Of a DNA stretch of 64,000 nt, positions 1 to 64,000 are shown one piece after another. Source of the stretch: Deltaproteobacteria bacterium. Its GTDB lineage: Bacteria; Myxococcota_A; Polyangia; JAAYKL01. The stretch spans positions 15,907 to 79,906 of the forward strand of contig JAUVDV010000004.1 in assembly GCA_030595125.1 (NCBI GenBank). Direction: 5' to 3'. Numbering within the stretch: position 1 is the stretch's first letter; every line of letters starts with the position of its first letter. The notes beneath the pieces are model-generated. The model saw nothing but the letters and a program-made list of their open reading frames with translations, ran no database searches and was not told where the DNA came from. The position numbers and the translations under genes are program-made.

Positions 1-300
1 ATTTAAGTTGCGGTCGTCGAACAGCGCTAACCTGTAGCTCCCCTTCGGCAACAAGAAAACCGCCGCCCTGAGCTTGGCATCGACAACTTTAAATGCAGCG
101 ATGGTCTGTTCTCCCTCGCGCTCCTCGTGGGGTTGATACACAACCGCCACCAGCTGCCCCTCGGGTGTGCCGCCCTTCTTAACAAGGACGTGAAGCTGAC
201 GCTGATCCTCCAGCAGGCGCACGTCCGCCTGCATTCGCGCTATAAAACAGGCGCTCACCGTAACTCCGATAATCGCAAATATTGCCGCCGTCTTAAGCAT
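1..300 (-). CDS. Putative lipoprotein, partial (runs off the window edge; not in the ORF track)
   Basis: Manual translation from ATG at 300: MLKTAAIFAIIGVTVSAC-FIARMQADV...LPKGSYRLALFDDRNLN, open for 100 codons to base 1. Hydrophobic signal ends in a VSAC lipobox. The GSYRLALFDD motif loosely resembles DUF2141-type beta domains (from recall). Confidence 0.6.
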   Translation of the reverse strand, partial: MLKTAAIFAIIGVTVSACFIARMQADVRLLEDQRQLHVLVKKGGTPEGQLVAVVYQPHEEREGEQTIAAFKVVDAKLRAAVFLLPKGSYRLALFDDRNLN

Positions 301-437
301 TCTGTGATCTCCCTAAAGCCTCACTACACATAAATTACCACTCGCTGCTGATATCCATTCCGTATACTTCGTAAAATGGCAATAGGGGTCAACACCCATC
401 ACATATCACTTTCCCGGTGTAAATTGAGAACCCAGCA

Positions 438-1985
438 TCAATCTATGCCGTGCCTCGACAGAATCACATGCTGGTGTACCTCCCGCGTATCCACGTATCC
501 ATCGCGTCCCTCCGTGAGCAATATGAGCGCCGGGTAGATATATGACGGATTTTGTTCCACCGCCTCGATAATGTCCCTGACCAGCGGATGATTTCTGGAG
601 ATCCTGTACTCGCTGCGCCCGTCTCCCCTTTTCACCTCGGCCCAGGGACGACGTTGTGCATCGGCCATTCTCACCTTGATTTCAAACGGCCTCGCTTCAC
701 CCGCAAGCGAGAATCCTCCCGAGCGCACCTCTGCCGAAACCGCCTCGAGGAACCTTTCCTCGGACGGCTCCAGATGTGCCGCTCTCACCGGTTTTCCCGG
801 TCCGCCGCGCAGGGCGCGCCCCATTTTCTTTTTCAGATCCCGCAAGCGCGACTTGATGGTGGCGTAGATCCCGAAGCGCCCATATCGGGTAGGCGGGGGG
901 AGAAGCTCTACTCCAATTTCGTCTTCGAGGAACGCCCGCTGCGCAGCATCGATCCGCAGCACCTTGCGTCCCTCCAGGTCATAGCTTTGCAAGGATTCGC
1001 TCGGATGGATGGCAAACAACCGGCCATCGGCCGATTTCCTTGCGACAGCCTCAAGATCGAGGGGCGCTGCGCCCACCATCCGAAATGCGGCCACGTTCTT
1101 CAACAGCTTCTGCTCGCGAGTGTGCTTGTAGCGATCGAACAGGAGTTCGAGGGCCCTGGTTTTTCCCTTATCCCCCAGCTGCGGAAAATGACGCGTCAAC
1201 CTGGCGTAAAGACGACGGGATGCCCTCCGAAGAGTGCTCCAGCTCGCCGAAAAGTCATCGTCTTTTTCGTCGATGATCGCATGGAAAACCATGCCGTTGA
1301 CGGGAGGCCTGACCTTCTCCTCCTCGCGAATTCCGTTCTTCAACTGAACGATTCGGGTGAGATCGCTCTTGTACGGAAGACCTACCGTGCCGTGGAGACG
1401 AGCGTTTCTGATGTCCACATCCAGGAGATGTTGCTCGATTCTCGGCCCGTGGTTGATTCGCTCACCGTTTAGCCTGATAGGGACTATCGAGTACTTGCAG
1501 GCCTCCACAATGAGTCGCTTCTCCAATCTCGGCAAACGCCCCTTGCCCCGAACAACGATGCGGGAATCCTCCTGCTGTGAGGCATCGAAACTCCTGACCC
1601 CCTTGCGCGAAACGAACTCCAGGCCCCTTCCCCTCCCGTCCACCTGGCCGCTGAACTCAACCCTGGCCTTCGACACCGAGAACGCGGCCAACAACCCCAG
1701 GCCATCGTCCTTCTCCAGTTCCACCAGCGCGTTGTGGCGATTCGCGGCAGATCGATCCTCGTCGAAGATGACTATCAGACGCCTCAGGGACGCCATCGAA
1801 AAATCTCTTCCGTCATGGGTCAATTTGAAATGACGTGATGTTGTCTCGATGTCTATCAATAACGGTCGGCAAGACGCCGCGTACTTGATCAGCTCGACCG
1901 CATAGTCACCAACGGTCTTGAAGCGCTGCTGCGCCAACTTGCGGATCTCCGCATCCACATCGATACGCAGAAGATCCCGGATCAT
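438..1985 (-). CDS. Degenerate HSP90/GHKL-like protein (probable pseudo-ATPase)
   Basis: 515 aa. Eroded GHKL boxes: ELIKYAAS (N-box Asn absent), THDGRDFS (G1), DDGLGLLAAF (G2). C-terminal ISRNHPLV resembles the HtpG INPxHPLI motif. ATGA overlap with the upstream gene. Confidence 0.65.
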   Translation of the reverse strand: MIRDLLRIDVDAEIRKLAQQRFKTVGDYAVELIKYAASCRPLLIDIETTSRHFKLTHDGRDFSMASLRRLIVIFDEDRSAANRHNALVELEKDDGLGLLAAFSVSKARVEFSGQVDGRGRGLEFVSRKGVRSFDASQQEDSRIVVRGKGRLPRLEKRLIVEACKYSIVPIRLNGERINHGPRIEQHLLDVDIRNARLHGTVGLPYKSDLTRIVQLKNGIREEEKVRPPVNGMVFHAIIDEKDDDFSASWSTLRRASRRLYARLTRHFPQLGDKGKTRALELLFDRYKHTREQKLLKNVAAFRMVGAAPLDLEAVARKSADGRLFAIHPSESLQSYDLEGRKVLRIDAAQRAFLEDEIGVELLPPPTRYGRFGIYATIKSRLRDLKKKMGRALRGGPGKPVRAAHLEPSEERFLEAVSAEVRSGGFSLAGEARPFEIKVRMADAQRRPWAEVKRGDGRSEYRISRNHPLVRDIIEAVEQNPSYIYPALILLTEGRDGYVDTREVHQHVILSRHGID

Positions 1986-4888
1986 GGTGCAACCCTCAGC
2001 ATGTCCAGGGCGGCTTTCTCGCGAATCGATTCACGCTCCGGTCGCAACAGCTCACTCCTTGCCAGGATCACATCCAGGAGGAGGAAGGCCGCCAGCGCGG
2101 GATCCACGCTCCACAGGGCCGTCCGTCGTCGCACGTCCTCGTCCGTTGGCGAAACCGCGACAAACCAGCGCGGCCAACGGGATCCGGATTCCAACCCCAG
2201 GCCGCGAAGATCAACGTCCCGGCTGATATTGCCCACGAGGCCTCGACAGGCGACCACGGTTCGCTCGGGCATGCCCGCCAGCCCGATGAGACGATCGACC
2301 TCGTCAATCAAATGGCCCGAGCGCTGCAATTCTCTTGGCAGGTCTGTAGCGCGTGTGGGCTTTAGCGCCGCAACCTCGTCCAGATCGACGATCCCGTGCA
2401 ACCGGGAAATGATCTCTCCGAAGGCCGGATCCCGATTTGCCAAAATCCGTGCCTTTCGCTCCGTCGCTCGACGCACCAGTGACGGAGCGCCCGACGAGTG
2501 CCAGAGCCTTCCTTTCCTCCCCAACGATGTCGCCTCGTCAAGGGACATCTTCTTATTCTTGCCCAGCACGGGTAGCAACCGCCGCGATGAAAGGCCGCTC
2601 CCCCGCAACCAAACCTCCGGCTGTACGATCGCGCTGTTCAGCATTTTGGCCGCAATCTTTCTCATGGCCTCCACGCCACCCGGAGCGTTGATTTTTTTTG
2701 CCCCTCTTCCAGCCAGGAGCAACAACAAGGCAATGATTCCCGCGAGACCTGCCACCGTGGCGGCGGCGAGCGCAACTACCCTTGCCCCGGCGTTCCCCGA
2801 ATGACGGCCCCGGTCCCCGGTCATGGTTTTGTCCGGGGTTGGCCCAATTTGTTTCGCGGGGTCGATGGCCGGTGGCGTGCCCGGGTAGGAACCCGTGGCG
2901 TCCGCAGTCACCCAAGTGCCGTCGTGGTACTCGATCCAGGCGTGCATGCCGGATATGGCCTCTCCATTCTCACCGACGATGCCGATGGCAAGACGGGACG
3001 GGACGCCGGCGCGTCGCAGCATAACTATCGCAAGGGTGTTCTTGACGTCACAGTCCCCCCTCGCCAGGGTGGTGACGAATTCAATCCAACCGGACTTCGG
3101 CGAGGACCCGAGGAATTCATTGTAAGCCTGCGCGGTGGTCGTCGAACGATCGTAGGCAATGGTCGGCTGAACGAAACGAGTGATTGCCTCCACTCTGCGG
3201 TCGGTATCGATCGCCGCCGCCGCCCTCGAGGTAATCGCGCTGTACGCCACCGGCAACCTCATCCGTGAAGGGACGCGCAGGAGATCGTTCCACCGGGATG
3301 GATCGAGGGGCTCGGTGCCCGGCCCGGTTCGATAACGGAGCTTCCCCGCCACCAGGCTGGACAGGGACAGCACCGGCTCTCCCTTCCCGGTGATCATAAG
3401 GGGCCTGATCTTTTGGTCGTCCAGCCAGACGCTGTCCGGCTCCACGCGATGCCCGGTGGGCACCGGAATGGCCAGTATCCCCGGCCCCGCGTGAACGCTC
3501 GTCTCCACGTCATAGCACCCGGCGGCGCAGCGATAGGACGGCGCGAGCTTGGCCGGCACCGGCGGCCCCGCGATGATCCCTCTTCCGGCGTCCAGCGACT
3601 CGGCAGTGGCAATCTTGAAGAGCGTATCCTCCGGCGGTGAGTATTTCAGCAACAACCGGGATCCCTTGTAAAGAGGCTCCACCATGGGACCATCGAAACC
3701 GTCGCCCGTATCGAGCGTGGACGCGGCATCCGAGTGGGGCATCAATACCGTCTTCGACGGATCCCCCGACGCGAACGCGTCGGGCGAGGCCTCCGTAACA
3801 ACGGATGTGAGCTCGATGTCCTTGTTCAGAAAGAACCAATACACCGAAAGCGCGCAGGCCAGGGCCAGGACGAGGGTGATGATCAGCGTTCCCACTATGG
3901 GGATCAGGCGACCGCCCAGCCGAAGATCTTCGATGGCCCCGATGAACCAGTCCTTCAGTCTCTCGCTGAACGGTCGCGGCGAGAGACTGTCCAGGTACCT
4001 GCCCACGAGCTCCCGCATCCTCCTGCGGGCGATCCTCCGGACCCGCGCAAGGGCTCGATCGTCCACAACCGCCCTGCGATCCAACGTCACCGAAAGATTG
4101 TTGCCGTTGAGAACATATACCGGCGCGAGCCCCTCCGGATGAGACGCGTCGTCCAGGGATCTGGCGCCGTATCGGAGCTCATCCAGGGTAGTCCCTCGCC
4201 ACACCAGCAGCCCCCGCGCATAGAGTTCGATCTTGGGTCGATGCCCCAGCCCCACTACCCCCTCCACAGATCCGTTCTTGAAAGCCATCCAGCAAGGGCC
4301 GTCAATACTGAACGGCCTGTCGATACGAACACCGTTGAAGTAGACGGGAAGATGGGAAGCATCGGGGTTGTTACGGCGCAGGTACCGGCAATACCTGTTG
4401 AGTGCATTCTCGATGTCGCGAAGCACTCCGGGATCCTCATCGTCATTGATCGTACACTCGAGGCGGATTCGCGTCCCTACGGATCCAATATTCGGCACAA
4501 GTCGCCGATCGCGCTTGAGATCCCCGTCGAAGGCCCGCGCCCAGGCCTCTCCGTCGGCGGTCATGGATTCGATGACGATTCGATGTGGATCGAAGAGGAG
4601 GACTGACCAGAAGCCGACCCCGTACCGACCGGCGCTCCGTGTCTCACCCTCCTTGCTTGATGCATACAGGGTGAACAGGTAGTCCTGAGCGTCGACGAAG
4701 CTCATCCCATCTCCGTCGTCCGCGAATTCGAGCATAAGTTCGTCGCCGTCCATCGAGGCGGTTACGTTGATATTCGTCGCGCCCGCATCTCTAGAGTTTT
4801 GCGCCAGCTCGCGCAGAAAGACCAGGCGGTCTTCCCCGTATCGGAGGCCTTCCTCGAGCGCTCGTGATCGAAAATCGTCAAAATTCAC
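1982..4888 (-). CDS. Membrane-spanning HSP90-like GHKL ATPase fused to a transglutaminase-like (Cys-His-Asp) domain
   Basis: GHKL motifs RELAQNSRDAG, DDGDGM, GRYGVGFWSV, GTRI, plus an HSP90 middle-domain-like loop NLSVTLDRR. TM1 near 3830-3915 and TM2 near 2705-2780. Between them: GDCDVKN...LRRAGVPSRLAIG...HAWIEY...WVTADAT. Start chosen at GTG 4888 (TATCCT lies 6 nt upstream); the ORF track starts at 4906. Confidence 0.85.
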   Translation of the reverse strand: MNFDDFRSRALEEGLRYGEDRLVFLRELAQNSRDAGATNINVTASMDGDELMLEFADDGDGMSFVDAQDYLFTLYASSKEGETRSAGRYGVGFWSVLLFDPHRIVIESMTADGEAWARAFDGDLKRDRRLVPNIGSVGTRIRLECTINDDEDPGVLRDIENALNRYCRYLRRNNPDASHLPVYFNGVRIDRPFSIDGPCWMAFKNGSVEGVVGLGHRPKIELYARGLLVWRGTTLDELRYGARSLDDASHPEGLAPVYVLNGNNLSVTLDRRAVVDDRALARVRRIARRRMRELVGRYLDSLSPRPFSERLKDWFIGAIEDLRLGGRLIPIVGTLIITLVLALACALSVYWFFLNKDIELTSVVTEASPDAFASGDPSKTVLMPHSDAASTLDTGDGFDGPMVEPLYKGSRLLLKYSPPEDTLFKIATAESLDAGRGIIAGPPVPAKLAPSYRCAAGCYDVETSVHAGPGILAIPVPTGHRVEPDSVWLDDQKIRPLMITGKGEPVLSLSSLVAGKLRYRTGPGTEPLDPSRWNDLLRVPSRMRLPVAYSAITSRAAAAIDTDRRVEAITRFVQPTIAYDRSTTTAQAYNEFLGSSPKSGWIEFVTTLARGDCDVKNTLAIVMLRRAGVPSRLAIGIVGENGEAISGMHAWIEYHDGTWVTADATGSYPGTPPAIDPAKQIGPTPDKTMTGDRGRHSGNAGARVVALAAATVAGLAGIIALLLLLAGRGAKKINAPGGVEAMRKIAAKMLNSAIVQPEVWLRGSGLSSRRLLPVLGKNKKMSLDEATSLGRKGRLWHSSGAPSLVRRATERKARILANRDPAFGEIISRLHGIVDLDEVAALKPTRATDLPRELQRSGHLIDEVDRLIGLAGMPERTVVACRGLVGNISRDVDLRGLGLESGSRWPRWFVAVSPTDEDVRRRTALWSVDPALAAFLLLDVILARSELLRPERESIREKAALDMLRVAP

Positions 4889-4944
4889 AATACGAGGATA
4901 CCGCACCCTGAATTACAACGAAAATCCACGTTTCTTTTTATTGC

Positions 4945-6642
4945 TCAATTGCGACGCCTGAATTTTCGCGCGCGGATCATGGACAGCAATACCAGCAACC
5001 CGAACCCGCCCGCCGTGTATACGGCATACTCGGTGAGGTCTTTGCGTCCACAGTGATGAAAGTAGATTCCCGTGGCGCCCGAGGCTATACCGCACAGCGC
5101 GAAGATCAATTGATGGGTGGCGCTGTACAGGAGGTCGGCCGCCGGTGAGATGCCCTCCACCCGAAAACTGATCTTTCCCGCGAGGGAGCGATTGACGACC
5201 TTCTCCAGGAGTGTGGGTAACGACAGAAACGCGAGTATTTTTTCCCTGGTCACGTCGAACAGCATCTCGGACCAGTCGCGATCTTTGCCGAGAACGAACT
5301 CCTCCAGATATGGCCGGATGGTATCGGCCGGGTTCATCTTGGGATCCAGGTGGGTGCACAAGCCGGTGAGAAGTAGTGCTGCCCGCTCCAGCAATACCCA
5401 CTCCCGAGGCATGTGAAACGCGTCCGAGAGCTCTCTCAAACCCACGTTCATCTGCTTGAGGTCGGCAAGCTGCTCCAGTCCCTTGCTGGTGTCGATCTTG
5501 ACAGACGAGAGGGAGAAGCTCTCCAGCCGGATCTCGTCCTGAAATTTGCGATGAAAAAACTCGATAACCCGTGCCGCCGCCTCCGATTGATCCGTTCCGA
5601 CTCTCAGGAACCCCATGTCGCGAATGGATCGAAGGAGTTGCTCCTCGTCGCCCTTGATGATCGCTTCGAGGAATGAGCTGATGCCCTGACGCATGGCGGG
5701 ATCCAGATGTCCAACGGCCCCGAAGTCCAGCAGGACCAGCTTGCCGTCGGCTTGCACCAGCACGTTTCCCGGGTGGGGATCCGCATGATAAAGCCCGTCC
5801 ACGAAAAGCATCTGACAGTAGATCGTCAACAGGTCTTTGGCGATCTCCGACGGATCCAGTCCCTGCCTGGTTAGCTCTTCCACATCCGTGATCTTGGTCC
5901 CGTCAACATACTCCAGGGTGAGCACCCTCGACGTGGAGAGATCCTTGTACACCCTGGTAAAAACCACCTTGTCATTTTCCTCGAAGTTCGCGGCGATGGC
6001 CTCGATGTGCTTGGCTTCCTTCTCGAAATCGAGTTCGTCGAGAATCATCGCCTTTATCTCATGGTAGTAATTGTTCAGACCACGGGTCTTGAAAAAGAAC
6101 CTGATGATACCGAGGATTCGCTTGATGGTCTTGAGGTCGGCCCTCGCCATGGACTCTACGCCGATGTGCTGCACCTTCACCGCCACCCTGTGACCTTCAT
6201 GGGTTGTGGCCTCGTGAACCTGGCCGAGAGATGCGGAGGCTTCGGGCTCCACCTTGAAAGAGGCGAAGACCTCCGAGGGCAAGCCGCCGAGCTCTTCCCT
6301 GATGCGCCGCTCGATCTGGGCGTATGGTCGAGAGGGCACTGAATCCTGCAGGTTCTCCAACCCGGCCCGGAACTCCTCGGGCAGGAAGTTGGTCATTATA
6401 CTGAAAAGCTGGCCCACCTTGATGAACAAGCCCTGCAACTTGAGGATGGTCTCCTCAATTCGCCGCGCATTGCGTCGATGGGCATCCTCTATGCGATCTT
6501 CCCGGTATCGTTCCCCGAAGATCCGGGTCATCATGTTCAGCCACAAATATGAGCCCAACACCAGGAACGTAGTCATATACGCCTTCAGAAAACGAAAGGT
6601 CGCCCTGGTCGGAGCCGATTTGTTTAGATGCGTCCGGTCCAT
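4945..6642 (-). CDS. ABC1/AarF/UbiB-family atypical protein kinase
   Basis: GLFIKVGQLFS, ASASLGQVH, VAVKVQH, ELDFEKEA, HADPHPGN, LLDFGAVG; C-terminal TM hairpin. Confidence 0.93.
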   Translation of the reverse strand: MDRTHLNKSAPTRATFRFLKAYMTTFLVLGSYLWLNMMTRIFGERYREDRIEDAHRRNARRIEETILKLQGLFIKVGQLFSIMTNFLPEEFRAGLENLQDSVPSRPYAQIERRIREELGGLPSEVFASFKVEPEASASLGQVHEATTHEGHRVAVKVQHIGVESMARADLKTIKRILGIIRFFFKTRGLNNYYHEIKAMILDELDFEKEAKHIEAIAANFEENDKVVFTRVYKDLSTSRVLTLEYVDGTKITDVEELTRQGLDPSEIAKDLLTIYCQMLFVDGLYHADPHPGNVLVQADGKLVLLDFGAVGHLDPAMRQGISSFLEAIIKGDEEQLLRSIRDMGFLRVGTDQSEAAARVIEFFHRKFQDEIRLESFSLSSVKIDTSKGLEQLADLKQMNVGLRELSDAFHMPREWVLLERAALLLTGLCTHLDPKMNPADTIRPYLEEFVLGKDRDWSEMLFDVTREKILAFLSLPTLLEKVVNRSLAGKISFRVEGISPAADLLYSATHQLIFALCGIASGATGIYFHHCGRKDLTEYAVYTAGGFGLLVLLSMIRARKFRRRN

Positions 6643-6696
6643 GGCCCAAATCCCCTTGTGAAGGCTTCGGCTCCCCTGACGCTATGACGTCTTGAG

Positions 6697-7464
6697 CTAA
6701 GGTTGCCTTACGAGAAGCACCGTGATGTTGTCGCTCCCGCCGGCGCGGTTCGCCGCCTCGATCAGCTCGTGGCAAACGACCTGCAAGTCCTGTTGATAAC
6801 GCTGAACGGTATCGAGCATTGTGGCGTCGGATATCTCGCCGTTCAACCCATCCGAACACATCAGAAAAATATCTCCGGGGTTCGGCGTGTCGAAGAAGGT
6901 ATCCACCTTCACCGACTCTTTCATCCCAAGAGCCCTTACGATCACGTTTTTATGCGGGAAGCTCTCGATCTCCTCGGGCGAGAGCTTCTTCATCTTGATG
7001 TAATCGTTGAGCAGTGAATGGTCTTCCGAGAGTTGCTCGATCTCGCCATCTCTTACACGGTAGATCCTGCTGTCTCCCACATGGGCGAGATAGAAGCCCT
7101 CCTCCACGCAATAGATTGCCGTGATGGTAGTGCCCATTCCCTTGTACTTGGTCTTGCGCTTGGCAGCCTCGTGGATACGAAGATTGGCCAGCTTGATCCC
7201 GGTGATCAGGCGGTTCTCCTCGTACCTCCGCGACCTGTCCATCTTGTACGGCCAGGTGAGCTCCGGATCTTCCCTCGTTTCTTTGTAAAAAGTCTTGAGA
7301 GTCTCCACGGCCATCTGGCTCGCCACTTCCCCGGAGGCATGACCTCCCATGCCGTCACACACGATGAACAAGTTCTCGCTCTCGACTATCGAAAACGTAT
7401 CCTCGTTATGATTGCGCTTCATCCCGACATTCGTCTCGCCGGCTACCTGCACTGGAATCTTCAC
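6697..7464 (-). CDS. pph1: PP2C/PPM-family Ser/Thr phosphatase, Pph1-like
   Basis: VGMKRNHNED, VCDGMGGHASGEVAS, HVGDSRIY, SDGL, GGSDNIT. The segment TWPYKMDRSRRYEENRLITGIKLAN matches my recollection of myxobacterial Pph1. Confidence 0.85.
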   Translation of the reverse strand: MKIPVQVAGETNVGMKRNHNEDTFSIVESENLFIVCDGMGGHASGEVASQMAVETLKTFYKETREDPELTWPYKMDRSRRYEENRLITGIKLANLRIHEAAKRKTKYKGMGTTITAIYCVEEGFYLAHVGDSRIYRVRDGEIEQLSEDHSLLNDYIKMKKLSPEEIESFPHKNVIVRALGMKESVKVDTFFDTPNPGDIFLMCSDGLNGEISDATMLDTVQRYQQDLQVVCHELIEAANRAGGSDNITVLLVRQP

Positions 7465-7484
7465 GTGTTCCTCGCCTTTTGTTA

Positions 7485-8489
7485 CTACTGCCCGGGCGCC
7501 GGCGCAGGCACCGGGGCCACACCGGGTTGAACCGGGGGCACCGCACCGGGTTGAGTCGGAATCGGAGGCATCGTGGGTCCTGTGGGCATACCAGGAACCG
7601 ACGGTAGGGCTGTCGGCATGCCGGGGACCTGCGGAATTTGCAACTGCTCCATGCCCGACGGCACATTGACATTAAAATCGGATATGGATGGCGTCAGGAA
7701 GAATGCCCAGACCACCCATCCAACCACGGTCATCGTGATCAACGCTCCCACTCCGATGATGATCCAGAGCCACAACTTGCCGCCCTTCTTCACCGGAAGA
7801 CTCATATCGTCCGCCATATCGCCCATTCCATCGGCCAAATCTCCTCCGACGGCATCTGACGCCATGTCACCCGCCAGATCTCCGGCTTCTCCGGCGGCCT
7901 CCGCGAAGCCAGCCGTTTCAGGAACCGCGTCGCCAAGCGCAGGGATGGCCTCTGTGGCAGAGGCCGGTCCAGTGATCGGATCCCCAATAACATCGCCGGC
8001 GCCATCCACGGCCGCCATTCCCAGCATGGTGGCCTTGTAAGCATCGTCACCTGCCGGTTCAGAGGCAGGAGCTTTGCTCGGCGCCTTGTCGTCTGGCGTC
8101 GCCGGTGCTGCGGGTGTCGCCGGTGCTGCAGGCTTCGCCGGTGCTGCGGGCGCGGCCGGCATCGGCATCTTCATGGCCGGCATGCCGAACACTGTTTTAT
8201 TGGCGGCTTGACCACCTGCTGCAGCCGCCTTGGCCATCGGTGCTGCGGCCGGCTTGGCCATCGGTGCTGCGGCCGACTTGGCCATCGGTGCTGCAGCCGA
8301 CTTGGCCATCGGTGCTGCGGCCGGCTTGGCCGGTGTCGCTGCGGCCGGCTTGGCCGGCTCGGGTTTCTTTTCGGTAGATTTCATGGGCATATCTCCGCTG
8401 CTCTTGACGCCAGCCGTTCCACCGGGCGCAACAGGCGCACCTTCAGTCTTGTCCTTTGCCCCGGGAATTCCAAAAACAGTCTTGGCCAT
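7485..8489 (-). CDS. Low-complexity Ala/Pro/Lys-rich single-pass membrane protein
   Basis: 334 aa; AAGGAG SD; AAAPMAKS repeats; motifs KTVFGIP, KTVFGMP, KATMLGM; one TM (LWLWIIIGVGALITMTVVGWVVWAFFL); Pro-rich C-terminal tail. Confidence 0.8.
   Translation of the reverse strand: MAKTVFGIPGAKDKTEGAPVAPGGTAGVKSSGDMPMKSTEKKPEPAKPAAATPAKPAAAPMAKSAAAPMAKSAAAPMAKPAAAPMAKAAAAGGQAANKTVFGMPAMKMPMPAAPAAPAKPAAPATPAAPATPDDKAPSKAPASEPAGDDAYKATMLGMAAVDGAGDVIGDPITGPASATEAIPALGDAVPETAGFAEAAGEAGDLAGDMASDAVGGDLADGMGDMADDMSLPVKKGGKLWLWIIIGVGALITMTVVGWVVWAFFLTPSISDFNVNVPSGMEQLQIPQVPGMPTALPSVPGMPTGPTMPPIPTQPGAVPPVQPGVAPVPAPAPGQ
8230..8349. repeat. 24-bp coding tandem repeat, 4 near-identical copies plus 1 degenerate
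   Basis: Unit ttggccatcggtgctgc(g/a)gccg(g/a)c at 8230, 8254, 8278, 8302; degenerate copy at 8326. Confidence 0.9.
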
Positions 8490-8503
8490 GTAGAGAACTC
8501 CTT

Positions 8504-8521
8504 GCCAACCCGCCGGTTGGC
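8504..8521. promoter_or_regulatory. 7-bp perfect hairpin next to the SD of the 7485-8489 gene
   Basis: GCCAACC-cgcc-GGTTGGC. On the minus strand it is followed directly by AAGGAG and has no U-tract, so a 5'-UTR structure is more likely than a terminator. Confidence 0.4.
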
Positions 8522-8595
8522 TTTCAAACGAATGTCAAAGTATGCGTAAAACCAAAGACAAAATCTACTTCGAACATGGATTTGGATCAACAGGA

Positions 8596-10098
8596 TCATT
8601 TGTTCCGTCTATCTTCCGGTTCACGTGGGCGAAAATACCACCATATGAAGAAGGAAACTGCCAGTGTTCCGTATTCGATCCAGGGCACCCACGCGGGAGC
8701 TTCCCACACTCCCCGTAACTGCCATTCGTCAATCGGAAGATACGCCAGAAACAACGTACCGGAGAAGACGGGCCACGGCCAGATACCCCTCAAGGCTGCG
8801 AACGGAAGAACCCAGAGAAGATACCAGGGGTGCACGACGGGGCTGACTATAACGAACGCCGCCATGATCCAGAGGGCCGCGCGCTCCGGATCGAAACGAG
8901 ACCTGTAGGTCCTGGCGATCACCGCAAGAAGGATCGCCGCCGAGATTGCCTTTGCCACAAACAGGGATATGTCCTCCAGCGAAAACGCACCCGGTCTCGA
9001 GGGATCAAAAACGCCGTCCTTGTGAAGGGAAAAGAAGGTTCCCTGAAGCGCTCGGGCCGGAACATCCATAAAGGACAGGTGCACCATTTCTTCTGGCCGC
9101 GATATATTTGCAACTCCCCCGATAATTTGGCCTGCTGCGGCTTTGACCACAGCAAACATCCCGGCGTTTCCTTCCCACCGCCTGAACATGGCATCCGTCG
9201 ATTCCAAGATGTGAGTTCCCGCATCGAGGATGGGAGCAAAGAAAGCCACGAGCAAGACGGGGACGGCTATCCACAGCCATCGATTACGGCGCCCCATGGC
9301 CGGGAGGAGCACCAGCGGAACGAGCTTCGTCGCACACGCAACGGCCAGAAAAAATGAGGACGCGAGGGTTCTGATGCCGGGCCGCGCCAATCCGAAAAGG
9401 TAGACAGCCAAAAGCAAGGGGAGAATGGCAAAGGGCTCCAGGTGACCGGACATGCCCGTCTCGACACAGGCCAGGGGGTTGAATCCGTACACCAACCCTG
9501 CCATCGCCGCTGCCCCCGTGTTCGGGAGCATCTGCCGGCCCTTCCTGCGCCACCAGGCCCCGCCGGCCAGCAAGACGACCAGGAAGGTCACACCTGTATC
9601 GGCGAGTGCACTGGCTAGTTTGAAGGTGGTCGAAAACGACGCGACCCTGCCCAGGCAAAGGAATACCGCCTGCGCGGCGGGCGGATACGGGGTTCGCAGA
9701 TCCCGGTTGTTAATCTGTTTCCAACCATCATCACGAAGGAAGGCCAGCTCCGGATCCGCAGGGGCGTGATCGTAGGGGTTGTATCCCGCGCCTGTGACCT
9801 TCCCATCCCATTCGTAACGATACACATCGTCGCTGAAGACCGGCGGCGCCGCCACTAGCATGAGGCGCATACAAAGGGAGATTGCCAGCACGGGCCAGAT
9901 CCTGATGGGAACGCCGACTCTCGTGACGAGCACTATGAGGGCGATATACGGAATGTGGGAGACCATGGCGAGCGCCGCAAGGTGCGCGACCTGTGTCTCG
10001 GGATCGTGGGAGAGGAAAACGAGCGCTGCGATACAACCAACCTGGCATACCGCCAGGGCTATGGTCCCGGAAACGATGCCACGATCGGAGGAAGACAT
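8596..10098 (-). CDS. GT-C fold integral membrane glycosyltransferase (GT87/DUF2029-like)
   Basis: FSDDVYRYEWDG acidic loop, PYPP, HLEPFAIL, KLVPLVLLP, VHPWYLLW; many TM helices. Confidence 0.8.
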   Translation of the reverse strand: MSSSDRGIVSGTIALAVCQVGCIAALVFLSHDPETQVAHLAALAMVSHIPYIALIVLVTRVGVPIRIWPVLAISLCMRLMLVAAPPVFSDDVYRYEWDGKVTGAGYNPYDHAPADPELAFLRDDGWKQINNRDLRTPYPPAAQAVFLCLGRVASFSTTFKLASALADTGVTFLVVLLAGGAWWRRKGRQMLPNTGAAAMAGLVYGFNPLACVETGMSGHLEPFAILPLLLAVYLFGLARPGIRTLASSFFLAVACATKLVPLVLLPAMGRRNRWLWIAVPVLLVAFFAPILDAGTHILESTDAMFRRWEGNAGMFAVVKAAAGQIIGGVANISRPEEMVHLSFMDVPARALQGTFFSLHKDGVFDPSRPGAFSLEDISLFVAKAISAAILLAVIARTYRSRFDPERAALWIMAAFVIVSPVVHPWYLLWVLPFAALRGIWPWPVFSGTLFLAYLPIDEWQLRGVWEAPAWVPWIEYGTLAVSFFIWWYFRPREPEDRRNK

Positions 10099-10118
10099 TT
10101 CTTTGAGGGGAAGCCGGA

Positions 10119-12845
10119 TTACTGTGACTTGATATTCATCATTCGGAGAACATCGCGCGCAACGGAGGATGCAGGACCCTTCTCGCCCTGAAGCCCCAGG
10201 AGGAAGCCGCGCTCATTTAGGCCCGCGAGAACCTTGGCAGCCAGCTCGCGATACTTCTCGTCGTTGCGAACATCTTGCGCCAGACGGGTGCGAACTTCCA
10301 GAGCAGTGAGTCCGCCCGGAGAAGTACTCCATCCGTTTTTCAGTCGTTGCATGAGGTGCTTCCACGGCCAGAGGATTTCTTCCTTGGAGCCCTCGGTGCG
10401 CTCTGAAATTGCCTTTGCCACCTCCAACCGCTTGTAAACCCGCTTTGTCTCAAAAAGTTTTCCTGTCAGGTATACTGGATGACTCTCGAACCACTCCCGA
10501 ATAACGAGACGCGCTTCTTGACCCTCGAGAATCTCCAGGATCCTGTCGAGCCTGTCCAGGTTGCCGCCAAGGAGAATGGCCAGCACCGCTGCGCGCTGTC
10601 GTCTCTCGTCCGCGTGGTCGAGGAGCTTGTTCAACCGGGGCTCCAGTGCCTTGTCGGCAGCCTCACCCACGACGATGGCTACGGACCTGAGCAACTCACC
10701 GTGACCCTCTCCCTCGAGGATAACCATCATCGCCTCGGTCGCCTTTGCGGACGGGTTATGCCAGAGCCCCTGGATTAGGTTGGCTCGGGCTACAGGATCG
10801 ATGGCCTCATCTGCAACCTTCTCGACGATCTGGTCCATCACTTCTTCATTCGACGTGTACGCCAGGGAGTTTGCAGCCTCCTGCCGAAGCTCCGGATCGT
10901 CGTCCGGATCTAGCACGATGGTCATCAGGGTCTCGCCCACTTTGGCGTCACCCAGATACCTGGTGGCGATGATGGAGTTTCTGCGCTCCTGAAGGCGTCC
11001 TTCCATCTGCCAGTCGCGACTCTCGATGAGCTTGGAGAACTTCTCTTCCTTGCGCTCCTCCTTGGTCATGACCATCATATCGAGGAAATCGTCCACAACA
11101 CCTTCGCACTCGAGGCGCCCGAGGGCCATGGATGCTGCCTGGGAATAGAAGCCCTCGTCCTTCGTGAGGAAGGGTTCGATAAGGCTGCAGAACCGCTGAT
11201 CGCCGGAACGGCCCATGGAGTCCATGAGGGGGCCGATGTCGACCTTGACCCGCTGGGCGCTCTCGGGAGTGTTGGAGTAAGGCTCGTTTGCCTTGTAGAT
11301 ATTCATCAGGTAGTCGCCTGCGCCTTCGGGCTTGATAGCGCCGAACCAGGAGGTCACACCGTTGGCGATCTTGCGCGCCATGTCATCCTGGCGATACCGG
11401 GTCGCCGCGTCCGGAATTCTCTCTTCGCTGACCGGCTCCCACTGGGTCTTCGCGTACATCTTGTCCGCGATGCGCTTGTCCCCGAGTTCCTCGAGAATCC
11501 ACAGGGCCTGATTTCGAATCTGGTCGGCCTCCAACCTGGCCTTGTCGTCCGATCCCGGAAACTTTTCATCCGTGATTTTCAGCAGGAGATCGCACAGACG
11601 GGGATCGCGGAGTTTCTTTATCTTGCCGATGATCTTGTACTTGATGGAAGGATCGTCGGTGTTGTTATACATGATCTCCAGGCCGGGCGCGCCGACGGAT
11701 TGGGTCACCGCAGAGAGGATGGAATCCAACAACTCCGGCGTTGTCTTGATCTTGGCGAGCAACGCCTTGCCCGCACTCTCGTCCGCCGTCCGGCCGAGAG
11801 AAACCGCAGCGGCCTCGGCCACCTTGTTGTTGGGATCCTTGATCAACTCGAGCAGTGCCGGAACCGGGTTCTTGTCCTCACGGAAACCGAGCTCCATGGC
11901 GGCGTACATCTTGAGCATGGCATCGTCCGACTTGGCAAGATCGATGAGCTTGTCGGTGGAACCGACTCGGGCGATGAGATCCGGATCGTAATCGGGGATG
12001 TTCTTGGGATTGACGATTTGCTTGCTGACACCCTCCAGCAAAACCGGAAATCCGCGGTCGTCGCCAAGCATGCACATGGCCCATGCGTGCTTGTACTTTC
12101 GCAGCTTTTCCGTCTTCTGCATCTGTTGGAAGATCGCCTCGGTGCCTTCCTTGGCCTGCGAACCGCCGATCTTCGCGAGGGCCATGGAGGCCTCCTCGCC
12201 GATGACTTCACCCTTCTTTACCGCATCGATTAACAGGCCAACGGCCTTGACGTCCTTCTCAAGGCCGAGGTTGTAAATGATGTCGACCAGAATGTCTTTC
12301 CGATCGCAGTTCTTCAGAATATCCCTGAGCGCCGCCTTGAAGCCCTCATCGTCGCCTTCCTTGACGAGCTTGGTGGCGGCCTCCACCTTGTCCTGCCAGT
12401 TGTCGTAATCGACCTTGTCCATGTACCAGAGAATCCCCACCGCCCCACCGAGCAGAACCATTATGAGAAAAGCGATCAACATGCCTCGGTTGCCGCGACT
12501 CATTTTTTCGTCGGGACCACCAACGTCGTAATCGTCCAGACCCATTTGTGGCGCCTCCGGCACCTGGGGCACCATCGGTGCCTGGGGTGGAACCGGCGCC
12601 TCCGGTACCTGGGCCTCCATCGGTGCCTGGGGTGGAACCGGCGCCTCCGGTACCTGGGCCTCTGCGGGTGCTTGAGGTGCGACCGGCGCCTCCGGTACCT
12701 GGGCCTCTGCGGGTGCTTGAGGTGCGACCGGCGCCTCCGGCGCCTGGTCCTCTACCGGTGCTTGATCTGCAACCGGCGCCTCCGGCGCCTGAGCCTCCCC
12801 CTCTATTTGATCTTCATTAGAGTCGTGACGATTGTCATCATTCAT
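10119..12845 (-). CDS. Membrane-anchored HEAT/PBS-lyase repeat protein with an N-terminal Pro/Glu/Ala repeat region
   Basis: Start at ATG 12845 after an AGGAGGAG SD; TM GMLIAFLIMVLLGGAVGILWY; repeated HEAT units such as AVPALLELIKDPNNKVAEAAAVSLG-type helical pairs. Confidence 0.85.
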   Translation of the reverse strand: MNDDNRHDSNEDQIEGEAQAPEAPVADQAPVEDQAPEAPVAPQAPAEAQVPEAPVAPQAPAEAQVPEAPVPPQAPMEAQVPEAPVPPQAPMVPQVPEAPQMGLDDYDVGGPDEKMSRGNRGMLIAFLIMVLLGGAVGILWYMDKVDYDNWQDKVEAATKLVKEGDDEGFKAALRDILKNCDRKDILVDIIYNLGLEKDVKAVGLLIDAVKKGEVIGEEASMALAKIGGSQAKEGTEAIFQQMQKTEKLRKYKHAWAMCMLGDDRGFPVLLEGVSKQIVNPKNIPDYDPDLIARVGSTDKLIDLAKSDDAMLKMYAAMELGFREDKNPVPALLELIKDPNNKVAEAAAVSLGRTADESAGKALLAKIKTTPELLDSILSAVTQSVGAPGLEIMYNNTDDPSIKYKIIGKIKKLRDPRLCDLLLKITDEKFPGSDDKARLEADQIRNQALWILEELGDKRIADKMYAKTQWEPVSEERIPDAATRYRQDDMARKIANGVTSWFGAIKPEGAGDYLMNIYKANEPYSNTPESAQRVKVDIGPLMDSMGRSGDQRFCSLIEPFLTKDEGFYSQAASMALGRLECEGVVDDFLDMMVMTKEERKEEKFSKLIESRDWQMEGRLQERRNSIIATRYLGDAKVGETLMTIVLDPDDDPELRQEAANSLAYTSNEEVMDQIVEKVADEAIDPVARANLIQGLWHNPSAKATEAMMVILEGEGHGELLRSVAIVVGEAADKALEPRLNKLLDHADERRQRAAVLAILLGGNLDRLDRILEILEGQEARLVIREWFESHPVYLTGKLFETKRVYKRLEVAKAISERTEGSKEEILWPWKHLMQRLKNGWSTSPGGLTALEVRTRLAQDVRNDEKYRELAAKVLAGLNERGFLLGLQGEKGPASSVARDVLRMMNIKSQ
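12550..12790. repeat. 45-bp coding tandem repeat (about VPEAPVAPQAPAEAQ), about 5.3 units
   Basis: Anchor ggcgcctccgg recurs at 12550, 12595, 12640, 12685, 12730 and 12775. Confidence 0.9.
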
Positions 12846-13029
12846 CGCTCGCTCCTCCTGCATTCGGATTTTGGGTAATCTAGCTCAGTTTCCGCTTTGG
12901 AATCAATCGTTGATTTTCATTATCGTTGAAATCATTGGCAGGAGTTCGATGAGCCCACCCGATTTTGAATCGACATTGATAGCAACCTTTTACCGCTGGT
13001 AATTGTCAATTAAGTCGATGGGTTGTGTA

Positions 13030-13058
13030 TTGACCGCTCCCATTTTTCCTGTTACCTT
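13030..13058 (+). promoter_or_regulatory. Putative sigma70 promoter of ihfB/uvrC
   Basis: TTGACC-17 nt-TACCTT with an extended -10 TG, in an AT-rich divergent intergenic region. Confidence 0.6.
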
Positions 13059-13086
13059 TCACCATTCCAAAAACGCGAGGAGCACC

Positions 13087-13395
<309 letters not shown>

Positions 13396-13450
13396 CAAAG
13401 CCGGCCCCCATCACATTCTCCTTTCCCGTAACCATCCGGTCCGAAGATCA

Positions 13451-15292
13451 ATGAAAGAAAAAGATCTCAAGCAGTTGCTCGACGGCCTGCCCGCCTCACC
13501 CGGCGTGTACCTGATGCGAGGCAACCAGGGAAAGATCGTCTACGTCGGAAAAGCGATAAACTTGCGCGCCCGCGTCCGCCAGTACTTTACCCCCGGAACC
13601 ACCGACCCCCGCCATTTCGTCCGCAACCTCCGGCAAAAGCTGACCTCCATCGAAGTGGTTCTGACCACGTCGGAAAAGGAGGCCCTGCTCCTGGAGTACA
13701 ACCTGATCAAGCGTCATTTGCCCCGCTACAACCTGCGGCTGATGGACGACAAGAACTTCCTGTGCCTCAAGCTCGACCTCGACAACGAGTGGCCCACCCT
13801 CGAGATGATCCGCAGGCCGAAAAGAGACGGCGCGATTTACTACGGTCCATTCCCGTCGGCCCGTTCGGCTCGTGAAACGCTCAAGGTCATAAACAGGTAT
13901 TTCAGGCTCCGCTCCTGTTCCAGACGAGCGTTCGCGAATAGGGTGAGGCCATGCCTCCAGCACCAGATTCACAGGTGCCAGGGGCCGTGTGTACTCGAAG
14001 TCAACCACGATGAGTACATGGAACAGCTCAGATATGTTCGGCTTTTCATGGAGGGCAAGAAGGATGATCTCATCGAACAACTGCGAGACCGGATGGCGGC
14101 TGCGGCTGACGAGATGGCGTACGAGCGCGCGGTGATGTATCGGGATCAGATCGCCGCAGTGGAACAAACACTCGCCCCGCAGCGGATCACAGATTTCAAG
14201 GACATCGACCAGGATCTGGTCGGGTTTTACCGGGAGGGGGATCAAGTGCAGGTGGCGGTGCTCGAAGTCCTGAGGGGACGACTCGCCGAAAAACGCGATT
14301 TCTTCTTCAAGGGTCTCGAGTTTCCCGACCACGAGATTATTTCGTCCTTCCTGGTGCAGCGATACACACACGCCATGCGCATCCCTCACGAGGTCATCGT
14401 GTCCCGCCCACTGCCTGATACGGCAGCCCTGAGCGAGCTGCTGACCGAACAACGGGGCGGGGTGGTCCGCGTTATTCACCCCCGGCGGGGGGCGCGGACC
14501 GATCAGATCAAGATGGCCGACCTCAATGCCAGGCAGGAGTTCGAGACCCATACCCGGGACAGGGAAGACATCCGCGAGCGCCTCGAAACGGTGCAGAAAA
14601 AGCTTCGGCTCGCGGCCCTGCCTGAACGAATCGAGTGCGTCGACATCGCCCACCTGGGCGGACGCGACACCGTGGGTGCGTTGAGTGCGGTAATCAATGG
14701 CAAAATTGATGCAAAGGCCGGCAGGATCTTTCGCCTGAAGATAGCAGCGGGCGGGGACGACTACAGGGCCATGGGAGAAGTGCTCACCCGGCGATTTGCT
14801 CGGGCGGCAAAATCCGAGCAGGGATGGGAAGCGCCGGATCTGCTGGTGGTGGACGGTGGGCGTGGACAGCTTTCGATCGCGCGGGCCGTTCTCGAGGAGC
14901 TGGGACTTCCCGAGCAGGAGGTCGTCGCTCTCGCCAAGGATCAGGATGGCTCAGGCGAGTCCACGGGCGACCGGTTGTTCCTTGTCGGGCGGAAGAACCC
15001 CATCCCGCTGCGCGCGCAGACATCATCGCTGCATCTCCTGGCCATGGCCCGGGACGAGGCGCACCGCCTGGCGAATCGATATCAACGCAAGATCCGCTCG
15101 AAACGAACTCTCAGATCGGCTCTCGACGACATACCCGGAGTGGGACCGAAGACCCGGCGTGCGCTGTTGAAAGCGTTTCGCAGCGTGAAGGGCGTTCGAG
15201 GCGCGTCGGTTGAAGAGCTGGTTAAAGTGAAGGGTGTAGGAATCGGCCTCGCGAAGATCATCGCCGACGCGTTGTCGCATCAAGATATGTAG
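13451..15292 (+). CDS. uvrC: Excinuclease ABC subunit C
   Basis: GIY-YIG (PGVYLM...VYVGKA), Cys cluster CLQHQIHRCQGPC, UVR domain, RNase H-like IECVDIAH and PDLLVVDGGRGQ, RDEAHR, HhH LDDIPGVGPK. Confidence 0.97.
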   Translation: MKEKDLKQLLDGLPASPGVYLMRGNQGKIVYVGKAINLRARVRQYFTPGTTDPRHFVRNLRQKLTSIEVVLTTSEKEALLLEYNLIKRHLPRYNLRLMDDKNFLCLKLDLDNEWPTLEMIRRPKRDGAIYYGPFPSARSARETLKVINRYFRLRSCSRRAFANRVRPCLQHQIHRCQGPCVLEVNHDEYMEQLRYVRLFMEGKKDDLIEQLRDRMAAAADEMAYERAVMYRDQIAAVEQTLAPQRITDFKDIDQDLVGFYREGDQVQVAVLEVLRGRLAEKRDFFFKGLEFPDHEIISSFLVQRYTHAMRIPHEVIVSRPLPDTAALSELLTEQRGGVVRVIHPRRGARTDQIKMADLNARQEFETHTRDREDIRERLETVQKKLRLAALPERIECVDIAHLGGRDTVGALSAVINGKIDAKAGRIFRLKIAAGGDDYRAMGEVLTRRFARAAKSEQGWEAPDLLVVDGGRGQLSIARAVLEELGLPEQEVVALAKDQDGSGESTGDRLFLVGRKNPIPLRAQTSSLHLLAMARDEAHRLANRYQRKIRSKRTLRSALDDIPGVGPKTRRALLKAFRSVKGVRGASVEELVKVKGVGIGLAKIIADALSHQDM

Positions 15293-15306
15293 AATGTTCT
15301 CCACAA

Positions 15307-16878
15307 TTGGACTACCTTCAAGTAGTGAAACCTTGCCATCGATCACGCGCTGCTCGGAAGGTGCTGGCGCAGTTGCTCTGTGTCCTCGCCGTTGCCTGTG
15401 GAGAGCGTGCGGACACGGCCGGTTCGGGGACGAAGACCAAAGCAGCCCCGGCGACGGAGCCCGGCGAGAGCACCTCGCAAAGGTTGCCCAACATCGTCTT
15501 GTTCTCGATTGATACTCTGCGCGCGGACCACCTCGGCGCCTATGGGTACAACCGACCCACGTCTCCGAACATCGACGCCTTTGCCAAGGAGGCTGTGCTG
15601 TTCGAGCGGGCGATCAGCCAGGCGCCCACCACCGCGCCCGCTCACATGTCTCTCTTCACGGGCCTGACCCCGGCGGTGCATCGCGTGAGCAACCTTTCCG
15701 AGGGCAAGCCGTTTCCCCTCGACCCGTCGATCCGGACCTTCACCGAGCTACTGCGGGAAGCCGGCTACCACACCGTCGGGCTGCACGGCGGCGGCAACGT
15801 GGACGGCTCTATCGGCTTCGACCGGGGCTTCGACCTCTACTCACCGGAGTACATCTCCTTCAACTGGATGGCGGCCCACAGGTCCGCCGTAGATCTCGAT
15901 GTGATCCGCTCCTGGATCGAGATCTGCAAGAAACGCGGGCGGCCCCTGTTCATGTTCCTGCACCACTACGTGTGCCACTCCCCCTATCTCTCCGCGCCGG
16001 AGTCGTATCGCGACCGCTATCTCCGCGGGCGCTCCGTCGAAGGGCTGCCTGTCGGGGTGCCGGACGAGCGGAAGAACCCGGTTTTGGAGATGATCGACCG
16101 GCAGGTCGCCGGCCAGCGCAAGAAGTTGTTGCGCTGGAACGTCTTTACAACAACGCACGAGACATTCTGGCAGGGCGTCGACCTGGCTCGCCCCGATCAT
16201 CGCGACCACGTCGTGGCACTGTACGACTCCGGTGTGTCTTACTCGGACGCGCTCTTCCACCAGGTGATGGAGATTCTTCGATCCGCGGGCGTGTACGACG
16301 AGACGCTCGTCATCCTGCTCTCCGACCACGGCGAGGAGTTCCACGAGCACGGTGGCCGGGAGCACCGCCAGCTGTTCGTCGAGACCCTGCACGTCCCGCT
16401 GCTGATCAAGTTCCCCGCCGGAGGCAAAGTGAAACCACGGAAGGTGAAGCCGGTCGTTTCCGTGATGGACGCGATGCCCACGCTATTCGACTACCTGGGC
16501 CTGCCGATCCAGATGCCTGTCCAGGGGAGGTCCCTGATGCCGGTGATCCGTGGCGGCGCGCCGGCCCGGCCCGAAGTAGTCAGCTATCCCGATCGGGATT
16601 TCAGCCAGGTGCGCCTCGAAAGCGGCAACTTCGTTTACACCAACTGGCGCAGCGCTGAGGTCGGCGAGTGGCTGTTCGACATGACGGAGGATCCCCTGGA
16701 GCGGCGGAACCTGGCGGCGGATCGACCCGACCTGCTGACCGAAATGCAGGATGCGGCGGTCCGGCGGTTGCGCGAGGACCATGAGTTCGGCGAGCGCGTC
16801 CGTCAGGCAGGCCCCGCAACACCGACCATCGATCCCAAGGTCATCGAAAAACTCAGGGCGCTTGGGTACGTACAGTAG
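15307..16878 (+). CDS. Sulfatase-like (alkaline phosphatase superfamily) lipoprotein, Thr-type
   Basis: SIDTLRADHLG, QAPTTAPAHMSLFTG (T-x-P-x-H where sulfatases have C/S-x-P-x-R), SDHGEEF, LHVPLLIK, C-terminal KLRALGYV; lipobox-like LAVAC. Start uncertain (TTG). Confidence 0.85.
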   Translation: MDYLQVVKPCHRSRAARKVLAQLLCVLAVACGERADTAGSGTKTKAAPATEPGESTSQRLPNIVLFSIDTLRADHLGAYGYNRPTSPNIDAFAKEAVLFERAISQAPTTAPAHMSLFTGLTPAVHRVSNLSEGKPFPLDPSIRTFTELLREAGYHTVGLHGGGNVDGSIGFDRGFDLYSPEYISFNWMAAHRSAVDLDVIRSWIEICKKRGRPLFMFLHHYVCHSPYLSAPESYRDRYLRGRSVEGLPVGVPDERKNPVLEMIDRQVAGQRKKLLRWNVFTTTHETFWQGVDLARPDHRDHVVALYDSGVSYSDALFHQVMEILRSAGVYDETLVILLSDHGEEFHEHGGREHRQLFVETLHVPLLIKFPAGGKVKPRKVKPVVSVMDAMPTLFDYLGLPIQMPVQGRSLMPVIRGGAPARPEVVSYPDRDFSQVRLESGNFVYTNWRSAEVGEWLFDMTEDPLERRNLAADRPDLLTEMQDAAVRRLREDHEFGERVRQAGPATPTIDPKVIEKLRALGYVQ

Positions 16879-18292
16879 GAGGCGGTGCAGGGTTTACGGC
16901 TCGTCCCGCGTCGGTTGAGGCAGGCCGATCGATGTAGCCGAGCGATTGGAGTTGCTTGATCTCCTCGGGGGACAGAGGCTTGTGCTGTGCGGGTGACAGC
17001 TTCACGCGATGCTGTTTGGCCACCCACTGAGCGAGCTTTTTCTTTAACCTTTCGCTCTTGTTCTCTCCTGCTGAGTACAGGTTATTCTTTTCTCCCGGGT
17101 CTTTGCTCAGATCGAAGATCTCGTAGCGTTTTGCTTCGCGGCTGTAGATGATCTTGTCTGCACCCTGTCGCATCATGAATCGAATGTCGAATAGCGAGCG
17201 TCTGGCATTGTAGGACCGGGAGTAGTGCGCGATATGGCTGGTGGTGTCAGTGTGTGAGAACGCCGGTCGGCTCCATGATGATCCGGGACGCCACAGGGCG
17301 CCGAGGCTCGCGCCGCTCTGGGCTCCCCTGGGTGGCGGGATCCCGGCGAGTTTGAGCAGTGTCGGTCCAATGTCGAGGTTCTGAACCACGGTCGTCACGC
17401 GTCTGCCGCGGGGTACCCGCTTCGGATAACGGATGATCAGCGGTACGTGAGTCAGTTCTTCGTAGAGGACCAGCGTGTGCAGCAACCAGCCGTGTTCCTG
17501 GAACGCTTCCCCGTGATCCGAGCCCACGACGACGACCGTCCGGTCCAGATCGCCGCTTCTCTCCAGCTGCTTGAGGACGCGCCCGATGGCGTGATCCGTG
17601 TAGGCGATTTCCCGGTCGTACAGTGTTATCGAGGTCATGAGATCGGCGCTGCGAAGCGGTGTTCCCTCGTTGAGCACGCCGGCGAGGTACACCGTTTGCC
17701 CCAGCCTGGATCGGGGCGGTGTGTCGTCGAACAGCTCATCGAACGGCGCGGGCGCCTCGTAATCGGAATGGACGTCGAAGTAGTGCACCCAGGCGAAGAA
17801 CGGCCGGGTGCGAGGCGCCTTGGCCCACTCGCGCAGCGCGGCGTTGATCCCGGCAGCACGGTCCTCGGGCGGTAGCTCGTCGAAGCGGTCGAAGCCGCGG
17901 TCGAAACCCCGCTGTCGCGAGAGGTAGCCGCCCGACACGAAGGCGGCCGTTTCGTACCCGGCCTCGCGGAAGTGCAGCGCCAGCGTCTGCTGGGTCGGGT
18001 CGAACCGGGAGGTCATGTCGATCATGCCGATCTCGGCGGGGTACCGCGAGGTCAGCAGCGAGGCCATCGAGGGCAGGGTCCACGGCGCCTGGGCCTCCGC
18101 CTGCTCGAACAGCACGCCTTCGGCTGCGAGACTATCGATGTTTGGGCTCGTCGGGCGCTTGTAGCCGTAACAACCAAGGTGGTCCGCGCGGAGCGTGTCG
18201 ACGGTGATCAGGAGGACGTTGGGGCGTTCTTCGGAGCCGCAGCCGGTGAGGGACAGTGCGACGGCGAACACCAGCGAGATGTGACGGGTCAT
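16853..18292 (-). CDS. Second sulfatase-like lipoprotein, Thr-type
   Basis: TVDTLRADHLG, QAPWTLPSMASLLTS, SDHGEAF, THVPLIIR, QLQSLGYI; lipobox LTGC; ATG 18292 lies 1 nt after the upstream stop. Confidence 0.88.
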   Translation of the reverse strand: MTRHISLVFAVALSLTGCGSEERPNVLLITVDTLRADHLGCYGYKRPTSPNIDSLAAEGVLFEQAEAQAPWTLPSMASLLTSRYPAEIGMIDMTSRFDPTQQTLALHFREAGYETAAFVSGGYLSRQRGFDRGFDRFDELPPEDRAAGINAALREWAKAPRTRPFFAWVHYFDVHSDYEAPAPFDELFDDTPPRSRLGQTVYLAGVLNEGTPLRSADLMTSITLYDREIAYTDHAIGRVLKQLERSGDLDRTVVVVGSDHGEAFQEHGWLLHTLVLYEELTHVPLIIRYPKRVPRGRRVTTVVQNLDIGPTLLKLAGIPPPRGAQSGASLGALWRPGSSWSRPAFSHTDTTSHIAHYSRSYNARRSLFDIRFMMRQGADKIIYSREAKRYEIFDLSKDPGEKNNLYSAGENKSERLKKKLAQWVAKQHRVKLSPAQHKPLSPEEIKQLQSLGYIDRPASTDAGRAVNPAPPPTVRTQAP

Positions 18293-18293
18293 C

Positions 18294-19187
18294 TCAGCCA
18301 CCCCTTCGCAGGAACCGCCGCAGATGGAAGGCGAAGGCCCGGGGTTCCACCAGGTCGGACACCTCGCGATGACACGACAGCTCGCAGCGATCGCACTCGC
18401 CGGGCTCCAGCTCGTCGATCATGCAGCCGTCGATCTCGCGTCCGTCCGGTGCGACGGTGGTCAGCAGCCATGGGCGGCAGGCGCGCCGCGTGCCGACCCG
18501 CGAAAGGGTGTAGGGGACGTTGACTACCGGGTAACGCACGGCCAGCGCCTCGATCTCGGTGCCGACCTTGCGGATCTCGTCCGGCCCGAGCGCAATCGGA
18601 TCACGGCCCGCGTAGTCGTACACGAAGCTGAACCAGAAGCCGTCGAACACGTCGATCAGCGGGTCCATCAGCGCCGGGATCTCGTATCTGTTCAGCCGCG
18701 AGACCGTGACCAGCGCGTGCCTCACGCCCTTTGCACTCGCCGCGTTATGCCGCAGCTGCTCGTACGAGCCGGGGCCTCGGATGCGATCGTGGGTCTCGGG
18801 GAGCCCGTCGACCGAGATCAGGAAGCGATGGGGGTGCAGCCCGGTGAGATCCCGCGTGCCGTTGGTGGACAGGGTCACGCGCCCGCCGCACTGGGCGGTG
18901 AAATCGATCAGCTCGGCCAGGTCTTCGCGGTTGGTGGGCTCGCCCCCTTCCAGCACGAAGCTCGACACGCCGCGGCTCCGGAGCTCGCGGATCCGTTCCT
19001 TCCACTGTTCGGTGGACAGCTCGTCGCACTGCTGCTGCGACCAGGGACAGTGGAGGCAGACGAGGTTGCACCGGTAGGTCAGCTTGAGCGTCGCCGCGAA
19101 CGGGGAGCGGTCCCCGGCCAGCCAGCGCGCCTGCCGCCGGCCCATCGAGGCCAATGACGTCAGTAGCTCGATGCTCAACGCCTTCAC
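18294..19187 (-). CDS. Radical SAM enzyme with a C-terminal Cys-rich (twitch/DUF3463-like) domain
   Basis: CNLVCLHC, GGEP, SVDG...HDRIRG; C-terminal CRPW...GC...CDRCELSC. Confidence 0.9.
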   Translation of the reverse strand: MKALSIELLTSLASMGRRQARWLAGDRSPFAATLKLTYRCNLVCLHCPWSQQQCDELSTEQWKERIRELRSRGVSSFVLEGGEPTNREDLAELIDFTAQCGGRVTLSTNGTRDLTGLHPHRFLISVDGLPETHDRIRGPGSYEQLRHNAASAKGVRHALVTVSRLNRYEIPALMDPLIDVFDGFWFSFVYDYAGRDPIALGPDEIRKVGTEIEALAVRYPVVNVPYTLSRVGTRRACRPWLLTTVAPDGREIDGCMIDELEPGECDRCELSCHREVSDLVEPRAFAFHLRRFLRRGG

Positions 19188-19190
19188 CGG

Positions 19191-20432
19191 TTATCTCCCC
19201 TCATCGTTGACGAAACGCGGATCGATCTTTGGGTACATACGCGAGACGAAGTACATGTGCTTGAGCAGGAGGCGGTAGGTGCCGTCGCCGTAGCGTTCGA
19301 ACACGCCGGCGGGACGCTTCGCCGGGCCGCCGCCCCGCCGGGCCAGCTCTTCATGGGGCAGCTTGCCAGCACCCTCGAGTTCGCCCAGGATCTCCCGGTT
19401 GCGCTCGACGAGGCAGTCGGCCCGGGGATATTCCAATTCCCCCCGCATCCGCCGCCAGATGCGCTCCAGCGGCTCGTCCTGAACGTTGCCGTAGGAGACC
19501 GGACAGAAGTCGCAGGGGCAGACCTCTCCCCGAGAGTCCACGTAGAGTCGATACGTGCCGCCGCAGCAACCGAGCACCTCGGGGCTCTCGACATAGGGGT
19601 AGTTGAGCAGCAACGGCAAGCGGCGGTCGGTGGCGGAGCGCCGCGCCAGGTCGATCATCCACTGCCGGTCCTCCGCCGTGAGCAGGGATCCGTGCGCGGC
19701 CCGCAGCTTGCCCACCGGGCGTGGCTGAAAGATCTGCACCGCCTCGATGCCCAGCCGCCGCATCTCCAGGAGGAAGCGCTCCAGTTCGCCGGAGCGGATC
19801 CGGCCGCTGGTGACCAGGGTGCTCACCTCCCGCTGGATCCGGTACCGGCGCAGCGTTTCCAGCGTGGCGATCGCGCGGGAGTACGAGCCCTCGCGCCCGC
19901 GCAGCCGGTCGTGCTCGGCCTCATCCAGGCTGTCCACGCTGACTAGCACCAGCAGGTTGGAGCGACCCTCCAGCCGCCGCGCGGTCTCCTCCGGCAGCTC
20001 CCAGCCCGAGGAGAAGACAAGCGCACCCGTGGGCGGCGCCACCCGCTCGATGTACTCCGCAAGGCGCTCGCTGAGGAACGGCTCGCCGCCAGTGAAGGCG
20101 ATCGCCGAGGTGCCCATCCGTTGCAGATCGTCGATCACGCCCAGCATCGCCTCGCGTGGCAGCGAACGCCCACGGCGCACCCCCTCGGAACAGTGCCAGC
20201 AGTCGAGCGGACAGCGGGGGGTGACTACCAGGGTCGCGATCTCCGGATGGTCGCGCTCGCCAACGCCGCGAACCAGCTCGCGCAGGGTGGCCCGGGCGAA
20301 GTGTGCGCGCAGGCTGCTCATTTCGAGCATGCCGCGCCGCGTTAGGTCGAGCGCGTACTGGCCGGCCAGTCTGGCCAGGGTCGCGACGTCGCGCGCCCGT
20401 ACCGCCCCGCGTATGTCGCCGTTTCGCTTCAT
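19191..20432 (-). CDS. Radical SAM enzyme, SPASM/twitch subclass
   Basis: CPLDCWHC, FTGGEPFL, SVDS...HDRLRG; CCGG-x-LYVDSRGEVCPCDF-x-YGNV-x-LERIW. Confidence 0.92.
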   Translation of the reverse strand: MKRNGDIRGAVRARDVATLARLAGQYALDLTRRGMLEMSSLRAHFARATLRELVRGVGERDHPEIATLVVTPRCPLDCWHCSEGVRRGRSLPREAMLGVIDDLQRMGTSAIAFTGGEPFLSERLAEYIERVAPPTGALVFSSGWELPEETARRLEGRSNLLVLVSVDSLDEAEHDRLRGREGSYSRAIATLETLRRYRIQREVSTLVTSGRIRSGELERFLLEMRRLGIEAVQIFQPRPVGKLRAAHGSLLTAEDRQWMIDLARRSATDRRLPLLLNYPYVESPEVLGCCGGTYRLYVDSRGEVCPCDFCPVSYGNVQDEPLERIWRRMRGELEYPRADCLVERNREILGELEGAGKLPHEELARRGGGPAKRPAGVFERYGDGTYRLLLKHMYFVSRMYPKIDPRFVNDEGR

Positions 20433-20595
20433 GATCGCTCTGACGCCCCGTCAACGAGGTCGCCCGGAAATACTAGTTCTCCAACGACTGAGGGTCAAGG
20501 AGACCGTCCCCGCTGCGGCGCCGGGGCGGACCCGGCCGGGGTTGCGCCCCGACCCCGGAGGTGTAAACTATGAAGCCGCCGCCGAGGGGAGCCGA

Positions 20596-21597
20596 ATGCG
20601 CGCATCCAACATCATCCGTTACCATCTCAAGTACTTGCGGCGGCTCGATCACCGGCAGCGCGCCAGGTTCGTCAAGTGCCAGCTGCGCTCCCGCGCCGGG
20701 GCGCTGCAACTCAAGGAGCTGTTCATCAGTTCCTCGCACGCCTGCAACGCCGATTGCGTTCACTGCTACGAGAAATTCACCCACGAGAAGTTCCCCCGGT
20801 CGCTGACCACCGAGCAGGTGCGGAGCGCCGTGGACCAGCTGGTGGAGCTCGGCGGCTACCAGGTGTTCTTCTGCAGCGGCGAGTTCCTGCTGCGCAGTGA
20901 CGCGCTGGACCAGATCGCCTACGCCCGGTCGCGCGATCTGGCGGTCAGCATCACCTCCAACGGGATACTGCTCGACGAGCCCACCGTCACCGCAATCGAC
21001 GAGGCCGGGGTGACCAAGCTGATCGTCTCCATCGACAGCGCCGACGCCTCCCGGCACGACGAGCTGCGGGGGGTGCAGGGCTGCTTCGAAAGCGCGGTAG
21101 GCGGGATCCGCCTGGCTCTCTCGCGGAGCATTCTCACCGAGATCTGGACCTACGTGTCGAGGAGCAACCCAGGCGAGCTGCGGGCCATCTCGCGCCTGGG
21201 AGAGGAGCTCGGCGTCGATTCGGTGTTCGTCTTCTTCCCCCTGCTCTCCGGCCACTTCTACGACAAGCCCGAGGAGAACCTCGCCCGGGAGGAGCGGGAT
21301 CGCTACCGCCGCGAGTTCAACCGCTCTCCCAAGGTGATGCTGGAGTTCCCCGACGAGGCGGATCACTGCCGCGGCGGCGGGGCCTACCACATCAATGTGA
21401 TGCCCTCCGGGCACGTCACCTACTGCCCGGCGGTGCCTTACTCATACGGGCACATCGACTCCCGCTCCCTGCGGGAGTGCCTGGTGGACATTCGCCGGGA
21501 CCGCCAACGGCTGGCTCACTGCTGCCGCGGCCAGTGTCCGGTGAACTTCGACGACTACCGCCGGGGCTGCAACGCCCGGTTCATATACGGCGACTGA
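20596..21597 (+). CDS. Radical SAM enzyme, SPASM/twitch subclass
   Basis: Real start ATG 20596 (GAGGGG SD); the 19747 extension is an antisense shadow. CNADCVHC, SGEFLL, SIDS...HDELRG, CRGGG-x-INVMPSGHVTYC, CCRGQC. Confidence 0.9.
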   Translation: MRASNIIRYHLKYLRRLDHRQRARFVKCQLRSRAGALQLKELFISSSHACNADCVHCYEKFTHEKFPRSLTTEQVRSAVDQLVELGGYQVFFCSGEFLLRSDALDQIAYARSRDLAVSITSNGILLDEPTVTAIDEAGVTKLIVSIDSADASRHDELRGVQGCFESAVGGIRLALSRSILTEIWTYVSRSNPGELRAISRLGEELGVDSVFVFFPLLSGHFYDKPEENLAREERDRYRREFNRSPKVMLEFPDEADHCRGGGAYHINVMPSGHVTYCPAVPYSYGHIDSRSLRECLVDIRRDRQRLAHCCRGQCPVNFDDYRRGCNARFIYGD

Positions 21598-23060
21598 TGG
21601 CCAGGATTCTACTAGTCAAGTGCTCTCAGTACGAGGGGGTGCTCAGCGCCTTCTCCTACCCTCTGGGGCTGATGTACCTGGCCGCCCGGCTGCGGCGGGA
21701 GCGCGTCGACCACGAAGTGCGGATCCACGACCTGCGCACCCGAGACGAGAACTACGACGAGCTGCGAGACGTGGTGAACTCCTACCGGCCCGACCTGGTG
21801 GGGCTCAGCGCCATCACCGTGGAGGCTTCGAGCATGGCCCGGGCGGCGGCGGCGATCCGCGCCAGCGGCTTCGACGGGCCGGTAATCGCCGGCGGGCCCC
21901 ACCCCACGGCTTTCCCCGAGGAATCGCTGGCCTGCGCCGACATGGACCTGCTGGTGCTGGAAGAGGGAGAGGAGACCTTCGCCGAGCTGGTGCGCGAGTG
22001 GTCCCGCGGGGGAGATCTGCATCGGGTGCCCGGTGTAGCCTTCCGCAACGGTGCGGGAATCGGGCGCTCGCCGGCACGGCCTTTCATTCGGGATCTCGAC
22101 TCCATTCCGCTGCCCGCCTGGGATCTGGTGGACGTCGGGGAGTACTCGCAGTTCAAGAGCATGTCCGGCATCCGCTCCCGGCCGCGCTTCGCCAACCTGC
22201 TCACCTCGCGGGCCTGCCCGTACAACTGCACCTACTGCCTGTCCATCTTCGGCAAGAAGTTCCGCCCTCGTTCCCCGGAGAACGTGCTCGAGGAGGTGCG
22301 CCTGCTGGTCGATCGCCATGACGTGGGCTACATCGAGATCATTGACGACGTATTCAACCACCAGCTCGATCGGGCCAAGCGCATCTTCGACCTGATCCAG
22401 GCCGAGGGGCTGCCGGTGGACGTGGCCTTCCCCAACGGACTGCGCTGCGACACCCTCGACCGGGAATTCCTGGAGAAGCTCGCGTGTTTCGACCACGCGC
22501 TGATCTGCGTGCCGGTGGAGAGCGCCTCCCCGCGGATCCAGCGCATGATCCGCAAGAACCTGGACCTGGCCAAGGTGAGCTGGACCATCGACACCTGCGC
22601 CGATCTGGGAATCTATACCCGGGGCTATTTCATGCTCGGCTTCCCCGGGGAGACCGAGGCGGAGCTGAAGGCCACGGTGGACTTCGCCGTGCGGTCCCGA
22701 CTGCACGCCGCCTTCTTCTTCGTGGTGGTGCCGTTCAAGGGCACCGAGCTCTACGACACCTATGCCAAGGAGCTTGGGCAGCGGGGCTACCGCCACGAGG
22801 ATCACGACTACTTTCGTGGACCGATGAACCTGAGCGCGGTCTCCGACGAGACCCTGTTTCAGATCCAGAAATGGGCCTACGTGCGGATGGCGGCCAGCCC
22901 TTCCCGCATCGCCCGAGTCTTCCGGGACTTCCCCAACCGGCGCTTCGTCTGGCCGGCAGTGAAGACCGGGATCGAGCTGTTCCGCGGCGCCGGCAAGGGG
23001 CACAAGCCGGGCCGGCCCGACCTCATCCCCGGGGCCAGCCGTCGTCCTACAGGCTACTGA
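21597..23060 (+). CDS. Cobalamin-binding radical SAM enzyme
   Basis: TGATG coupling to the upstream gene. N-terminal B12-binding Rossmann domain (YPLGLMYLAA, PDLVGLS, GGPHPT, EGEETF), then TSRACPYNCTYC, VESAS, YFMLGFPGET. Confidence 0.93.
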   Translation: MARILLVKCSQYEGVLSAFSYPLGLMYLAARLRRERVDHEVRIHDLRTRDENYDELRDVVNSYRPDLVGLSAITVEASSMARAAAAIRASGFDGPVIAGGPHPTAFPEESLACADMDLLVLEEGEETFAELVREWSRGGDLHRVPGVAFRNGAGIGRSPARPFIRDLDSIPLPAWDLVDVGEYSQFKSMSGIRSRPRFANLLTSRACPYNCTYCLSIFGKKFRPRSPENVLEEVRLLVDRHDVGYIEIIDDVFNHQLDRAKRIFDLIQAEGLPVDVAFPNGLRCDTLDREFLEKLACFDHALICVPVESASPRIQRMIRKNLDLAKVSWTIDTCADLGIYTRGYFMLGFPGETEAELKATVDFAVRSRLHAAFFFVVVPFKGTELYDTYAKELGQRGYRHEDHDYFRGPMNLSAVSDETLFQIQKWAYVRMAASPSRIARVFRDFPNRRFVWPAVKTGIELFRGAGKGHKPGRPDLIPGASRRPTGY

Positions 23061-23063
23061 CTG

Positions 23064-24092
23064 CTAGAACGAGCGCCACTCCCCGATCTCGAACACCATG
23101 TTGCCCTGATAGCTGTGCCGCAGCTGGCCGTGGCGCAGGTCCAGCTCGAACGGGGCGATGTAGATCGGGAAGTCGCGGGATCGCCGGGCGCGGCTGTCCA
23201 CGCGCAACACCACGTCCAGATCCTCCTCGCCATAGATGAGAGAAAAGGCACCGTTGCCCCGATCCGGCGGGCTCACCCGCAGATCGCCGTCCTCCACCAC
23301 CGCCACGCACTCGCCGTCGCGGTGGAGGGTGAGCAGCGTGCGGGCGTGGGGATAGTCGCCGGGCTTGAAGAACAGCACGGTGTACGGATCGGCGTAGGCG
23401 TAGCCCCAGTACCACCGTGCCGGGCGCTTGAGCTGCGACTTGAGCCAGCGGATGGACTCCAGGTAGCCGGTGCCGCGCAAGCCCTCCTTCTTTCCATCCA
23501 CGGTCAGCGAGCCCGAGAGCCGGCCCCTGGGGCAGGGCACCTCATACTCGAAGTAGTTGCCGAACTCCTCGTAGGAAAGCAAGTTGAACCCGCCTTTGCG
23601 GCACGTTTTCACGGTTTGCTCGACTGTGGCGTCGAGAACGATGTGCCGTCCCTTGTCGTCGATCTCAAGGTAGCACTTGTAAACATTACCACCATCTGTT
23701 TGCTGGCGGACGATGCGGTTGCTGCCGAGGGTGACGTCGAGATCCGTGTCCCGCACGACCAACTTGTTGGGGGGGTAGCGATTCCAAACGTTGATCACCT
23801 GCTCGTTGTCCCGCAGCACCACCAGGTTGATCCCTGCGAACGGTTTACCCGCAGAGTCGTGAAGCCGGCCGGCGAAGCCGACGTAGACCAGGGAGCCGTC
23901 GTCGGTGATGAAATAGAAGGTCCACTGCATCGCCAGCTTTTCCGGGTCGTACCAGGCACAGCGACTGCTCATCTCGAAAGGATCGGCCGCCGTGGAGCCG
24001 GAGTTTCCGCAGAGCCACCAGAGCGGCACTGACGCAACGATCAGCGCCACCAAACCGAGCAACAGCACCTTTCCCTTGCCACCCCACCTCAT
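23064..24092 (-). CDS. Membrane-anchored AttH/CrtC/Svf1-like beta-barrel (lipocalin-like) protein
   Basis: N-terminal TM anchor; QWTFYF; GRLSGSLTVDG...GTGYLES...RWYWGY pattern typical of the AttH/hydroxyneurosporene-synthase fold (from recall); ATGA overlap at 24089-24092. Confidence 0.6.
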   Translation of the reverse strand: MRWGGKGKVLLLGLVALIVASVPLWWLCGNSGSTAADPFEMSSRCAWYDPEKLAMQWTFYFITDDGSLVYVGFAGRLHDSAGKPFAGINLVVLRDNEQVINVWNRYPPNKLVVRDTDLDVTLGSNRIVRQQTDGGNVYKCYLEIDDKGRHIVLDATVEQTVKTCRKGGFNLLSYEEFGNYFEYEVPCPRGRLSGSLTVDGKKEGLRGTGYLESIRWLKSQLKRPARWYWGYAYADPYTVLFFKPGDYPHARTLLTLHRDGECVAVVEDGDLRVSPPDRGNGAFSLIYGEEDLDVVLRVDSRARRSRDFPIYIAPFELDLRHGQLRHSYQGNMVFEIGEWRSF

Positions 24093-25867
24093 GGCGCAGC
24101 CCCTCGTTCGACGGTGATGGCGGCGGACGCCCGGCCGAGCGGCTCGAGTCGCCGCGCGTCGGTGAACAGCAGGTACCAGGTGTAGTCCCCCGGCGGCCAG
24201 TCTTCGAGGTGCACGTCCAACGACCCATTGAAGCCGTAACATCCCGGGGAATGACGCACCCAGCTCGGCCATTGATCGCGCGGGTGGACCCGTCGATGCA
24301 ACCGGTAGCCATCGAAGAAGGCGACCCAACCGCGCGGCGGGCGGACGATGAAGTAGATGTTCATCGCCCGGGGTCTCCCGGGGTCGATTACCGAGAAGTC
24401 GAGGCGCATGGTATCACCGTCGTGGTAAGTTCGGCGGTCTGTCGACAGCTCCGTCCGCAACGGATCCGGTCGTTCCTCGATCGGTCCCTCGATCAACCGT
24501 CCCAGCGGCGCCGGCGTATCGATCGGTTGTTCGTCGTCGGGCCCCTCCCCACGCCGTTCCGGGCTCAGAGCGTCGGTGAGGCCCAGGCGCTGCAACAGGT
24601 CCCCCCCGTAGAAACCAATCGGGCCGCCCGCCGGAGGGTCGATCAAGCCACCGTAGTCGAGGTCGGTCTCGGCGAGCACATCCCACCGGCCATCGTACAT
24701 GAAGGCGCCGAGGAGATGGATACCGATGGAGACTACCGCAACGCTGAAGAATGCCGCCGCGGCCAGCTTACGCCGACTGAGCAGGTTCGCGAGTGGATAG
24801 AAGAGGAAGCACAGCAGCGGTCCGATGTCGGCGAGCAGGCGGGGCCCGTAGCAGTGTCCACCCCACCACATGAACCACTTGCCGACCAGCAGCATGACGA
24901 GCACCGCGCCCGCAGCCACGGCGATGGCGAGCCCATCGCGCGTCCTCGCGGCAATGACCACCCCACCCACCGCGAACAGCAGCACCGGTGAGTAGACGAA
25001 CAGTCCCCGCGCCAGTCCGAACAACGAACCGAACAAGCCCTCGTACAGCGGGATCTGCTTGAACCAGGACAAGAGGTCGATCTCGATGTTCTCGAAGGTA
25101 GGGGATGGCGCCCCGAATACGATCAGGTAGTACACCAGCAGCGGCGCCAGCGGCATGAGAAAGGCAACGAGGCAGGGAAGCACCTGACGGCGATGCCGCA
25201 ACAGTAGCCATATTCCGAGCGGCAGGGCGACAAACAGGTTGAGCGCCCGCATCGTCGCGGCGGCGCCGAGGGCCAGGGCGGCGAAGGGCATGTGGCGTTC
25301 GTCGATCTTCTCGGCACGGACCAGCAGGAACAAGGTCAGTGAGAGCATCATCTGGCTCGGACCGTGTTGCCAGAGGGCCTGGCTGCTGATCGAGAGCGAA
25401 CTCGTGCCCAGCCCGTAGACGAGGGCGAAGACGATCGCCCACCACCGTGAAATCAGATGCGCGAGGGCGAGAAACAGGAACAGCACCGATAGCACAGTAA
25501 TGCCTGTCGCCGCGTACTTCTCCAGGGCTTCGGCCTCCTCACTACCCGCCTCTATCCCGCTGAGCACGGGCACCAGGTAGACTGGCAAGGCGAGCAGAGC
25601 CGGTCCTATGGTGTACGCCGAGTATACGTGTTCTCCACGCTTGCGCAGGTAGTAGGGCACGGTTTCCACTGTGGGAAAGCAAGCCCGCGCCCGCTCGTCG
25701 TGAAGGAAAGCGAATTCGTCGAGGTCGAAGTTGCCCTCCCTGATCAGGCTGAACGGCACGCAACGAGTCGGCAGGGTATCACCGCTTACTATCGTGCGAC
25801 CGTTAAGCAGGTAGACCGTTGCAGTGATGGCGACCAGCGCTGCGGCCATGAGGGTCGTTCGGATCAC
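24089..25867 (-). CDS. GT-C-like multi-TM glycosyltransferase with a C-terminal extracytoplasmic domain
   Basis: GTG start overlapping the UbiA stop. SGDTLP...LIREGNFDLDEF, SQALWQHGP, RGLFVYSPV, WWGGHCYGPRLL; about 10 TM helices. Confidence 0.7.
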   Translation of the reverse strand: MIRTTLMAAALVAITATVYLLNGRTIVSGDTLPTRCVPFSLIREGNFDLDEFAFLHDERARACFPTVETVPYYLRKRGEHVYSAYTIGPALLALPVYLVPVLSGIEAGSEEAEALEKYAATGITVLSVLFLFLALAHLISRWWAIVFALVYGLGTSSLSISSQALWQHGPSQMMLSLTLFLLVRAEKIDERHMPFAALALGAAATMRALNLFVALPLGIWLLLRHRRQVLPCLVAFLMPLAPLLVYYLIVFGAPSPTFENIEIDLLSWFKQIPLYEGLFGSLFGLARGLFVYSPVLLFAVGGVVIAARTRDGLAIAVAAGAVLVMLLVGKWFMWWGGHCYGPRLLADIGPLLCFLFYPLANLLSRRKLAAAAFFSVAVVSIGIHLLGAFMYDGRWDVLAETDLDYGGLIDPPAGGPIGFYGGDLLQRLGLTDALSPERRGEGPDDEQPIDTPAPLGRLIEGPIEERPDPLRTELSTDRRTYHDGDTMRLDFSVIDPGRPRAMNIYFIVRPPRGWVAFFDGYRLHRRVHPRDQWPSWVRHSPGCYGFNGSLDVHLEDWPPGDYTWYLLFTDARRLEPLGRASAAITVERGAAP

Positions 25868-26766
25868 TTCGCCGCTCCCCGGTCGAGCACGATCTCGCTG
25901 ATCCTGATCGCGACGATGCCCACGCCGATCGCCATGAATATCAAGCGGTAGGCCAGCTTCAGGCGAGTCGCGCTCGCAAAGCTGAGGCCCGATGCGTAGG
26001 CTCGCCAGCAGACAATCGCGTAGACCGGGTACAGCATGATGAGGAACGCCATCTCCCGTGCCACGGTGCCGCGCATGGCAAGCCAACCCAGGTAGGCAAA
26101 GGCGGCGGTGAACAGAAGGAGACTGGCGAAGAATACCGGCCGCTGTCCAAAGGTCACCGCGTTGGTCCGAACCCCACTGTCTCGATCCGTTTCGTGGTCG
26201 CGCACCTCCTGGTTGAGGTGCCCTCCGACGAATACCAGCGCAAAGAACACGCCGAGCTGCAGGCTGCGAGAGTCGATCGCGGCCTGCAAGGTGTAGCCCA
26301 GCAGGAACTGCAGACACTGGCCCACCAGATGGGTGAGGGAGGAGGCGACGGGCAGGCCCTTGGCTCCACCAGCCGGCCAAGAGTACAGGACGCCCGCAAG
26401 GGCGATACCGGCGGCCAGGGTCAGGGAGAGCCAGGACAACAGGGCCATCAACATCAGGCTCACCGACGCCAGAAAGATACAAAACACCAGCATCTGCCGT
26501 TGCGTCACTCCCCGACTGGTGAAGACGTCCTCGGCCTTGGAAGGAGCGTTGCGATCCACTCGAAGGTCGGCCCAGTCGTTAAACAGAAAGATGAAGGCAA
26601 CCAGGCTGGTGGAGCCGAGGAGAAACAGACTCAGCCGTAGCCAGTCGAACTCGCCGAAGGTGCTCAGGGCGAACAGAATGCCGAGCACCGGCGCCCCCTG
26701 CAGGAACAGGATGTCCATCAATCTGACGCGTACCATGTGCGCGAGACAGCCGACAATCCACCGCAT
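25864..26766 (-). CDS. UbiA-family prenyltransferase
   Basis: First Asp-rich motif LFNDWADLRVD; second motif NQEVRDHETDRDSGVRTNAVTFG; about 8-9 TM helices. Start uncertain (26766 or 26802); an extended -10 TGtTACACT lies upstream. Confidence 0.85.
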   Translation of the reverse strand: MRWIVGCLAHMVRVRLMDILFLQGAPVLGILFALSTFGEFDWLRLSLFLLGSTSLVAFIFLFNDWADLRVDRNAPSKAEDVFTSRGVTQRQMLVFCIFLASVSLMLMALLSWLSLTLAAGIALAGVLYSWPAGGAKGLPVASSLTHLVGQCLQFLLGYTLQAAIDSRSLQLGVFFALVFVGGHLNQEVRDHETDRDSGVRTNAVTFGQRPVFFASLLLFTAAFAYLGWLAMRGTVAREMAFLIMLYPVYAIVCWRAYASGLSFASATRLKLAYRLIFMAIGVGIVAIRISEIVLDRGAAK

Positions 26767-26822
26767 ATTCAAAACCGTAGCTCGAATGCAGTGTAACATC
26801 AAGCCTGGATCCCGCCGACCGA

Positions 26823-26852
26823 TTGCCGATCGGCCCAGATCGGATGTATATT
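26823..26852 (+). promoter_or_regulatory. Putative sigma70 promoter of the GT2 gene with an operator-like inverted repeat
   Basis: TTGCCG-18 nt-TATATT; CCGATC-N6-GATCGG (26826-26843) spans the spacer. Confidence 0.4.
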
Positions 26853-26900
26853 GAATTTGTAGACCACTTCTGCAAAAAAGCGATTGAGGAAACAGGTTCC

Positions 26901-27581
26901 GTGAAGCTCAGCGTGATCATGCCGGTGTACAACGAGGCCGCCTCGATCGAAGCAATCGTGGCCAAGGTGCTCGCCAGCGACTTGGTGCAGGAATTGATCG
27001 TCGTGGACGACGCCTCCTCCGATGGCTCACGGGATATCCTCGAACGGATCGAGGGGCGAGATGAGCGGATCCACTGCTACCGGCACCGCACCAACTGTGG
27101 GAAGGGTGCGGCCGTGCGGACCGGCTTATCCCATTGTCACGCCGACGCCGTGGTAATTCAAGACGCCGATCTCGAGTATGATCCGGCAGACTACAAGGCG
27201 TTACTGGCCCCAATCATCGCCGACAAGGCAGACGTGGTCTACGGATCGCGTTATCTCGACCATGGGAATCGCCCACGCCAGCGCTGGGCCTATCGGTGGG
27301 CAAACCGGCTGCTCACCGTGCTGTCCAACTACTGCACCGGCCTCGCGTTGACCGACATGGAGACCTGCTACAAATGCTTTCGCCGGGAGGTGATCCAGCA
27401 GATGCCGTTAGAGCAGGATCGCTTCGGAATCGAGGTGGAACTCACGGCCCGGGCGGCGCGGATGGAGTGTCGGATCATCGAGGTCGGTATCAGATACGAG
27501 GGTCGCGGGCACGACCAGGGCAAGAAGATCGGTCTCATCGATGGGCTCGAGGCGCTGCATTGCATCTTCAGGTACTGGTGA
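26901..27581 (+). CDS. GT2 glycosyltransferase, polyprenol-phosphate glycosyltransferase (DPM1-like)
   Basis: KLSVIMPVYNE, VDDASSDGS, NCGKGAAVRTG, QDADLEYDP, VYGSRY, TDMETCYKCF, FGIEVELT; GTG start after a GAGG SD. Confidence 0.92.
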   Translation: MKLSVIMPVYNEAASIEAIVAKVLASDLVQELIVVDDASSDGSRDILERIEGRDERIHCYRHRTNCGKGAAVRTGLSHCHADAVVIQDADLEYDPADYKALLAPIIADKADVVYGSRYLDHGNRPRQRWAYRWANRLLTVLSNYCTGLALTDMETCYKCFRREVIQQMPLEQDRFGIEVELTARAARMECRIIEVGIRYEGRGHDQGKKIGLIDGLEALHCIFRYW

Positions 27582-27624
27582 CGGGGCTGACCCCCGTGGC
27601 AATACCGATGCAAACTCATCTAGA

Positions 27625-28566
27625 TCATCCATCCAGATTGGCATGTATTCGGCGTAAACCCTCCGCAAGATCAACAATGGGCTCCCATCCCGTCAACGCT
27701 CGCAACAACGTCGTATCCGGCCGTCGATGTCTCGGTTCGTCGGGCAGCGTGTCCAGATGTTCCATACCGACGTCGCTTCCCCATTCCAGAAGGACCATCT
27801 TCGCAAGTTTGTTAACGGTCAACTCGTCCGGATGTCCGATGTTGATCGCCTGAGGAAGCTCTTCGGGGTAATGCAGAAGACGACAGATAACCTCGACCGC
27901 ATCATCGATCCATAGGAAACATCGGGTCTGCTCGCCATCGCCATAAATCGGCAGATCTCTTCCACCGGAAAGAGCATCCATGAAGTTCGGTATAACCCGC
28001 CCATAGCCGCTGGTGGACCAATCCATACCAGGACCGTAGACATTGAAAAGCCGGAGGGCCGCACCGTCACCACCATCCCTTCGAAAGCTTGAAACCAACT
28101 CTTCCCCCATCCGCTTTGCGCTGGAATAAGGTGTCCGGGGTGTGAGAAGGGAAGTAAGAGAACGATCTAACTCCGAGATTCCCATCCTGGCGCATTTCTC
28201 AGAAGTAGTATGGCCGTATACCTCGCTGCTCGATGTGAAAAGGAGACGACATTTTTTTTCTTTGGCCAGATCGCACATCCTCTGCGTACCCCAGACGTTA
28301 GGATCTATCACCGTCCTTGGACGCTCCATGTACAGCGTTGGTATCGCAACGGACGCCAGATGGATGATTCCGTCCAATCGCCCCTGGATAAATGTCGTAT
28401 CAAAGGATTCGATGTTTTGTACAACGCGATCGAGCCTCGAATGCCGTTGCCCAGGTTCCGATGTAATATGGTTGTCGACAATAACGACCCCATGACCATC
28501 CTCCAAGAGTCGCCGCACCAGAGCACGACCGATAAAACCGTCGCCTCCTGTCACGAGATATTTCAT
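27625..28566 (-). CDS. NAD-dependent epimerase/dehydratase, UDP-glucuronate decarboxylase (UDP-xylose synthase)-like
   Basis: TGGDGFIG, SSSEVYG, YSSAKR, RLFNVYGP, GRVIPNF, YGDGEQTRCF, RRPD; locally low GC. Confidence 0.85.
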   Translation of the reverse strand: MKYLVTGGDGFIGRALVRRLLEDGHGVVIVDNHITSEPGQRHSRLDRVVQNIESFDTTFIQGRLDGIIHLASVAIPTLYMERPRTVIDPNVWGTQRMCDLAKEKKCRLLFTSSSEVYGHTTSEKCARMGISELDRSLTSLLTPRTPYSSAKRMGEELVSSFRRDGGDGAALRLFNVYGPGMDWSTSGYGRVIPNFMDALSGGRDLPIYGDGEQTRCFLWIDDAVEVICRLLHYPEELPQAINIGHPDELTVNKLAKMVLLEWGSDVGMEHLDTLPDEPRHRRPDTTLLRALTGWEPIVDLAEGLRRIHANLDG

Positions 28567-28586
28567 AGCACCCACTTGGTCATCCT

Positions 28587-29120
28587 CTACTTCCTTTTCT
28601 TCTTCTTTTCGGCCAGGGCGGTGTCGATTTTCTCCATCAGTTCTTCGATGGCCTTGTTCTCGCCCTCCCGCTTGGAGGCGACCTTGATGTGGAGATCCGC
28701 CTGCATGAGGTTGCCGCTCTTGAGGGCCTCCGCCGCCTGCCTGTAGAACTGACGGGCCTCCCGGGAGGTCATGGTTTCCTCTGCGGTTTTGGGGATCATG
28801 GTCCTTCGGCCCTCGTACTCCAACCTGGTGGAGCCGCCATCGAGGCCCTCATCATACAACACGCGTTTCTCGTAATCGCAAAGGACGCGGTAGGCTTCGT
28901 TGAGCCGCTTGAAGATGTTGTAGATCGCCTGGCTGACTGTCTCATCGGCGTTCCTGTTGCGATCCGGGTGGAACTTGCCCGCAATAGAAAAAAAGGCCTT
29001 CTTGATCTCGGGTATCTTCGCGGATCGATCCACCCCGAGAAGGCGGTAGTAGTCCAGCCGGCCAAGAACTTCATGGATCTTGAGAACATAGGCGTCGAAG
29101 TCGGGATCTCTTCCGCTCAT
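28587..29120 (-). CDS. J-domain (DnaJ-like) co-chaperone with a TPR-like C-terminal helix pair
   Basis: DYYRLLGV...EIKKAF...KFHPDRN...FKRLNEAYRVL; ATGA overlap with the Hsp70 gene. Confidence 0.92.
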   Translation of the reverse strand: MSGRDPDFDAYVLKIHEVLGRLDYYRLLGVDRSAKIPEIKKAFFSIAGKFHPDRNRNADETVSQAIYNIFKRLNEAYRVLCDYEKRVLYDEGLDGGSTRLEYEGRRTMIPKTAEETMTSREARQFYRQAAEALKSGNLMQADLHIKVASKREGENKAIEELMEKIDTALAEKKKKRK

Positions 29121-31159
29121 GACTTGGAGTACTTCGAAACCAGCGCGTTGACCTGGTCCTCGTTGAGACCGCCCAGTAGTTGAATGCGAGTATCTTGCGC
29201 CTCGCCGGATTCCTCGTTGACCGCCGAGACACCCAGGATTCCGTCAGTGTCGATCTCGAAAACCACCTTGATCTTGACCTCACCGCGCTGGGCGGGCCTT
29301 AACCCGGACAGATGGACCTGGCCGAGCAAGGTGTTCTGCTCCACCCTACGCGATTCTCCCTGGAAGATATTGATGGCCACCGCAACCTGGTTGTCCGTTG
29401 AAGTGGAGAACAATCTCGACTGCTCCACGGGAATAGCGGCGTTGCGCTCGATTATCTGGTCGCAGTAACCACCGGCGGTGGCAACGCCCAGGCCTCTGGG
29501 GGTAACATCGAGCAACAAGGTGGAAGCTGCTGCAGTGCTGACCATGGGAATGGAAAAGGACCCTTTTTCGTCCTTCGGCAGAACGCGATCCTCGCCGGCC
29601 ACCAGATCAATAGGCGGCGGCGGCGGGTCGGGCTCCATCTCAATAACAGGCGGCGGCGGCGGGGCTTTCTTACTGGGTATCACAGGCGGCGGCGGCGGTG
29701 ATTCGGGCGCCATCTCAATAACAGGCGGCGGGTCGGGCTCCATCTCAATAACAGGCGGCGGCGCTTGAGACTTTACATCCGGAAGATCGCCACCCGGGTC
29801 CTCGTGCGAGGGCTCATCGCTTTCGAGGGGAGCGGGAAGGCCCATGATTGTTTTCTGGAGCTTTGGGATCCTTTGTGTTGAATCAATAGGCGGCGGCGGC
29901 GGCCTGGCTCCCGTCGGTTTGGCCATTGGCGCGGACGTACGAACCGGCTCCAACATATCGGCAGAATCCACCCCACTCCCGGGTTCGACCGGCGCCGGCA
30001 GATCTTCCGGCAGCTCCTCCCCGGTCAGGGAGAACGCATGGATCGCGGCGCCGATGGCCACCACCTCGTCCGGGTTGATCTCCGTGCGCGGCTCCTTGTT
30101 GAAGAACTCCTTAACCTTTTTTCGCACGAGGGGAATCCTGGTCGAGCCGCCAACGAGAATCAGGCTGTCGAGGGAGGAAGCGTCGAGCTTGGCCAGCTTA
30201 AGCGATTCCTGGCAGGTCGCTATACTCTTGTCGACCAGGGGTTCGATCATGGACTCGAACTTCGTGCGGGTGATCTTGAACGAGAAGTCGATGGCGACAC
30301 CACCGGGTCCGTATGCGATTTCCCGCAGAGTGGCCTCGACCTCATCGAGGTTGGACAGCTGACACTTGATACGCTCTGCCACGGTTCGCACACGCTGCAT
30401 GGCTATCGGGTCCTCGCCCAGATCGTACCTGTGCATGAAGAGGAACTGTCGCCGCATCTCCTCCACTATCTTCTCGTCGAAATCGTCGCCGCCGAGGAAG
30501 GTTTCACCGGCGGTGGAGAGCACCTCGAAGATATCGTCCATCAACTCGATGATTGTGATGTCGAAAGTGCCGCCGCCGAAGTCGTAAACCGCGATCTTCT
30601 CTGTGAGCTGTCCGCCGAAACCATACGCGAGCGCGGCCGCAGTCGGCTCGTTGAGGATACGCAACACATTGAAGCCGGCGATTCTCGCCGCAACCTTGGT
30701 CGAGGATCGCTGAACATCGTTGAAATTGGCCGGCACGGTGATGACCAGTTCGTCGATATCAACACCGAGGGTCTGCGTGCACATCTCGCGGAGGTACTTG
30801 AGCATTATCGCCGAAATCTCCGGAAGGCTCAATTCCTGCCCGCGAGCCTGTATAACCGGGATGCCGTCGGGACCCTCCATCACCGAATACGGAAACTCAT
30901 CGGTGATGTTCTGCATTTCCTCTGACAATATCTTCCGCCCCAGAAGGCGCTTGAAAGAATAGATGGTGTTCTTGGGGTCGATTACAAGGCGGTCCTTGGC
31001 CTTTTGACCCGCCAGGGTAGCGCCGCCTGGATGAAAGGAGATAACCGAGGGCTGGATCCTCTTGCCCTCAGCGTCCTCCACCACCCTGGCACGCTGAGCC
31101 TGAACTACCGCCACGCAGGAATTCGTCGTTCCCAAATCGATACCGACGGCAATGCCCAT
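29117..31159 (-). CDS. Specialised Hsp70/DnaK paralogue with a Pro-rich insertion and no lid domain
   Basis: GIDLGTTNS, TVPANFND, NEPTAAALAYG, DFGGGTFD, VGGSTRIP, NPDEVVA. About 170 Pro-rich residues precede the LLLDVTP linker; the protein ends soon after the SBD-beta. Confidence 0.92.
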   Translation of the reverse strand: MGIAVGIDLGTTNSCVAVVQAQRARVVEDAEGKRIQPSVISFHPGGATLAGQKAKDRLVIDPKNTIYSFKRLLGRKILSEEMQNITDEFPYSVMEGPDGIPVIQARGQELSLPEISAIMLKYLREMCTQTLGVDIDELVITVPANFNDVQRSSTKVAARIAGFNVLRILNEPTAAALAYGFGGQLTEKIAVYDFGGGTFDITIIELMDDIFEVLSTAGETFLGGDDFDEKIVEEMRRQFLFMHRYDLGEDPIAMQRVRTVAERIKCQLSNLDEVEATLREIAYGPGGVAIDFSFKITRTKFESMIEPLVDKSIATCQESLKLAKLDASSLDSLILVGGSTRIPLVRKKVKEFFNKEPRTEINPDEVVAIGAAIHAFSLTGEELPEDLPAPVEPGSGVDSADMLEPVRTSAPMAKPTGARPPPPPIDSTQRIPKLQKTIMGLPAPLESDEPSHEDPGGDLPDVKSQAPPPVIEMEPDPPPVIEMAPESPPPPPVIPSKKAPPPPPVIEMEPDPPPPPIDLVAGEDRVLPKDEKGSFSIPMVSTAAASTLLLDVTPRGLGVATAGGYCDQIIERNAAIPVEQSRLFSTSTDNQVAVAINIFQGESRRVEQNTLLGQVHLSGLRPAQRGEVKIKVVFEIDTDGILGVSAVNEESGEAQDTRIQLLGGLNEDQVNALVSKYSKS
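29635..29761. repeat. Three copies of a 22-nt motif encoding PPVIEM in the Hsp70 insertion
   Basis: ccatctcaataacaggcggcgg at 29635, 29710 and 29740. Confidence 0.85.
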
Positions 31160-31175
31160 GAGCCCTCCCTATTGC

Positions 31176-33716
31176 CTAGCGATCCTCCTGCTGGTCCTTG
31201 TCCTCTCCGTTCGGCATTATCGTCGGCGGCGGCGGTTCTGACAACTCTCCGTCCACGGAATCCCGGTCCGCCAGTCGTTCGACGCCAACCACCAGCTCGT
31301 CCTTTGAGAGCCGTATCAGGCGGACACCCATCGTGTTGCGCCCAAGAGTGGAGATGGAGTCGACGGCCATACGGATGATCTTGCCGCCGTTGGTGATAAT
31401 CATCACGTGATCGTCATCGGCCACCGGGCGAACATCCACGACCTTCCCGTTGCGCTCGCTCATCTTGATGGTCAGAAGTCCCATCCCTCCCCGTTTTTGA
31501 ACGCGGTACTCATCCAGGACTGTGCGCTTTCCGAAGCCGTTCTCGCTGACCGTCAGCAGGGTCTGCGCCGTCTGGTCCGGAACGACCGCCATGCTGACCA
31601 CTGCGTCGTCGTCACCGTTATCTCTTCGGATTTCTATTCCACGCACACCACGGCTCTGACGGCCCATGGCGCGCGCTTGCGTGCCCTCGAACCTGATCGA
31701 CTGCCCTTCACGGGTTCCGAGAATGACGTTGTCGCCGTGGCCCAGAGTCTCCGCCCCGATGAGCTCGTCTCCGCTGTCGATAACCACCCCGATGATCCCC
31801 GTGACGCGGATCTGGGAATAGGCCATGAGGTTGCTCTTCTTGACATAGCCCTTTCGCGTGGCGGTCAGCACGAAACGGTCCTCCGCGAACTCGGCCACCG
31901 GCAGGACCGCGGCCACTTTCTCGCCAGACTCCATTCCCACGAAGTTGACGATTGCCTTGCCCTTGGCGGTTCGGCCCCCAAGGGGAACCTGGTACACCTT
32001 CTTGAGGTAGGCCTTGCCCCTGTCGGAGAAGAAGAGCACGTGGGCGTGAGTGGACGCGACGAACAGCTTGGTGACAAAATCTTCCTCGCGGGTTTCCATG
32101 CCCGTGAGACCCTTGCCACCGCGATGCTGGGCCCGGTAGTCGGACACGGGCGTCCGCTTGATGTAGCCGAGATTCGAGACGGTGACCACCATGTCCTCCT
32201 CGGCGATGAGATCTTCCATTTCGAAATCGGAGTAGTCTTCGATGATCTCGGTTCTGCGGGGCGTGGCGTAGGCGCTCCTGATGGCCTCGAGCTCCTCGAC
32301 GATGTGATCGATGAGGAGATCTCGATTGCTCAGAAGGGCAACGAGCCTGTCGATCACGACCTTCAATTCCGCCATCTCGGTGATGATCTTGCCGCGCTCG
32401 AGCCCCGTGAGTCGCTGTAATCGCATGGAGAGGATTTCCACGGCCTGGATCTTTGTCAGCGAGAACGTCTCCATCAGACCGCCCCGTGCCTCCTCGGGGT
32501 CCCTGGATCCTCGTATCAATTTGACGATCTCGTCGATGTTGTCGATGGCTATCTCGAGACCCTCGAGGATGTGGAGCCTGGCTCTCGCCTTGTCGAGATC
32601 GAACATGGTCCGGCGACGCACCACCTCCTCGCGGAAGTCCAGGAACGCCTGAATGGTTCCCCGCAGCCCGAAGAGTCTGGGCTGACCTTCGGAGATGGAC
32701 AGGGCGATCACTCCGAACGACGTTTGCAGCGCCGTCATCTTGTACAGCTGATTGAGCACGACCTGGGAGAACGTGTCCTTCTTCAGCTCGACGACCATGC
32801 GCATCCCCGTACGGTCAGACTCGTCCCGCAGCGCGGAGATCCCTTCTATTCGCTTGTCGCGGACGAGCTCCGCGATTTTTTCCATGAGGCGCGCCTTGTT
32901 GACCTGGTAGGGCAACTCGTGAACGACGATTCGCTCGCGATCGGCCGACCCCTTTATCTCTTCGATGTCGACCTTGGCCCGGATGGTGATCAATCCGCGC
33001 CCGGTGCTGTAAGCCTTGTAGATCCCCGCTCGCCCGCAGATGATCCCACCCGTTGGAAAGTCGGGCCCCGGGATGTGGCTCATGAGCTCGTCGATCCCCA
33101 CGTCCGGGTTTCGAGCGAGGCAGATGGTCCCGTCGATCACCTCTCCCAGGTTGTGGGGCGGAATGTTGGTTGCCATCCCGACAGCTATTCCGTTGGATCC
33201 ATTGACAAGCAGATTGGGGTATGCCGCCGGGAAAACCACCGGTTCCTTGAGCGAACCGTCATAGTTCTCAATAAAATCTACAGTGTTCTTCTCGATGTCA
33301 CCGAGTAGATTGGAGGCCAACCTGGCCATCCGCACCTCGGTGTAACGCATGGCAGCGGGAGAATCTCCGTCCACCGAACCGAAGTTGCCCTGCCCATCCA
33401 CCAGTATCTCCCTCATGGAGAAATCCTGGGCCATCCTCACAAGGGCGTCATAGACAGCTGAATCGCCGTGGGGGTGGTACTTACCGATGACGTCGCCCAC
33501 AACGCGCGCTGATTTCTTGTACGACGAGTTCCAGGTGTTCTTGAGTTCGTGCATGGCGAACATGATTCGCCGATGGACCGGTTTGAGCCCATCGCGCACG
33601 TCCGGCAGTGCCCGACCCACGATTACACTCATGGCGTAATCGAGGTATGCGTGGCGCATTCCCGTTTCTATTTTTATGGGAATTATATTCTTGTTAATAG
33701 TGGTCGTGTTTGTCAT
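31176..33716 (-). CDS. gyrA: DNA gyrase subunit A
   Basis: [35 protein letters not shown] (catalytic Tyr), GyrA-box QHRGGKG, C-terminal pinwheel repeats. Confidence 0.98.
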
Positions 33717-33750
33717 TTGATTTCATTAAATAGCACCTTGTAAACCAGTC

Positions 33751-33782
33751 CAGAAAGATAGCTTTCTGACAGATGAAGTCAA
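33751..33782 (-). promoter_or_regulatory. Putative gyrA sigma70 promoter overlapped by an inverted repeat
   Basis: Minus strand TTGACT (33782-33777)-16 nt-TATCTT (33760-33755); CAGAAAG-atag-CTTTCTG at 33751-33768. Confidence 0.55.
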
Positions 33783-34028
33783 CACTCAAGTTATCGAAAA
33801 CGAAACATATTTTCTGTGTTGCGCTCGCTCTTGAAGAGGTCGGAATCAACGACTGTGTAAACCATGTTGGCCCTTGCCGACAACTTGGTTGGCTTTTCCG
33901 GGCGAAATGTCAAGGCACCGAACTAAAATAACAAATGATTTCAATGCTTGTTGCAAAATAGCAAAGCGGCACGCATTTTGATACAATGAATTTCGGCCCG
34001 ATCAATTCGGAAGCCCAAGGAGGACCTC

Positions 34029-34391
34029 ATGTCCGCGATGAAAAAAGCCCAAATAGCCACCCTTGCCCTGGTTGCAACCCTGTTGTTTCTGTTCGCCGTT
34101 TCCGGATGCAACAGCACCCCAACCGTCCCGGTTCCACCGCCGGAATTCTGCGCCGTCTCGCCGCCCAATACCGAAGGATTCTGCACCGTCGGTTGCGACG
34201 AAGGTCAGACCGCGAGGAACATCGCCCTCGTGTACAACGACAGCTGGGGCGCCGGCGTGATGCAGGAGACCGAGGAGAACGGATCGTTCGAGGTGGAGGT
34301 GGATTGCACGGTAGCGGACACGATGATCATCCAGATAAAATATGATCGCAAACTCTCCGCCGAAGTAGCTCTCACAGTGCCCTCGGAGTAA
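34029..34391 (+). CDS. Small lipoprotein with four additional Cys
   Basis: AGGAGG SD; signal peptide ending in VSGC; TPTVPVPPP followed by a beta-rich domain. Confidence 0.8.
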   Translation: MSAMKKAQIATLALVATLLFLFAVSGCNSTPTVPVPPPEFCAVSPPNTEGFCTVGCDEGQTARNIALVYNDSWGAGVMQETEENGSFEVEVDCTVADTMIIQIKYDRKLSAEVALTVPSE

Positions 34392-34436
34392 TAATTCCCG
34401 ACTCCATCCCGCCGGTTGTGCTATTTTCTTGTAATC

Positions 34437-36170
34437 ATGAGAAGATCATTTCCAATCTTCGTCATTATTCTGGCGGTTGCCATCGGTTGCGACGAAGGAA
34501 CCGATGGGGGTGATGCCGGGGTGGATTCCGGTAACTTTGACGACATCTTCATCATCGGCGGTGGGGACCATCTGGCGATCATGATCGGCGAGGAATGCAC
34601 ATTCGTGAACGCGCCTGTGGATCCCTATTCTCTTCTCGATGACGAGGCCGGCGCGGCAGTGGACCGCACCCCCGCATGGATCCAGACCGATCTCGCTTCA
34701 AAGCTGTCTTCCCTGAATGCAAACACGGCGGCGGCCCTGGCGGATCAGATAAACAGCGCCGACGAGCAATGGCTGGACGAGGTGGCCTGGTCCATCGCCG
34801 TGACGGATGCGCCCATGCTGGAGTGGATTGTTGCGGATGGATCCGAAGCTCTCTTTTCAGAAAACGCCGAAGCGATCTACACCATTGATGAACAGCTCGA
34901 CTATGTCGCGATAGTGGATCTCGACGACGGCCGAAGCACGCTGGAGCTGATGGGCGAGAACGGTGAGTTCCAGTTGGATGTCGAAAAGTACTACTGGTAC
35001 GTGGTGTACCCTCGGGCCTATTTCGAATTTCCGAAATACGAGAACGGGTCCTTCTGGCGCACCTTCCTGGTGGAGGATGACTCGTACGGCTCTACCTTGC
35101 TCGAGCACGTATCCGGGGCCCAGGATCTTCCTGCCGCCGTCCTGGGTATCGGCGAGTGGATTCAGAGCTTCATGACCTTCCAATACGGCACCAATCCACC
35201 GGGGATCCTGGCCATCTACAACGACCCGATCGGTTCTTGCGGACAGTACGCAATGATTACCAGCGCCGCTTCACGGGCAGTGCTGGTGCCCGTGGTGACG
35301 GCCTCGGCGAGGGCGGACGATCACGAATGGAACGAGTACTGGGACGAGCGCTGGATCATGTGGGACAACAGCCTCGGCGAGATCGGCAGTAACCCCCATT
35401 ATCCCTACATTGACATGCCGGAGGTCTTCGACGACGACACATACGATGGCGCCGGTGTCTTCGGTGAGCTGGCGCACGTTTTTCGCTTTCGCCCGGACGA
35501 CAACATCTTCGCGTCTGAACTTTACACGCCGTACAAGGACGTGGTGGTGGGAATCACGGATTCGATCGGAGAACCGGTGGAGGGCGCGCGGGTAATCGTG
35601 GGATCGGCGGAAGCCGGAAACGCGCCTTGTACCTGGTCCTACACGGATGTTCTGGGAGAAGCGGCGTTCAGGCTCGGCGACGACCTCGGCTACAGGATCG
35701 AAGCCTCTCATCCGATCCTGGGTGAACCGAGCAGCTACGGTGCCGTCTGGACCAATACGCCAGATGAATTGTACACAGTGGACATGCAGTTCACCGTGCC
35801 CTACCCGAGGCTGGTACAAAATGTGGGGGATCTGCCGACGGGGGATCTCGCCGTGCAACTGGACTTCGAGGTGATCGAAACCGAGCAGCGCCGCATCAAC
35901 CAGATCACCGAAGGCTACGAGTTGGGTTTCACGCACCCGGTGATTCTCGAGGGCGGAGTGGTTGATGTCTTCGTGCTGAACGCCTCCGCGTACCAGGCCT
36001 TTCTGACGGGATCCCAGTTCAACGGTCACTCCGTTTCCCTGGCCACCGGCGGCGCTACCACCGTGCTTCACGCCTCGTCCGACGAACAGCCCCTGTACCT
36101 GGTTTTCGACAACACCCTGTGGCCCACAAGCGAAAAGCGCGTCCGGATTCGCCTGGTCCCATCTGAATAA
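34437..36170 (+). CDS. Acidic lipoprotein with a transglutaminase/PNGase-like core and a carboxypeptidase-regulatory-like beta domain
   Basis: Lipobox AIGC; triad GSCGQYA / DDHEWNEY / RWIMWDN; later TDSIGEPVEGARV. Confidence 0.75.
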   Translation: MRRSFPIFVIILAVAIGCDEGTDGGDAGVDSGNFDDIFIIGGGDHLAIMIGEECTFVNAPVDPYSLLDDEAGAAVDRTPAWIQTDLASKLSSLNANTAAALADQINSADEQWLDEVAWSIAVTDAPMLEWIVADGSEALFSENAEAIYTIDEQLDYVAIVDLDDGRSTLELMGENGEFQLDVEKYYWYVVYPRAYFEFPKYENGSFWRTFLVEDDSYGSTLLEHVSGAQDLPAAVLGIGEWIQSFMTFQYGTNPPGILAIYNDPIGSCGQYAMITSAASRAVLVPVVTASARADDHEWNEYWDERWIMWDNSLGEIGSNPHYPYIDMPEVFDDDTYDGAGVFGELAHVFRFRPDDNIFASELYTPYKDVVVGITDSIGEPVEGARVIVGSAEAGNAPCTWSYTDVLGEAAFRLGDDLGYRIEASHPILGEPSSYGAVWTNTPDELYTVDMQFTVPYPRLVQNVGDLPTGDLAVQLDFEVIETEQRRINQITEGYELGFTHPVILEGGVVDVFVLNASAYQAFLTGSQFNGHSVSLATGGATTVLHASSDEQPLYLVFDNTLWPTSEKRVRIRLVPSE

Positions 36171-36181
36171 CGGTACTGCAA

Positions 36182-36721
36182 GTGAGCCTCGACGAACTGC
36201 TATTCATCCATATCAACCAGGGATTCTCGAGCAGTGGCTGGTCGACCTTCTTCAGCATTGCGACGCGCCTGGGCAACGGATATGTGCTGGCCCTGCTGAT
36301 TGTCCCGTCGCTCTTCTTCCTCGATCGCAAGAGATTCCGTGAGCAACTGTTGCCAATGGTAATTTCCGTGGCCCTGGGCGGCCTCGCAGTGACCGTGGCG
36401 AAAGTTGCGGTGGACAGACCGAGGCCCGCGGAGCATTTCAAGGGAACCGGCGCGGAGGTCCATACGCCCCTCGGCACCCCGTCGGATCGCTCGTTTCCAT
36501 CAGGACACACCCAGACGGCCTTTGGGGCTGCTGCCTACCTCTCGTGCATGTACCCTGTGGCAACCCCGGCATTCGTGGTCCTGGCGGCGCTGGTGGGGCT
36601 CTCACGAACAGCTCTGGGCGTGCACTTTCCATCGGACGTCCTGGTTGGCGCCATTTCCGGGATCGTTTTCGCCCTCGGCATCTTCTTCCTCAACAAACGA
36701 CGACTACAACGGAATGCATGA
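36182..36721 (+). CDS. PAP2-family phosphatase (undecaprenyl-pyrophosphate phosphatase-like)
   Basis: KVAVDRPRP, SFPSGHT, SRTALGVHFPSDV. Confidence 0.93.
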   Translation: MSLDELLFIHINQGFSSSGWSTFFSIATRLGNGYVLALLIVPSLFFLDRKRFREQLLPMVISVALGGLAVTVAKVAVDRPRPAEHFKGTGAEVHTPLGTPSDRSFPSGHTQTAFGAAAYLSCMYPVATPAFVVLAALVGLSRTALGVHFPSDVLVGAISGIVFALGIFFLNKRRLQRNA

Positions 36722-37773
36722 CGGAACCAGGTGACAGGCACTGGGAGCGTTTTCCCAAGACACGCTACGCGGGCTCCAAGCGAAAACTGCTGCCCTTGCT
36801 CGCGAACGTGCTTCGCAAACTGGAGTTCGACACGGCCCTGGATCCCTTCTGCGGTACGGGTTCGGTGGCATATCTACTCAAGTGCCTGGGAGCCGAAGTG
36901 ACCGCCAGTGACGCGCTCGAGTCCAATGTCGTGGCTGCCCGCGCGCTGATCCAGAACTCCACAGAAACGCTGGGGGACGAGATCGAAGCGCTGGTTTCCG
37001 GCCTCCCCACATCCGACGGTCCGATCGGGATCGTGGAGCGCGTCTTCGATGAAATCTTCTTCGAACGCCACGAGAATCGGTTCGTAGACCAGATCCTGCC
37101 GAGGATTGACAAGCTCCACGGGGCAAGGCGCGATCTTGCGATGTACTCCCTCTTCCAGGCGTGCCTGGCCAAGCGACCGTACAACCTGTTCCACCGGGCC
37201 AACCTTGCAATGCGCACAAGAGACGTGGCCCGCTCGTTCGGAAACAAGGTTACCTGGGACACTCCGTTCAATGTTCATATGAAGCGTTACGCCACGGCGG
37301 CTGACGCAGCCGTGTTCGACTCCGGACGAGCCTGTCGAGCTGTCTGTTCCAGTGCGCTGGATATGGATCCGACGGGCTGCGACCTGGTCTATATCGACCC
37401 GCCGTATGTTTCTTCAAAGGGCGCAGGAGTGGACTACCTGGACTATTATCATTTCCTCGAAGGGCTGTGCGATCCCGAAAACTGGGAAGAGCGCGTTCTC
37501 ATGAAGTACAAGCACCGGCCTCTGCAAGGGCGGGGACAAAATCCGTGGTGTGACCCGGCCGGAATAATCGGAGCGTTCGAGGAGACCATCAAGAGGTTCT
37601 GCGGATCAATCCTTCTGATCTCGTACCGCTCCGACGGGATCCCGGGAATAGACGAGATCGCCGGTTTCCTCAAACACGCCGGAAAGCACGTGGAGATCGT
37701 GGACGCCGGCGAATACGTGTACGCTCTCAGCAGGAACAGGAGATCGAGAGAGATCGTGCTGGTCGGTCGTTGA
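36718..37773 (+). CDS. D12-class N6-adenine DNA methyltransferase (Dam/FokI-like), orphan
   Basis: Start ATG 36718 overlapping the PAP2 stop (ATGA); RYAGSKRKLL, DPFCGTGSV, LVYIDPPY. Confidence 0.88.
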   Translation: MTEPGDRHWERFPKTRYAGSKRKLLPLLANVLRKLEFDTALDPFCGTGSVAYLLKCLGAEVTASDALESNVVAARALIQNSTETLGDEIEALVSGLPTSDGPIGIVERVFDEIFFERHENRFVDQILPRIDKLHGARRDLAMYSLFQACLAKRPYNLFHRANLAMRTRDVARSFGNKVTWDTPFNVHMKRYATAADAAVFDSGRACRAVCSSALDMDPTGCDLVYIDPPYVSSKGAGVDYLDYYHFLEGLCDPENWEERVLMKYKHRPLQGRGQNPWCDPAGIIGAFEETIKRFCGSILLISYRSDGIPGIDEIAGFLKHAGKHVEIVDAGEYVYALSRNRRSREIVLVGR

Positions 37774-37804
37774 GGCACCCTCTGGTGCGGAAAGGAAAAG
37801 GCGA

Positions 37805-38785
37805 ATGAGCGAAAAGGATACTACCTTCGACAGGCTTCAGGAGCGCCTCTGGAGTTTCGCCGAGCATCGGGTGATCACCGTCGCCGGAAAGACGGGAATC
37901 CTTGCGGAGCTGGCGAACGGCCCTGTTGCGATCGAGTCAATGGCACAAAAACTGGGCCTCGCTGCGATGCCCACGGGCAAGATCGTCCGCGCGCTGACCG
38001 CCCTCGGACTGGCCGAACCCGCCGGTGACGAATATGCGCTCGTGAGCGGGCTGAAAGAGATCTTTGCTCCGGGACCTCGTGATTTCACCCCTTTCCTCGA
38101 ACATTCCCACTTCATGTACGACCGCTGGGGACAGAGCCTGGAACCGTGGTTGCGCGGTGAAAAATGGGAAACACAGAAGCGAGACCCCGCCGGGATAAGG
38201 CTCTTCGACGAAGCCATGAAGGCAATGGGAGGCCAGATAGCGAGGCGAGCCGCCGATCTCATGGATCTGACCCGTGTCGAGAAGATGCTCGACGTGGGCG
38301 GAGGAACCGGAACGTACGCCATCGAGTTTGCGAAACGAGCGCCGAACCTCAAGGCCGTCGTCCTCGACATGCCCGAGGTCGCCGAGCACGGCAGGGAGCT
38401 GGGCAAAAACACAGACATATCCGATCGCGTGGAGTTCACGGGAGGCGACTACATGGATCCTCAATGCTACGGAGAGGGCCACGATCTGGTGCTCCTGGCA
38501 AACGTACTCCACCAGGAGACCGTCGAACGAGCGTCAACAATGGTCCGACTGGGGGCCGAGGCCCTTTCACCGGGAGGAATGCTGGCGGTGATCGATTTCT
38601 CCATCGACGAGAAACGCCGCGAGAACATCCTGGGCACTCTCTTCGCCATCAACATGCGATCGTTCGGCGACACCTATCCGGAATCGGTCATCCACGGGTG
38701 GTTCTCGGATGCAGGGCTCGGGGACCACGGCCGGATCGACATTGATCCCCACCGCTGGATCCTGTACGCGAACAAGCCCGCCTGA
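37805..38785 (+). CDS. SAM-dependent O-methyltransferase family 2 with an N-terminal dimerisation domain
   Basis: Winged-helix-like N-terminus, MLDVGGGTG, VEFTGGDY, LANVLH. Confidence 0.88.
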   Translation: MSEKDTTFDRLQERLWSFAEHRVITVAGKTGILAELANGPVAIESMAQKLGLAAMPTGKIVRALTALGLAEPAGDEYALVSGLKEIFAPGPRDFTPFLEHSHFMYDRWGQSLEPWLRGEKWETQKRDPAGIRLFDEAMKAMGGQIARRAADLMDLTRVEKMLDVGGGTGTYAIEFAKRAPNLKAVVLDMPEVAEHGRELGKNTDISDRVEFTGGDYMDPQCYGEGHDLVLLANVLHQETVERASTMVRLGAEALSPGGMLAVIDFSIDEKRRENILGTLFAINMRSFGDTYPESVIHGWFSDAGLGDHGRIDIDPHRWILYANKPA

Positions 38786-38811
38786 CACGTCTCCACCAAA
38801 AAGCCGCTTTT

Positions 38812-38841
38812 TTGCCCAATGGTAGGCTGGTGTAGTATAAA
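38812..38841 (+). promoter_or_regulatory. Putative sigma70 promoter giving a leaderless transcript
   Basis: TTGCCC-18 nt-TATAAA ends 7 nt before ATG 38849; no SD. Confidence 0.45.
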
Positions 38842-38848
38842 GTACTAC

Positions 38849-40024
38849 ATGAGACCCAAACTGCATTTAACGGTCGTAACAGCAGCCATGATCATCTTTT
38901 GCTGTCACGCAAACGCCGAGCCGGACCCTTCTCCGAGCCCTTCTCCCATCGCACCCGTGCACACTGTTTACCCGAACAACGGCATCGATCTTCCGGTAGC
39001 CACAGAACCCGCCGGCTCGGAGCTCACCGAAAAAGGGCGCAACATCAGAGGCCTGTATGTACCGTATCCGAAGCTTCGTTCCTGGAAAGCGAGGCGACTT
39101 GTCCGATGGGTCAAGGAGATCGGCGCCAATGCGGTAATCCTGGACATCAAGGACGACCGGGGCAGGATCACCTTCACCCGGGAACTACCTCACACGAAGG
39201 GATACGCGCACGGCGAAGTAAGGCGCATGGCCAGGATCGTCAAGGCCCTCAAGGAGGAAGACATCTATGTGATCGGTCGGCTGGTGTGTTTCAAGGACAA
39301 CCAACTGGTGAGAGTGAGGCCCGACGCGGCCATTCGAGATCGCAGGACCGGAAAACCGTGGAGGGATCGGGGCGATCTCGCGTGGGTTGATCCCCACTCG
39401 GAAGTGGCCCACGAACACATTGTCAATGTGGCGAAGGCGGCGGCGGCGATCGGTTTCCAGGAAATCCAACTCGACTACATTCGCTTTCCCGTGGAGAACT
39501 CTGCCAGATACGCCGACTACCCGAACCGCGTGGGTTCACCCGAACGCTACGAGGCCATCGCGAAGGTCCTTTCAAAAGTCGATCACGCGATAGCTATTCC
39601 GCTCTCCATCGACGTGTTCGGCCTCACGGCCTATCACCCCGGCGATGAGGATGGGCTCGGACAATCTCTGGAACACCTGGCTCCGTACATCGATGCAATA
39701 TCTCCCATGGTCTACCTTGCCAACTGGCCCAAGCGGTATTGGGAATACCCCAAACCATCGAAGACTCACGCCCTTGTGAGCGGAGCGGTTCGCCGGATTC
39801 GCCTTCGCCTGGGCGATGATATCGCTGTCAGGCCGCTCCTCCAAGCATTCAAGTGGCGAGCCAAGAACTTCTCGAGACACTTCATAGTCAATCAGATCGA
39901 TGCGGCCACAACTGGAGGATCGTCGGGCTATCTCTTCTGGAACCAGAGTGGCAACTATCACAAGGTCGCCGCCGTGTGGAAGTATGACGAACGAAAAAGG
40001 GAGCAGAATAAAGCTACGCCGTAA
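38849..40024 (+). CDS. Secreted putative glycoside hydrolase (DUF4015-like TIM barrel)
   Basis: Signal peptide; RGLYV, NAVILDIKDDRG, GRLVCFKD, WVDP, GFQEIQLDYIRFP, SIDVFG, DAISPMVY. Confidence 0.8.
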   Translation: MRPKLHLTVVTAAMIIFCCHANAEPDPSPSPSPIAPVHTVYPNNGIDLPVATEPAGSELTEKGRNIRGLYVPYPKLRSWKARRLVRWVKEIGANAVILDIKDDRGRITFTRELPHTKGYAHGEVRRMARIVKALKEEDIYVIGRLVCFKDNQLVRVRPDAAIRDRRTGKPWRDRGDLAWVDPHSEVAHEHIVNVAKAAAAIGFQEIQLDYIRFPVENSARYADYPNRVGSPERYEAIAKVLSKVDHAIAIPLSIDVFGLTAYHPGDEDGLGQSLEHLAPYIDAISPMVYLANWPKRYWEYPKPSKTHALVSGAVRRIRLRLGDDIAVRPLLQAFKWRAKNFSRHFIVNQIDAATTGGSSGYLFWNQSGNYHKVAAVWKYDERKREQNKATP

Positions 40025-40295
40025 GGACCCCGCCGATCTTTTTGTTTATTTCTTCTTCGATCTTGGGTTTCAGGATCTTGGCAAGCATGCCGAGGGTCAA
40101 CTCGACGGACAGGTTGGAATCGGTAATCTTTAGCACGCCCTTCTTGACGCCGGCGCCATCAAGCAGGCATGTGTCTCCATCCCAGCGACTACGAATTCCG
40201 TATTTCTTTTTCAGATCAGCAGCAAGCTCGTCCAGGCGACCCTTGAGGATTCCCGTGTCCATGCTGTGATCCCGGGAGATGGTTATGTCGGCCAT
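40014..40295 (-). CDS. Polyhydroxyalkanoic acid system family protein (PHA_gran_rgn-like)
   Basis: 93 aa MADITISRDH...LAADLKKKYGIRSRWDGD...GAGVKKG...VELTLGML; AAGGA SD. Confidence 0.8.
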   Translation of the reverse strand: MADITISRDHSMDTGILKGRLDELAADLKKKYGIRSRWDGDTCLLDGAGVKKGVLKITDSNLSVELTLGMLAKILKPKIEEEINKKIGGVLTA

Positions 40296-40369
40296 TTGTG
40301 TTTCCTTTCGATTTGACCCCGCCACGGCCAGCTTTGACCGGCGGATGATACACGGATGGACTGGATTCC

Positions 40370-40945
40370 TCAACGGAGGATTTCGAGGGTCTCTTCCAAC
40401 ATCCCGAGGTTGATGTCCTGCGCGCGGATGCCGCGCCCGCGAACGAGCTTCACGCGTGCAAACGGTTTGGGCAACGAGTACTTGTCCCAGGCTTTCTTGA
40501 ACACCCACGCCCTGGACGCATGAGTAATAATGGGAACGATGATCGCCCCGGTCTCCCTGGCCGCAGTTATCGCGCCGGGTTTTACCTTGTGGAAAGGACC
40601 CCTCGGGCCGTCGACGGCAAAGGCGGCATCGGCCCCGTTTTCCATTTCGCGAATCAGGGTCTTGAGCCCAGCGGCCCCGCCGTGACTGGAGGATCCGCGC
40701 GTCACGATGAAACCCAGCCTGGTGAGAATGTGAGATTGAAGTTCACCGTCCGCAGAGAGTGACGACATCACGACAACCGGGCGCGGCCGGGGGTGCGCCA
40801 GGAGACCCGCCTGATCGCCGTGCCAGAAACAGAAGATGATCGGGCCGGATCCGTAATCCGGCTCTGGCCCGGCCAGTTCCAGCCTCCATGTCAATCGCAA
40901 CAGTCTGACGAACGCGGCGGCCAGAAACGCGAGAACGATCCTCAC
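40370..40945 (-). CDS. DUF374 lysophospholipid-acyltransferase-family protein (family includes LpxJ)
   Basis: FCFWHGDQ, SSLSADGE, RGSSSHGG, VDGPRGP, PKPFAR. Start approximate, just after the giant TPR gene stop. Confidence 0.85.
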   Translation of the reverse strand: MRIVLAFLAAAFVRLLRLTWRLELAGPEPDYGSGPIIFCFWHGDQAGLLAHPRPRPVVVMSSLSADGELQSHILTRLGFIVTRGSSSHGGAAGLKTLIREMENGADAAFAVDGPRGPFHKVKPGAITAARETGAIIVPIITHASRAWVFKKAWDKYSLPKPFARVKLVRGRGIRAQDINLGMLEETLEILR

Positions 40946-40955
40946 AACTACCAAA

Positions 40956-43900
40956 TCAGCACTTGGAAAGACCGTCCTTGCACCCCTCGTGGCCATTGTT
41001 CTCGTCGAGGCCGCGCTGGAACATTCCCTTGGCCTTGCGTGCGTCCCCCTTCTTGAGGGAAATGTCGCCCACGTACCAGTAGATATCGGCCTTGTCCACT
41101 CCGGCGCTGCTGTCGAAACGCTGTAGCAGGAGGGCACGGAAGAGCTTGATTGCCTTGTCCCAATCTTCGCGATCGTAGTGAAGTTTTCCCAGGCTGATGA
41201 GCACCTCGGTGTTGGAGATATCCATCTTGTAGGCGCTCTCGAGATGTTCGAGGGACTTGTCCTGATCCCCTCTCGACAGGTAGGCCTTGGCCAGTCGCTG
41301 ATGATAAACGGCCGCCCCTTTTGAGCGCCTCTTGCCGCCCAGGGTTTCCGCTTCGATGAGTGACTCGATTACGGGGATTGCTTCATCCTCGCGTCCGGCA
41401 GCGATGTATCCATCCGAGAGCTTGAGCATCACGTCCTTGTTGGACTTGTCCATCTCGTGGGCACGCTCCAGGCTCGCAACCGCTCCCGCCGCATCCCCGA
41501 GGGGTCCGGACTGGAGATCGGCGATCTCCAGCAGCTTGGCCACCTTCTCGCCGTCGGTTTCCAGATTCATCTCCTGGCGCATGAGCGCTTCCCAGAGGCC
41601 GTCGTTGTCGCCTCTCTTGCGGCAGTATTCTACCAGGGAATCATTGGCTCCCACGTGCCCGGGATTGAGTTCAACAGCCTTGCGAAGCTCCGCGATAGCG
41701 CCGTCCTCGTCGTTGAGATGACTCTCGTTCAGCCGGGCAAGGCGGAAGTGAACTTCTGCCTGATCCGGGCCACCGCGACCGGTTTGCGCGGCCTTCCGAA
41801 GCACTTCTGCTACACGATCCCAGTCCTCGTTGGCCTCGTAGAGACCGGCGAGGGCCGCCAATGCTCTTGTATGCTCGGGATCCTGCTCGAGGACGCGCTC
41901 GTAAATATCGGTCGCCCGATCCGGGTCGGACAGCTGCCCGTCCCATATCTCCCCTATGCGTACGAGGAGGGTGAGCTCGGACTCGACGTTGCCCTGGTCA
42001 CGTGCCCTGTCAGCCCGGCCCTCCAGCATCTCCACGAGATCCTGCCAGCGCTCGGTCTTCGAGTAGATGCGCTCCAGGTCAGCGTTTGCCTGGTCGTCCT
42101 GCGGATCGATCATGAGGACTTCCTGCAGGTGACCGGTGGCTTCATCCGGATCGTCGAAGCGTTGCTCAGCCAACATCGCCAGGCTTCGTAGAACCTCAAC
42201 ACGCGCGCGTTCGTCCGTGGCGTTGTCAAGCTTCTGCATGTAGAGATCCTGCAAGTCTTTCCAGCGCTCGAGTTTCTGGTAAAGCAAGTCGAGCTGGGAG
42301 ATGGCAACCTCGTCCGTTGAATCCATATCCAGAACGTCGCGCAACACGTCTACGGCCTTGGCCGGCGTTTCAAGTGGACCCAGGAACAGCGTAGCCGCCT
42401 GGTGTCTGAACCCGTTCGCCTCGGTGGGATCGACTGTGTTATGACCCCGCGCGAGTAGCAACTCCACCATGGATTTGTAATCCCCCGCATCCTCCGTAAG
42501 TGCGATCAGGGCGTCCAGAGCGTCGATGTCCGCCTCGTCCAGATCGAGCACCTCTTTGAAAATACCGATAGCTCGATCTACGTCCCCGAGCTCGAACTGG
42601 GCTATTTTGGCCGCCTGGAACAGCACATCTTTCTTGGCGGCGAAATCGTAGGTAATCTGCGCTTTTACCTTGAGAGCAGGCAGCAGATCCTCGAAGCGGC
42701 CCAGGCCGCGCAACAGCTCCACCAGCGCATCGATCGCGCCTTGATGCTCGGGCTCCCGCTCCAGCACGGCGCGGTATCTGGCCTCGGCCATCCTCGGATC
42801 TCCGACCTTGGTAGAGGCCCAATCGGCTATCTTCAGTCCGAGCTCCACCTGGGCGGAAGGATCAAGGCGATCGCCGTCGAGCGCCTTCTGAGCGGCTGTC
42901 ACCAGCGCGGACCAGCTCCCGAGATCGTCGGCGAGACGCTCCAGCTCGTGGAGGAGACTCTCCTCGTCGGGGGCAACGGCAAATGCTCTGGCGTAGGCGT
43001 CGAAAGCGGCGCCCGGATCACCGAGGACTTCCTCGTTGTGGACAGCCAACTCACCGAGGAGCCGTACGCGATCTGCACCGTCCTCGGCCACCCGGAGACG
43101 GGCGTCGAACAGAGGACCGATCTTGTGCCGCTCCTCCCGCATCTCGTAGACAGGCCCAAGTATTTCCACCACGTCCTCGACAAAATCGTCCTTCTCCAGC
43201 AGAACCTCGATCGCGCTAATTGCCTCATCGTTTTCGTATGACGCCTCCAGAACATCCCGGTAGGCGTTTATAGCTCCGGCAAAATCACCGAACTCCCGTT
43301 CGCGAATTACACCCTGACGGATCTTCAGGCGATTGATGTCGGCGGTATCGCTGTATAGCTGTAGCTCTTGCTCGATCACCTCGTCGAGCTCGGTCCACAT
43401 CTGCTCCCTTTCGTAAAGTCGGTCCAGCGCGGATATGACAGCCTTGTCAGTCCCTCCACCGTCTAAAATGCGCCTGTACGCCTCGATCGCGCCCCGGGCG
43501 TCACCCAGATGAACTTCCATGATTTCGCCCAGCCTTTTCAGGATGGATCGCTCCACCTCGGCATCGAAAGCATCCTGCGCACGCTCCTCGTACACCCCGG
43601 CGAGTTTCTTCCACAGTTGCCCGGCGCCGGCGATTCTCTCCAGCGCCTCCATTACCTCCACCCTGGACGAATCCTCAGACAGGGCACGGGCGTACACGTC
43701 AAAAGCCGCTTCCGGATCGGAAAGACCGATTTCGTGGAGCTCCGCCAACGTCAGAAGCTGGGTGAAACGCTCCGCTGGATCTTCCATGACCTCTAGTTTG
43801 AGCTCCAGGATCCGCGCCAGACTGTCGTTCCGGGAGGCTTCCCGGTGCAAAGGCTCCAGGACATCGATGGCCCGTGCCCTTACCGACTCGTCCGCAGCCA

Positions 43901-46900
43901 GGCGTTCCAGAGCCGCAATTGCACCGGCGTGGGTCGGCTGCTGGGCGAGCACATCGCGGTAACTATCGATGGCCCCCTCCAGATCGGACAGCTCCTTCTC
44001 CTGCAACTCACCGATACGGACGCCAACGTCCACCCACATGGCCTGGTCCTTGACGATCTCCTTTTGCAAAATGAGGTTGTCCAGCAACTCCGTGTGCATT
44101 GACTCCTTTGTATAGAGTCGATCCAGCGCCGCCACCGCCTGCGCATCCATCGAGTCCTCCTCGAGCACAGCGCGCCAAGACGTGATTGCCTCGAACGTCT
44201 CTTCCAGTTTGTCCTCATATATCGGTCCCAGGGATCTGAGAATGTTTATCCGCTCCTCCGGGTCGGTCACCGCATCACAACGCCCGCGCCGCACATCGAT
44301 CAGGTCGATCCATTCCCCGGAAGCTTCGTAGAGCCTCTCGAGGGCGTCCATCACCACGATCGAGGTTGCATCGGCCTCCAGGGCCTGACGGTAGGAATCG
44401 ACCGCGTCCTTCGGGGAGCCCATTAGATCCTCGTAAATGGACGCTTTCGTTCGCAAGATTTCAGCACGATCTTCGGGGGCCTGCGCCAGCGAAGCCTTGC
44501 GCGACAGTATTTCCACCAGACCTTCCCAATCGCCCACCAGGTTGAACAAACCCTCGAGGGCGTCGAGAGCCTCCGCGTCGGTCTCATCGACCTCGATGAC
44601 GGCCCTGTAGGCGTCGATTGCCTTTCGCGGCATGTCGAGGCGCTGATCGTAGGTGCTGCCCAGGATATGCAGCACACCTACTTTGAAGTCCATGTCGTAT
44701 ATTTCTTCCAGGTTGCTATCGAGGGTCGTTGCCAGATCTTCCCAGTTATCTATCCCCTCCGCGAGCCGCATCATTTCGCTCAGAGTTTCTCTGTCTCCGG
44801 GCTCCGAGCTGAACGCCTTGGCGTAGGCGTTGAAGGCCAGCAGGAAGTTCTGACCCCGCTCCTCATGGAGCTTGGCGATTTCCTTGAAAATGGAGACCTT
44901 CCGGGCTGGTGCGTCCTCTACTTCTTCGCGCGTCTTCAAAATTACGATGAGCTTTTTCCATTGATCGGTTTCCCGATAGATGGGCTCCAGAACCTCGGCG
45001 ATGCGTTGACGTTGCTCCTCATTGAGGATCAGGCGCTCCAGTTCGGCGATGGACTGAGGATCGCCATCCTCTTCGCTGATGGCTTCCTCGTAGACATCGA
45101 CAGCGGAAATCATATCGTCGAGATTCTCCTCGAAGACCCTTGCCAATCTGCGCCGAAGCTCGTTTCGATCCGATGCCTCGACGGCCTGATCCACCTGCGC
45201 TCTCAGGTGTACCGTCAGGTCGTCGAAACGTTCTTTCTGGAAAAGAAGTTGATCGAGCGCAGTGGTAGCGCGTTTGTCTTGGCCATCCAGCTGCATCACG
45301 TCGCGGTAAGCATTGATGGCCGCATCGAGATCATTGTTGGAGTTCTGCTGAATGTCTGCAATCTTGAAAAAGAATTCCTTGCGTTGATCCGTATCCAGAG
45401 CCGCGTCTGCGGCGTCGCGATACAGCTCCAGCAGATCCGGCCACGACTCGGTCGCGAGCAACATGCGCTCCACGGCGGAGAACGCCTTGGGATCGTCGGG
45501 AGAGAAAGCCAGAACGCGCAGATAGGACGCCTTGGCATCCTCGGGCAGATCGAGTCGACTCTCGTAGACCTCACCGAGCATGAAAGCCAGCTCCGCCGTA
45601 TCCGGCGTGTCACCGACAACGTCCTCGAGCGCTGCCGAGAAGACCTCCGCCAACCGTTCCCAGTTCTCCAGAACGGACGACAACCTGTTCAGCAATTCCC
45701 AGGATGAACGCTCTTCCACGTCCTCTTGAAACAGCCGCGCGAAGGTCTCGAACGCCTTTTCCAGATTGCCGAGTTGCTCCTCGTAAACGGTCCCGATGGT
45801 CCTGAGCAACTCCTTGCGCTCCATGGGATCGTCACAGTACTGAAGCCGGGCATCAAGGGCCTCTGCCATTTTTGCCCAGTCGCCCTGCTGCTTGTAGACA
45901 GGCTCCAGGATCTCCGCCACCCGACCACGGTGGGCCTCGTCTTCCATCGCGGCCTCAAGGGAATCGATGGTGACCTGGTGGTTGGGATCGAGTTCCAGCG
46001 CGCCGGCGTAGTATTCGAACGCCCGCTCTTCATCGCCCAGTTTGTCGTGGGCGAGCTGACCCAGTCGGTGGAGAAGCTCGACCGGGTTGCCGGTCCCGAG
46101 CTCCACCTGGCGATCGAGCATATCTATCAGGTCGGCCCATCGCTCCGCCTTTGGGTAAAGGCGCTCGAGGGCCTCCATCGCGTCGGAGTTCTCGTCATCG
46201 GATTCCAGTATGGTCTCGTACGTCTGCGTGGCGCCGGAAAGATCTTCCAGATTCACCTCGCACACGCGCGCTTGCTTGAACAAGATCTCCCTGCGAATCT
46301 CATCATCGTCTGCGGTCTGCACCTTCTTGCGATAAATCTCAAATAACTCGAGGTACTGTTCCTGACTCTGGTAGATCTGCTCCAGGGCGTTCATGGCCTG
46401 GACATTCTCTCCATCCATGTCCAGCACCTTCACGTAGTATTCCCGCGCAACGTCCAGATCCTCGAGCATGGTGTGGGCGATCTCGGCAGCCCTCAGGTTG
46501 CACCGAATTTGAAGATCGCCGTCCAGAATATCCGGGCCTACTTCTCTGTACAGGTCCACAAGCCTGTCGAATCCGTCCACACCGGCGGCAAGGCGCTCCA
46601 GGTTGTCTATGAGTGCCTGAAGATCGGGGGAAGCGGTACCGTCTCTGAAAGCTCGTCCCAGCAAGTTGAACGCTCGCTCCATGTCGTCGAGCCCGACCTC
46701 TGCAACTTCGGCAGACTCGCGCAACACCCTTGATCGCTCCAGTGGATCGTCCGCCTCCTTGGCCTGGATCTCGGCGAACTTCAGCAACCTCTCGTAATCG
46801 CCCTCCGCCTCGCAGATGGGCTTGAGGATCTCGATCACCTCGAGTTTCACGGGGCCATCCAGCATCGCCTCCAGTGAAGATCGAGCATCTTTGTGGGAAG

Positions 46901-49900
46901 GATCTTCGCGAAGTGCCTCACCCAGTTTTTCCACTGCTCGCTCGGGCTCGTTCAGCTTGGATCCCAGCAAGTCACCCATCTTGTACAGCATCTGGGTCCG
47001 CTCATCGGGATCGGTGATCAACTGCTCCTGGGCTTCGTACACATCGAGAAGATCCGACCATCTTTGCGCGTTCTCGAAAAGCCTCGCAAGTGCGATGAGC
47101 GCTTCGCGATCCGGTCCTGTCTCGTCGCACGCCTGGTTGTAGGCGGCGATGGCCTCCTCGGTGTCCTCGAGGGATTCCTCGAAAAGCCGGGCTATGCGCA
47201 GGTAGATCTCCTTGCGCATGTCGCCTGACTCCTCGATGATGGCGCGCTTCTGCAGTACCTCGATGAGTTCGAGCCATTTTCCCTCTCGCTCGTACAGCCG
47301 CTCGAGCCCGGACAGGGAGGACATGTCGGTGTCGTCTATATCCTGTATCTCGCTGAACAACGCGATGGCCCGGTCGGTTCGTTCCAGAACCGACTCCTCG
47401 ATCTCGGCCATGCGATGCAGCACATCCCTTTGCTCCGATGGATCCCCGATCAGCCCCACCTTGATGCGCAGGACATCGAGGAGATCTTCCCATTCCTCCT
47501 TGCCCGTCAAGATCCGATCGAGAGCGTTCACTGCCGGCAGCGCGGTATCCGGGTTGGAAGGATCGTGCTCCAGGAGTTTTCGATATGCCACCTGTGCGCG
47601 GTCGATGTCGCCGAGCCGCTCGTCATATAGCTTTGCGACTTCACCCATAAGTCTGGAAGTCAGGATGTCGTCATCAGTAACCTTTGGAATAATTTCGTCG
47701 AGGAGCCGGCAGTATTCCAGCTCCATTCCGTTCTCCGTCGCCACCCGCGCAACTTCCGAAGCCACCAATTCTCTGGATGGGTCGATCTCGAACGCACTTG
47801 AAAGCGCCTTGAACGCGCCGTCTGGATCACCGAGCCGCCGCTCTCGCAGATCGGCAACTCGTGTGAGGATGTCCACCTTCTGACTGAAGTCGATGTCGTC
47901 GTCTTCCAGCGCGATCATCAACACGCGCGCAAGTGGCTCCGCCGCCCCCTGGTAGTCGTAATTCTTGACCAGTATCGAAGCGGCCTTCTGCCTCAAGTCT
48001 TCTTTGTCCAGCAGCCGCTCAAGAGCCTCTTGCACCTTGAGGTGATCGGGGTCGTCGTTGATTACCTGCTCGTAGCATTCGATAGCATCCTCTGTGTTTC
48101 GCAGGTGATGCTCCGCGATCTCGCCTATCCGGTACAGAAGCTGAATCGCCGCAGGACCTTCTGCAACCTGGTGCTGGCCTCGAAGAAGCGCAGAAAGATC
48201 TTCCCATCTCTCGCCCTCTTCGTACAACCCGGTGAGCGCGCGAACAGCTTCGCTGTTGGGCGGATCTTCTTCAAGCACCGCGCGGTATGCATCGATGGCT
48301 TGCGGCACATCCCTGTTCACCTCGTCGACGATGAAGCAGATTTTGAAAAGCAGGTCGAGTCTGGAACTCGGCCCGGAGCCGTTCTCGAGGGCATCCCGAT
48401 AGATCTTCAGCAAGTCGTCCCATCGCTCGGCCAGGGTGAAGAGCTCCTCGAGCGCCGTGAAGGAATTCGTCGCTCCGGGGTCTTGTGCCAGCACCTTCAT
48501 GTGGTAGGGCTCTGCATCCGCCGGCTGGCCGAGTTGCTCGCCGTACAGGACCGCCAGACGCCGGGCGAGCTCGAGCCCGTTTTCCTCGTCCATCGACTCG
48601 CTGTTGAAGGCCTCGGCCAGACGTGTCGCCAGATCCGGGGCCAGACCAAGCTCATCGGAAAGAGCGGTCATGCGATCCCATAGATCTGTGTCGGACGGAT
48701 TCTCGCGAAGAGCGGCGCCCAGCGTTTCGAAGGCCAGTTGCTTGTCGTCCATTCGCTCGGCGTAGACATTCGCCAGTTCGGAATTGAGATCCAGCTTCTT
48801 CTCGGAACTATCGGAAGCCTCAATGAGAATTGAAAGCACCCAGGCCAATCGCCGCCAGTCTTCGCTTAGTTCCAGGTGGGGCTTCAGGAAACCGGCAACC
48901 TCGACGCGATAATTCTCTCCCCGCATGTAGACTTCCAGGCCCGCAATACTGTCCGTGTCGCCGGGGTTCGTATCGAGCAATTCCTTGTATGTTCCAATCG
49001 CTCGCACCTCATCGTTCAACTCCTCCCCCGCGAGACGCGCGACCTGGAAGGAGATTTCGGTCCAATCATCGCTGCCGATCTCAGCGGTTTCGCGTCTCTT
49101 CGCCAGGATCTCGATGAGCTCGTCCCACTGCTCGGTGAGTCGGAAGATCCTCTCGAGGGAAACGAGCGCCTCGGTATCTTCGGGGAACATCTGCAGCACG
49201 GTGCGATAGTGCGCCGCCGCCGCAACGGGCTTGTCCATACCCTCTTCGTAGAGCTGCGCCATTTCTATGATCTGCTCGCGACGCTGTTCATCGTTCTCAC
49301 AAAGATCAATTCGCCGCTCGAAGATTCCAACCAGATCGTCCCATCGCCCGGTGGTACGGAATATATTGTCCAGCGCGGTCAGAGCCGCATTGTCCCCCGG
49401 CGTCTCCTCGAGGATCGCCTGGTATCCCACCACCGCTTCATCGACGGCACCCAGACGTTCGATGAAAATCTGTGCGATGCGACGTTCGATCATTACGCGC
49501 CGCTCTCCCTCGAAGGCGCCGAGGGATTTCTTGTAGATCTCCACCAGCTCCTCGAACCCGCCTGCCGCCTCCGCCGATTCTTCGAGCGCCTCGCGAACGG
49601 ACTCCTCCAGGGGCATTTCCTCAAACGCCCGCGCCGCCCACTTGAACGCCAACGCACGATTGTTCAGCTGATTCACGGAAAGCTCACGCAACTCATCAAT
49701 GCGCAGTACGCGTTCTTCCTTGTCCTGCGTACCGTCCAGCACCACCTCCAGACAGCCCATCAACCGGCTCCATTTTTCGGCGCGACGGTAGATTGGCACC
49801 AGCGCTTTCGCTGCTCGCAGATTATCGGGATCCACCGAAAGGACTCGCTCGTAATGCCTCACCGCCCTGTCCGGCTGGCCTATGGGATCATCGTAGATCT

Positions 49901-52148
49901 CGGCGCAACGAAACGACAGCAGCATCTTGATCTCGGAATCATCTGACCGATCGGCGGCGATTCCCAGAACCTCGACGAGTCCCTCGTAATCATCTGCCTT
50001 GCTGAAAAGTTTTTCGAGCGCCTCCCAATCATTGGCGGCCTGGTATGCGTCCTTGAGAGATCGCATTGCCTTGGCGTTTCCCGGCTGCACTTCCAGGAGC
50101 CTGCTCCACGCATCGGCAGCCTTCGTCGGATCCTTGACGCGATCCTTGAGGACCGTTCCAAGCTTGGTCAAAAGCGCGATCTTTTCCTCGTCGGTTTGTG
50201 CGCGTTCCACGCGGATCTCGATCACACCGGAAAGACCTTCCCAATCCTTCTGTCTCTCGGTGAGCTTCTCCAGCGTTGGTAGCGCGTCGGGCGCGTCTGG
50301 ATCCAGAGCAAGGACCTCTTTCCAGATCTGGATCGCGCGATCGTGATTGGAAAGACGATCACCGGCAAGCTGCGCCATCTCAATCAGGAGATCTCGCTTC
50401 TCCTCACCCTCGAAAAGCTCCGATTCGTCGGTGAGAAGACCGAGCAACGGTTTCCACGCCCGTCGCTTCTGATAAACATTTTTCAGTGTTTCGATGGCCT
50501 TGCGGTCAGTGGGATCCAGTGTCCGGATCTCCTCGAGTGGCGCGATGGCCTTGTTGAAGTTGTTGAACCGCTCAACCCACAGATTTGCGATCCGGTTCAG
50601 CAGGTCTATCTTCTCTTGTGTTTCCTGCGCAACGGCGGCTCTTTTGCCAAGAATGTTGATGAGATCATTCCACCGACCAGCCGACTCGTATGCGGCCATG
50701 AGATTTTCGAGCGCCTCACCGTTGTCCGGATCTATTTTGAGAATCAGGTCGTAAGTCTTGATGACCATCATCTCCAGGGAAAGCTGGTCCTGATAGATCT
50801 CTACCATCTCCAGATAAACGGCGACCCTGGCGCGCACATCGTCATCGGAGATCCCGTCAACCTCGGCCTTAAGTTGGTCGAGGAGATTGTTCCACTTGCC
50901 TGACTGGCGATACAGCAACTTCAGCTTGTCGCGGGCTTCGTCGTTGTCCGGTTCCTGTCGAAGCACGTTCTTCCAGGCGTCAATCGCCTTCTCCACGTTG
51001 CCACCCTCGGAACCTGCCAGTTGCGCGATCTCCACGTTCAGCTTTTCCCCGAGGTTGTTGTCCTCGGTGGCCCTCTGAGCGTCTGTAAGGATCTTGAGCA
51101 ACTTGGATTTATTGGCGTCGTCTTCCCCGTAGAATTTTCGGTAGAACCCGAGCATCCCCTGATGGGACGGCTCAAGCTTGCGGAGACGCCGGAAGTAGTC
51201 CTCCGCATCTTCCATGTTCTCTCTCATGCGCCAGTGGACCATACCGGCCTGCATGAGCATCGCGATCTTTTCGTCGTCCGACTGCTGCCCGCGCAGGCTG
51301 TCGGAATACAGCGCTACCAGGTGATCCCAATCCTCTTTCTCCTCGAAATACTTGACCAGAAATTTGAGCGCCGACTTGTCTTGGGGAGCGAGATCGAGCA
51401 CGTTCGAGTAACACTCGGCTGCCGAGTCCACGTCTTCCATCCGGTGACCGTAGGTGTACCCGGCGGCGAGCAGCATCTGGATCCGTTCCTGTTTGGTGGA
51501 CCGCTCCTGACCGAGCTTCACGTAAAGACTGGCCAGATCTTCCCATCGTTCCCTCTCGGTGAGCACCAGTTCGAGGAGCCGGGCGGCGCGATGATGCGAC
51601 GCGTCGGCCTCGAGGGCCTCCTGAAGAAATACCGGGATCTCCTTGCCTCGCTTGTGATTCTTGTAGGTGCGCTCCGCAGCGCTGAAGAACATATGCGCCT
51701 TGAGGGACGGCTCCGTGGCCTCCTTGGCCTGCTCCTCGAATTTCTCGACGATCTCCGACCAGTTTCCTCGCTCCGACTCCATCGATTCGATCTTGCCTAT
51801 CGATTCGGTGTCCTCGGGGGCCACGACTACCAGCTGCTTGAGTTTTTCGAGCGCCGCCCTCTGATCGAAGAGTTCCTCGTCCAGGATTCTGGCGCATTCC
51901 CGCAAGAGACGGGCCTCGCTCTCGGGATCCTCGACTAGCACGAGTTCAATGTCCATCACCCGACACGCGGTGCCAAAACGCCCGGCGCTGACTAACCGCT
52001 TCCACGAGACCTCCAGCTCCTCGATAACCGCCGAAACGTTTTCCAGGGCTTCGTCGCTGGTGACCGCTTCCTCCAGGGAATGTACTGCTTCCTCGTTGGA
52101 TGCGTCGTGTTCTAGGATGGAAATGAGAGACTGGATGCGCTCTTTCAT
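40956..52148 (-). CDS. Giant (3730 aa) acidic TPR-repeat protein, AgmK/GltI-like
   Basis: Uninterrupted 11.2-kb ORF of helical repeats of the type A...Y..VL..DP....AL.AL.RLY....RW.DL; no signal peptide or TM. Size and style recall myxobacterial AgmK; orthology untested. Confidence 0.88.
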   Translation of the reverse strand: MKERIQSLISILEHDASNEEAVHSLEEAVTSDEALENVSAVIEELEVSWKRLVSAGRFGTACRVMDIELVLVEDPESEARLLRECARILDEELFDQRAALEKLKQLVVVAPEDTESIGKIESMESERGNWSEIVEKFEEQAKEATEPSLKAHMFFSAAERTYKNHKRGKEIPVFLQEALEADASHHRAARLLELVLTERERWEDLASLYVKLGQERSTKQERIQMLLAAGYTYGHRMEDVDSAAECYSNVLDLAPQDKSALKFLVKYFEEKEDWDHLVALYSDSLRGQQSDDEKIAMLMQAGMVHWRMRENMEDAEDYFRRLRKLEPSHQGMLGFYRKFYGEDDANKSKLLKILTDAQRATEDNNLGEKLNVEIAQLAGSEGGNVEKAIDAWKNVLRQEPDNDEARDKLKLLYRQSGKWNNLLDQLKAEVDGISDDDVRARVAVYLEMVEIYQDQLSLEMMVIKTYDLILKIDPDNGEALENLMAAYESAGRWNDLINILGKRAAVAQETQEKIDLLNRIANLWVERFNNFNKAIAPLEEIRTLDPTDRKAIETLKNVYQKRRAWKPLLGLLTDESELFEGEEKRDLLIEMAQLAGDRLSNHDRAIQIWKEVLALDPDAPDALPTLEKLTERQKDWEGLSGVIEIRVERAQTDEEKIALLTKLGTVLKDRVKDPTKAADAWSRLLEVQPGNAKAMRSLKDAYQAANDWEALEKLFSKADDYEGLVEVLGIAADRSDDSEIKMLLSFRCAEIYDDPIGQPDRAVRHYERVLSVDPDNLRAAKALVPIYRRAEKWSRLMGCLEVVLDGTQDKEERVLRIDELRELSVNQLNNRALAFKWAARAFEEMPLEESVREALEESAEAAGGFEELVEIYKKSLGAFEGERRVMIERRIAQIFIERLGAVDEAVVGYQAILEETPGDNAALTALDNIFRTTGRWDDLVGIFERRIDLCENDEQRREQIIEMAQLYEEGMDKPVAAAAHYRTVLQMFPEDTEALVSLERIFRLTEQWDELIEILAKRRETAEIGSDDWTEISFQVARLAGEELNDEVRAIGTYKELLDTNPGDTDSIAGLEVYMRGENYRVEVAGFLKPHLELSEDWRRLAWVLSILIEASDSSEKKLDLNSELANVYAERMDDKQLAFETLGAALRENPSDTDLWDRMTALSDELGLAPDLATRLAEAFNSESMDEENGLELARRLAVLYGEQLGQPADAEPYHMKVLAQDPGATNSFTALEELFTLAERWDDLLKIYRDALENGSGPSSRLDLLFKICFIVDEVNRDVPQAIDAYRAVLEEDPPNSEAVRALTGLYEEGERWEDLSALLRGQHQVAEGPAAIQLLYRIGEIAEHHLRNTEDAIECYEQVINDDPDHLKVQEALERLLDKEDLRQKAASILVKNYDYQGAAEPLARVLMIALEDDDIDFSQKVDILTRVADLRERRLGDPDGAFKALSSAFEIDPSRELVASEVARVATENGMELEYCRLLDEIIPKVTDDDILTSRLMGEVAKLYDERLGDIDRAQVAYRKLLEHDPSNPDTALPAVNALDRILTGKEEWEDLLDVLRIKVGLIGDPSEQRDVLHRMAEIEESVLERTDRAIALFSEIQDIDDTDMSSLSGLERLYEREGKWLELIEVLQKRAIIEESGDMRKEIYLRIARLFEESLEDTEEAIAAYNQACDETGPDREALIALARLFENAQRWSDLLDVYEAQEQLITDPDERTQMLYKMGDLLGSKLNEPERAVEKLGEALREDPSHKDARSSLEAMLDGPVKLEVIEILKPICEAEGDYERLLKFAEIQAKEADDPLERSRVLRESAEVAEVGLDDMERAFNLLGRAFRDGTASPDLQALIDNLERLAAGVDGFDRLVDLYREVGPDILDGDLQIRCNLRAAEIAHTMLEDLDVAREYYVKVLDMDGENVQAMNALEQIYQSQEQYLELFEIYRKKVQTADDDEIRREILFKQARVCEVNLEDLSGATQTYETILESDDENSDAMEALERLYPKAERWADLIDMLDRQVELGTGNPVELLHRLGQLAHDKLGDEERAFEYYAGALELDPNHQVTIDSLEAAMEDEAHRGRVAEILEPVYKQQGDWAKMAEALDARLQYCDDPMERKELLRTIGTVYEEQLGNLEKAFETFARLFQEDVEERSSWELLNRLSSVLENWERLAEVFSAALEDVVGDTPDTAELAFMLGEVYESRLDLPEDAKASYLRVLAFSPDDPKAFSAVERMLLATESWPDLLELYRDAADAALDTDQRKEFFFKIADIQQNSNNDLDAAINAYRDVMQLDGQDKRATTALDQLLFQKERFDDLTVHLRAQVDQAVEASDRNELRRRLARVFEENLDDMISAVDVYEEAISEEDGDPQSIAELERLILNEEQRQRIAEVLEPIYRETDQWKKLIVILKTREEVEDAPARKVSIFKEIAKLHEERGQNFLLAFNAYAKAFSSEPGDRETLSEMMRLAEGIDNWEDLATTLDSNLEEIYDMDFKVGVLHILGSTYDQRLDMPRKAIDAYRAVIEVDETDAEALDALEGLFNLVGDWEGLVEILSRKASLAQAPEDRAEILRTKASIYEDLMGSPKDAVDSYRQALEADATSIVVMDALERLYEASGEWIDLIDVRRGRCDAVTDPEERINILRSLGPIYEDKLEETFEAITSWRAVLEEDSMDAQAVAALDRLYTKESMHTELLDNLILQKEIVKDQAMWVDVGVRIGELQEKELSDLEGAIDSYRDVLAQQPTHAGAIAALERLAADESVRARAIDVLEPLHREASRNDSLARILELKLEVMEDPAERFTQLLTLAELHEIGLSDPEAAFDVYARALSEDSSRVEVMEALERIAGAGQLWKKLAGVYEERAQDAFDAEVERSILKRLGEIMEVHLGDARGAIEAYRRILDGGGTDKAVISALDRLYEREQMWTELDEVIEQELQLYSDTADINRLKIRQGVIREREFGDFAGAINAYRDVLEASYENDEAISAIEVLLEKDDFVEDVVEILGPVYEMREERHKIGPLFDARLRVAEDGADRVRLLGELAVHNEEVLGDPGAAFDAYARAFAVAPDEESLLHELERLADDLGSWSALVTAAQKALDGDRLDPSAQVELGLKIADWASTKVGDPRMAEARYRAVLEREPEHQGAIDALVELLRGLGRFEDLLPALKVKAQITYDFAAKKDVLFQAAKIAQFELGDVDRAIGIFKEVLDLDEADIDALDALIALTEDAGDYKSMVELLLARGHNTVDPTEANGFRHQAATLFLGPLETPAKAVDVLRDVLDMDSTDEVAISQLDLLYQKLERWKDLQDLYMQKLDNATDERARVEVLRSLAMLAEQRFDDPDEATGHLQEVLMIDPQDDQANADLERIYSKTERWQDLVEMLEGRADRARDQGNVESELTLLVRIGEIWDGQLSDPDRATDIYERVLEQDPEHTRALAALAGLYEANEDWDRVAEVLRKAAQTGRGGPDQAEVHFRLARLNESHLNDEDGAIAELRKAVELNPGHVGANDSLVEYCRKRGDNDGLWEALMRQEMNLETDGEKVAKLLEIADLQSGPLGDAAGAVASLERAHEMDKSNKDVMLKLSDGYIAAGREDEAIPVIESLIEAETLGGKRRSKGAAVYHQRLAKAYLSRGDQDKSLEHLESAYKMDISNTEVLISLGKLHYDREDWDKAIKLFRALLLQRFDSSAGVDKADIYWYVGDISLKKGDARKAKGMFQRGLDENNGHEGCKDGLSKC

Positions 52149-52390
52149 GGCTCGTTGCCCTCGCCTTGCTGATCACCAAGTCCGTTGGCAATCGTGACAT
52201 CCCGAACTCCCATGGAATTCGAGAGAAACAGGACACAAAAAAACAAGTTCACTATGAGAACCAAAATTGAAAATAATAGATGCGCGCGTAATTTTCGTTA
52301 TTGAAAATCACTTTAGAAACTAATGGTTGCATTGGCAATCACGGGAAATTTGTACAGGCTGAACACAGTATCAGTATTTTACGATGTCGA

Positions 52391-52419
52391 TTTACGGTTG
52401 AGGGCTGCGGCGATATAGT
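52391..52419 (+). promoter_or_regulatory. Putative sigma70 promoter of the Ser/Thr kinase operon
   Basis: TTTACG-17 nt-TATAGT in an AT-rich divergent intergenic region. Confidence 0.4.
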
Positions 52420-52433
52420 CTCCACCTGACTTC

Positions 52434-54248
52434 ATGACCATGGAGAACAAAAAACGCGTCGGACGATATGATCTCCTCGACGAGATAGGGCGGGGGGGTA
52501 TGGCGGTAGTGTACCGCGCCTGGGATAGTAGTCTGAACAGAGAAGTCGCTCTCAAACTCCTGCACCCTCACCTCGCGAGCCACAAGGAAGCGAGAATTCG
52601 TTTCCAGAGGGAGGCCCACGCGGTCGCCCGCCTGCATCACAGACACATCGTCGAGGTCTATGATTACTCGGGGCAAGAGGGCGACGACATATACATTATT
52701 ATGGAATTGATCGAGGGAACCACCTTGAGAAAATTCCTTGCTGATCGTCCTCGCGGCCCGTTGTCGGCGGAGGCGGCAGCTCTCATCGCCCTTCAAATTT
52801 TCGACGCCCTGGCGGCCGCACACGAGCAGAACGTGGTTCACAGGGACGTGAAACCGGAGAACATCCTGATCGGCACCGACGGCAACATCCGGCTCTCCGA
52901 TTTCGGGATAGCTCACCTGGCCGGCCTCGACCAGATGACCGTCACGGGGCAGATCCTCGGCTCCCCGGCGTACATGTCACCCGAGCATATCGAGTTGGCC
53001 GAGCTGGACGCGCGCGCCGACATCTTCTCCGCCGGAACACTCCTTTACGAAATGGCGGTCGGCAGCCTGCCCTTCCACGGGAGCAATCCCCACCAGATCA
53101 TCAAAAGAATAATTGAAGGTTATTACGACCAACCCCTTGGGGTGAACCCTTCCGTCGGCCACCACGTGGCAGCCGTGATCGTCCGTTGCATGCAACATGA
53201 TCCGGATAGCCGGTATGAAACGGCTGGAATGGCGGAATCAGATCTCAACGCGGCTCTCGAAAAAATGGGCATCACCTCACCTCGAAAGGAGCTTGTCCGT
53301 TTCTTCGAAGATCCCGATGGATGGGAAGAAGAAAAAAGAGAAACCGTTGTTCTTCGCACGCTCGCCCTCGGACAGGCCGCGCGAAAAGGAAATCGTCTAC
53401 CCGAGGCGATGGATCATTTCAATCGCGTCCTGGCGCTGGAGCCGGGAAATGAAAAAGCTCTCGACGCCGTGGCGGGCCTGTCCCGCCGTCGGCGTCTGCA
53501 CAGGGCCCTCGAGCGCGCATCCATCGGGCTGGCCGTTATCGTGACCGCGAGCGCGATCATCTGGGCCATCATCTCCAACACCGGCACCCAGGGATCCGAA
53601 ATATCATCACTGAATGACGGTTTCGTCCAAAATACAGTGGCGAAAAAAGCCGTCTCACCAGCGGACGCCGGCCTCGGAAAACCGACAACGACGATCATAC
53701 CGGAGGACGCCGGCGCGAAGGACGTGGCATCGAAGAAATCGTCTCAACTCGTACCGATGATCAAGCATCCGTTTCCCAAGGCCAGGCGAAATGTGGTGTT
53801 CACTCCTCGTCCCATGAGCGTGACGATCGAAATTGACGGCGCAGAACGTTTCGTCTTCAAAGCCAAGGACCGATCGCGCATGCTCACCCTGGGGAAGCAC
53901 ATTGTGAAGTTCATTCCGAGGGATAACAGGCTGCTGCCGGCCACCAGGGAGATAGTGGTGAACAAGGGTGACGAACCCATGCCCGTGCGCGTCCGGCTGA
54001 AATGGCGGCCGGCCAGAATGCACATCAAGAGCAACGTCAACGCTAGGGTGATTGTGGAGGGGCACTCCGGGGGAAAGACCAACACGTTTTTCGATATCCC
54101 TCTCGATAACAACCCCAATGAGAGGGTGAAAATAGTAGTTAGCGCCGGGGGCTACCGCACTCAGACCAAGCAGGTTACAATCGCCGCTGGAGAGACAGTG
54201 GATATAACCCTGAATCTCCCCGAGGAGGGAAGCGCTGCCCCGCCCTAG
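52434..54248 (+). CDS. Hanks-type Ser/Thr protein kinase with TPR, TM and extracytoplasmic PEGA-like domains
   Basis: IGRGGMAVVY, VALKLL, HRDVKPEN, DFGIA, GSPAYMSPE; TM IGLAVIVTASAIIWAII; C-terminal beta domains (VSAGGYRTQTKQVTIAAGETVDITLNL). Confidence 0.95.
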   Translation: MTMENKKRVGRYDLLDEIGRGGMAVVYRAWDSSLNREVALKLLHPHLASHKEARIRFQREAHAVARLHHRHIVEVYDYSGQEGDDIYIIMELIEGTTLRKFLADRPRGPLSAEAAALIALQIFDALAAAHEQNVVHRDVKPENILIGTDGNIRLSDFGIAHLAGLDQMTVTGQILGSPAYMSPEHIELAELDARADIFSAGTLLYEMAVGSLPFHGSNPHQIIKRIIEGYYDQPLGVNPSVGHHVAAVIVRCMQHDPDSRYETAGMAESDLNAALEKMGITSPRKELVRFFEDPDGWEEEKRETVVLRTLALGQAARKGNRLPEAMDHFNRVLALEPGNEKALDAVAGLSRRRRLHRALERASIGLAVIVTASAIIWAIISNTGTQGSEISSLNDGFVQNTVAKKAVSPADAGLGKPTTTIIPEDAGAKDVASKKSSQLVPMIKHPFPKARRNVVFTPRPMSVTIEIDGAERFVFKAKDRSRMLTLGKHIVKFIPRDNRLLPATREIVVNKGDEPMPVRVRLKWRPARMHIKSNVNARVIVEGHSGGKTNTFFDIPLDNNPNERVKIVVSAGGYRTQTKQVTIAAGETVDITLNLPEEGSAAPP

Positions 54249-54269
54249 AAACGCATCTCCTCAAGGCAG

Positions 54270-55211
54270 GTGAAAGTGCTGGTTCGAAGAAAAAACACCG
54301 TGCCGGTGATCATGTTTCTCTTGTCGATCGCAGTCGGCCTGGCGCCCAGGTGGTCTGCGGCGGACGAGTTTGAAGATTTCGCGAGCGCGAAGAACGCTTA
54401 CGACGCCGGCGAACACGAGGCTGCGGTGGTGCGGTTCGAAGCGCTGCTCGACAGCGACCCGAAGAACAAGGGGCTGATCCAGGAGATCCACAAGCTTCTC
54501 GGTGTGAGCTATCTGTTCGTAGAAAACAGAGAAGAAGCCGAGGCGAACTTTATCGAGTTGCTGACATTGGAGCCGGGCTTTTCGCTCGATCCGCTTGTCT
54601 TTCCAATTGACGTCGTTGATTTCTTTACGGAGATCAAGTCCCGGCACGCGGAGCGACTGGCGGCTCTCACAAAGGCGCGGGCGGATGAGGAGGCTGTGCG
54701 GCTCAAGGCACAGGAGGAAAAGAGGAAGCTTGAGATCGAGGCACTCCGGCGAAATGTCTACCTGGGTCGAAACCGACAGGAGAACTCGATGCTCGTGGCG
54801 CTCACCCCGTTCGGCGCCGGTCAGTTTCAGAACCGCCACAAGGTGAAGGGCGCCCTCTATCTCAGCGGCGAACTCCTCTTGACCGCCACAGCGATCACAA
54901 CCTTTATTTTACATGAGAACCTCAGGGAACAATCGACGGAACCGTTCGTTTCCCAGAACAAACGCGAGGAATACGAACGCATGGAGACGGGATACCGGAT
55001 AACCAACCGGGTGAGCCTGGTCGCCCTCGGACTGGTGATGATCGCCGGCATAGTGGATTCCCTCTTCTATTTCGAGCGCGAGGAGATCACCTGGGAACCA
55101 CTGAAGGAAAAGAACGTACCGGAGAACCTCCGGCCCGGAGGCCAATCTATTACATTGATACCATTCATCATCGATACCGGGATCGGTATCGGGGCGTCAG
55201 GCGAGTTTTAG
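54270..55211 (+). CDS. Secreted or membrane TPR-containing protein
   Basis: Signal peptide ending near WSAA; TPR pair (AKNAYDAGEHEAA / IHKLLGVSYLF); coiled coil; C-terminal hydrophobic helices. Confidence 0.75.
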   Translation: MKVLVRRKNTVPVIMFLLSIAVGLAPRWSAADEFEDFASAKNAYDAGEHEAAVVRFEALLDSDPKNKGLIQEIHKLLGVSYLFVENREEAEANFIELLTLEPGFSLDPLVFPIDVVDFFTEIKSRHAERLAALTKARADEEAVRLKAQEEKRKLEIEALRRNVYLGRNRQENSMLVALTPFGAGQFQNRHKVKGALYLSGELLLTATAITTFILHENLREQSTEPFVSQNKREEYERMETGYRITNRVSLVALGLVMIAGIVDSLFYFEREEITWEPLKEKNVPENLRPGGQSITLIPFIIDTGIGIGASGEF

Positions 55212-55242
55212 AACGAGTTCCGGATAACTACCGAAAGTAGCT

Positions 55243-55431
55243 TTACTCTGCGGGGGCTTCCTCTGCGGGAGCCTCGGGAACCTCTGCCTCGGGAGCCTCT
55301 GCCTCGGGGGCCTCTACTTCGGGAGCCTCTACTTCGGGAGCCTCGGGGGTCTCAACGGCCGGCATCTCGCCGCCGCAACCGAAAGCAAAACCAAACATGG
55401 AAACTACGATGACTACGAATAATTTCTTCAT
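55243..55431 (-). CDS. 62-aa acidic lipoprotein made of (E/V)APE repeats
   Basis: AGGAG SD; MKKLFVVIVVSMFGFAFGC followed by 15-bp coding repeats (EAPEV/EAPEA). Confidence 0.75.
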   Translation of the reverse strand: MKKLFVVIVVSMFGFAFGCGGEMPAVETPEAPEVEAPEVEAPEAEAPEAEVPEAPAEEAPAE

Positions 55432-55592
55432 TTTGAAAACTCCTGGTTCGAAAGGGCGGGAACAACTCCCGTCCAGACTGACATTCCTTGTTAGCAACTG
55501 AATTGTTCGTATCCTTTGCACATGTATGATGTCAAGTTACAAGATCAGTTTTATTGATAAAATTCGATAACCAAATGTTAGTAATACAGTAC

Positions 55593-58115
55593 ATGAAGAT
55601 TCATCGTTCTCAGGTTATTACGTTCCTGTCCGTGGCCCTTGCCGCCGTCCTGGTATCACTTGTGGGAACCGGACCTGGTTCCCACGAAGAAACGCTTGAA
55701 CTCCAGATCGGGAAGGTGTTCGGCATGACGGTCAAGCCGGGTACTCTGGTGTGGACACAGGGTGAGCGGGAGGCGGGTCTCGGTACCGCGATTCTTCGTT
55801 CTGAAGTGGCTTTCCTGGCCTCGTCCGGTTCAAATTCAGGGTGCGACCTGTACCGGGCGCAGGTGAGAGTGAGACCCGGCGCGAATCTGGTCTCCGCAGG
55901 TTCACTTCACAACCTCACCGACTCCTGTGCGGGCGATGACTACATCATCGCCGCATCTGCACACTATGTGGTCGTGGGAACAAGGGTCCTGGATCAGGTT
56001 CGTTCCCTCACCATCTTCGATTTCAGCGGCCAGCGGTTTCCCGGCAACGATTGGTCGACGTTACAGCGCGTTCTGGCAAGGGTTACTGATCTTCAGAGGA
56101 CCGGCAGGTGGTCGGGAATCGAACGCATGAATGTGCGCTTCGACAAACCGCCGACGGACGTGAAGCTCATGTTCCTGGAGGAAAACAACCACCCGTCGTT
56201 GCTCGTAGAATTATCGTACGCGGCCGGTGTGCAGCAACTGGCGACCATCGATCCTGAGACCGGCGTTTCGAGAAATGATAACGTGGAAGTGGTGAAGGAG
56301 GTTCGCCTGCCCAAGCGACCGATATTGTGGCTGGTGGACACCGTTCGCGCCATACCCTGGATCGGCCCGGGACCAATCGAGTGGGCAGAGGGGCGGTTTT
56401 TCGCCCTTCGAGACCGGATGCGAAGATTCGCGTACAAGCTCAGGGGAGAAGATGACCTCGAAGAGGACGGGGATGAGCCGCAGTTCAAGGCGCTTTACTC
56501 GGAGCAGATCCAGCTGGCCCCGGGGCTGCAGGTCGGGCAAGAACCGAAACCCGTACCATGGCCGCCGGATCCCATCGAGCCCCCCGTCTTCAAAAAGCTG
56601 AGGAAGGGCGAGGGAACATGGCTCCCCGGGGTTCCCGAGTTCGTCAGGACGTTGCCCGGAGCGCCGCCGGTGGTGTACCGGACCTTCGTGCGAAGCGATA
56701 TCAGGCGACCTTATGTGAGAGTCAAGCTACTGGCCATGGACATGCGGCAGCTGGATCTTCACATGGTGGCGGGCCACGAGGATCCGCGCTCGACGACAGG
56801 ATCAACCGGAACCGGAAAAATCCCGCGCGATCCCAAGATCCTCCAGAGGATAGTCGCGGCGTTCAACGGAGCTTTCAAGACGGAGCACGGCGCATACGGG
56901 ATGATGGTGGAACGCAACGTTCTACTGCCCCCGAAAGACGACGCGGCCACCGTCGCGACCTACGACGACGGAACGGTGTCAATGGGCTCGTGGCCGAAGA
57001 ATATCGAAATCCCCAAAGATATGCTCTCGTACCGCCAGAACATAGATCCCCTGGTGGAGGACGGTGTGGTCAACCCGCGTCGGCGCTACCTCTGGGGGTT
57101 CACTCTCGACGAGGACATCCGCAACATGAACACGATCCGTTCGGGGATCTGTATGCACGAAGCCGGTCACCTGATCTACGCATGGGGAGAGGATCTCACG
57201 GCCGGAACCCTTGGCATCGCCATGAACGCAGCCGGTTGCGTGTACGGCATGCACCTGGACATGAACCCTTTCCACACGGCCTTCATCTTTTACCGGTTCC
57301 AGGACGAGCTGAAGAAATCGGGGCGACCCGAGTTCAAAGGAGAGGTCGTATTGAAGGAGATGCGGTTCTCACCGAACAGGTACGTGAACGGAGCCCCGAA
57401 AGATTTCTTCTTTGTAACCCTGAAGGACACGTCGCCCCCGGGGGATGGGTGGACATCAAAGGACCTTGCTCAGCCTGCACCCGCCTTTATACCGGCGATC
57501 TTCACCAGGAAGATCGGCGACGCACAGGTGGTGGCGGCGGACCTCTCGAGGACCGAGGCCTCGATATTCCCCGGAGAGATCCCGGAGTCTTTCAACTCGG
57601 GCCCCATGACGGATAAAAAAAGTGACGACGGTGATCTTCTCGTTGAAATCGCCCTGGGAAAGTGGTCTTCCGGACGCGGCCAGATGTCTCAGGGGGCGGT
57701 GGTGGCCACCCTCGACAGGGAAAGGTCGACTTTGACCGTGAGCAATTCGGGATCACCGAAAATAACTTCCTGGGCCGATGAGAGCAACATTGCAAACGCG
57801 GTGCAGGGCGACTGGATCATACGGGAGGGAACCGGGATGGGCGGTCACGGCGACATAGTAGGCGTGGGAATTCACGACGACGGCTGGCTGATCATCTGCG
57901 AGGGTAGCTGGTCTGCGGTGACCGGCGCCCTGACCGAGCTCGGTGTGAAACGGGCGATCTCGTTCAGACCGGAGCCGGGCGGGTCCGGGGCAGTTGTTCG
58001 CAAGGAGACCGGGATGGTTGACTTCGTCGGCCGGGCGGTGACCGTGCGGGATCCCACCACTACCACATTGCGCCTTTGCGCCGACCCGAAACACCTCGGA
58101 GGGATACGCTTGTAG
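55593..58115 (+). CDS. Phosphodiester glycosidase (NAGPA/DUF2233-like) family protein
   Basis: MDMRQLDLHMVAG, AAFNGAFKTEHGAYGM, YRQNIDPLV, TIRSGIC, AGCVYGMHLDMN; N-terminal signal/TM. Start uncertain. Confidence 0.7.
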   Translation: MKIHRSQVITFLSVALAAVLVSLVGTGPGSHEETLELQIGKVFGMTVKPGTLVWTQGEREAGLGTAILRSEVAFLASSGSNSGCDLYRAQVRVRPGANLVSAGSLHNLTDSCAGDDYIIAASAHYVVVGTRVLDQVRSLTIFDFSGQRFPGNDWSTLQRVLARVTDLQRTGRWSGIERMNVRFDKPPTDVKLMFLEENNHPSLLVELSYAAGVQQLATIDPETGVSRNDNVEVVKEVRLPKRPILWLVDTVRAIPWIGPGPIEWAEGRFFALRDRMRRFAYKLRGEDDLEEDGDEPQFKALYSEQIQLAPGLQVGQEPKPVPWPPDPIEPPVFKKLRKGEGTWLPGVPEFVRTLPGAPPVVYRTFVRSDIRRPYVRVKLLAMDMRQLDLHMVAGHEDPRSTTGSTGTGKIPRDPKILQRIVAAFNGAFKTEHGAYGMMVERNVLLPPKDDAATVATYDDGTVSMGSWPKNIEIPKDMLSYRQNIDPLVEDGVVNPRRRYLWGFTLDEDIRNMNTIRSGICMHEAGHLIYAWGEDLTAGTLGIAMNAAGCVYGMHLDMNPFHTAFIFYRFQDELKKSGRPEFKGEVVLKEMRFSPNRYVNGAPKDFFFVTLKDTSPPGDGWTSKDLAQPAPAFIPAIFTRKIGDAQVVAADLSRTEASIFPGEIPESFNSGPMTDKKSDDGDLLVEIALGKWSSGRGQMSQGAVVATLDRERSTLTVSNSGSPKITSWADESNIANAVQGDWIIREGTGMGGHGDIVGVGIHDDGWLIICEGSWSAVTGALTELGVKRAISFRPEPGGSGAVVRKETGMVDFVGRAVTVRDPTTTTLRLCADPKHLGGIRL

Positions 58116-58176
58116 CCGGTGATGTGCTAATTATATTTACTATCCAAAGCTCATTAGGGATACTTGAACACTGAAT

Positions 58177-58743
58177 ATGAATAAATCCGGCGCAAACTCT
58201 CCATTGCTGGGATACAACACGAACGTCAAACACGACAGCCACGTGTTTCATATCCAGACAGAAGATTCCGGTCGGGATCACCCTCACATCATCACCCACC
58301 TGTTCACCAGCGGCACTATCCTGGCCACCAAGAAGACCGCCTACAAAGAATATCTTGAACGTGACCGCTGGGAAGATCAGGTCAAACAGCTGATGAAGGA
58401 TCAGCACAAGGCGATGTTCGTGGAGTTGAGAGACGGTGTGCACGACTCGTTCGCCGCGAGGATCCTTGGTGTTCAGATAGGAGACTGTGTTCCCGAAGGT
58501 GGCGAAGCCCCGGCCATCAGCGCCGACGCTCCTCCCGCGCCTTCAGACAACGTGCAGGTGATCGCGCCCGCAGATATGGTGGATGACCGCTCCAAAACGA
58601 CACCTCCAAAAGAACAAAAAAGCTACGGGAAATCCATCTTTGATGCGCCGGACAGGGACAGCACTTTCGGCGAGAGCCTGATCAGTGACAAGTCCCTCGA
58701 CGAAGTGATAATGACCTACCTCAAGGACGAACTCGGCGACTGA
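58177..58743 (+). CDS. Conserved hypothetical cytoplasmic protein
   Basis: Folded-looking N-terminal domain GYNTNVKH...HIQTEDSG...THLF, a Pro/Ala linker and a C-terminal helix FGESLISDKSLDEVIMTYL. Confidence 0.75.
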   Translation: MNKSGANSPLLGYNTNVKHDSHVFHIQTEDSGRDHPHIITHLFTSGTILATKKTAYKEYLERDRWEDQVKQLMKDQHKAMFVELRDGVHDSFAARILGVQIGDCVPEGGEAPAISADAPPAPSDNVQVIAPADMVDDRSKTTPPKEQKSYGKSIFDAPDRDSTFGESLISDKSLDEVIMTYLKDELGD

Positions 58744-58815
58744 CCCCATCATCTTTATTTGAACGATGTCGTCGGTTTCGTGATAAATTCGTAATTGGAC
58801 TGAAGGAGGTTTCCG

Positions 58816-59442
58816 ATGCGAGGGATTGTTCTGATACTGGTGGTTTCGATGACAGCCGGACTTGCTCTGGGCTGCACCACTTCAACCATGACGAAAAATG
58901 ATCCGGAGGAGGACGCGGGAGATACCGACGTGGACAGCGACTCCGACAGCGACTCCGACAGTGACTCCGACTCCGACAGTGACTCCGATACGGATACGGA
59001 TACGGACACTGATACGGACACGGACGCCGAATCCTGTCCCTACGCATGCGTCAGCCAATCCGTTTGTGACGGACAGAGCGGAACCGTTCATTCCAGCTAC
59101 GTGTGCACAACCTCCGGCACGGTTTGCTGCGAAATCGACATCGACACGGACACCGGCTCGGACACGGATTCGGACACCTCGGGGCCGGCATGCACCGGCG
59201 ACCTGCAGTGCATTTCCTCGTATCCGAATATCGCGTGCTGCAACAACGTCTGCGTGAACCCGATCAACAATGTCGGTCACTGCGGGGTATGCAACAATGA
59301 CTGCGTGGTCGCCGAGACTGGCAACAAGTGCACCCTGGGCGAGTGCAACTGCGGCCCGCTCGGAGTCGAAGGGGCATGCGACCCGCCCACTTCTTGCTGC
59401 CAGCTGGTTTTTTTCGTGTGGGTCTGCGATACCTGCTACTGA
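58816..59442 (+). CDS. Cys-rich lipoprotein with an Asp-Ser/Asp-Thr repeat stalk
   Basis: AAGGAGG SD; lipobox ALGC; (DS)n(DT)n run; CVNPINNVGHCGVCNNDC resembles the Stig1/myxobacterial Cys-rich motif. Confidence 0.85.
   Translation: MRGIVLILVVSMTAGLALGCTTSTMTKNDPEEDAGDTDVDSDSDSDSDSDSDSDSDSDTDTDTDTDTDTDAESCPYACVSQSVCDGQSGTVHSSYVCTTSGTVCCEIDIDTDTGSDTDSDTSGPACTGDLQCISSYPNIACCNNVCVNPINNVGHCGVCNNDCVVAETGNKCTLGECNCGPLGVEGACDPPTSCCQLVFFVWVCDTCY
58921..59026. repeat. Hexanucleotide-period coding repeat (GACTCC/GACAGY/GATACG)
   Basis: Encodes DSDSDS...DTDTDT; synonymous variation between units. Confidence 0.85.
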
Positions 59443-60017
59443 CGCCTGGAAGATCTCGGCGCCGAAACCCAACTACAGTCTTTCACAAAAAAACGGCGGA
59501 GCGCACTTGCCCACTCGCCGGCGTAGGCAACCCCTATCCTCGCCGAACAATCTATCAGGGGTTCGCCCATATCCCGGGGGGCCACGTAGAGGGGCGGCCG
59601 GGTGATATCAACCCTGTCATGGCTCCGGTCGATCCCCATAGCCCGTGTGAGCCTCCCCGGGCCCTGAGTGGATACATCTATTCCCGCCACCGGTTCCAGG
59701 GCGCGAATCAATACGGCAGCCGGATAGTCCTTCTCCCGGGTGACGAAGTTGAGGCAGTGATGCATGCCGTATATCAGGTAGACATATGCGTGACCGGGTT
59801 CCTGGAACATCACCTCGTTCCTTGGAGTTTTCCTGCGCGATGCGTGGCTGGCCCGATCATCGAACCCGTCATAGGCTTCGGTTTCCACTATTCTGCCCAC
59901 GAGGGTCTTGCCAGCCACCTCGTGCACCAGCAGACACCCCAGAAGATCCTTTGCCACCGCCAGAGTCGAACGGTCGTAAAAATCCCTGCGTAGCCGGTGC
60001 ATCCGGTGTTTATTCAT
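59436..60017 (-). CDS. mpg: DNA-3-methyladenine glycosylase (MPG/AAG family)
   Basis: FYDRSTLAVAKDLLG, GRIVETEAY, SHA, YVYLIYGMHHCLN, AVLIRALEP, GPGRL, RIGV. Start 60017 or 60002. Confidence 0.95.
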   Translation of the reverse strand: MNKHRMHRLRRDFYDRSTLAVAKDLLGCLLVHEVAGKTLVGRIVETEAYDGFDDRASHASRRKTPRNEVMFQEPGHAYVYLIYGMHHCLNFVTREKDYPAAVLIRALEPVAGIDVSTQGPGRLTRAMGIDRSHDRVDITRPPLYVAPRDMGEPLIDCSARIGVAYAGEWASALRRFFVKDCSWVSAPRSSRRQ

Positions 60018-62451
60018 TAACGTCCCGGGAATTTCCACATCGTTTGCCGAGGGTGGACAGCGCCGCTTTTATTGCCCGATCGGTCGAAGGGTTCGATCGT
60101 TTCGCGGCCTTCACCAGGAGCTCCTCGGCCCGATCCGTGCCGATGGCGCCCATCGCCGCAGATGCCGCAATCGCGGCCTCGATCTCCTCCGCGCTCGCCA
60201 GTTGTTCGGCGCCCGTCTTCAACACCCCGAACAGGAGGTCCACTGCGGAGTCCTGACATCGCGCACCGGCCGCATGCGCGGCGGCGGTCACCACAGCGAG
60301 GTCTTCTTTCTCGTCTGCAATCGCACCTTCTACAATATCGTCGAGGCCGGGGAAGCGAACACGGGAGGCGCTCTTCATGGCAGCCAGTCTGACGTGAAAG
60401 GAGTCATCCCTCGCGGCCTTCGAGATGATGGCCACCGCCGCATCTTCTTCCAGCCTGGCGCCGATCTGCGTCACCTCCGAACGTATTATTGGCCAGTTAT
60501 CATCGTTGATCAGCCGTATCATCGGGTCTAACGGGATCCGCGAGGAGTCCAGTCGGGCAAACACCTCCAGCGCTACCAGCCTTACCTGGGGGACCTCGTC
60601 CGCAAGCGCCGCTTCGAGCCCGGCCTCCGCCTTCCGGTCGTCCGAATGGAGTAACAGTCCCGCCACCGCTACCGCCCGAAGGACGTGATCCGGATCCCCC
60701 AGGGTCTCATGAAGATACTCGAGGGCGGGAGGGCAGGGCAGGGCAGCAATCACGCCAAGCAGGCGATAACGATCGTTGAAATCGGTGGACGCGGCGTACA
60801 TGGATCCGGCGAGATCGACCAGGCGATCATTCAGGGACACTATACCGGTTGCCGCTCGCATGAGATCGATGACCCGTTCGTTGTGTTCGCTCTTCGAAGC
60901 GTTCTCTATCCCGGTCCAGAGGGTCTTCGCGTGTTCTTCAGATCGCGTTGCCGACCGACCGATGAGTTCGCGCAGAAGCTTGCGGCGCTCCCGTCCGCCC
61001 TTCCCGACCACTGAGATCAACCCGGTGAGGGCCTTTTCGCTGGAGAGCCCGGCCAGTACCCGAGCGGCCTTATCAAATCTGGACTCGACGGTGCTGCTCA
61101 GAAATCCCACCATCGCTGTAACCCCGACATCTCCGGCGCTCTCGATCGCGCGCGTTGCGATCCTGGACAGTATTTCGTCGTCGTCGACGGCGGCCTGCGC
61201 GAGTATTTCGATACTCGCAACCGGCCCCGCCTCTGCCAGCACCCGCGCGGCCCGCCTGCGGCCCGTGATGTCCAGCTGCGGCCACGCGTCCGAGATCGGC
61301 TCCACCGCATCTTTCCCGATTCCCCGCAGCAATGCGACGGCCTGCTCACCCCTCTCGTCGGAAGACAGATCGGCCGCCAGCCGCGCCAGCCCGCCGGGGG
61401 AATCCACCTCGGTCAGGACCACGATCTCACTCAACGCCACCGGCCTGCCCGATGCGGGATTCGAGCTGGTTTCCATCACCAGGGACATGCAATCGGTGCG
61501 CACAGGCTTGGGGAGCTCGAACCAGATGGTTTCGCGAACATCGGGCTTCGTCGGGAACACCAGCCGAAACACCTGGTCGCCTGCCGCCAGAAGAATGGTC
61601 GCGGGACGATCGAGCTTTCCGGTTTTCCTCCCTGTGCGCGTGGGCAAAATGCCAATTGTGGCGATCCCATATACCGATGCGTTGGCAAAGAAGGAGGCAA
61701 ACTCTCCGGCGCCGTTCCCGTTGCCCGGAAACCACGCGGTGTCATCGTCACCATCAATCAGGGCCGCAGGAGGGGTCAGCAGGATGGGATCGTTCCGATC
61801 TCCGGCCATGTGGGACACTCCGGTGGGAATGAGAGTCCGCAGTAACGCCACAGTGGATGATCCCGCCGATCCGACCTGTCCGGTAAGTTCCTTCGCCTCG
61901 TTCAACCCGGGTCGGCGAGCTGCTATTGGCCGCAACCTGGAGGTACCGGGGTCGTACACCTCTCTGAATAGCAGGGGAGGATCGTCTACCGTGCAAAGAC
62001 GCACGGACTCGACGGTACGGCCCACGACGATCTCCGGCAGACCATCACCAGACAGATCGACGAATTGAATGCCCCACCCGATTCGCTCTCCAATGTCACC
62101 CGCCGGAGTGACCGACCCGCTCCAGACCGGCTTCATTTTATTCTTGCCGTCCTCGCGAACCGCCACCGCCTCGTGCCGACCGCCCCCCTCCAGCCCCAGC
62201 TTGACGTGCACCGCGGTCATGCCGCCGGCCATCGGGTGAATACTCAGATCCTTCGTCAACACCACGGAATCAGAATCCATTATCCGGGTAGAGCTCGTCT
62301 TCCCGTCCATTTTCAGCACCAGATTTGCGCCCGCCAAAGAAACCGTCGCCCCGTCGGAAAGCTCTGCCTTTTCGTCGGCGTGGGCATCCAACACGCAGAT
62401 CGACGCCAGGAAGAACACCGCAGCCCGGGTTATGGATAATACGTCAGTCAA
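60010..62451 (-). CDS. Secreted protein with an FG-GAP-like motif, a discoidin-like domain and C-terminal HEAT repeats
   Basis: Probable TTG start overlapping the ABC stop; signal peptide ending in DAHA; DLSGDGLPEIV; ALIDGDDDTAW...GEF; HEAT units such as LGDPDHVLRAVAVAGL. Confidence 0.75.
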   Translation of the reverse strand: MTDVLSITRAAVFFLASICVLDAHADEKAELSDGATVSLAGANLVLKMDGKTSSTRIMDSDSVVLTKDLSIHPMAGGMTAVHVKLGLEGGGRHEAVAVREDGKNKMKPVWSGSVTPAGDIGERIGWGIQFVDLSGDGLPEIVVGRTVESVRLCTVDDPPLLFREVYDPGTSRLRPIAARRPGLNEAKELTGQVGSAGSSTVALLRTLIPTGVSHMAGDRNDPILLTPPAALIDGDDDTAWFPGNGNGAGEFASFFANASVYGIATIGILPTRTGRKTGKLDRPATILLAAGDQVFRLVFPTKPDVRETIWFELPKPVRTDCMSLVMETSSNPASGRPVALSEIVVLTEVDSPGGLARLAADLSSDERGEQAVALLRGIGKDAVEPISDAWPQLDITGRRRAARVLAEAGPVASIEILAQAAVDDDEILSRIATRAIESAGDVGVTAMVGFLSSTVESRFDKAARVLAGLSSEKALTGLISVVGKGGRERRKLLRELIGRSATRSEEHAKTLWTGIENASKSEHNERVIDLMRAATGIVSLNDRLVDLAGSMYAASTDFNDRYRLLGVIAALPCPPALEYLHETLGDPDHVLRAVAVAGLLLHSDDRKAEAGLEAALADEVPQVRLVALEVFARLDSSRIPLDPMIRLINDDNWPIIRSEVTQIGARLEEDAAVAIISKAARDDSFHVRLAAMKSASRVRFPGLDDIVEGAIADEKEDLAVVTAAAHAAGARCQDSAVDLLFGVLKTGAEQLASAEEIEAAIAASAAMGAIGTDRAEELLVKAAKRSNPSTDRAIKAALSTLGKRCGNSRDVNE

Positions 62452-64000
62452 CGCTCTCCTCCTGATTTGTGGACGTGCCGAACAGGCGAACCAAATGGGC
62501 ATCCGAGTCGAGAAGATCTTTCGAAGGGCCGCATACCTTTACCGCTCCATCCTCCAACAGTACCACCGTTTGCGCCCATCGGGCGGTCGATTTTCGGTGC
62601 GTCACCACGAGCACGGATCGATCTCCAAGATACTCGGTGAGCCCTTCCACCAGGCTCTTCTCCGTCGCGCCGTCGAGGGACGCTGTCACCTCGTCGAGCA
62701 AAAGCACCGGCGCGTCGCTGAGCAACGCCCGGGCAAGACAGACCCGTTGTCTCTGACCCATCGACAGTTTTCGCCCCCCCAGGCCCACACGTGTGGCGAG
62801 ACCCTTTTCGAACCTGTCCGAAAACTCGCATACACCGGCTGCGCGGCAGGCCGACTCGACCTCGTCGAGTGAGGCATCGGAACGACCGCACCTCACGTTG
62901 CCGATGATATCATCGTCGAAGAGAAACGGCTCCTGTGAAACCGGCGCGAAGATGCGGCGCGCGGACCCCGGGTCGACCGGATAGGGCACGCCGTTCACTA
63001 TTAACTCTCCATTGCTGGGTTTGAGGAGGCCGATGAGGAGGTTTACCAGAGTTGTCTTTCCGGCGCCCGAGGCGCCCACCACGGCTACGCGGGAACCGGG
63101 GGGGATATTGAGGTCCAGGTTCTTGAGCACCGGCTCCCCGCCGCTGTAACCCACCTCGATACCCCTGAGTGCCAATCCTGGAATTCCCGATGAACCGCCC
63201 ACACCGCCAAGTTCCGGGATCGGCTCGGGGAGTTCCCCGGATCCGGTGAGCGATCGGATCCGGTCCAGGGCAGCGAGTCCGTACTGAATTGTATGCTGAG
63301 CCTGGCCCAAACCCTTGACGGGCTGGTACAGGAGCACAAGCGCTGTGAAGAAGGAGATGATCACTTCGGGCGCGACGGCGCCCTGGTCGACCCGGACATG
63401 AGCGTACCACAACGTCACCGCCAGAGCCCCCGCTCCAAGGATCTCGTTCAGCGGCGACGACATTGCCTTCAGAACCAGGGCCCTCACCGCCCTCCTCATC
63501 AGCCCGACGCTGCGCTTCTCGAAACGGTCGGTCATGAGGCCCTGCGCTCCGAAAGATTGTATCACCCCGAGGCCGTTCGACGTCTCCTCCACGGTCTCGC
63601 TCAGGCTGCCGAACGCCTGGTACACCTTGCTCTTGCGCCGCCGCAACTCACGGCCGATCCGGATGATGATCAAGGCTACCGGAGGGAAGGCCGCGAGACC
63701 CACCAGACCCAGGACGGGATCCAGCATGAGCGCGAGACCCGCCAGAGCGATGATCTGGAGCGTGTCGCGAAAAACCGCAAGCAACCCTCCGGTAATCGCA
63801 AGCTCCACGTTTTCCACGTCGACCGTAAACCGGGACACCAGTTCCCCGGTGGAGGGTGTGCTTGCAGCAAGAGGGTTGAGCCGTAGCAAACCAACGTACA
63901 TTTCCCTGCGCAACCGACAGAGTATCATCTGGCCGGCCCCCACCGAGAACAGCCTCTGTCCGAAAAAGAAGATACCCTTCACCGCGGCGACACCCACGAT
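62444..64000 (-). CDS. MsbA-like ABC exporter (fused TMD-NBD), 5' end outside the window
   Basis: TMD GELVSRFTVDV...; Walker A GASGAGKTT, signature LSMGQRQR, Walker B LLLDE; frame open to base 64000. Confidence 0.9.
   Translation of the reverse strand: MVGVAAVKGIFFFGQRLFSVGAGQMILCRLRREMYVGLLRLNPLAASTPSTGELVSRFTVDVENVELAITGGLLAVFRDTLQIIALAGLALMLDPVLGLVGLAAFPPVALIIIRIGRELRRRKSKVYQAFGSLSETVEETSNGLGVIQSFGAQGLMTDRFEKRSVGLMRRAVRALVLKAMSSPLNEILGAGALAVTLWYAHVRVDQGAVAPEVIISFFTALVLLYQPVKGLGQAQHTIQYGLAALDRIRSLTGSGELPEPIPELGGVGGSSGIPGLALRGIEVGYSGGEPVLKNLDLNIPPGSRVAVVGASGAGKTTLVNLLIGLLKPSNGELIVNGVPYPVDPGSARRIFAPVSQEPFLFDDDIIGNVRCGRSDASLDEVESACRAAGVCEFSDRFEKGLATRVGLGGRKLSMGQRQRVCLARALLSDAPVLLLDEVTASLDGATEKSLVEGLTEYLGDRSVLVVTHRKSTARWAQTVVLLEDGAVKVCGPSKDLLDSDAHLVRLFGTSTNQEESVD

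Follow-up and report, generated by a model that had tools for sequence, protein, structure and literature searches.

A conserved gene pair encodes an HSP90-like ATPase with a predicted periplasmic transglutaminase-fold insertion and a pseudo-ATPase paralogue

HSP90 is a dimeric, ATP-driven clamp for which asymmetric closed states are known in TRAP1, and to our knowledge HSP90s form homodimers. TgpA (PA2873) of Pseudomonas aeruginosa is an inner-membrane protein with a periplasmic Transglut_core domain located between TM segments and bearing a Cys-His-Asp triad; its gene is co-transcribed with those of a MoxR-type AAA+ ATPase and a DUF58 protein. In the LapD-LapG system, an inner-membrane protein changes state on its cytoplasmic side in dependence on a nucleotide, and this state controls a Cys-His-Asp protease of the transglutaminase-like superfamily in the periplasm. 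Transglutaminase activity has been measured in vitro for the periplasmic domain of TgpA, and tgpA is essential (PMC3507681); DvhG/DvhD are variants of LapD-LapG inside-out signalling (PMC13090378).

The locus analysed here comprises two genes, A and B, within the window (the whole 64,000-nucleotide stretch of DNA that was analysed, to which all positions refer; Table 1). The stop codon of A and the start codon of B form an ATGA, a 4-nucleotide overlap that had been noted before and can be read directly in the sequence. The true start of A is likely the GTG at 4888 (residue 7), since it matches the N-termini of homologues. The order of modules first proposed for A (GHKL ATPase, TM segment, transglutaminase, TM segment, further soluble domain) was recovered by the Pfam scan, the TM segments and the alignment of homologues.

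Table 1. Features of genes A and B
Feature	Residues	Positions	Strand	Basis
Gene A, HSP90-like ATPase with inserted TM-transglutaminase-TM cassette	974 aa	1982..4906	minus	ORF
GHKL (Bergerat) ATP-binding domain of A	about 20-150	4457..4849	minus	Pfam, NCBIfam, conservation, PDB profiles, AF2
HSP90 middle-domain-like alpha/beta domain plus two helices of A	151-330	3917..4456	minus	Foldseek, conservation
TM1 of A	334-360	3827..3907	minus	Hydrophobicity, AF2
Periplasmic tether 1 of A	361-393	3728..3826	minus	AF2 disorder, family composition
Beta-rich periplasmic domain of A	394-530	3317..3727	minus	AF2; partial alignment to TgpA 6g49
Transglutaminase core of A	531-672	2891..3316	minus	Pfam, conservation, PDB profile
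Periplasmic tether 2 of A	673-705	2792..2890	minus	AF2 disorder, P/A-rich
TM2 of A	706-732	2711..2791	minus	Hydrophobicity, AF2
Cytoplasmic C-terminal domain of A	735-974 (240 aa)	1985..2704	minus	hhalign to B 269-515
Gene B, soluble full-length HSP90-like pseudo-ATPase	515 aa	438..1985	minus	ORF
B N-half		1182-1985	minus	Paralogous to A residues 10-305
B C-half		441-1181	minus	Paralogous to A residues 741-967

An artefact of assembly or annotation, in which A is a chimeric ORF or a frameshift-fused gene, has a negligible probability. No point in its support was found. Homologue searches with A returned 481 matches, and all 120 of those listed are one-ORF proteins of the A family, 115 of them full length (900-1100 aa); a relative of A is present in 165 species genomes. 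The A/B junction, TM1 and the stretch from the transglutaminase through TM2 to the C-terminal domain are each crossed without joints by contigs from independent studies, and every domain junction is spanned in independent metagenomes. The AF2 model of A has a mean pLDDT of 87. The DNA of A and B is genuine and the artefact reading is already refuted: with abundant full-length homologues and joint-free independent contigs, the fusion is neither a one-off nor a misassembly. The pair is possibly transcribed.

The N-terminal part of A carries all the GHKL ATP-binding boxes in one ORF, as the original prediction held. HATPase_c_3 was matched at residues 31-128 (Pfam, 6e-12, above cut-off), and the motif residues E33 (codon 4808-4810), N37 (4796-4798), D63 (4718-4720) and G93xxG96xG98 (4613-4630) were located; the G2 box reads GRYGVGFWS, an HSP90-like form, and the lid is very short (residues 82-94, pLDDT <50). 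Conservation was assessed by aligning the 115 full-length homologues, a 74-sequence subset being used for invariant columns. Within this subset E33, N37, D63, G65, G67, G93, G96, G98, R277, C619, H655 and D669 are invariant; across the 115 sequences C619, H655, D669, G93, G96, G98 and R277 reach 100%, and the other GHKL motif residues 98-99%.

Structural comparison bears out the assignment of this ATPase as HSP90-like. The top 50 Foldseek matches of A are all HSP90-family chains and cover both the N-terminal and middle domains (TRAP1 5tvu, E 1.4e-13), with alignments to HSP90/TRAP1 running over 350-415 columns. At the level of profiles against PDB sequences, residues 23-168 are covered by matches to Hsp83, GRP94 and HtpG, and for residues 140-332 nothing was found, HSP90 included. 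An HSP90 middle-domain-like Arg loop had also been proposed; R277 (codon 4076-4078) in the middle-domain-like region is invariant and the Foldseek matches extend into the middle domain, which leaves R277 a mere candidate for the catalytic-loop Arg by which HSP90 contacts the ATP gamma-phosphate.

A has in common with HSP90 a Bergerat domain bearing the motifs ExxxN and DxGxG as well as a G2 box of the G(Q/R)(F/Y)GVGF(Y/W)S type, and an alpha/beta domain that by Foldseek resembles the HSP90 middle domain follows it in A. No match of A to the Pfam HSP90 family (PF00183) was found at E up to 1, and the NCBIfam models HtpG NF003555 (21.1 bits versus a cut-off of 371) and HSP90 NF010683 (28.9 versus 455) scored far below threshold. 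A departs from HSP90 in being membrane-integral, in having an enzyme, predicted to be periplasmic, lodged within the fold and in its very short lid, and its partner is a dedicated pseudo-ATPase from a separate gene. MORC and paraMORC proteins combine a GHKL domain with an S5 module, MORC motifs and usually DNA-linked domains. While MORC2 is the best PDB sequence match of A (7.5e-7), this match spans only 45 residues around the N-box and G1 region; the structural top 50 are all HSP90. Sensor histidine kinases have a HisKA/DHp domain with a phospho-accepting His ahead of HATPase_c, and this identity was rejected for A: no HisKA match was found, HATPase_c scored 22.7 bits against a cut-off of 26.4, the ATPase is N-terminal and its fold matches HSP90.

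The closest sequence family of the ATPase core is the NCBIfam sacsin N-terminal ATP-binding-like domain (8e-11, 42 bits versus a cut-off of 50), and PADLOC gave a weak match (E 5e-8, 29 bits) that takes in about 80 of the 1486 positions of the Tiamat TmtA model. These matches are what would speak for a role in conflict or anti-phage defence, with a sacsin/Tiamat-like GHKL ATPase coupled to a peptidase effector, a reading we consider very improbable. Both are limited to the generic ATP-binding core and lie below threshold, and the defence reading was rejected on these grounds. Moreover, the neighbouring genes are varied housekeeping genes rather than defence islands, the tree of A broadly follows taxonomy, no nucleic-acid-binding domain was found by Pfam, and the effector is predicted to lie in the periplasm, whereas the phage processes in question are cytoplasmic. 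Sacsin and TmtA proteins are also large and soluble, without the transglutaminase and TM segments of A.

Gene B gave no match in Pfam, NCBIfam or PADLOC, and profile searches against PDB sequences found nothing. Comparison of profiles by hhalign aligned the N-half of B with A residues 1-330 (98.9%, E 1.7e-17) and its C-half with A residues 735-974 (93.8%, E 1.7e-7, 210 columns), whereas three control cross-comparisons all remained below 1%. Secondary structure elements occur in parallel order in the C-terminal domain of A and the C-half of B. Profile comparison thus shows that B is paralogous to A in both of its cytoplasmic parts. This relationship is visible only by profile comparison; a BLASTP search between B and A reached no better than E 0.18.

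At residue 35, B has Tyr in place of the N-box Asn (codon 1881-1883), and at residue 57 His in place of the adenine-binding Asp (codon 1815-1817). The Mg-binding N-box Asn is missing in 164 of 165 B representatives and the adenine-binding Asp is mostly lost, indicating that the ATP site of B is dead. The coupled, soluble pseudo-ATPase paralogue of the original prediction is thereby supported. Foldseek aligned the B model with full-length HSP90 chains over 620-680 columns (TRAP1 4j0b_B, E 1.1e-17; TMq 0.42-0.49), a fold match along the whole protomer with an rmsd of about 20 Å, so that domain orientations differ. With this difference in orientation, the model of B, a protein lacking the ATP-site motifs, aligns to a whole HSP90 protomer. 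Because B is paralogous to both parts of A and is HSP90-like throughout, the profiles and models point to A as an interrupted HSP90-type protomer carrying an inserted TM-transglutaminase-TM cassette, and to B as a whole one. What is new here is the homology between the C-half of B and the additional soluble domain of A, together with the resemblance of B to an HSP90 protomer.

The inserted cassette contains a Transglut_core domain (PF01841) at A residues 570-670 (Pfam, 1.8e-10, above cut-off). The complete triad claimed for it was found at Cys619 (within GDCD; 3050-3052), His655 (2942-2944) and Asp669 (2900-2902), where predicted, and is invariant among homologues of A; a Cys460/Cys464 pair is conserved in the beta-rich domain. 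The closest solved relative of the loop is TgpA (6g49, E 2.3e-6). The invariant triad and this nearest relative make it likely that the loop is enzymatically competent.

TgpA, whose layout A recalls in its inner-membrane position, its periplasmic core between TM segments and its triad, differs in having five N-terminal TM helices (DUF3488) and in lacking a GHKL/HSP90-like domain, whereas A has its ATPase fused to the enzyme, and that ATPase comes from another superfamily. Pfam matched neither the N-terminal DUF3488 nor the C-terminal DUF4129 of TgpA-type enzymes in A, a single TM segment precedes the loop, and no MoxR or DUF58 genes were seen beside A/B at the loci examined. If the tgpA operon is as given above, it would be a further case in which a chaperone-type ATPase goes together with a transglutaminase of the periplasm. 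By analogy, LapD-LapG might be the nearest precedent for how A/B could work. There, LapG is a separate soluble BTLCP (PF06035) protease sequestered by LapD, whereas the enzyme of A is part of a fusion, and the signal is c-di-GMP binding, in contrast to the ATP hydrolysis by a GHKL clamp proposed for A/B; Pfam found no match to PF06035 (BTLCP/DUF920) in A, giving no sequence relationship to LapG.

Both TM1 and TM2 are strongly hydrophobic (KD 2.6) and recur in homologues, 71 of the 115 having exactly these two segments and most of the remainder one extra weak segment. In these 71 homologues the K+R counts are 3.4 before TM1, 1.7 after TM1, 1.7 before TM2 and 3.9 after TM2, and no signal peptide was found ahead of the 330-residue ATP-binding part of A. 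By the positive-inside rule and the two helices, the predicted topology is N-in, transglutaminase-out (periplasm) and C-in, in agreement with the proposal that ATPase and transglutaminase lie on opposite sides of the membrane. The conserved Cys460/Cys464 pair of the loop fits this placement.

The connections across the membrane appear loose. The helices themselves are poorly conserved (mean top-residue frequency 0.36-0.40), and both tethers are disordered (pLDDT <50) and weakly conserved. The region of tether 1 (end of TM1 to Y422) varies from 27 to 86 aa among homologues and is P/A/S/G-rich family-wide, and that of tether 2 (D669 to TM2) varies from 27 to 119 aa. Rigid allosteric control is disfavoured because the tethers are long, disordered, Pro/Ala-rich and variable in length (27-119 aa), and such tethers together with poorly conserved TM helices argue against tight conformational transmission. 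The idea that a cytoplasmic clamp controls the extracytoplasmic enzyme had been pure inference and is weakened by these long, variable stretches on either side of the domain.

Of the 165 genomes the 80 best loci were kept, all from MAGs, and these belong to Myxococcota, Acidobacteriota and Aminicenantes. Among the 78 fetched loci that leave room downstream of A, 77 have B as the very next gene in the same orientation, and the 4-nucleotide overlap is present in all six loci with called genes; the B family comprises 805 cluster representatives. Genes A and B form an obligate pair, and translational coupling of B to A holds in almost all genomes that carry A. The synteny to be checked in Myxococcota holds and extends to Acidobacteriota and Aminicenantes. 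Besides B, no conserved neighbour was found among about 85 loci (the best cluster occurred in 15 loci of one clade), and an upstream ABC1 kinase was rejected as part of the module, being conserved only in the two nearest relatives. To judge from the tree, inheritance was mostly vertical.

No description was found in literature on the architecture, the Pfam domain pair or membrane HSP90-like proteases, and no Pfam or NCBIfam family covers the architecture of A, in keeping with the earlier view that it had not been described. A HEPN paper contained mentions of transglutaminase and HSP90 unrelated to A/B. The carriers are sediment bacteria, uncultured or little studied, and the confinement of A/B to such Myxococcota and Acidobacteriota accounts for their having gone unstudied.

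Taken together, these observations are consistent with a model, to which we give an even chance, in which A and B together make up an HSP90-type ATPase machine, with one subunit each, that is anchored in the membrane and whose ATP cycle is tied to a periplasmic enzyme. Based on their paralogy, gene coupling and the HSP90 precedent, A and B would pair like the protomers of an HSP90 dimer, giving an asymmetric clamp in which each complex has a single functional ATP site and a single periplasmic enzyme. ATP turnover by this clamp would be functionally linked to the cysteine enzyme, a possible transamidase, deamidase or protease whose targets may be proteins of the envelope or constituents of the cell wall. 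Since the tethers are long and floppy, the clamp would more likely act by placing or releasing the enzyme on its tethers, or by way of a client that spans the membrane and is shared by both, than by a rigid piston-like relay.

The two activities might also simply be co-localised. Here A/B would serve in the cytoplasm as a chaperone or ATPase tethered to the membrane, the transglutaminase in the periplasm would work independently of the ATP cycle, and the fusion would merely set stoichiometry and location, or the hairpin serve as an anchor. The P/A-rich, disordered tethers of variable length and the poorly conserved helices fit this account, as does the in vitro activity of the isolated periplasmic domain of TgpA (PMC3507681). 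However, in every full-length homologue examined, from several phyla, the cassette is inserted at the same place and neither cytoplasmic part is missing. Neither the triad nor the ATP motifs vary, 77 of 78 loci have kept B, and a mere anchor would need neither an enzyme loop nor two tethers. We judge simple co-localisation rather unlikely.

Signalling could also run from outside to inside, with the periplasmic domain binding, or being acylated by, an envelope ligand and the hairpin regulating the action of the clamp on cytoplasmic clients. The hairpin would sit between parts of the fold that move relative to one another in HSP90, and Pfam found no cytoplasmic output domain besides the clamp. 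The invariant catalytic triad, in contrast, points to turnover rather than sensing, the flexible tethers speak equally against this direction of signalling, and no conserved gene for a cytoplasmic client or regulator lies nearby, making outside-in sensing improbable.

A more far-reaching version of the coupled-machine model is put forward tentatively, at distinctly less than even confidence. A/B would be the first trans-membrane HSP90-class machine, in which an active and a dead subunit, joined in an obligate heterodimer, deploy, gate or reel in a tethered periplasmic transglutaminase-fold enzyme. The hairpin would then be placed at the hinge of the HSP90 fold, and the energy of cytoplasmic ATP would be put to use in modifying components of the envelope covalently or in cleaving them by proteolysis.

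The periplasm is without ATP, and we know of few cytoplasmic means to power or control reactions there, such as TonB/Tol, LapD-LapG, FtsEX-type ABC systems and Lpt/Lol. If confirmed, a clamp of the HSP90 type that reaches across the membrane to a cysteine transamidase or protease would be a mechanistically different solution, and with A/B the HSP90 class would gain its first member integral to a membrane and its first obligate heterodimer of active enzyme and pseudo-enzyme. The pair may also illuminate the TgpA-type transglutaminases, TgpA being essential in Pseudomonas aeruginosa. With 805 partner representatives and A in 165 species genomes the family is widespread, and this conserved, undescribed two-gene unit hints at a new link between cellular ATP use and a periplasmic enzyme.

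Gene A encodes an HSP90-like ATPase with an inserted TM-transglutaminase-TM cassette, and gene B a soluble paralogue of its cytoplasmic parts. In an alignment of 115 full-length A homologues, with invariant columns taken from a subset of 74, the GHKL motif (E33, N37, D63, G65, G67, G93, G96, G98), R277 and the transglutaminase residues C619 (within GDCD), H655 and D669 were invariant in the subset. Across all 115 homologues C619, H655, D669, G93, G96, G98 and R277 stood at 100% and the remaining GHKL motif residues at 98-99%. Together with the Pfam matches, this conservation bears out the GHKL ATP-binding boxes and the Cys/His/Asp triad of the original prediction, whose codon positions also held when mapped onto the window. 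As judged from its sequence, the ATPase site of A is intact. The annotated start, GTG 4906, is the first after an in-frame stop, with a TAA immediately before it. GTG 4888 (residue 7) fits the homologue N-termini better: their consensus, M-xxxx-FRxRA, agrees with a start there, as does the length (968 aa) of the homologue P0004, which is 97% identical to A. No clear Shine-Dalgarno sequence precedes either codon (window 4886-4906).

Features of the A/B locus and of the encoded proteins
Feature	Position	Strand	Description
A	window 1982..4906	(-)	974-aa ORF
B	window 438..1985	(-)	515-aa ORF, co-directional with A
ABC1/UbiB-type kinase	window 4945-6642	(-)	upstream of A, co-directional
PP2C phosphatase	window 6697-7464	(-)	upstream of A, co-directional
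Ala/Pro-rich membrane protein	window 7485-8489	(-)	upstream of A, co-directional; low-complexity
HATPase_c_3	A 31-128		Pfam, 6e-12, above cut-off
TM1	A 334-360		strongly hydrophobic helix
Beta-rich domain	A 394-530		periplasmic module, first part
Transglutaminase core	A 531-672		periplasmic module, second part
Transglut_core	A 570-670		Pfam, 1.8e-10, above cut-off
TM2	A 706-732		strongly hydrophobic helix
Basic helix	B 368-392 (window 810-884)		low-confidence, net charge +7

The two strongly hydrophobic helices of A recur among homologues, 71 of the 115 having exactly two such segments and most others one weak additional segment; a weak third stretch in A, at about residue 940, is a helix within the folded C-domain. 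Among the 71 two-helix homologues, the mean K+R count per 15 flanking residues was 3.4 before and 1.7 after TM1, and 1.7 before and 3.9 after TM2. Since the 330-aa ATP-binding part ahead of TM1 also lacks a signal peptide, A is predicted to be N-in, transglutaminase-out and C-in, in agreement with the proposal that ATPase and transglutaminase lie on opposite sides of the membrane. The loop between TM1 and TM2 has a conserved pair of cysteines, Cys460 and Cys464, which fits an oxidising compartment. The best solved relative of the periplasmic module was the periplasmic domain of P. aeruginosa TgpA (6g49; E 2.3e-6, query 491-661), an essential protein in which this domain lies between TM helices and which has transglutaminase activity in vitro (PMC3507681). 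The catalytic triad of A is intact and is predicted to face the periplasm.

All of the top 50 Foldseek matches of the AF2 model of A (mean pLDDT 87) were HSP90-family chains (TRAP1 5tvu, E 1.4e-13), and the alignments spanned 350-415 columns, thus covering the N-terminal and middle domains of HSP90. Profile matches to Hsp83, GRP94 and HtpG extended across residues 23-168, whereas that of the ATP-binding domain to MORC2 was limited to 45 residues; the G2 box has an HSP90-type sequence, GRYGVGFWS. Against the curated NCBIfam HSP90 models A reached 21-29 bits, far from the cut-offs of 371-455. The cytoplasmic parts of A are a remote, separate family in the HSP90 class.

While B matched nothing in Pfam, NCBIfam or PADLOC, profile-profile comparison aligned its N-half with A 1-330 (98.9% probability, E 1.7e-17, 248 columns) and its C-half (269-515) with the C-terminal domain of A (735-974; 93.8%, E 1.7e-7, 210 columns); three cross-controls all fell below 1%. 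The secondary structure elements of the two models run in parallel order, and the B model (pLDDT 85.6) matched full-length HSP90 chains over 620-680 columns (Foldseek; TRAP1 4j0b_B, E 1.1e-17, TMq 0.42-0.49). B is therefore probably a complete HSP90-like protomer, and A, given its alignments to both halves of B and its HSP90 fold matches, the same scaffold, its middle-domain-like part separated from the rest by the inserted TM1-periplasmic module-TM2 cassette. These alignments confirm B as a paralogue of A. B is soluble, and the predicted ATGA overlap of A stop and B start was read directly. The Mg-binding N-box Asn, correctly noted as missing from B, was kept by one of 165 representatives; at the Asp position, 62 of them carry Asp, 38 His and 36 Ala, and the position aligned with R277 is acidic. 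At the sequence level, the ATP site of B is dead. One representative keeps Glu, Asn and Asp at all three aligned ATP-site positions, and may be a still-active partner or an alignment quirk. The most conserved B residues (within 9-91, window 1713-1961) are D9, V10, K16 and L17 in the N-terminal strand/helix and D75, R83, H84 and E91 in the lid-equivalent helix, which suggests a new conserved function, for example an interface to the A ATP site. The strongly basic helix of B (YGRFGIYATIKSRLRDLKKKMGRAL) has no counterpart in the A C-domain and might serve as a linker or in membrane association.

A search at E up to 1e-3 returned 481 A homologues, and the 120 listed carry both Pfam domains except for five short or partial products, which rules against a one-off fusion. 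Misassembly is all but excluded: the A/B stretch is present in 19 metagenome runs, drawn from 12 cold-seep and marine-sediment studies, and independent studies yielded contigs that run unbroken through the A/B junction, TM1 and the TGase-TM2-C-domain stretch. Contigs on A and B (95-99% identity, window 300-5100) from X20, a marine sediment run labelled 'METATRANSCRIPTOMIC ChIP-Seq', weakly suggest that both genes are expressed; one covers 4666-4941, reaching past the A start into intergenic sequence, and hints that transcription begins upstream of A. DNA carry-over may be the source of these contigs.

The B profile search gave 805 cluster representatives (457 at E up to 1e-10), and among the species-representative genomes scanned, 165 carried A. 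The best 80 of these loci, all from MAGs, belong to Myxococcota/Polyangia, Acidobacteriota (Holophagae, Thermoanaerobaculia, Vicinamibacteria), Aminicenantes and a few others. Synteny supported the pair: B lies directly downstream of A on the same strand in 77 of the 78 loci with downstream room, and at each of the six loci where genes were called the two overlap by 4 nt. The pairing is obligate. At the exception, L026, AT-rich DNA (3560-5157) in place of B carries a small RHH-like ORF then a PIN-domain-like ORF (VapBC-type toxin-antitoxin), which may reflect an insertion or chimerism of the MAG contig. No neighbour besides B is conserved across about 85 loci, and a defence role for A/B is highly improbable. 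The ABC1 kinase was rejected as a module member since just two loci, those of the closest relatives (L007 and L020, ~95% identity), have it beside A, and none of the other ~80 does. On one Aminicenantes-type contig (L004; 2767-4493, 12646-12831) a LanC-like gene and several lanthipeptide-leader ORFs flank A/B, with an NRPS gene near; these surroundings are clade-specific, not conserved. The A tree broadly tracks taxonomy, thus inheritance is mostly vertical. Eight MAGs titled Clostridia, Patescibacteria or Chrysiogenia (L039, L044, L047, L048, L059, L061, L072, L083) sit within the Aminicenantes clade on very short branches to Aminicenantes bins, and are probably mislabelled or contaminated bins, not transfers.

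Both TM-to-module tethers of A are modelled as disordered, with pLDDT below 50; their sequences abound in P, A, S and G, are poorly conserved and vary in length among homologues (27-86 and 27-119 residues), and the TM helices are weakly conserved. These features argue against the rigid allosteric relay originally pictured; they favour either a tethered enzyme, with the clamp governing reach, release or client access, or mere co-localisation. That ATPase and periplasmic enzyme are only co-localised would suit flexible tethers of variable length, but we consider it unlikely, and outside-in sensing more doubtful still. The chances are about even for a coupled machine, in which A and B would form an HSP90-like asymmetric dimer with a functional link between its ATP cycle and the periplasmic enzyme. 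No description of the A/B architecture turned up in the literature searched, in Pfam or in NCBIfam, consistent with the initial view that no such protein had been described. While the periplasmic part of A resembles TgpA and the cytoplasmic part HSP90/TRAP1, the module lacks some defining features of each of these families and of LapD-LapG; its mode of working would be most like that of LapD-LapG, where a periplasmic transglutaminase-fold protease is under inside-out control.

Follow-up and report, generated by a model that had tools for sequence, protein, structure and literature searches.

A modular, radical SAM-rich gene cluster of an uncultured myxobacterium with a putative role in envelope lipid and glycan modification

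The 64,000-nucleotide stretch of DNA analysed here (the window), which derives from cold-seep metagenomes and an uncultured myxobacterium (Myxococcota), carries next to uvrC a gene cluster that is real, modular and matches no described pathway. With a probability of roughly 0.5, it encodes one modular envelope-lipid pathway that operates without oxygen and yields a glycolipid or glycoconjugate with an isoprenoid anchor, and the cold-seep origin of the DNA fits O2-independent chemistry. All 11 enzyme genes listed in a preliminary description of the stretch were found, the adjacency to uvrC is true, and regulator, exporter, NRPS and PKS genes are absent from the cluster, as that description stated. 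Pfam and NCBIfam searches confirmed sulfA, sulfB, four radical SAM genes, and genes for UbiA, GT2 and an extended SDR. As had been supposed, none of the characterised pathways fits, and a literature search found no paper describing this combination of genes.

Several of the genes are tightly coupled, with gaps of +1 and +3 nt in the sulfB/rSAM297/rSAM413 block, an overlap of -1 between rSAM333 and B12rSAM, and values of -4 and +14 in the AttH/GT-C/UbiA block. The composition is a mosaic, as judged by GC3 values of 0.84-0.90 for sulfA, the radical SAM genes and AttH, 0.77-0.81 for sulfB, GT-C, UbiA and GT2, and 0.545 for the UXS-like gene, with flanks at 0.73-0.79. The cluster appears to be a modular mosaic and not a single inserted island.

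In a divergent genome with a GC content of 71% (L100), and also in L101, orthologs of six of the 11 genes were found in one syntenic cluster. Identities in L100 are 58% for sulfA, which likewise lies there in a convergent sulfatase-fold pair, 47% for sulfB (L100/L101), 54% for GT2, 48% for UbiA, 51% for AttH and 40% for GT-C. This comparison shows a conserved six-gene core together with an exchangeable tailoring slot. In L100, the operon ending in sulfB includes genes for a Fer4 protein, a ferredoxin and a GGR-family FAD protein (TIGR02032, 140.6 bits; DGGGPL reductase, 1.7e-33), and a divergent operon is headed by a CMAS methyltransferase gene; these occupy the positions of rSAM413-rSAM297 and rSAM333-B12rSAM in the window, respectively. 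The presence of a GGR-family flavoprotein, ferredoxins and CMAS in the radical SAM slot indicates isoprenoid-chain tailoring. L100, L007, L008 and L010 lack the radical SAM genes, which are hence accessory. The quartet is retained in L095-L097, which are mutually close relatives, and rSAM413 and rSAM297 lie alongside GT-C and AttH in L003, so the genes do co-occur elsewhere, in related loci that come mostly from MAGs or short contigs.

The mosaic GC3 would also suit an assembly of chance neighbours with no shared product, in which two sulfatase genes, four radical SAM genes serving some peptide or cofactor, and genes for glycosylation would be unrelated modules. The UXS-like gene is not co-conserved, most related GT-C loci have no radical SAM genes, and B12rSAM orthologs in L093 are without such partners. 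This explanation is nevertheless improbable, as a genome that differs strongly in GC content retains six genes in synteny at 40-58% identity, both sulfatase-fold paralogs among them, two independent domain fusions occur, sulfB is translationally coupled to rSAM297, and links between pairs of neighbours are found again in L003, L009, L091, L098 and L099.

The radical SAM genes form two pairs diverging from a 163-bp intergenic spacer (20433..20595, as read from the sequence), in which no Rfam family or riboswitch was found and the one sigma-70-like match is no more than expected by chance. On the reverse strand, rSAM413 (19191..20432) encodes a 413-aa protein with Pfam Radical_SAM and SPASM domains, for which SkfB is the top PDB match (8e-14) and orthologs were found in L003 (56%) and L095-L097 (64-82%). 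The 297-aa product of rSAM297 (18294..19187, reverse strand; Pfam Radical_SAM, 2.4e-15) carries the CxxxCxxC motif at YRCNLVCLHC and a twitch-like C-terminal Cys cluster, and has orthologs in L003 (61%) and L095 (70%). On the forward strand, rSAM333 (20596..21597; Radical_SAM, 2.7e-18) encodes a 333-aa protein with a SPASM-type C-terminal Cys cluster, BlsE as the top PDB match (2e-17) and orthologs of 76-87% identity in L095-L097. Its stop codon is overlapped (ATGA) by the start of B12rSAM (21597..23060, forward strand), which encodes a 487-aa class B (cobalamin-binding) radical SAM enzyme with B12-binding and Radical_SAM domains. The CxxxCxxC motif and C-terminal Cys clusters are kept in all four proteins. 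The Pfam SPASM model itself is reached by rSAM413 only.

None of the four reached an Hpn, Tes, anSME or other curated model, and B12rSAM scored far under the cut-off of every NCBIfam model (for example, 123 against 578 for HpnJ and 78 against 650 for HpnR). The HpnJ-/AprD4-like similarity of B12rSAM and the BlsE-like similarity of rSAM333 suggest that the substrate could be a sugar instead of a chain. A 60% ortholog of B12rSAM adjoins UbiA in L091, relatives of 45-46% identity are embedded in GT2/GT-C arrays (L098/L099), and another B12 radical SAM gene adjoins GT2-UbiA-GT-C::AttH in L009. That the SPASM enzymes mature a RiPP encoded elsewhere is scarcely credible: their nearest solved or curated relatives do include the peptide maturases SkfB, PqqE, MftC and ApyD, but no precursor-sized ORF, protease or exporter was seen, the intergenic gaps are <=163 bp, and the neighbour links lead to membrane lipid and glycan enzymes.

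The two lipoproteins, previously described as sulfatase-like, belong to the alkaline-phosphatase superfamily and do not carry the formylglycine motif. sulfA (15307..16878, forward strand; Pfam Sulfatase, 1.2e-42; lipobox present), which starts at either TTG 15307 or GTG 15361, encodes a protein whose nucleophile position is occupied by Thr (APTTAPAHM) and which has no C/S-x-P-x-R motif. In the product of the paralogous sulfB (16853..18292, reverse strand; Pfam Sulfatase, 4e-53), the final gene of the rSAM413-rSAM297-sulfB operon, the motif APWTLPSM likewise provides a Thr nucleophile, T-L-P-S-M replacing S-G-P-S-R of BT4656 in the alignment. As this Thr is also kept in the orthologs, both proteins are more likely Thr-nucleophile phosphoesterases than sulfatases. 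With LtaS, EptA/MCR and OpgB, which are Thr-nucleophile enzymes within Pfam Sulfatase, they share the fold, metal ligands, Thr nucleophile position and envelope location. Unlike LtaS and EptA, they are soluble lipoproteins without an N-terminal transmembrane domain, and the proteins that they match best overall are genuine S1 sulfatases (BT4656, 1e-40).

By analogy with anSMEs, which can oxidise threonyl peptides in vitro, rSAM413 and rSAM297 might be maturases that oxidise the active-site Thr of sulfA and sulfB before export. This is very unlikely, even though sulfB shares an operon with the SPASM pair and Thr-x-P stands at the exact formylglycine site. The sulfatase pair stands without radical SAM partners in L100, and no sulfatase lies close to the radical SAM pair in L003. 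Comparison of rSAM413 with PDB yielded no anSME, and its top NCBIfam matches include no anSME model. The Arg of C/S-x-P-x-R is missing, and Thr nucleophiles function unmodified in LtaS, EptA and NPP enzymes.

The next gene (23064..24092, reverse strand) encodes a 342-aa protein that carries a membrane anchor at its N-terminus and is predicted to be periplasmic. It has no Pfam match by itself, and AF2 modelling (pLDDT 87.9) with Foldseek assigned it to the AttH/CrtC double beta-barrel fold, with matches to AttH NE1406 (2ich, 9e-9), kievitone hydratase, fungal Diels-Alderases and 25-phosphosteroid lyase; proteins of Pfam CrtC were likewise reached with the family profile. With 10 homologs in 5.8e9 proteins and 8 clusters at E<1e-30 in 1.84e9 representatives, the family is very rare. 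The double beta-barrel is common to the superfamily (TM ~0.5, probability 1.0), which includes CrtC carotenoid 1,2-hydratase and whose known enzymes use hydrophobic, isoprenoid-like substrates; unlike them, this protein is membrane-anchored and predicted periplasmic, and some of its relatives are fused to UbiA or GT-C. P0020 is a GT-C::AttH fusion without the anchor helix, and P0251, present on four contigs, is a UbiA::AttH fusion; a GDSL::AttH-like fusion also exists. Because one genome has the AttH-fold protein fused to GT-C and a second one has it fused to UbiA, the three proteins probably cooperate at the periplasmic face. Other contexts of the family are lipid-related, including a translationally coupled CMAS-GT-C-AttH set (L007), a locus with CMAS, a squalene-cyclase-like protein and a GDSL lipase (L004), and one with a PLD-VTT protein (L012).

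The adjoining gene (24089..25849, reverse strand) encodes a divergent GT-C-like polytopic membrane protein of 586 aa with a C-terminal beta-sandwich (Ig/CBM-like) that matches Fn3/CARDB-type domains by fold. Its earlier GT-C assignment is upheld by profile and fold similarity, at a weak level only: the NCBIfam LA_3751/2 family was matched at 7e-10, PMT_2 in homologs, and AglB, the sole whole-protein fold match of the AF2 model (pLDDT 85.9), at TM 0.38-0.43. The NCBI name is 'GT family 39'. The family, which has >735 homologs and invariant residues that include D30 and a WWGGHxxGPR motif, has no sequence match in PDB.

UbiA (25864..26766, reverse strand; Pfam UbiA, 8e-25) has ~9 TM helices by hydropathy and both Asp-rich motifs intact (NDWADxxxD; DxxxD). 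Its profile matched AfUbiA (1e-12), DGGGPS (3.5e-7) and DPPRS (1e-4) in PDB. By profile, the enzyme is nearer to AfUbiA and DGGGPS and less similar to those catalysing a PRPP-type (DPPRS-like) reaction. The DPPRS model, which has a cut-off of 234, gave it 19.6 bits, and it has no HAD phosphatase domain. Orthologs (43-48%) adjoin GT-C and GT2 in L008, L009, L010 and L100.

GT2 (26844..27581, forward strand; Pfam Glycos_transf_2, 1e-34) encodes a soluble protein without TM segments, of the polyprenyl-phosphate sugar synthase type. NCBIfam matches were AglJ (1e-31), PpgS and ArnC, and by comparison with PDB it most resembles ArnC (5e-15), DPMS (5e-13) and GtrB (8e-9).

The UXS-like extended SDR gene (27625..28566, reverse strand; SSEVYG, YxxxK and QTR motifs), with human UXS1 (5e-45) as best solved relative, had been counted as a cluster member. 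It lies 20 nt downstream of a dnaJ-like gene, behind gyrA-hsp70-dnaJ genes, and no ortholog was found in any related locus. Given its foreign GC3 and lack of co-conservation, it is probably a loosely attached neighbour, and its membership is doubtful.

A possible, though rather doubtful, alternative is a three-component-like system through which a polysaccharide or LPS is decorated in the periplasm. Lipid-linked sugars would be made by GT2 and perhaps also by UbiA, then functioning as a polyprenyl-phosphate phosphoribosyl-type synthase; radical SAM, GGR and CMAS enzymes would act on the carrier lipid or lipid-linked sugar; the GT-C would transfer the sugar to the glycan, and the AP-superfamily lipoproteins would add or remove phospho-substituents. 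Dolichol-type carriers are also saturated by GGR-family enzymes. An orthologous GT2 adjoins the GT-C at 9 of 83 loci, the commonest pairing for this family, the L010 triad lies within a Wzy/PGT/GT1 polysaccharide locus, and L008 has an LtaS-size sulfatase, GDPD and MBOAT. An SDR gene is adjacent, as in the Citrobacter youngae O2 system, and the GT-C beta-sandwich resembles the CBM of GT136 (PMC11127046). Against this, the UbiA profile and domain content point away from DPPRS, MATE or GtrA-type flippases and polysaccharide backbone genes are absent from the window, AttH/CrtC-fold enzymes use hydrophobic isoprenoid, polyketide or steroid substrates, and the other contexts of the AttH family hold lipid enzymes.

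In the preferred envelope-lipid pathway, UbiA would work at the cytoplasmic face, linking a phosphorylated head group with a prenyl chain. The hydrocarbon chain would then be tailored without O2 by the four radical SAM enzymes, B12rSAM performing C-methylation and the SPASM/twitch enzymes cyclisation, C-C coupling or a similar reaction; the GGR-family flavoprotein with ferredoxins and the CMAS-type methyltransferase would take this role in the sister cluster. A flippase would carry the lipid to the outer leaflet, though no gene for a flippase, prenyl-diphosphate synthase or glycerol-phosphate prenyltransferase was found within the window. There, the anchored AttH/CrtC-fold protein, presumably in physical association with UbiA and GT-C, may bind, hydrate or cyclise the prenyl tail, the two lipoproteins would process a phosphoester, and the GT-C-like enzyme would transfer a sugar from the GT2-made polyprenyl-phosphate sugar, possibly a pentose if supplied by the UXS-like neighbour. 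The preliminary reading as a prenyl glycolipid or surface glycan cluster gains support from the two fusions and from GGR and CMAS in the sister-cluster slot; the product itself, whether a glycolipid or a decorated glycan, and methylated, cyclised or ether-linked, is inferred.

Several known systems come close to the cluster. With three-component glycosylation (GtrA/GtrB/Gtr; ArnC/ArnT), it shares a polyprenyl-phosphate sugar synthase-type GT2 that adjoins a GT-C-like polytopic transferase whose active side is periplasmic, and a UXS/ArnA-like decarboxylase close by. However, it has no small flippase, ArnB or ArnD, its GT-C belongs to an uncharacterised family, and it adds UbiA, the AttH-fold partner, four radical SAM enzymes and two AP-superfamily lipoproteins. 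The C. youngae O1/O2 PPPRS-MATE-GT136 pentofuranose system and the mycobacterial DPA pathway likewise have a locus that unites an SDR, a UbiA-family enzyme and a GT-C carrying an Ig-like domain at its C-terminus (PMC11127046), but here UbiA falls short of the DPPRS model and lacks the HAD phosphatase domain, no MATE transporter is present, the SDR resembles UXS and not GalE or DprE2, and GT2 is additional. The archaeal ether-lipid pathway (DGGGPS, GGR, Tes/Gms, GrsA/B, Gmm, Cds) differs in that the host here is a bacterium, the radical SAM enzymes reach no Tes model, GGGPS and G1P dehydrogenase were not seen, and nothing in archaea corresponds to the periplasmic steps of GT-C, AttH and the lipoproteins. 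Yet archaeal isoprenoid lipids are tailored by radical SAM SPASM (Tes, Gms) and B12-domain (GrsA/B, Gmm) enzymes, a mix that acts there on saturated isoprenoid chains and sugar head groups and is shared by the cluster, as are a DGGGPS/AfUbiA-like UbiA and, in the sister cluster, a GGR-family reductase with ferredoxins (PMC13459092).

Eleven enzyme genes lie between uvrC (13361-15292) and a block of dnaJ-like, hsp70 and gyrA genes (28587-33716), and all eleven claimed in the preliminary description were borne out by the ORF list and by Pfam and NCBIfam annotation. From the uvrC side, they begin with a pair encoding sulfatase-fold lipoproteins, sulfA (15307-16878, plus strand) and sulfB (16853-18292, minus strand). 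Four radical SAM genes follow, namely rSAM297 (18294-19187) and the SPASM gene rSAM413 (19191-20432) on the minus strand, and rSAM333 (20596-21597) and B12rSAM (21597-23060) on the plus strand. Genes for a 342-aa AttH-fold protein with no Pfam hit (23064-24092), a 586-aa GT-C-like polytopic membrane protein (24089-25849) and a UbiA enzyme (25864-26766) are all on the minus strand, and the last two genes encode a GT2 enzyme (26844-27581, plus strand) and a UXS-like SDR (27625-28566, minus strand). The transcription units are (uvrC-)sulfA, rSAM413-rSAM297-sulfB, rSAM333-B12rSAM, UbiA-GT-C-AttH, GT2 and (gyrA-hsp70-dnaJ-)UXS, with tight junctions between cluster genes (+1, +3, -1, +3, -4 and +14 nt). 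Logan contig L001, from an independent assembly, has the same genes and gene calls, as does a MAG contig. No unassigned gene and no gap >163 bp is present within 15307-28566, no riboswitch or other RNA was detected in 12500-29500 at E<=1, and promoter and terminator scans gave matches not above chance level. The DNA originates from cold-seep metagenomes, with no run labelled as RNA among the 20 listed, and the MAGs nearest to it among named relatives are assigned to Myxococcota, Polyangia or 'Deltaproteobacteria'. Elsewhere in the window, 40956-52148 on the minus strand is a single ORF of 3730 aa.

The UXS-like enzyme includes the motifs SSEVYG, YSSAK and GEQTR, and thereby the S/T-E, Y-x-x-x-K and R residues that have catalytic roles in such enzymes. 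Its best solved match is human UXS1 (157 bits; next family, 114 bits). The GC3 of this gene is 0.545, as compared with 0.77-0.90 for the other cluster genes and 0.73-0.90 for all neighbours, which suggests recent acquisition. As it also lies 20 nt past the dnaJ-like gene and none of the related loci has an ortholog of it, its membership in the cluster is doubtful. The composition of the stretch is a mosaic and hence does not support a single island inserted after uvrC, as had been proposed.

Related loci, all of them metagenome-derived, were compared to see which of the genes co-occur. A sister cluster, represented by contigs L100 and L101, has orthologs of sulfA (58% identity), sulfB (47%), GT2 (54%), UbiA (48%), AttH (51%) and GT-C (40%), and the convergent sulfatase pair is kept there at a GC content of 71% versus about 60% in the window. 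GT2, UbiA and GT-C recur together in three further loci (L008, L009 and L010), and 83 loci of the wider GT-C family, from many phyla, include 9 in which an orthologous GT2 adjoins the GT-C gene. The co-occurrence on which the preliminary description had staked its cluster is therefore upheld for the six-gene core, by L100/L101, by gene fusions and by recurring links, but as modules and not as one block. On these sequence comparisons, the genes belong together modularly. That the modules are merely juxtaposed by chance would fit the mosaic composition, yet the shared core and the fusions make it improbable.

In both lipoproteins, which have a lipobox, Thr replaces the formylglycine-forming Cys/Ser of S1 sulfatases and the motif Arg is gone; the orthologs are alike. 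In sulfB, T-L-P-S-M aligns opposite S-G-P-S-R of BT4656, and the sulfA motif is T-A-P-A-H, so that the C/S-x-P-x-R formylglycine motif is found neither in sulfA and sulfB nor in their L100 orthologs. The 'sulfatase' annotation is probably wrong, and by the precedents of LtaS, EptA and NPP the two proteins are more likely to be Thr-nucleophile phosphoesterases or phosphotransferases. It might be argued from the adjoining radical SAM pair that the latter matures Thr-type 'sulfatases'. However, no anSME chain is among the PDB matches of rSAM413 at E<1e-3 and no anSME model is among the best 25 of 44 NCBIfam hits of the SPASM enzyme. With the motif absent, no similarity to anSME, and the partners apart in L003 and L100, an anSME/sulfatase pairing was rejected, and maturation of this kind is very improbable.

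The CxxxCxxC motif and auxiliary Cys clusters are kept in all four radical SAM enzymes, none of which approaches a curated NCBIfam family cut-off. Scores against the hopanoid enzyme models HpnJ (123.2 bits, cut-off 577.6) and HpnR (78.3, cut-off 650) are too low for an enzyme of either kind, and no squalene-hopene cyclase (SHC) is encoded in the window. With the Tes model NF045702, the only GDGT-tailoring family compared by a curated model, rSAM297 scored 34.5 bits against a cut-off of 450. Identities as Hpn, Tes, ladderane, BchE, PhpK or ApyD enzymes were rejected because all model scores were far under the cut-offs. A RiPP pathway with the radical SAM enzymes as maturases was likewise rejected, as no precursor peptide gene lies beside them and the intergenic space is too small for a free ORF; such a product is very unlikely here.

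A metagenome search with rSAM413 yielded only three short contigs, and the whole radical SAM quartet keeps its divergent-pair layout on three metagenome contigs at 64-89% identity. Orthologs of rSAM413 (56%) and rSAM297 (61%) lie beside GT-C and AttH in L003, and a B12rSAM ortholog (60%) adjoins a UbiA gene in L091. Another B12 radical SAM gene adjoins GT2-UbiA-GT-C::AttH in L009, and, in Nitrospirae and one further lineage, B12rSAM relatives at 45-46% lie within arrays made up of GT2 and PMT_2-like GT-C genes. The large membrane proteins beside UbiA or B12 radical SAM genes in L091 and L093 were considered as members of the GT-C family, with no detectable relation, and the large proteins of L008, L009, L091 and L093 are unrelated to one another by BLAST.

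Several of these surroundings extend the theme. Two or three B12-binding radical SAM paralogs stand among four or five PMT_2-like proteins of ~515 aa in L098 (Nitrospirae MAG GCA_016180645.1) and L099, together with GT2 and TMEM260-like GT-C genes, a larger version of the combination of radical SAM and lipid-carrier glycosylation genes. In seven loci from Acidobacteriota/Thermoanaerobaculia (L032, L033, L034, L037, L044, L047 and L055), the GT-C-family gene is preceded, ~0.7-2 kb away, by an opposite-strand gene with a weak B12 radical SAM profile match (24-28 bits). In L009, positions 915-4713, which precede the B12rSAM-GT2-UbiA-GT-C::AttH genes, encode a pyruvoyl arginine decarboxylase, two arginases/agmatinases and two class I methyltransferases, which may point to a polyamine-type head group.

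The positions held by rSAM413-rSAM297 and rSAM333-B12rSAM in the window are occupied by other enzymes in L100. There, the minus-strand operon whose last gene is sulfB has genes for a NapGH-like Fe-S protein, a small ferredoxin and an FAD protein. The FAD protein scores best against the models for the geranylgeranyl reductase family (140.6 bits, narrowly short of the 158.8 cut-off) and for digeranylgeranylglycerophospholipid reductase. A gene for a CMAS-type methyltransferase comes first in the divergent plus-strand operon. CMAS is also translationally coupled to GT-C and AttH in L007, and occurs with the AttH family in L004, near a squalene-cyclase-like protein and a GDSL lipase. Thus, prenyl- or acyl-saturating and methylating enzymes alternate with the radical SAM enzymes, and this alternation is the strongest available hint that the latter act on a hydrocarbon (isoprenoid) chain. 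By analogy with HpnJ or Cds, action on a sugar head group is possible.

The AF2 model of the AttH protein (pLDDT 87.9) is all-beta, preceded by an N-terminal helix, and is predicted to adopt the double lipocalin-like beta-barrel fold of the AttH/CrtC superfamily. The Foldseek matches (2ich, 8.6e-9; 7a0t, 3.9e-8; probability 1.0, TM about 0.5) include AttH NE1406, kievitone hydratase, 25-phosphosteroid lyase and the fungal Diels-Alderases CghA, Fsa2 and Phm7 (E 1e-8 to 1e-5), and Pfam CrtC is assigned to more distant hits of the profile (P0258-P0261 and P0287). The initial 'AttH-like' call was therefore right. Residues D37, D117, E182, Y183, R215 and several Trp are conserved. The subfamily is very rare, with only 8 clusters at E<1e-30 in an exhaustive profile search of 1.84 billion representatives.

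UbiA::AttH is a single 609-aa polypeptide in the L100-type cluster, present on four contigs, and GT-C::AttH is a single 885-aa polypeptide in a 'Deltaproteobacteria' MAG, with the AttH anchor helix deleted. The AttH domain is thus found after a UbiA of nine helices as counted by hydropathy, after the periplasmic C-terminal domain of GT-C, or with a signal anchor of its own, and all three architectures would place it on the periplasmic side. Other settings were seen in JGI metagenomes L004-L006, where an AttH-family member at 38% identity, with no GT-C, is surrounded by genes for a CMAS methyltransferase, a GDSL lipase and a protein of 354 aa that has squalene-hopene-cyclase-like repeats (L004, ~7100-14200). 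In P0255, a separate representative, GDSL and AttH-like parts are fused (GDSL::AttH-like), and in L012 (3218-8099) the neighbours of GT-C and AttH are a TMEM260-like GT-C and a phospholipase-D/VTT(DedA) fusion protein of 856 aa.

The only solved relatives of GT2 at E<=1e-8 are ArnC, DPMS and GtrB, all of which make polyprenyl-phosphate sugars, and AglJ, PpgS and ArnC are its NCBIfam matches, each under its cut-off; GT2 is predicted to be of this type. GT-C has >735 homologs, some of them named GT family 39 by NCBI. Its family profile matched no PDB sequence, including any PDB GT-C. The membrane part of the AF2 model (pLDDT 85.9) resembles AglB alone, the archaeal oligosaccharyltransferase (TM 0.38-0.43), and the C-terminus matches Ig/Fn3-like domains. 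Homologs give weak PMT_2 hits, and the label 'GT-C' given at the outset is a reasonable but putative one. The widespread form of ~700 aa is about 100 aa longer than the myxobacterial one, the extra residues lying between the membrane domain and the C-terminal beta-sandwich in the consensus of alignment A2.

UbiA (300 aa) consists of the UbiA domain alone and keeps both Asp-rich motifs. As a single sequence it had no match in the PDB; only the family profile found AfUbiA (1e-12), DGGGPS (3.5e-7) and DPPRS (1e-4). UbiA, an Ig-domain GT-C and an SDR are common to the cluster and the PPPRS-MATE-GT136 system (PMC11127046), and decoration of a polysaccharide by a similar three-component-like system is the main rival explanation. 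The HAD domain and MATE flippase of that system are missing from the cluster, and UbiA scores too low on the DPPRS model (NF008977, 19.6 bits versus a cut-off of 234); this rival is considered possible though on the unlikely side.

The best explanation, with a probability of about one half, is a single pathway leading to an isoprenoid-anchored glycolipid or glycoconjugate. It builds on the observed co-conservation, fusions and family assignments, and each chemical step is proposed. UbiA would prenylate at the cytoplasmic face, the chain would then be tailored independently of O2, and the lipid would move to the outer leaflet. In the periplasm it would be handled by the AttH-fold partner and by both lipoprotein phosphoesterases, and GT-C would glycosylate it from the polyprenyl-phosphate sugar made by GT2. 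A bolder version, rather unlikely, is an anaerobe's own counterpart of archaeal isoprenoid-lipid tailoring, in which a DGGGPS-like UbiA would form a prenyl (ether) lipid and SPASM and B12 radical SAM enzymes unrelated to Tes, Gms, Grs and Gmm would cross-link, cyclise or methylate its chains. The periplasmic AttH-fold enzyme, joined to UbiA and the new GT-C family, would finish the outer-leaflet glycolipid. If so, the product would represent a new lipid class, from which orphan sedimentary biomarkers might derive.

A literature search for the gene combination found no paper describing it and led only to the paper on GT136 and to a review on radical SAM enzymes of lipids. That 2026 review includes only Tes, Mss, Gms, GrsA/B, Gmm, Cds, HpnH/J/P/R, Jaw5 and ladderane candidates. 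The parts of the cluster are of known kinds, and their assembly is new. A single pathway, if correct, would mean that tailored isoprenoid glycolipids are made in anoxic marine sediments by a route not yet described. A first functional context would be gained for the very rare AttH-fold family, the large uncharacterised GT-C family (>700 homologs, many phyla), a divergent UbiA clade and the Thr-type 'sulfatases' mislabelled by automatic annotation. It would also be explained why, in uncultured anaerobes, cobalamin radical SAM genes recur next to genes for lipid-carrier glycosylation. Some methylated or cyclised lipid biomarkers that are as yet unassigned could be products of such clusters, and the exchange of the radical SAM enzymes for a GGR-family reductase and CMAS is a testable handle on the role of the former.

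Among known systems, the PPPRS-MATE-GT136/DPA pathway differs in its UbiA phosphoribosyltransferase with a HAD domain (PPPRS), which the cluster UbiA does not match, and in its MATE flippase, absent from the Pfam results for the stretch. Gtr/Arn-type three-component glycosylation differs in its dedicated small flippase (GtrA, ArnE/F), absent in 15307-28566. Archaeal tetraether tailoring employs the SPASM enzymes Tes and Gms and the B12-domain enzymes GrsA/B and Gmm, and the window cluster has the same mix of SPASM and B12-domain enzymes (PMC13459092).
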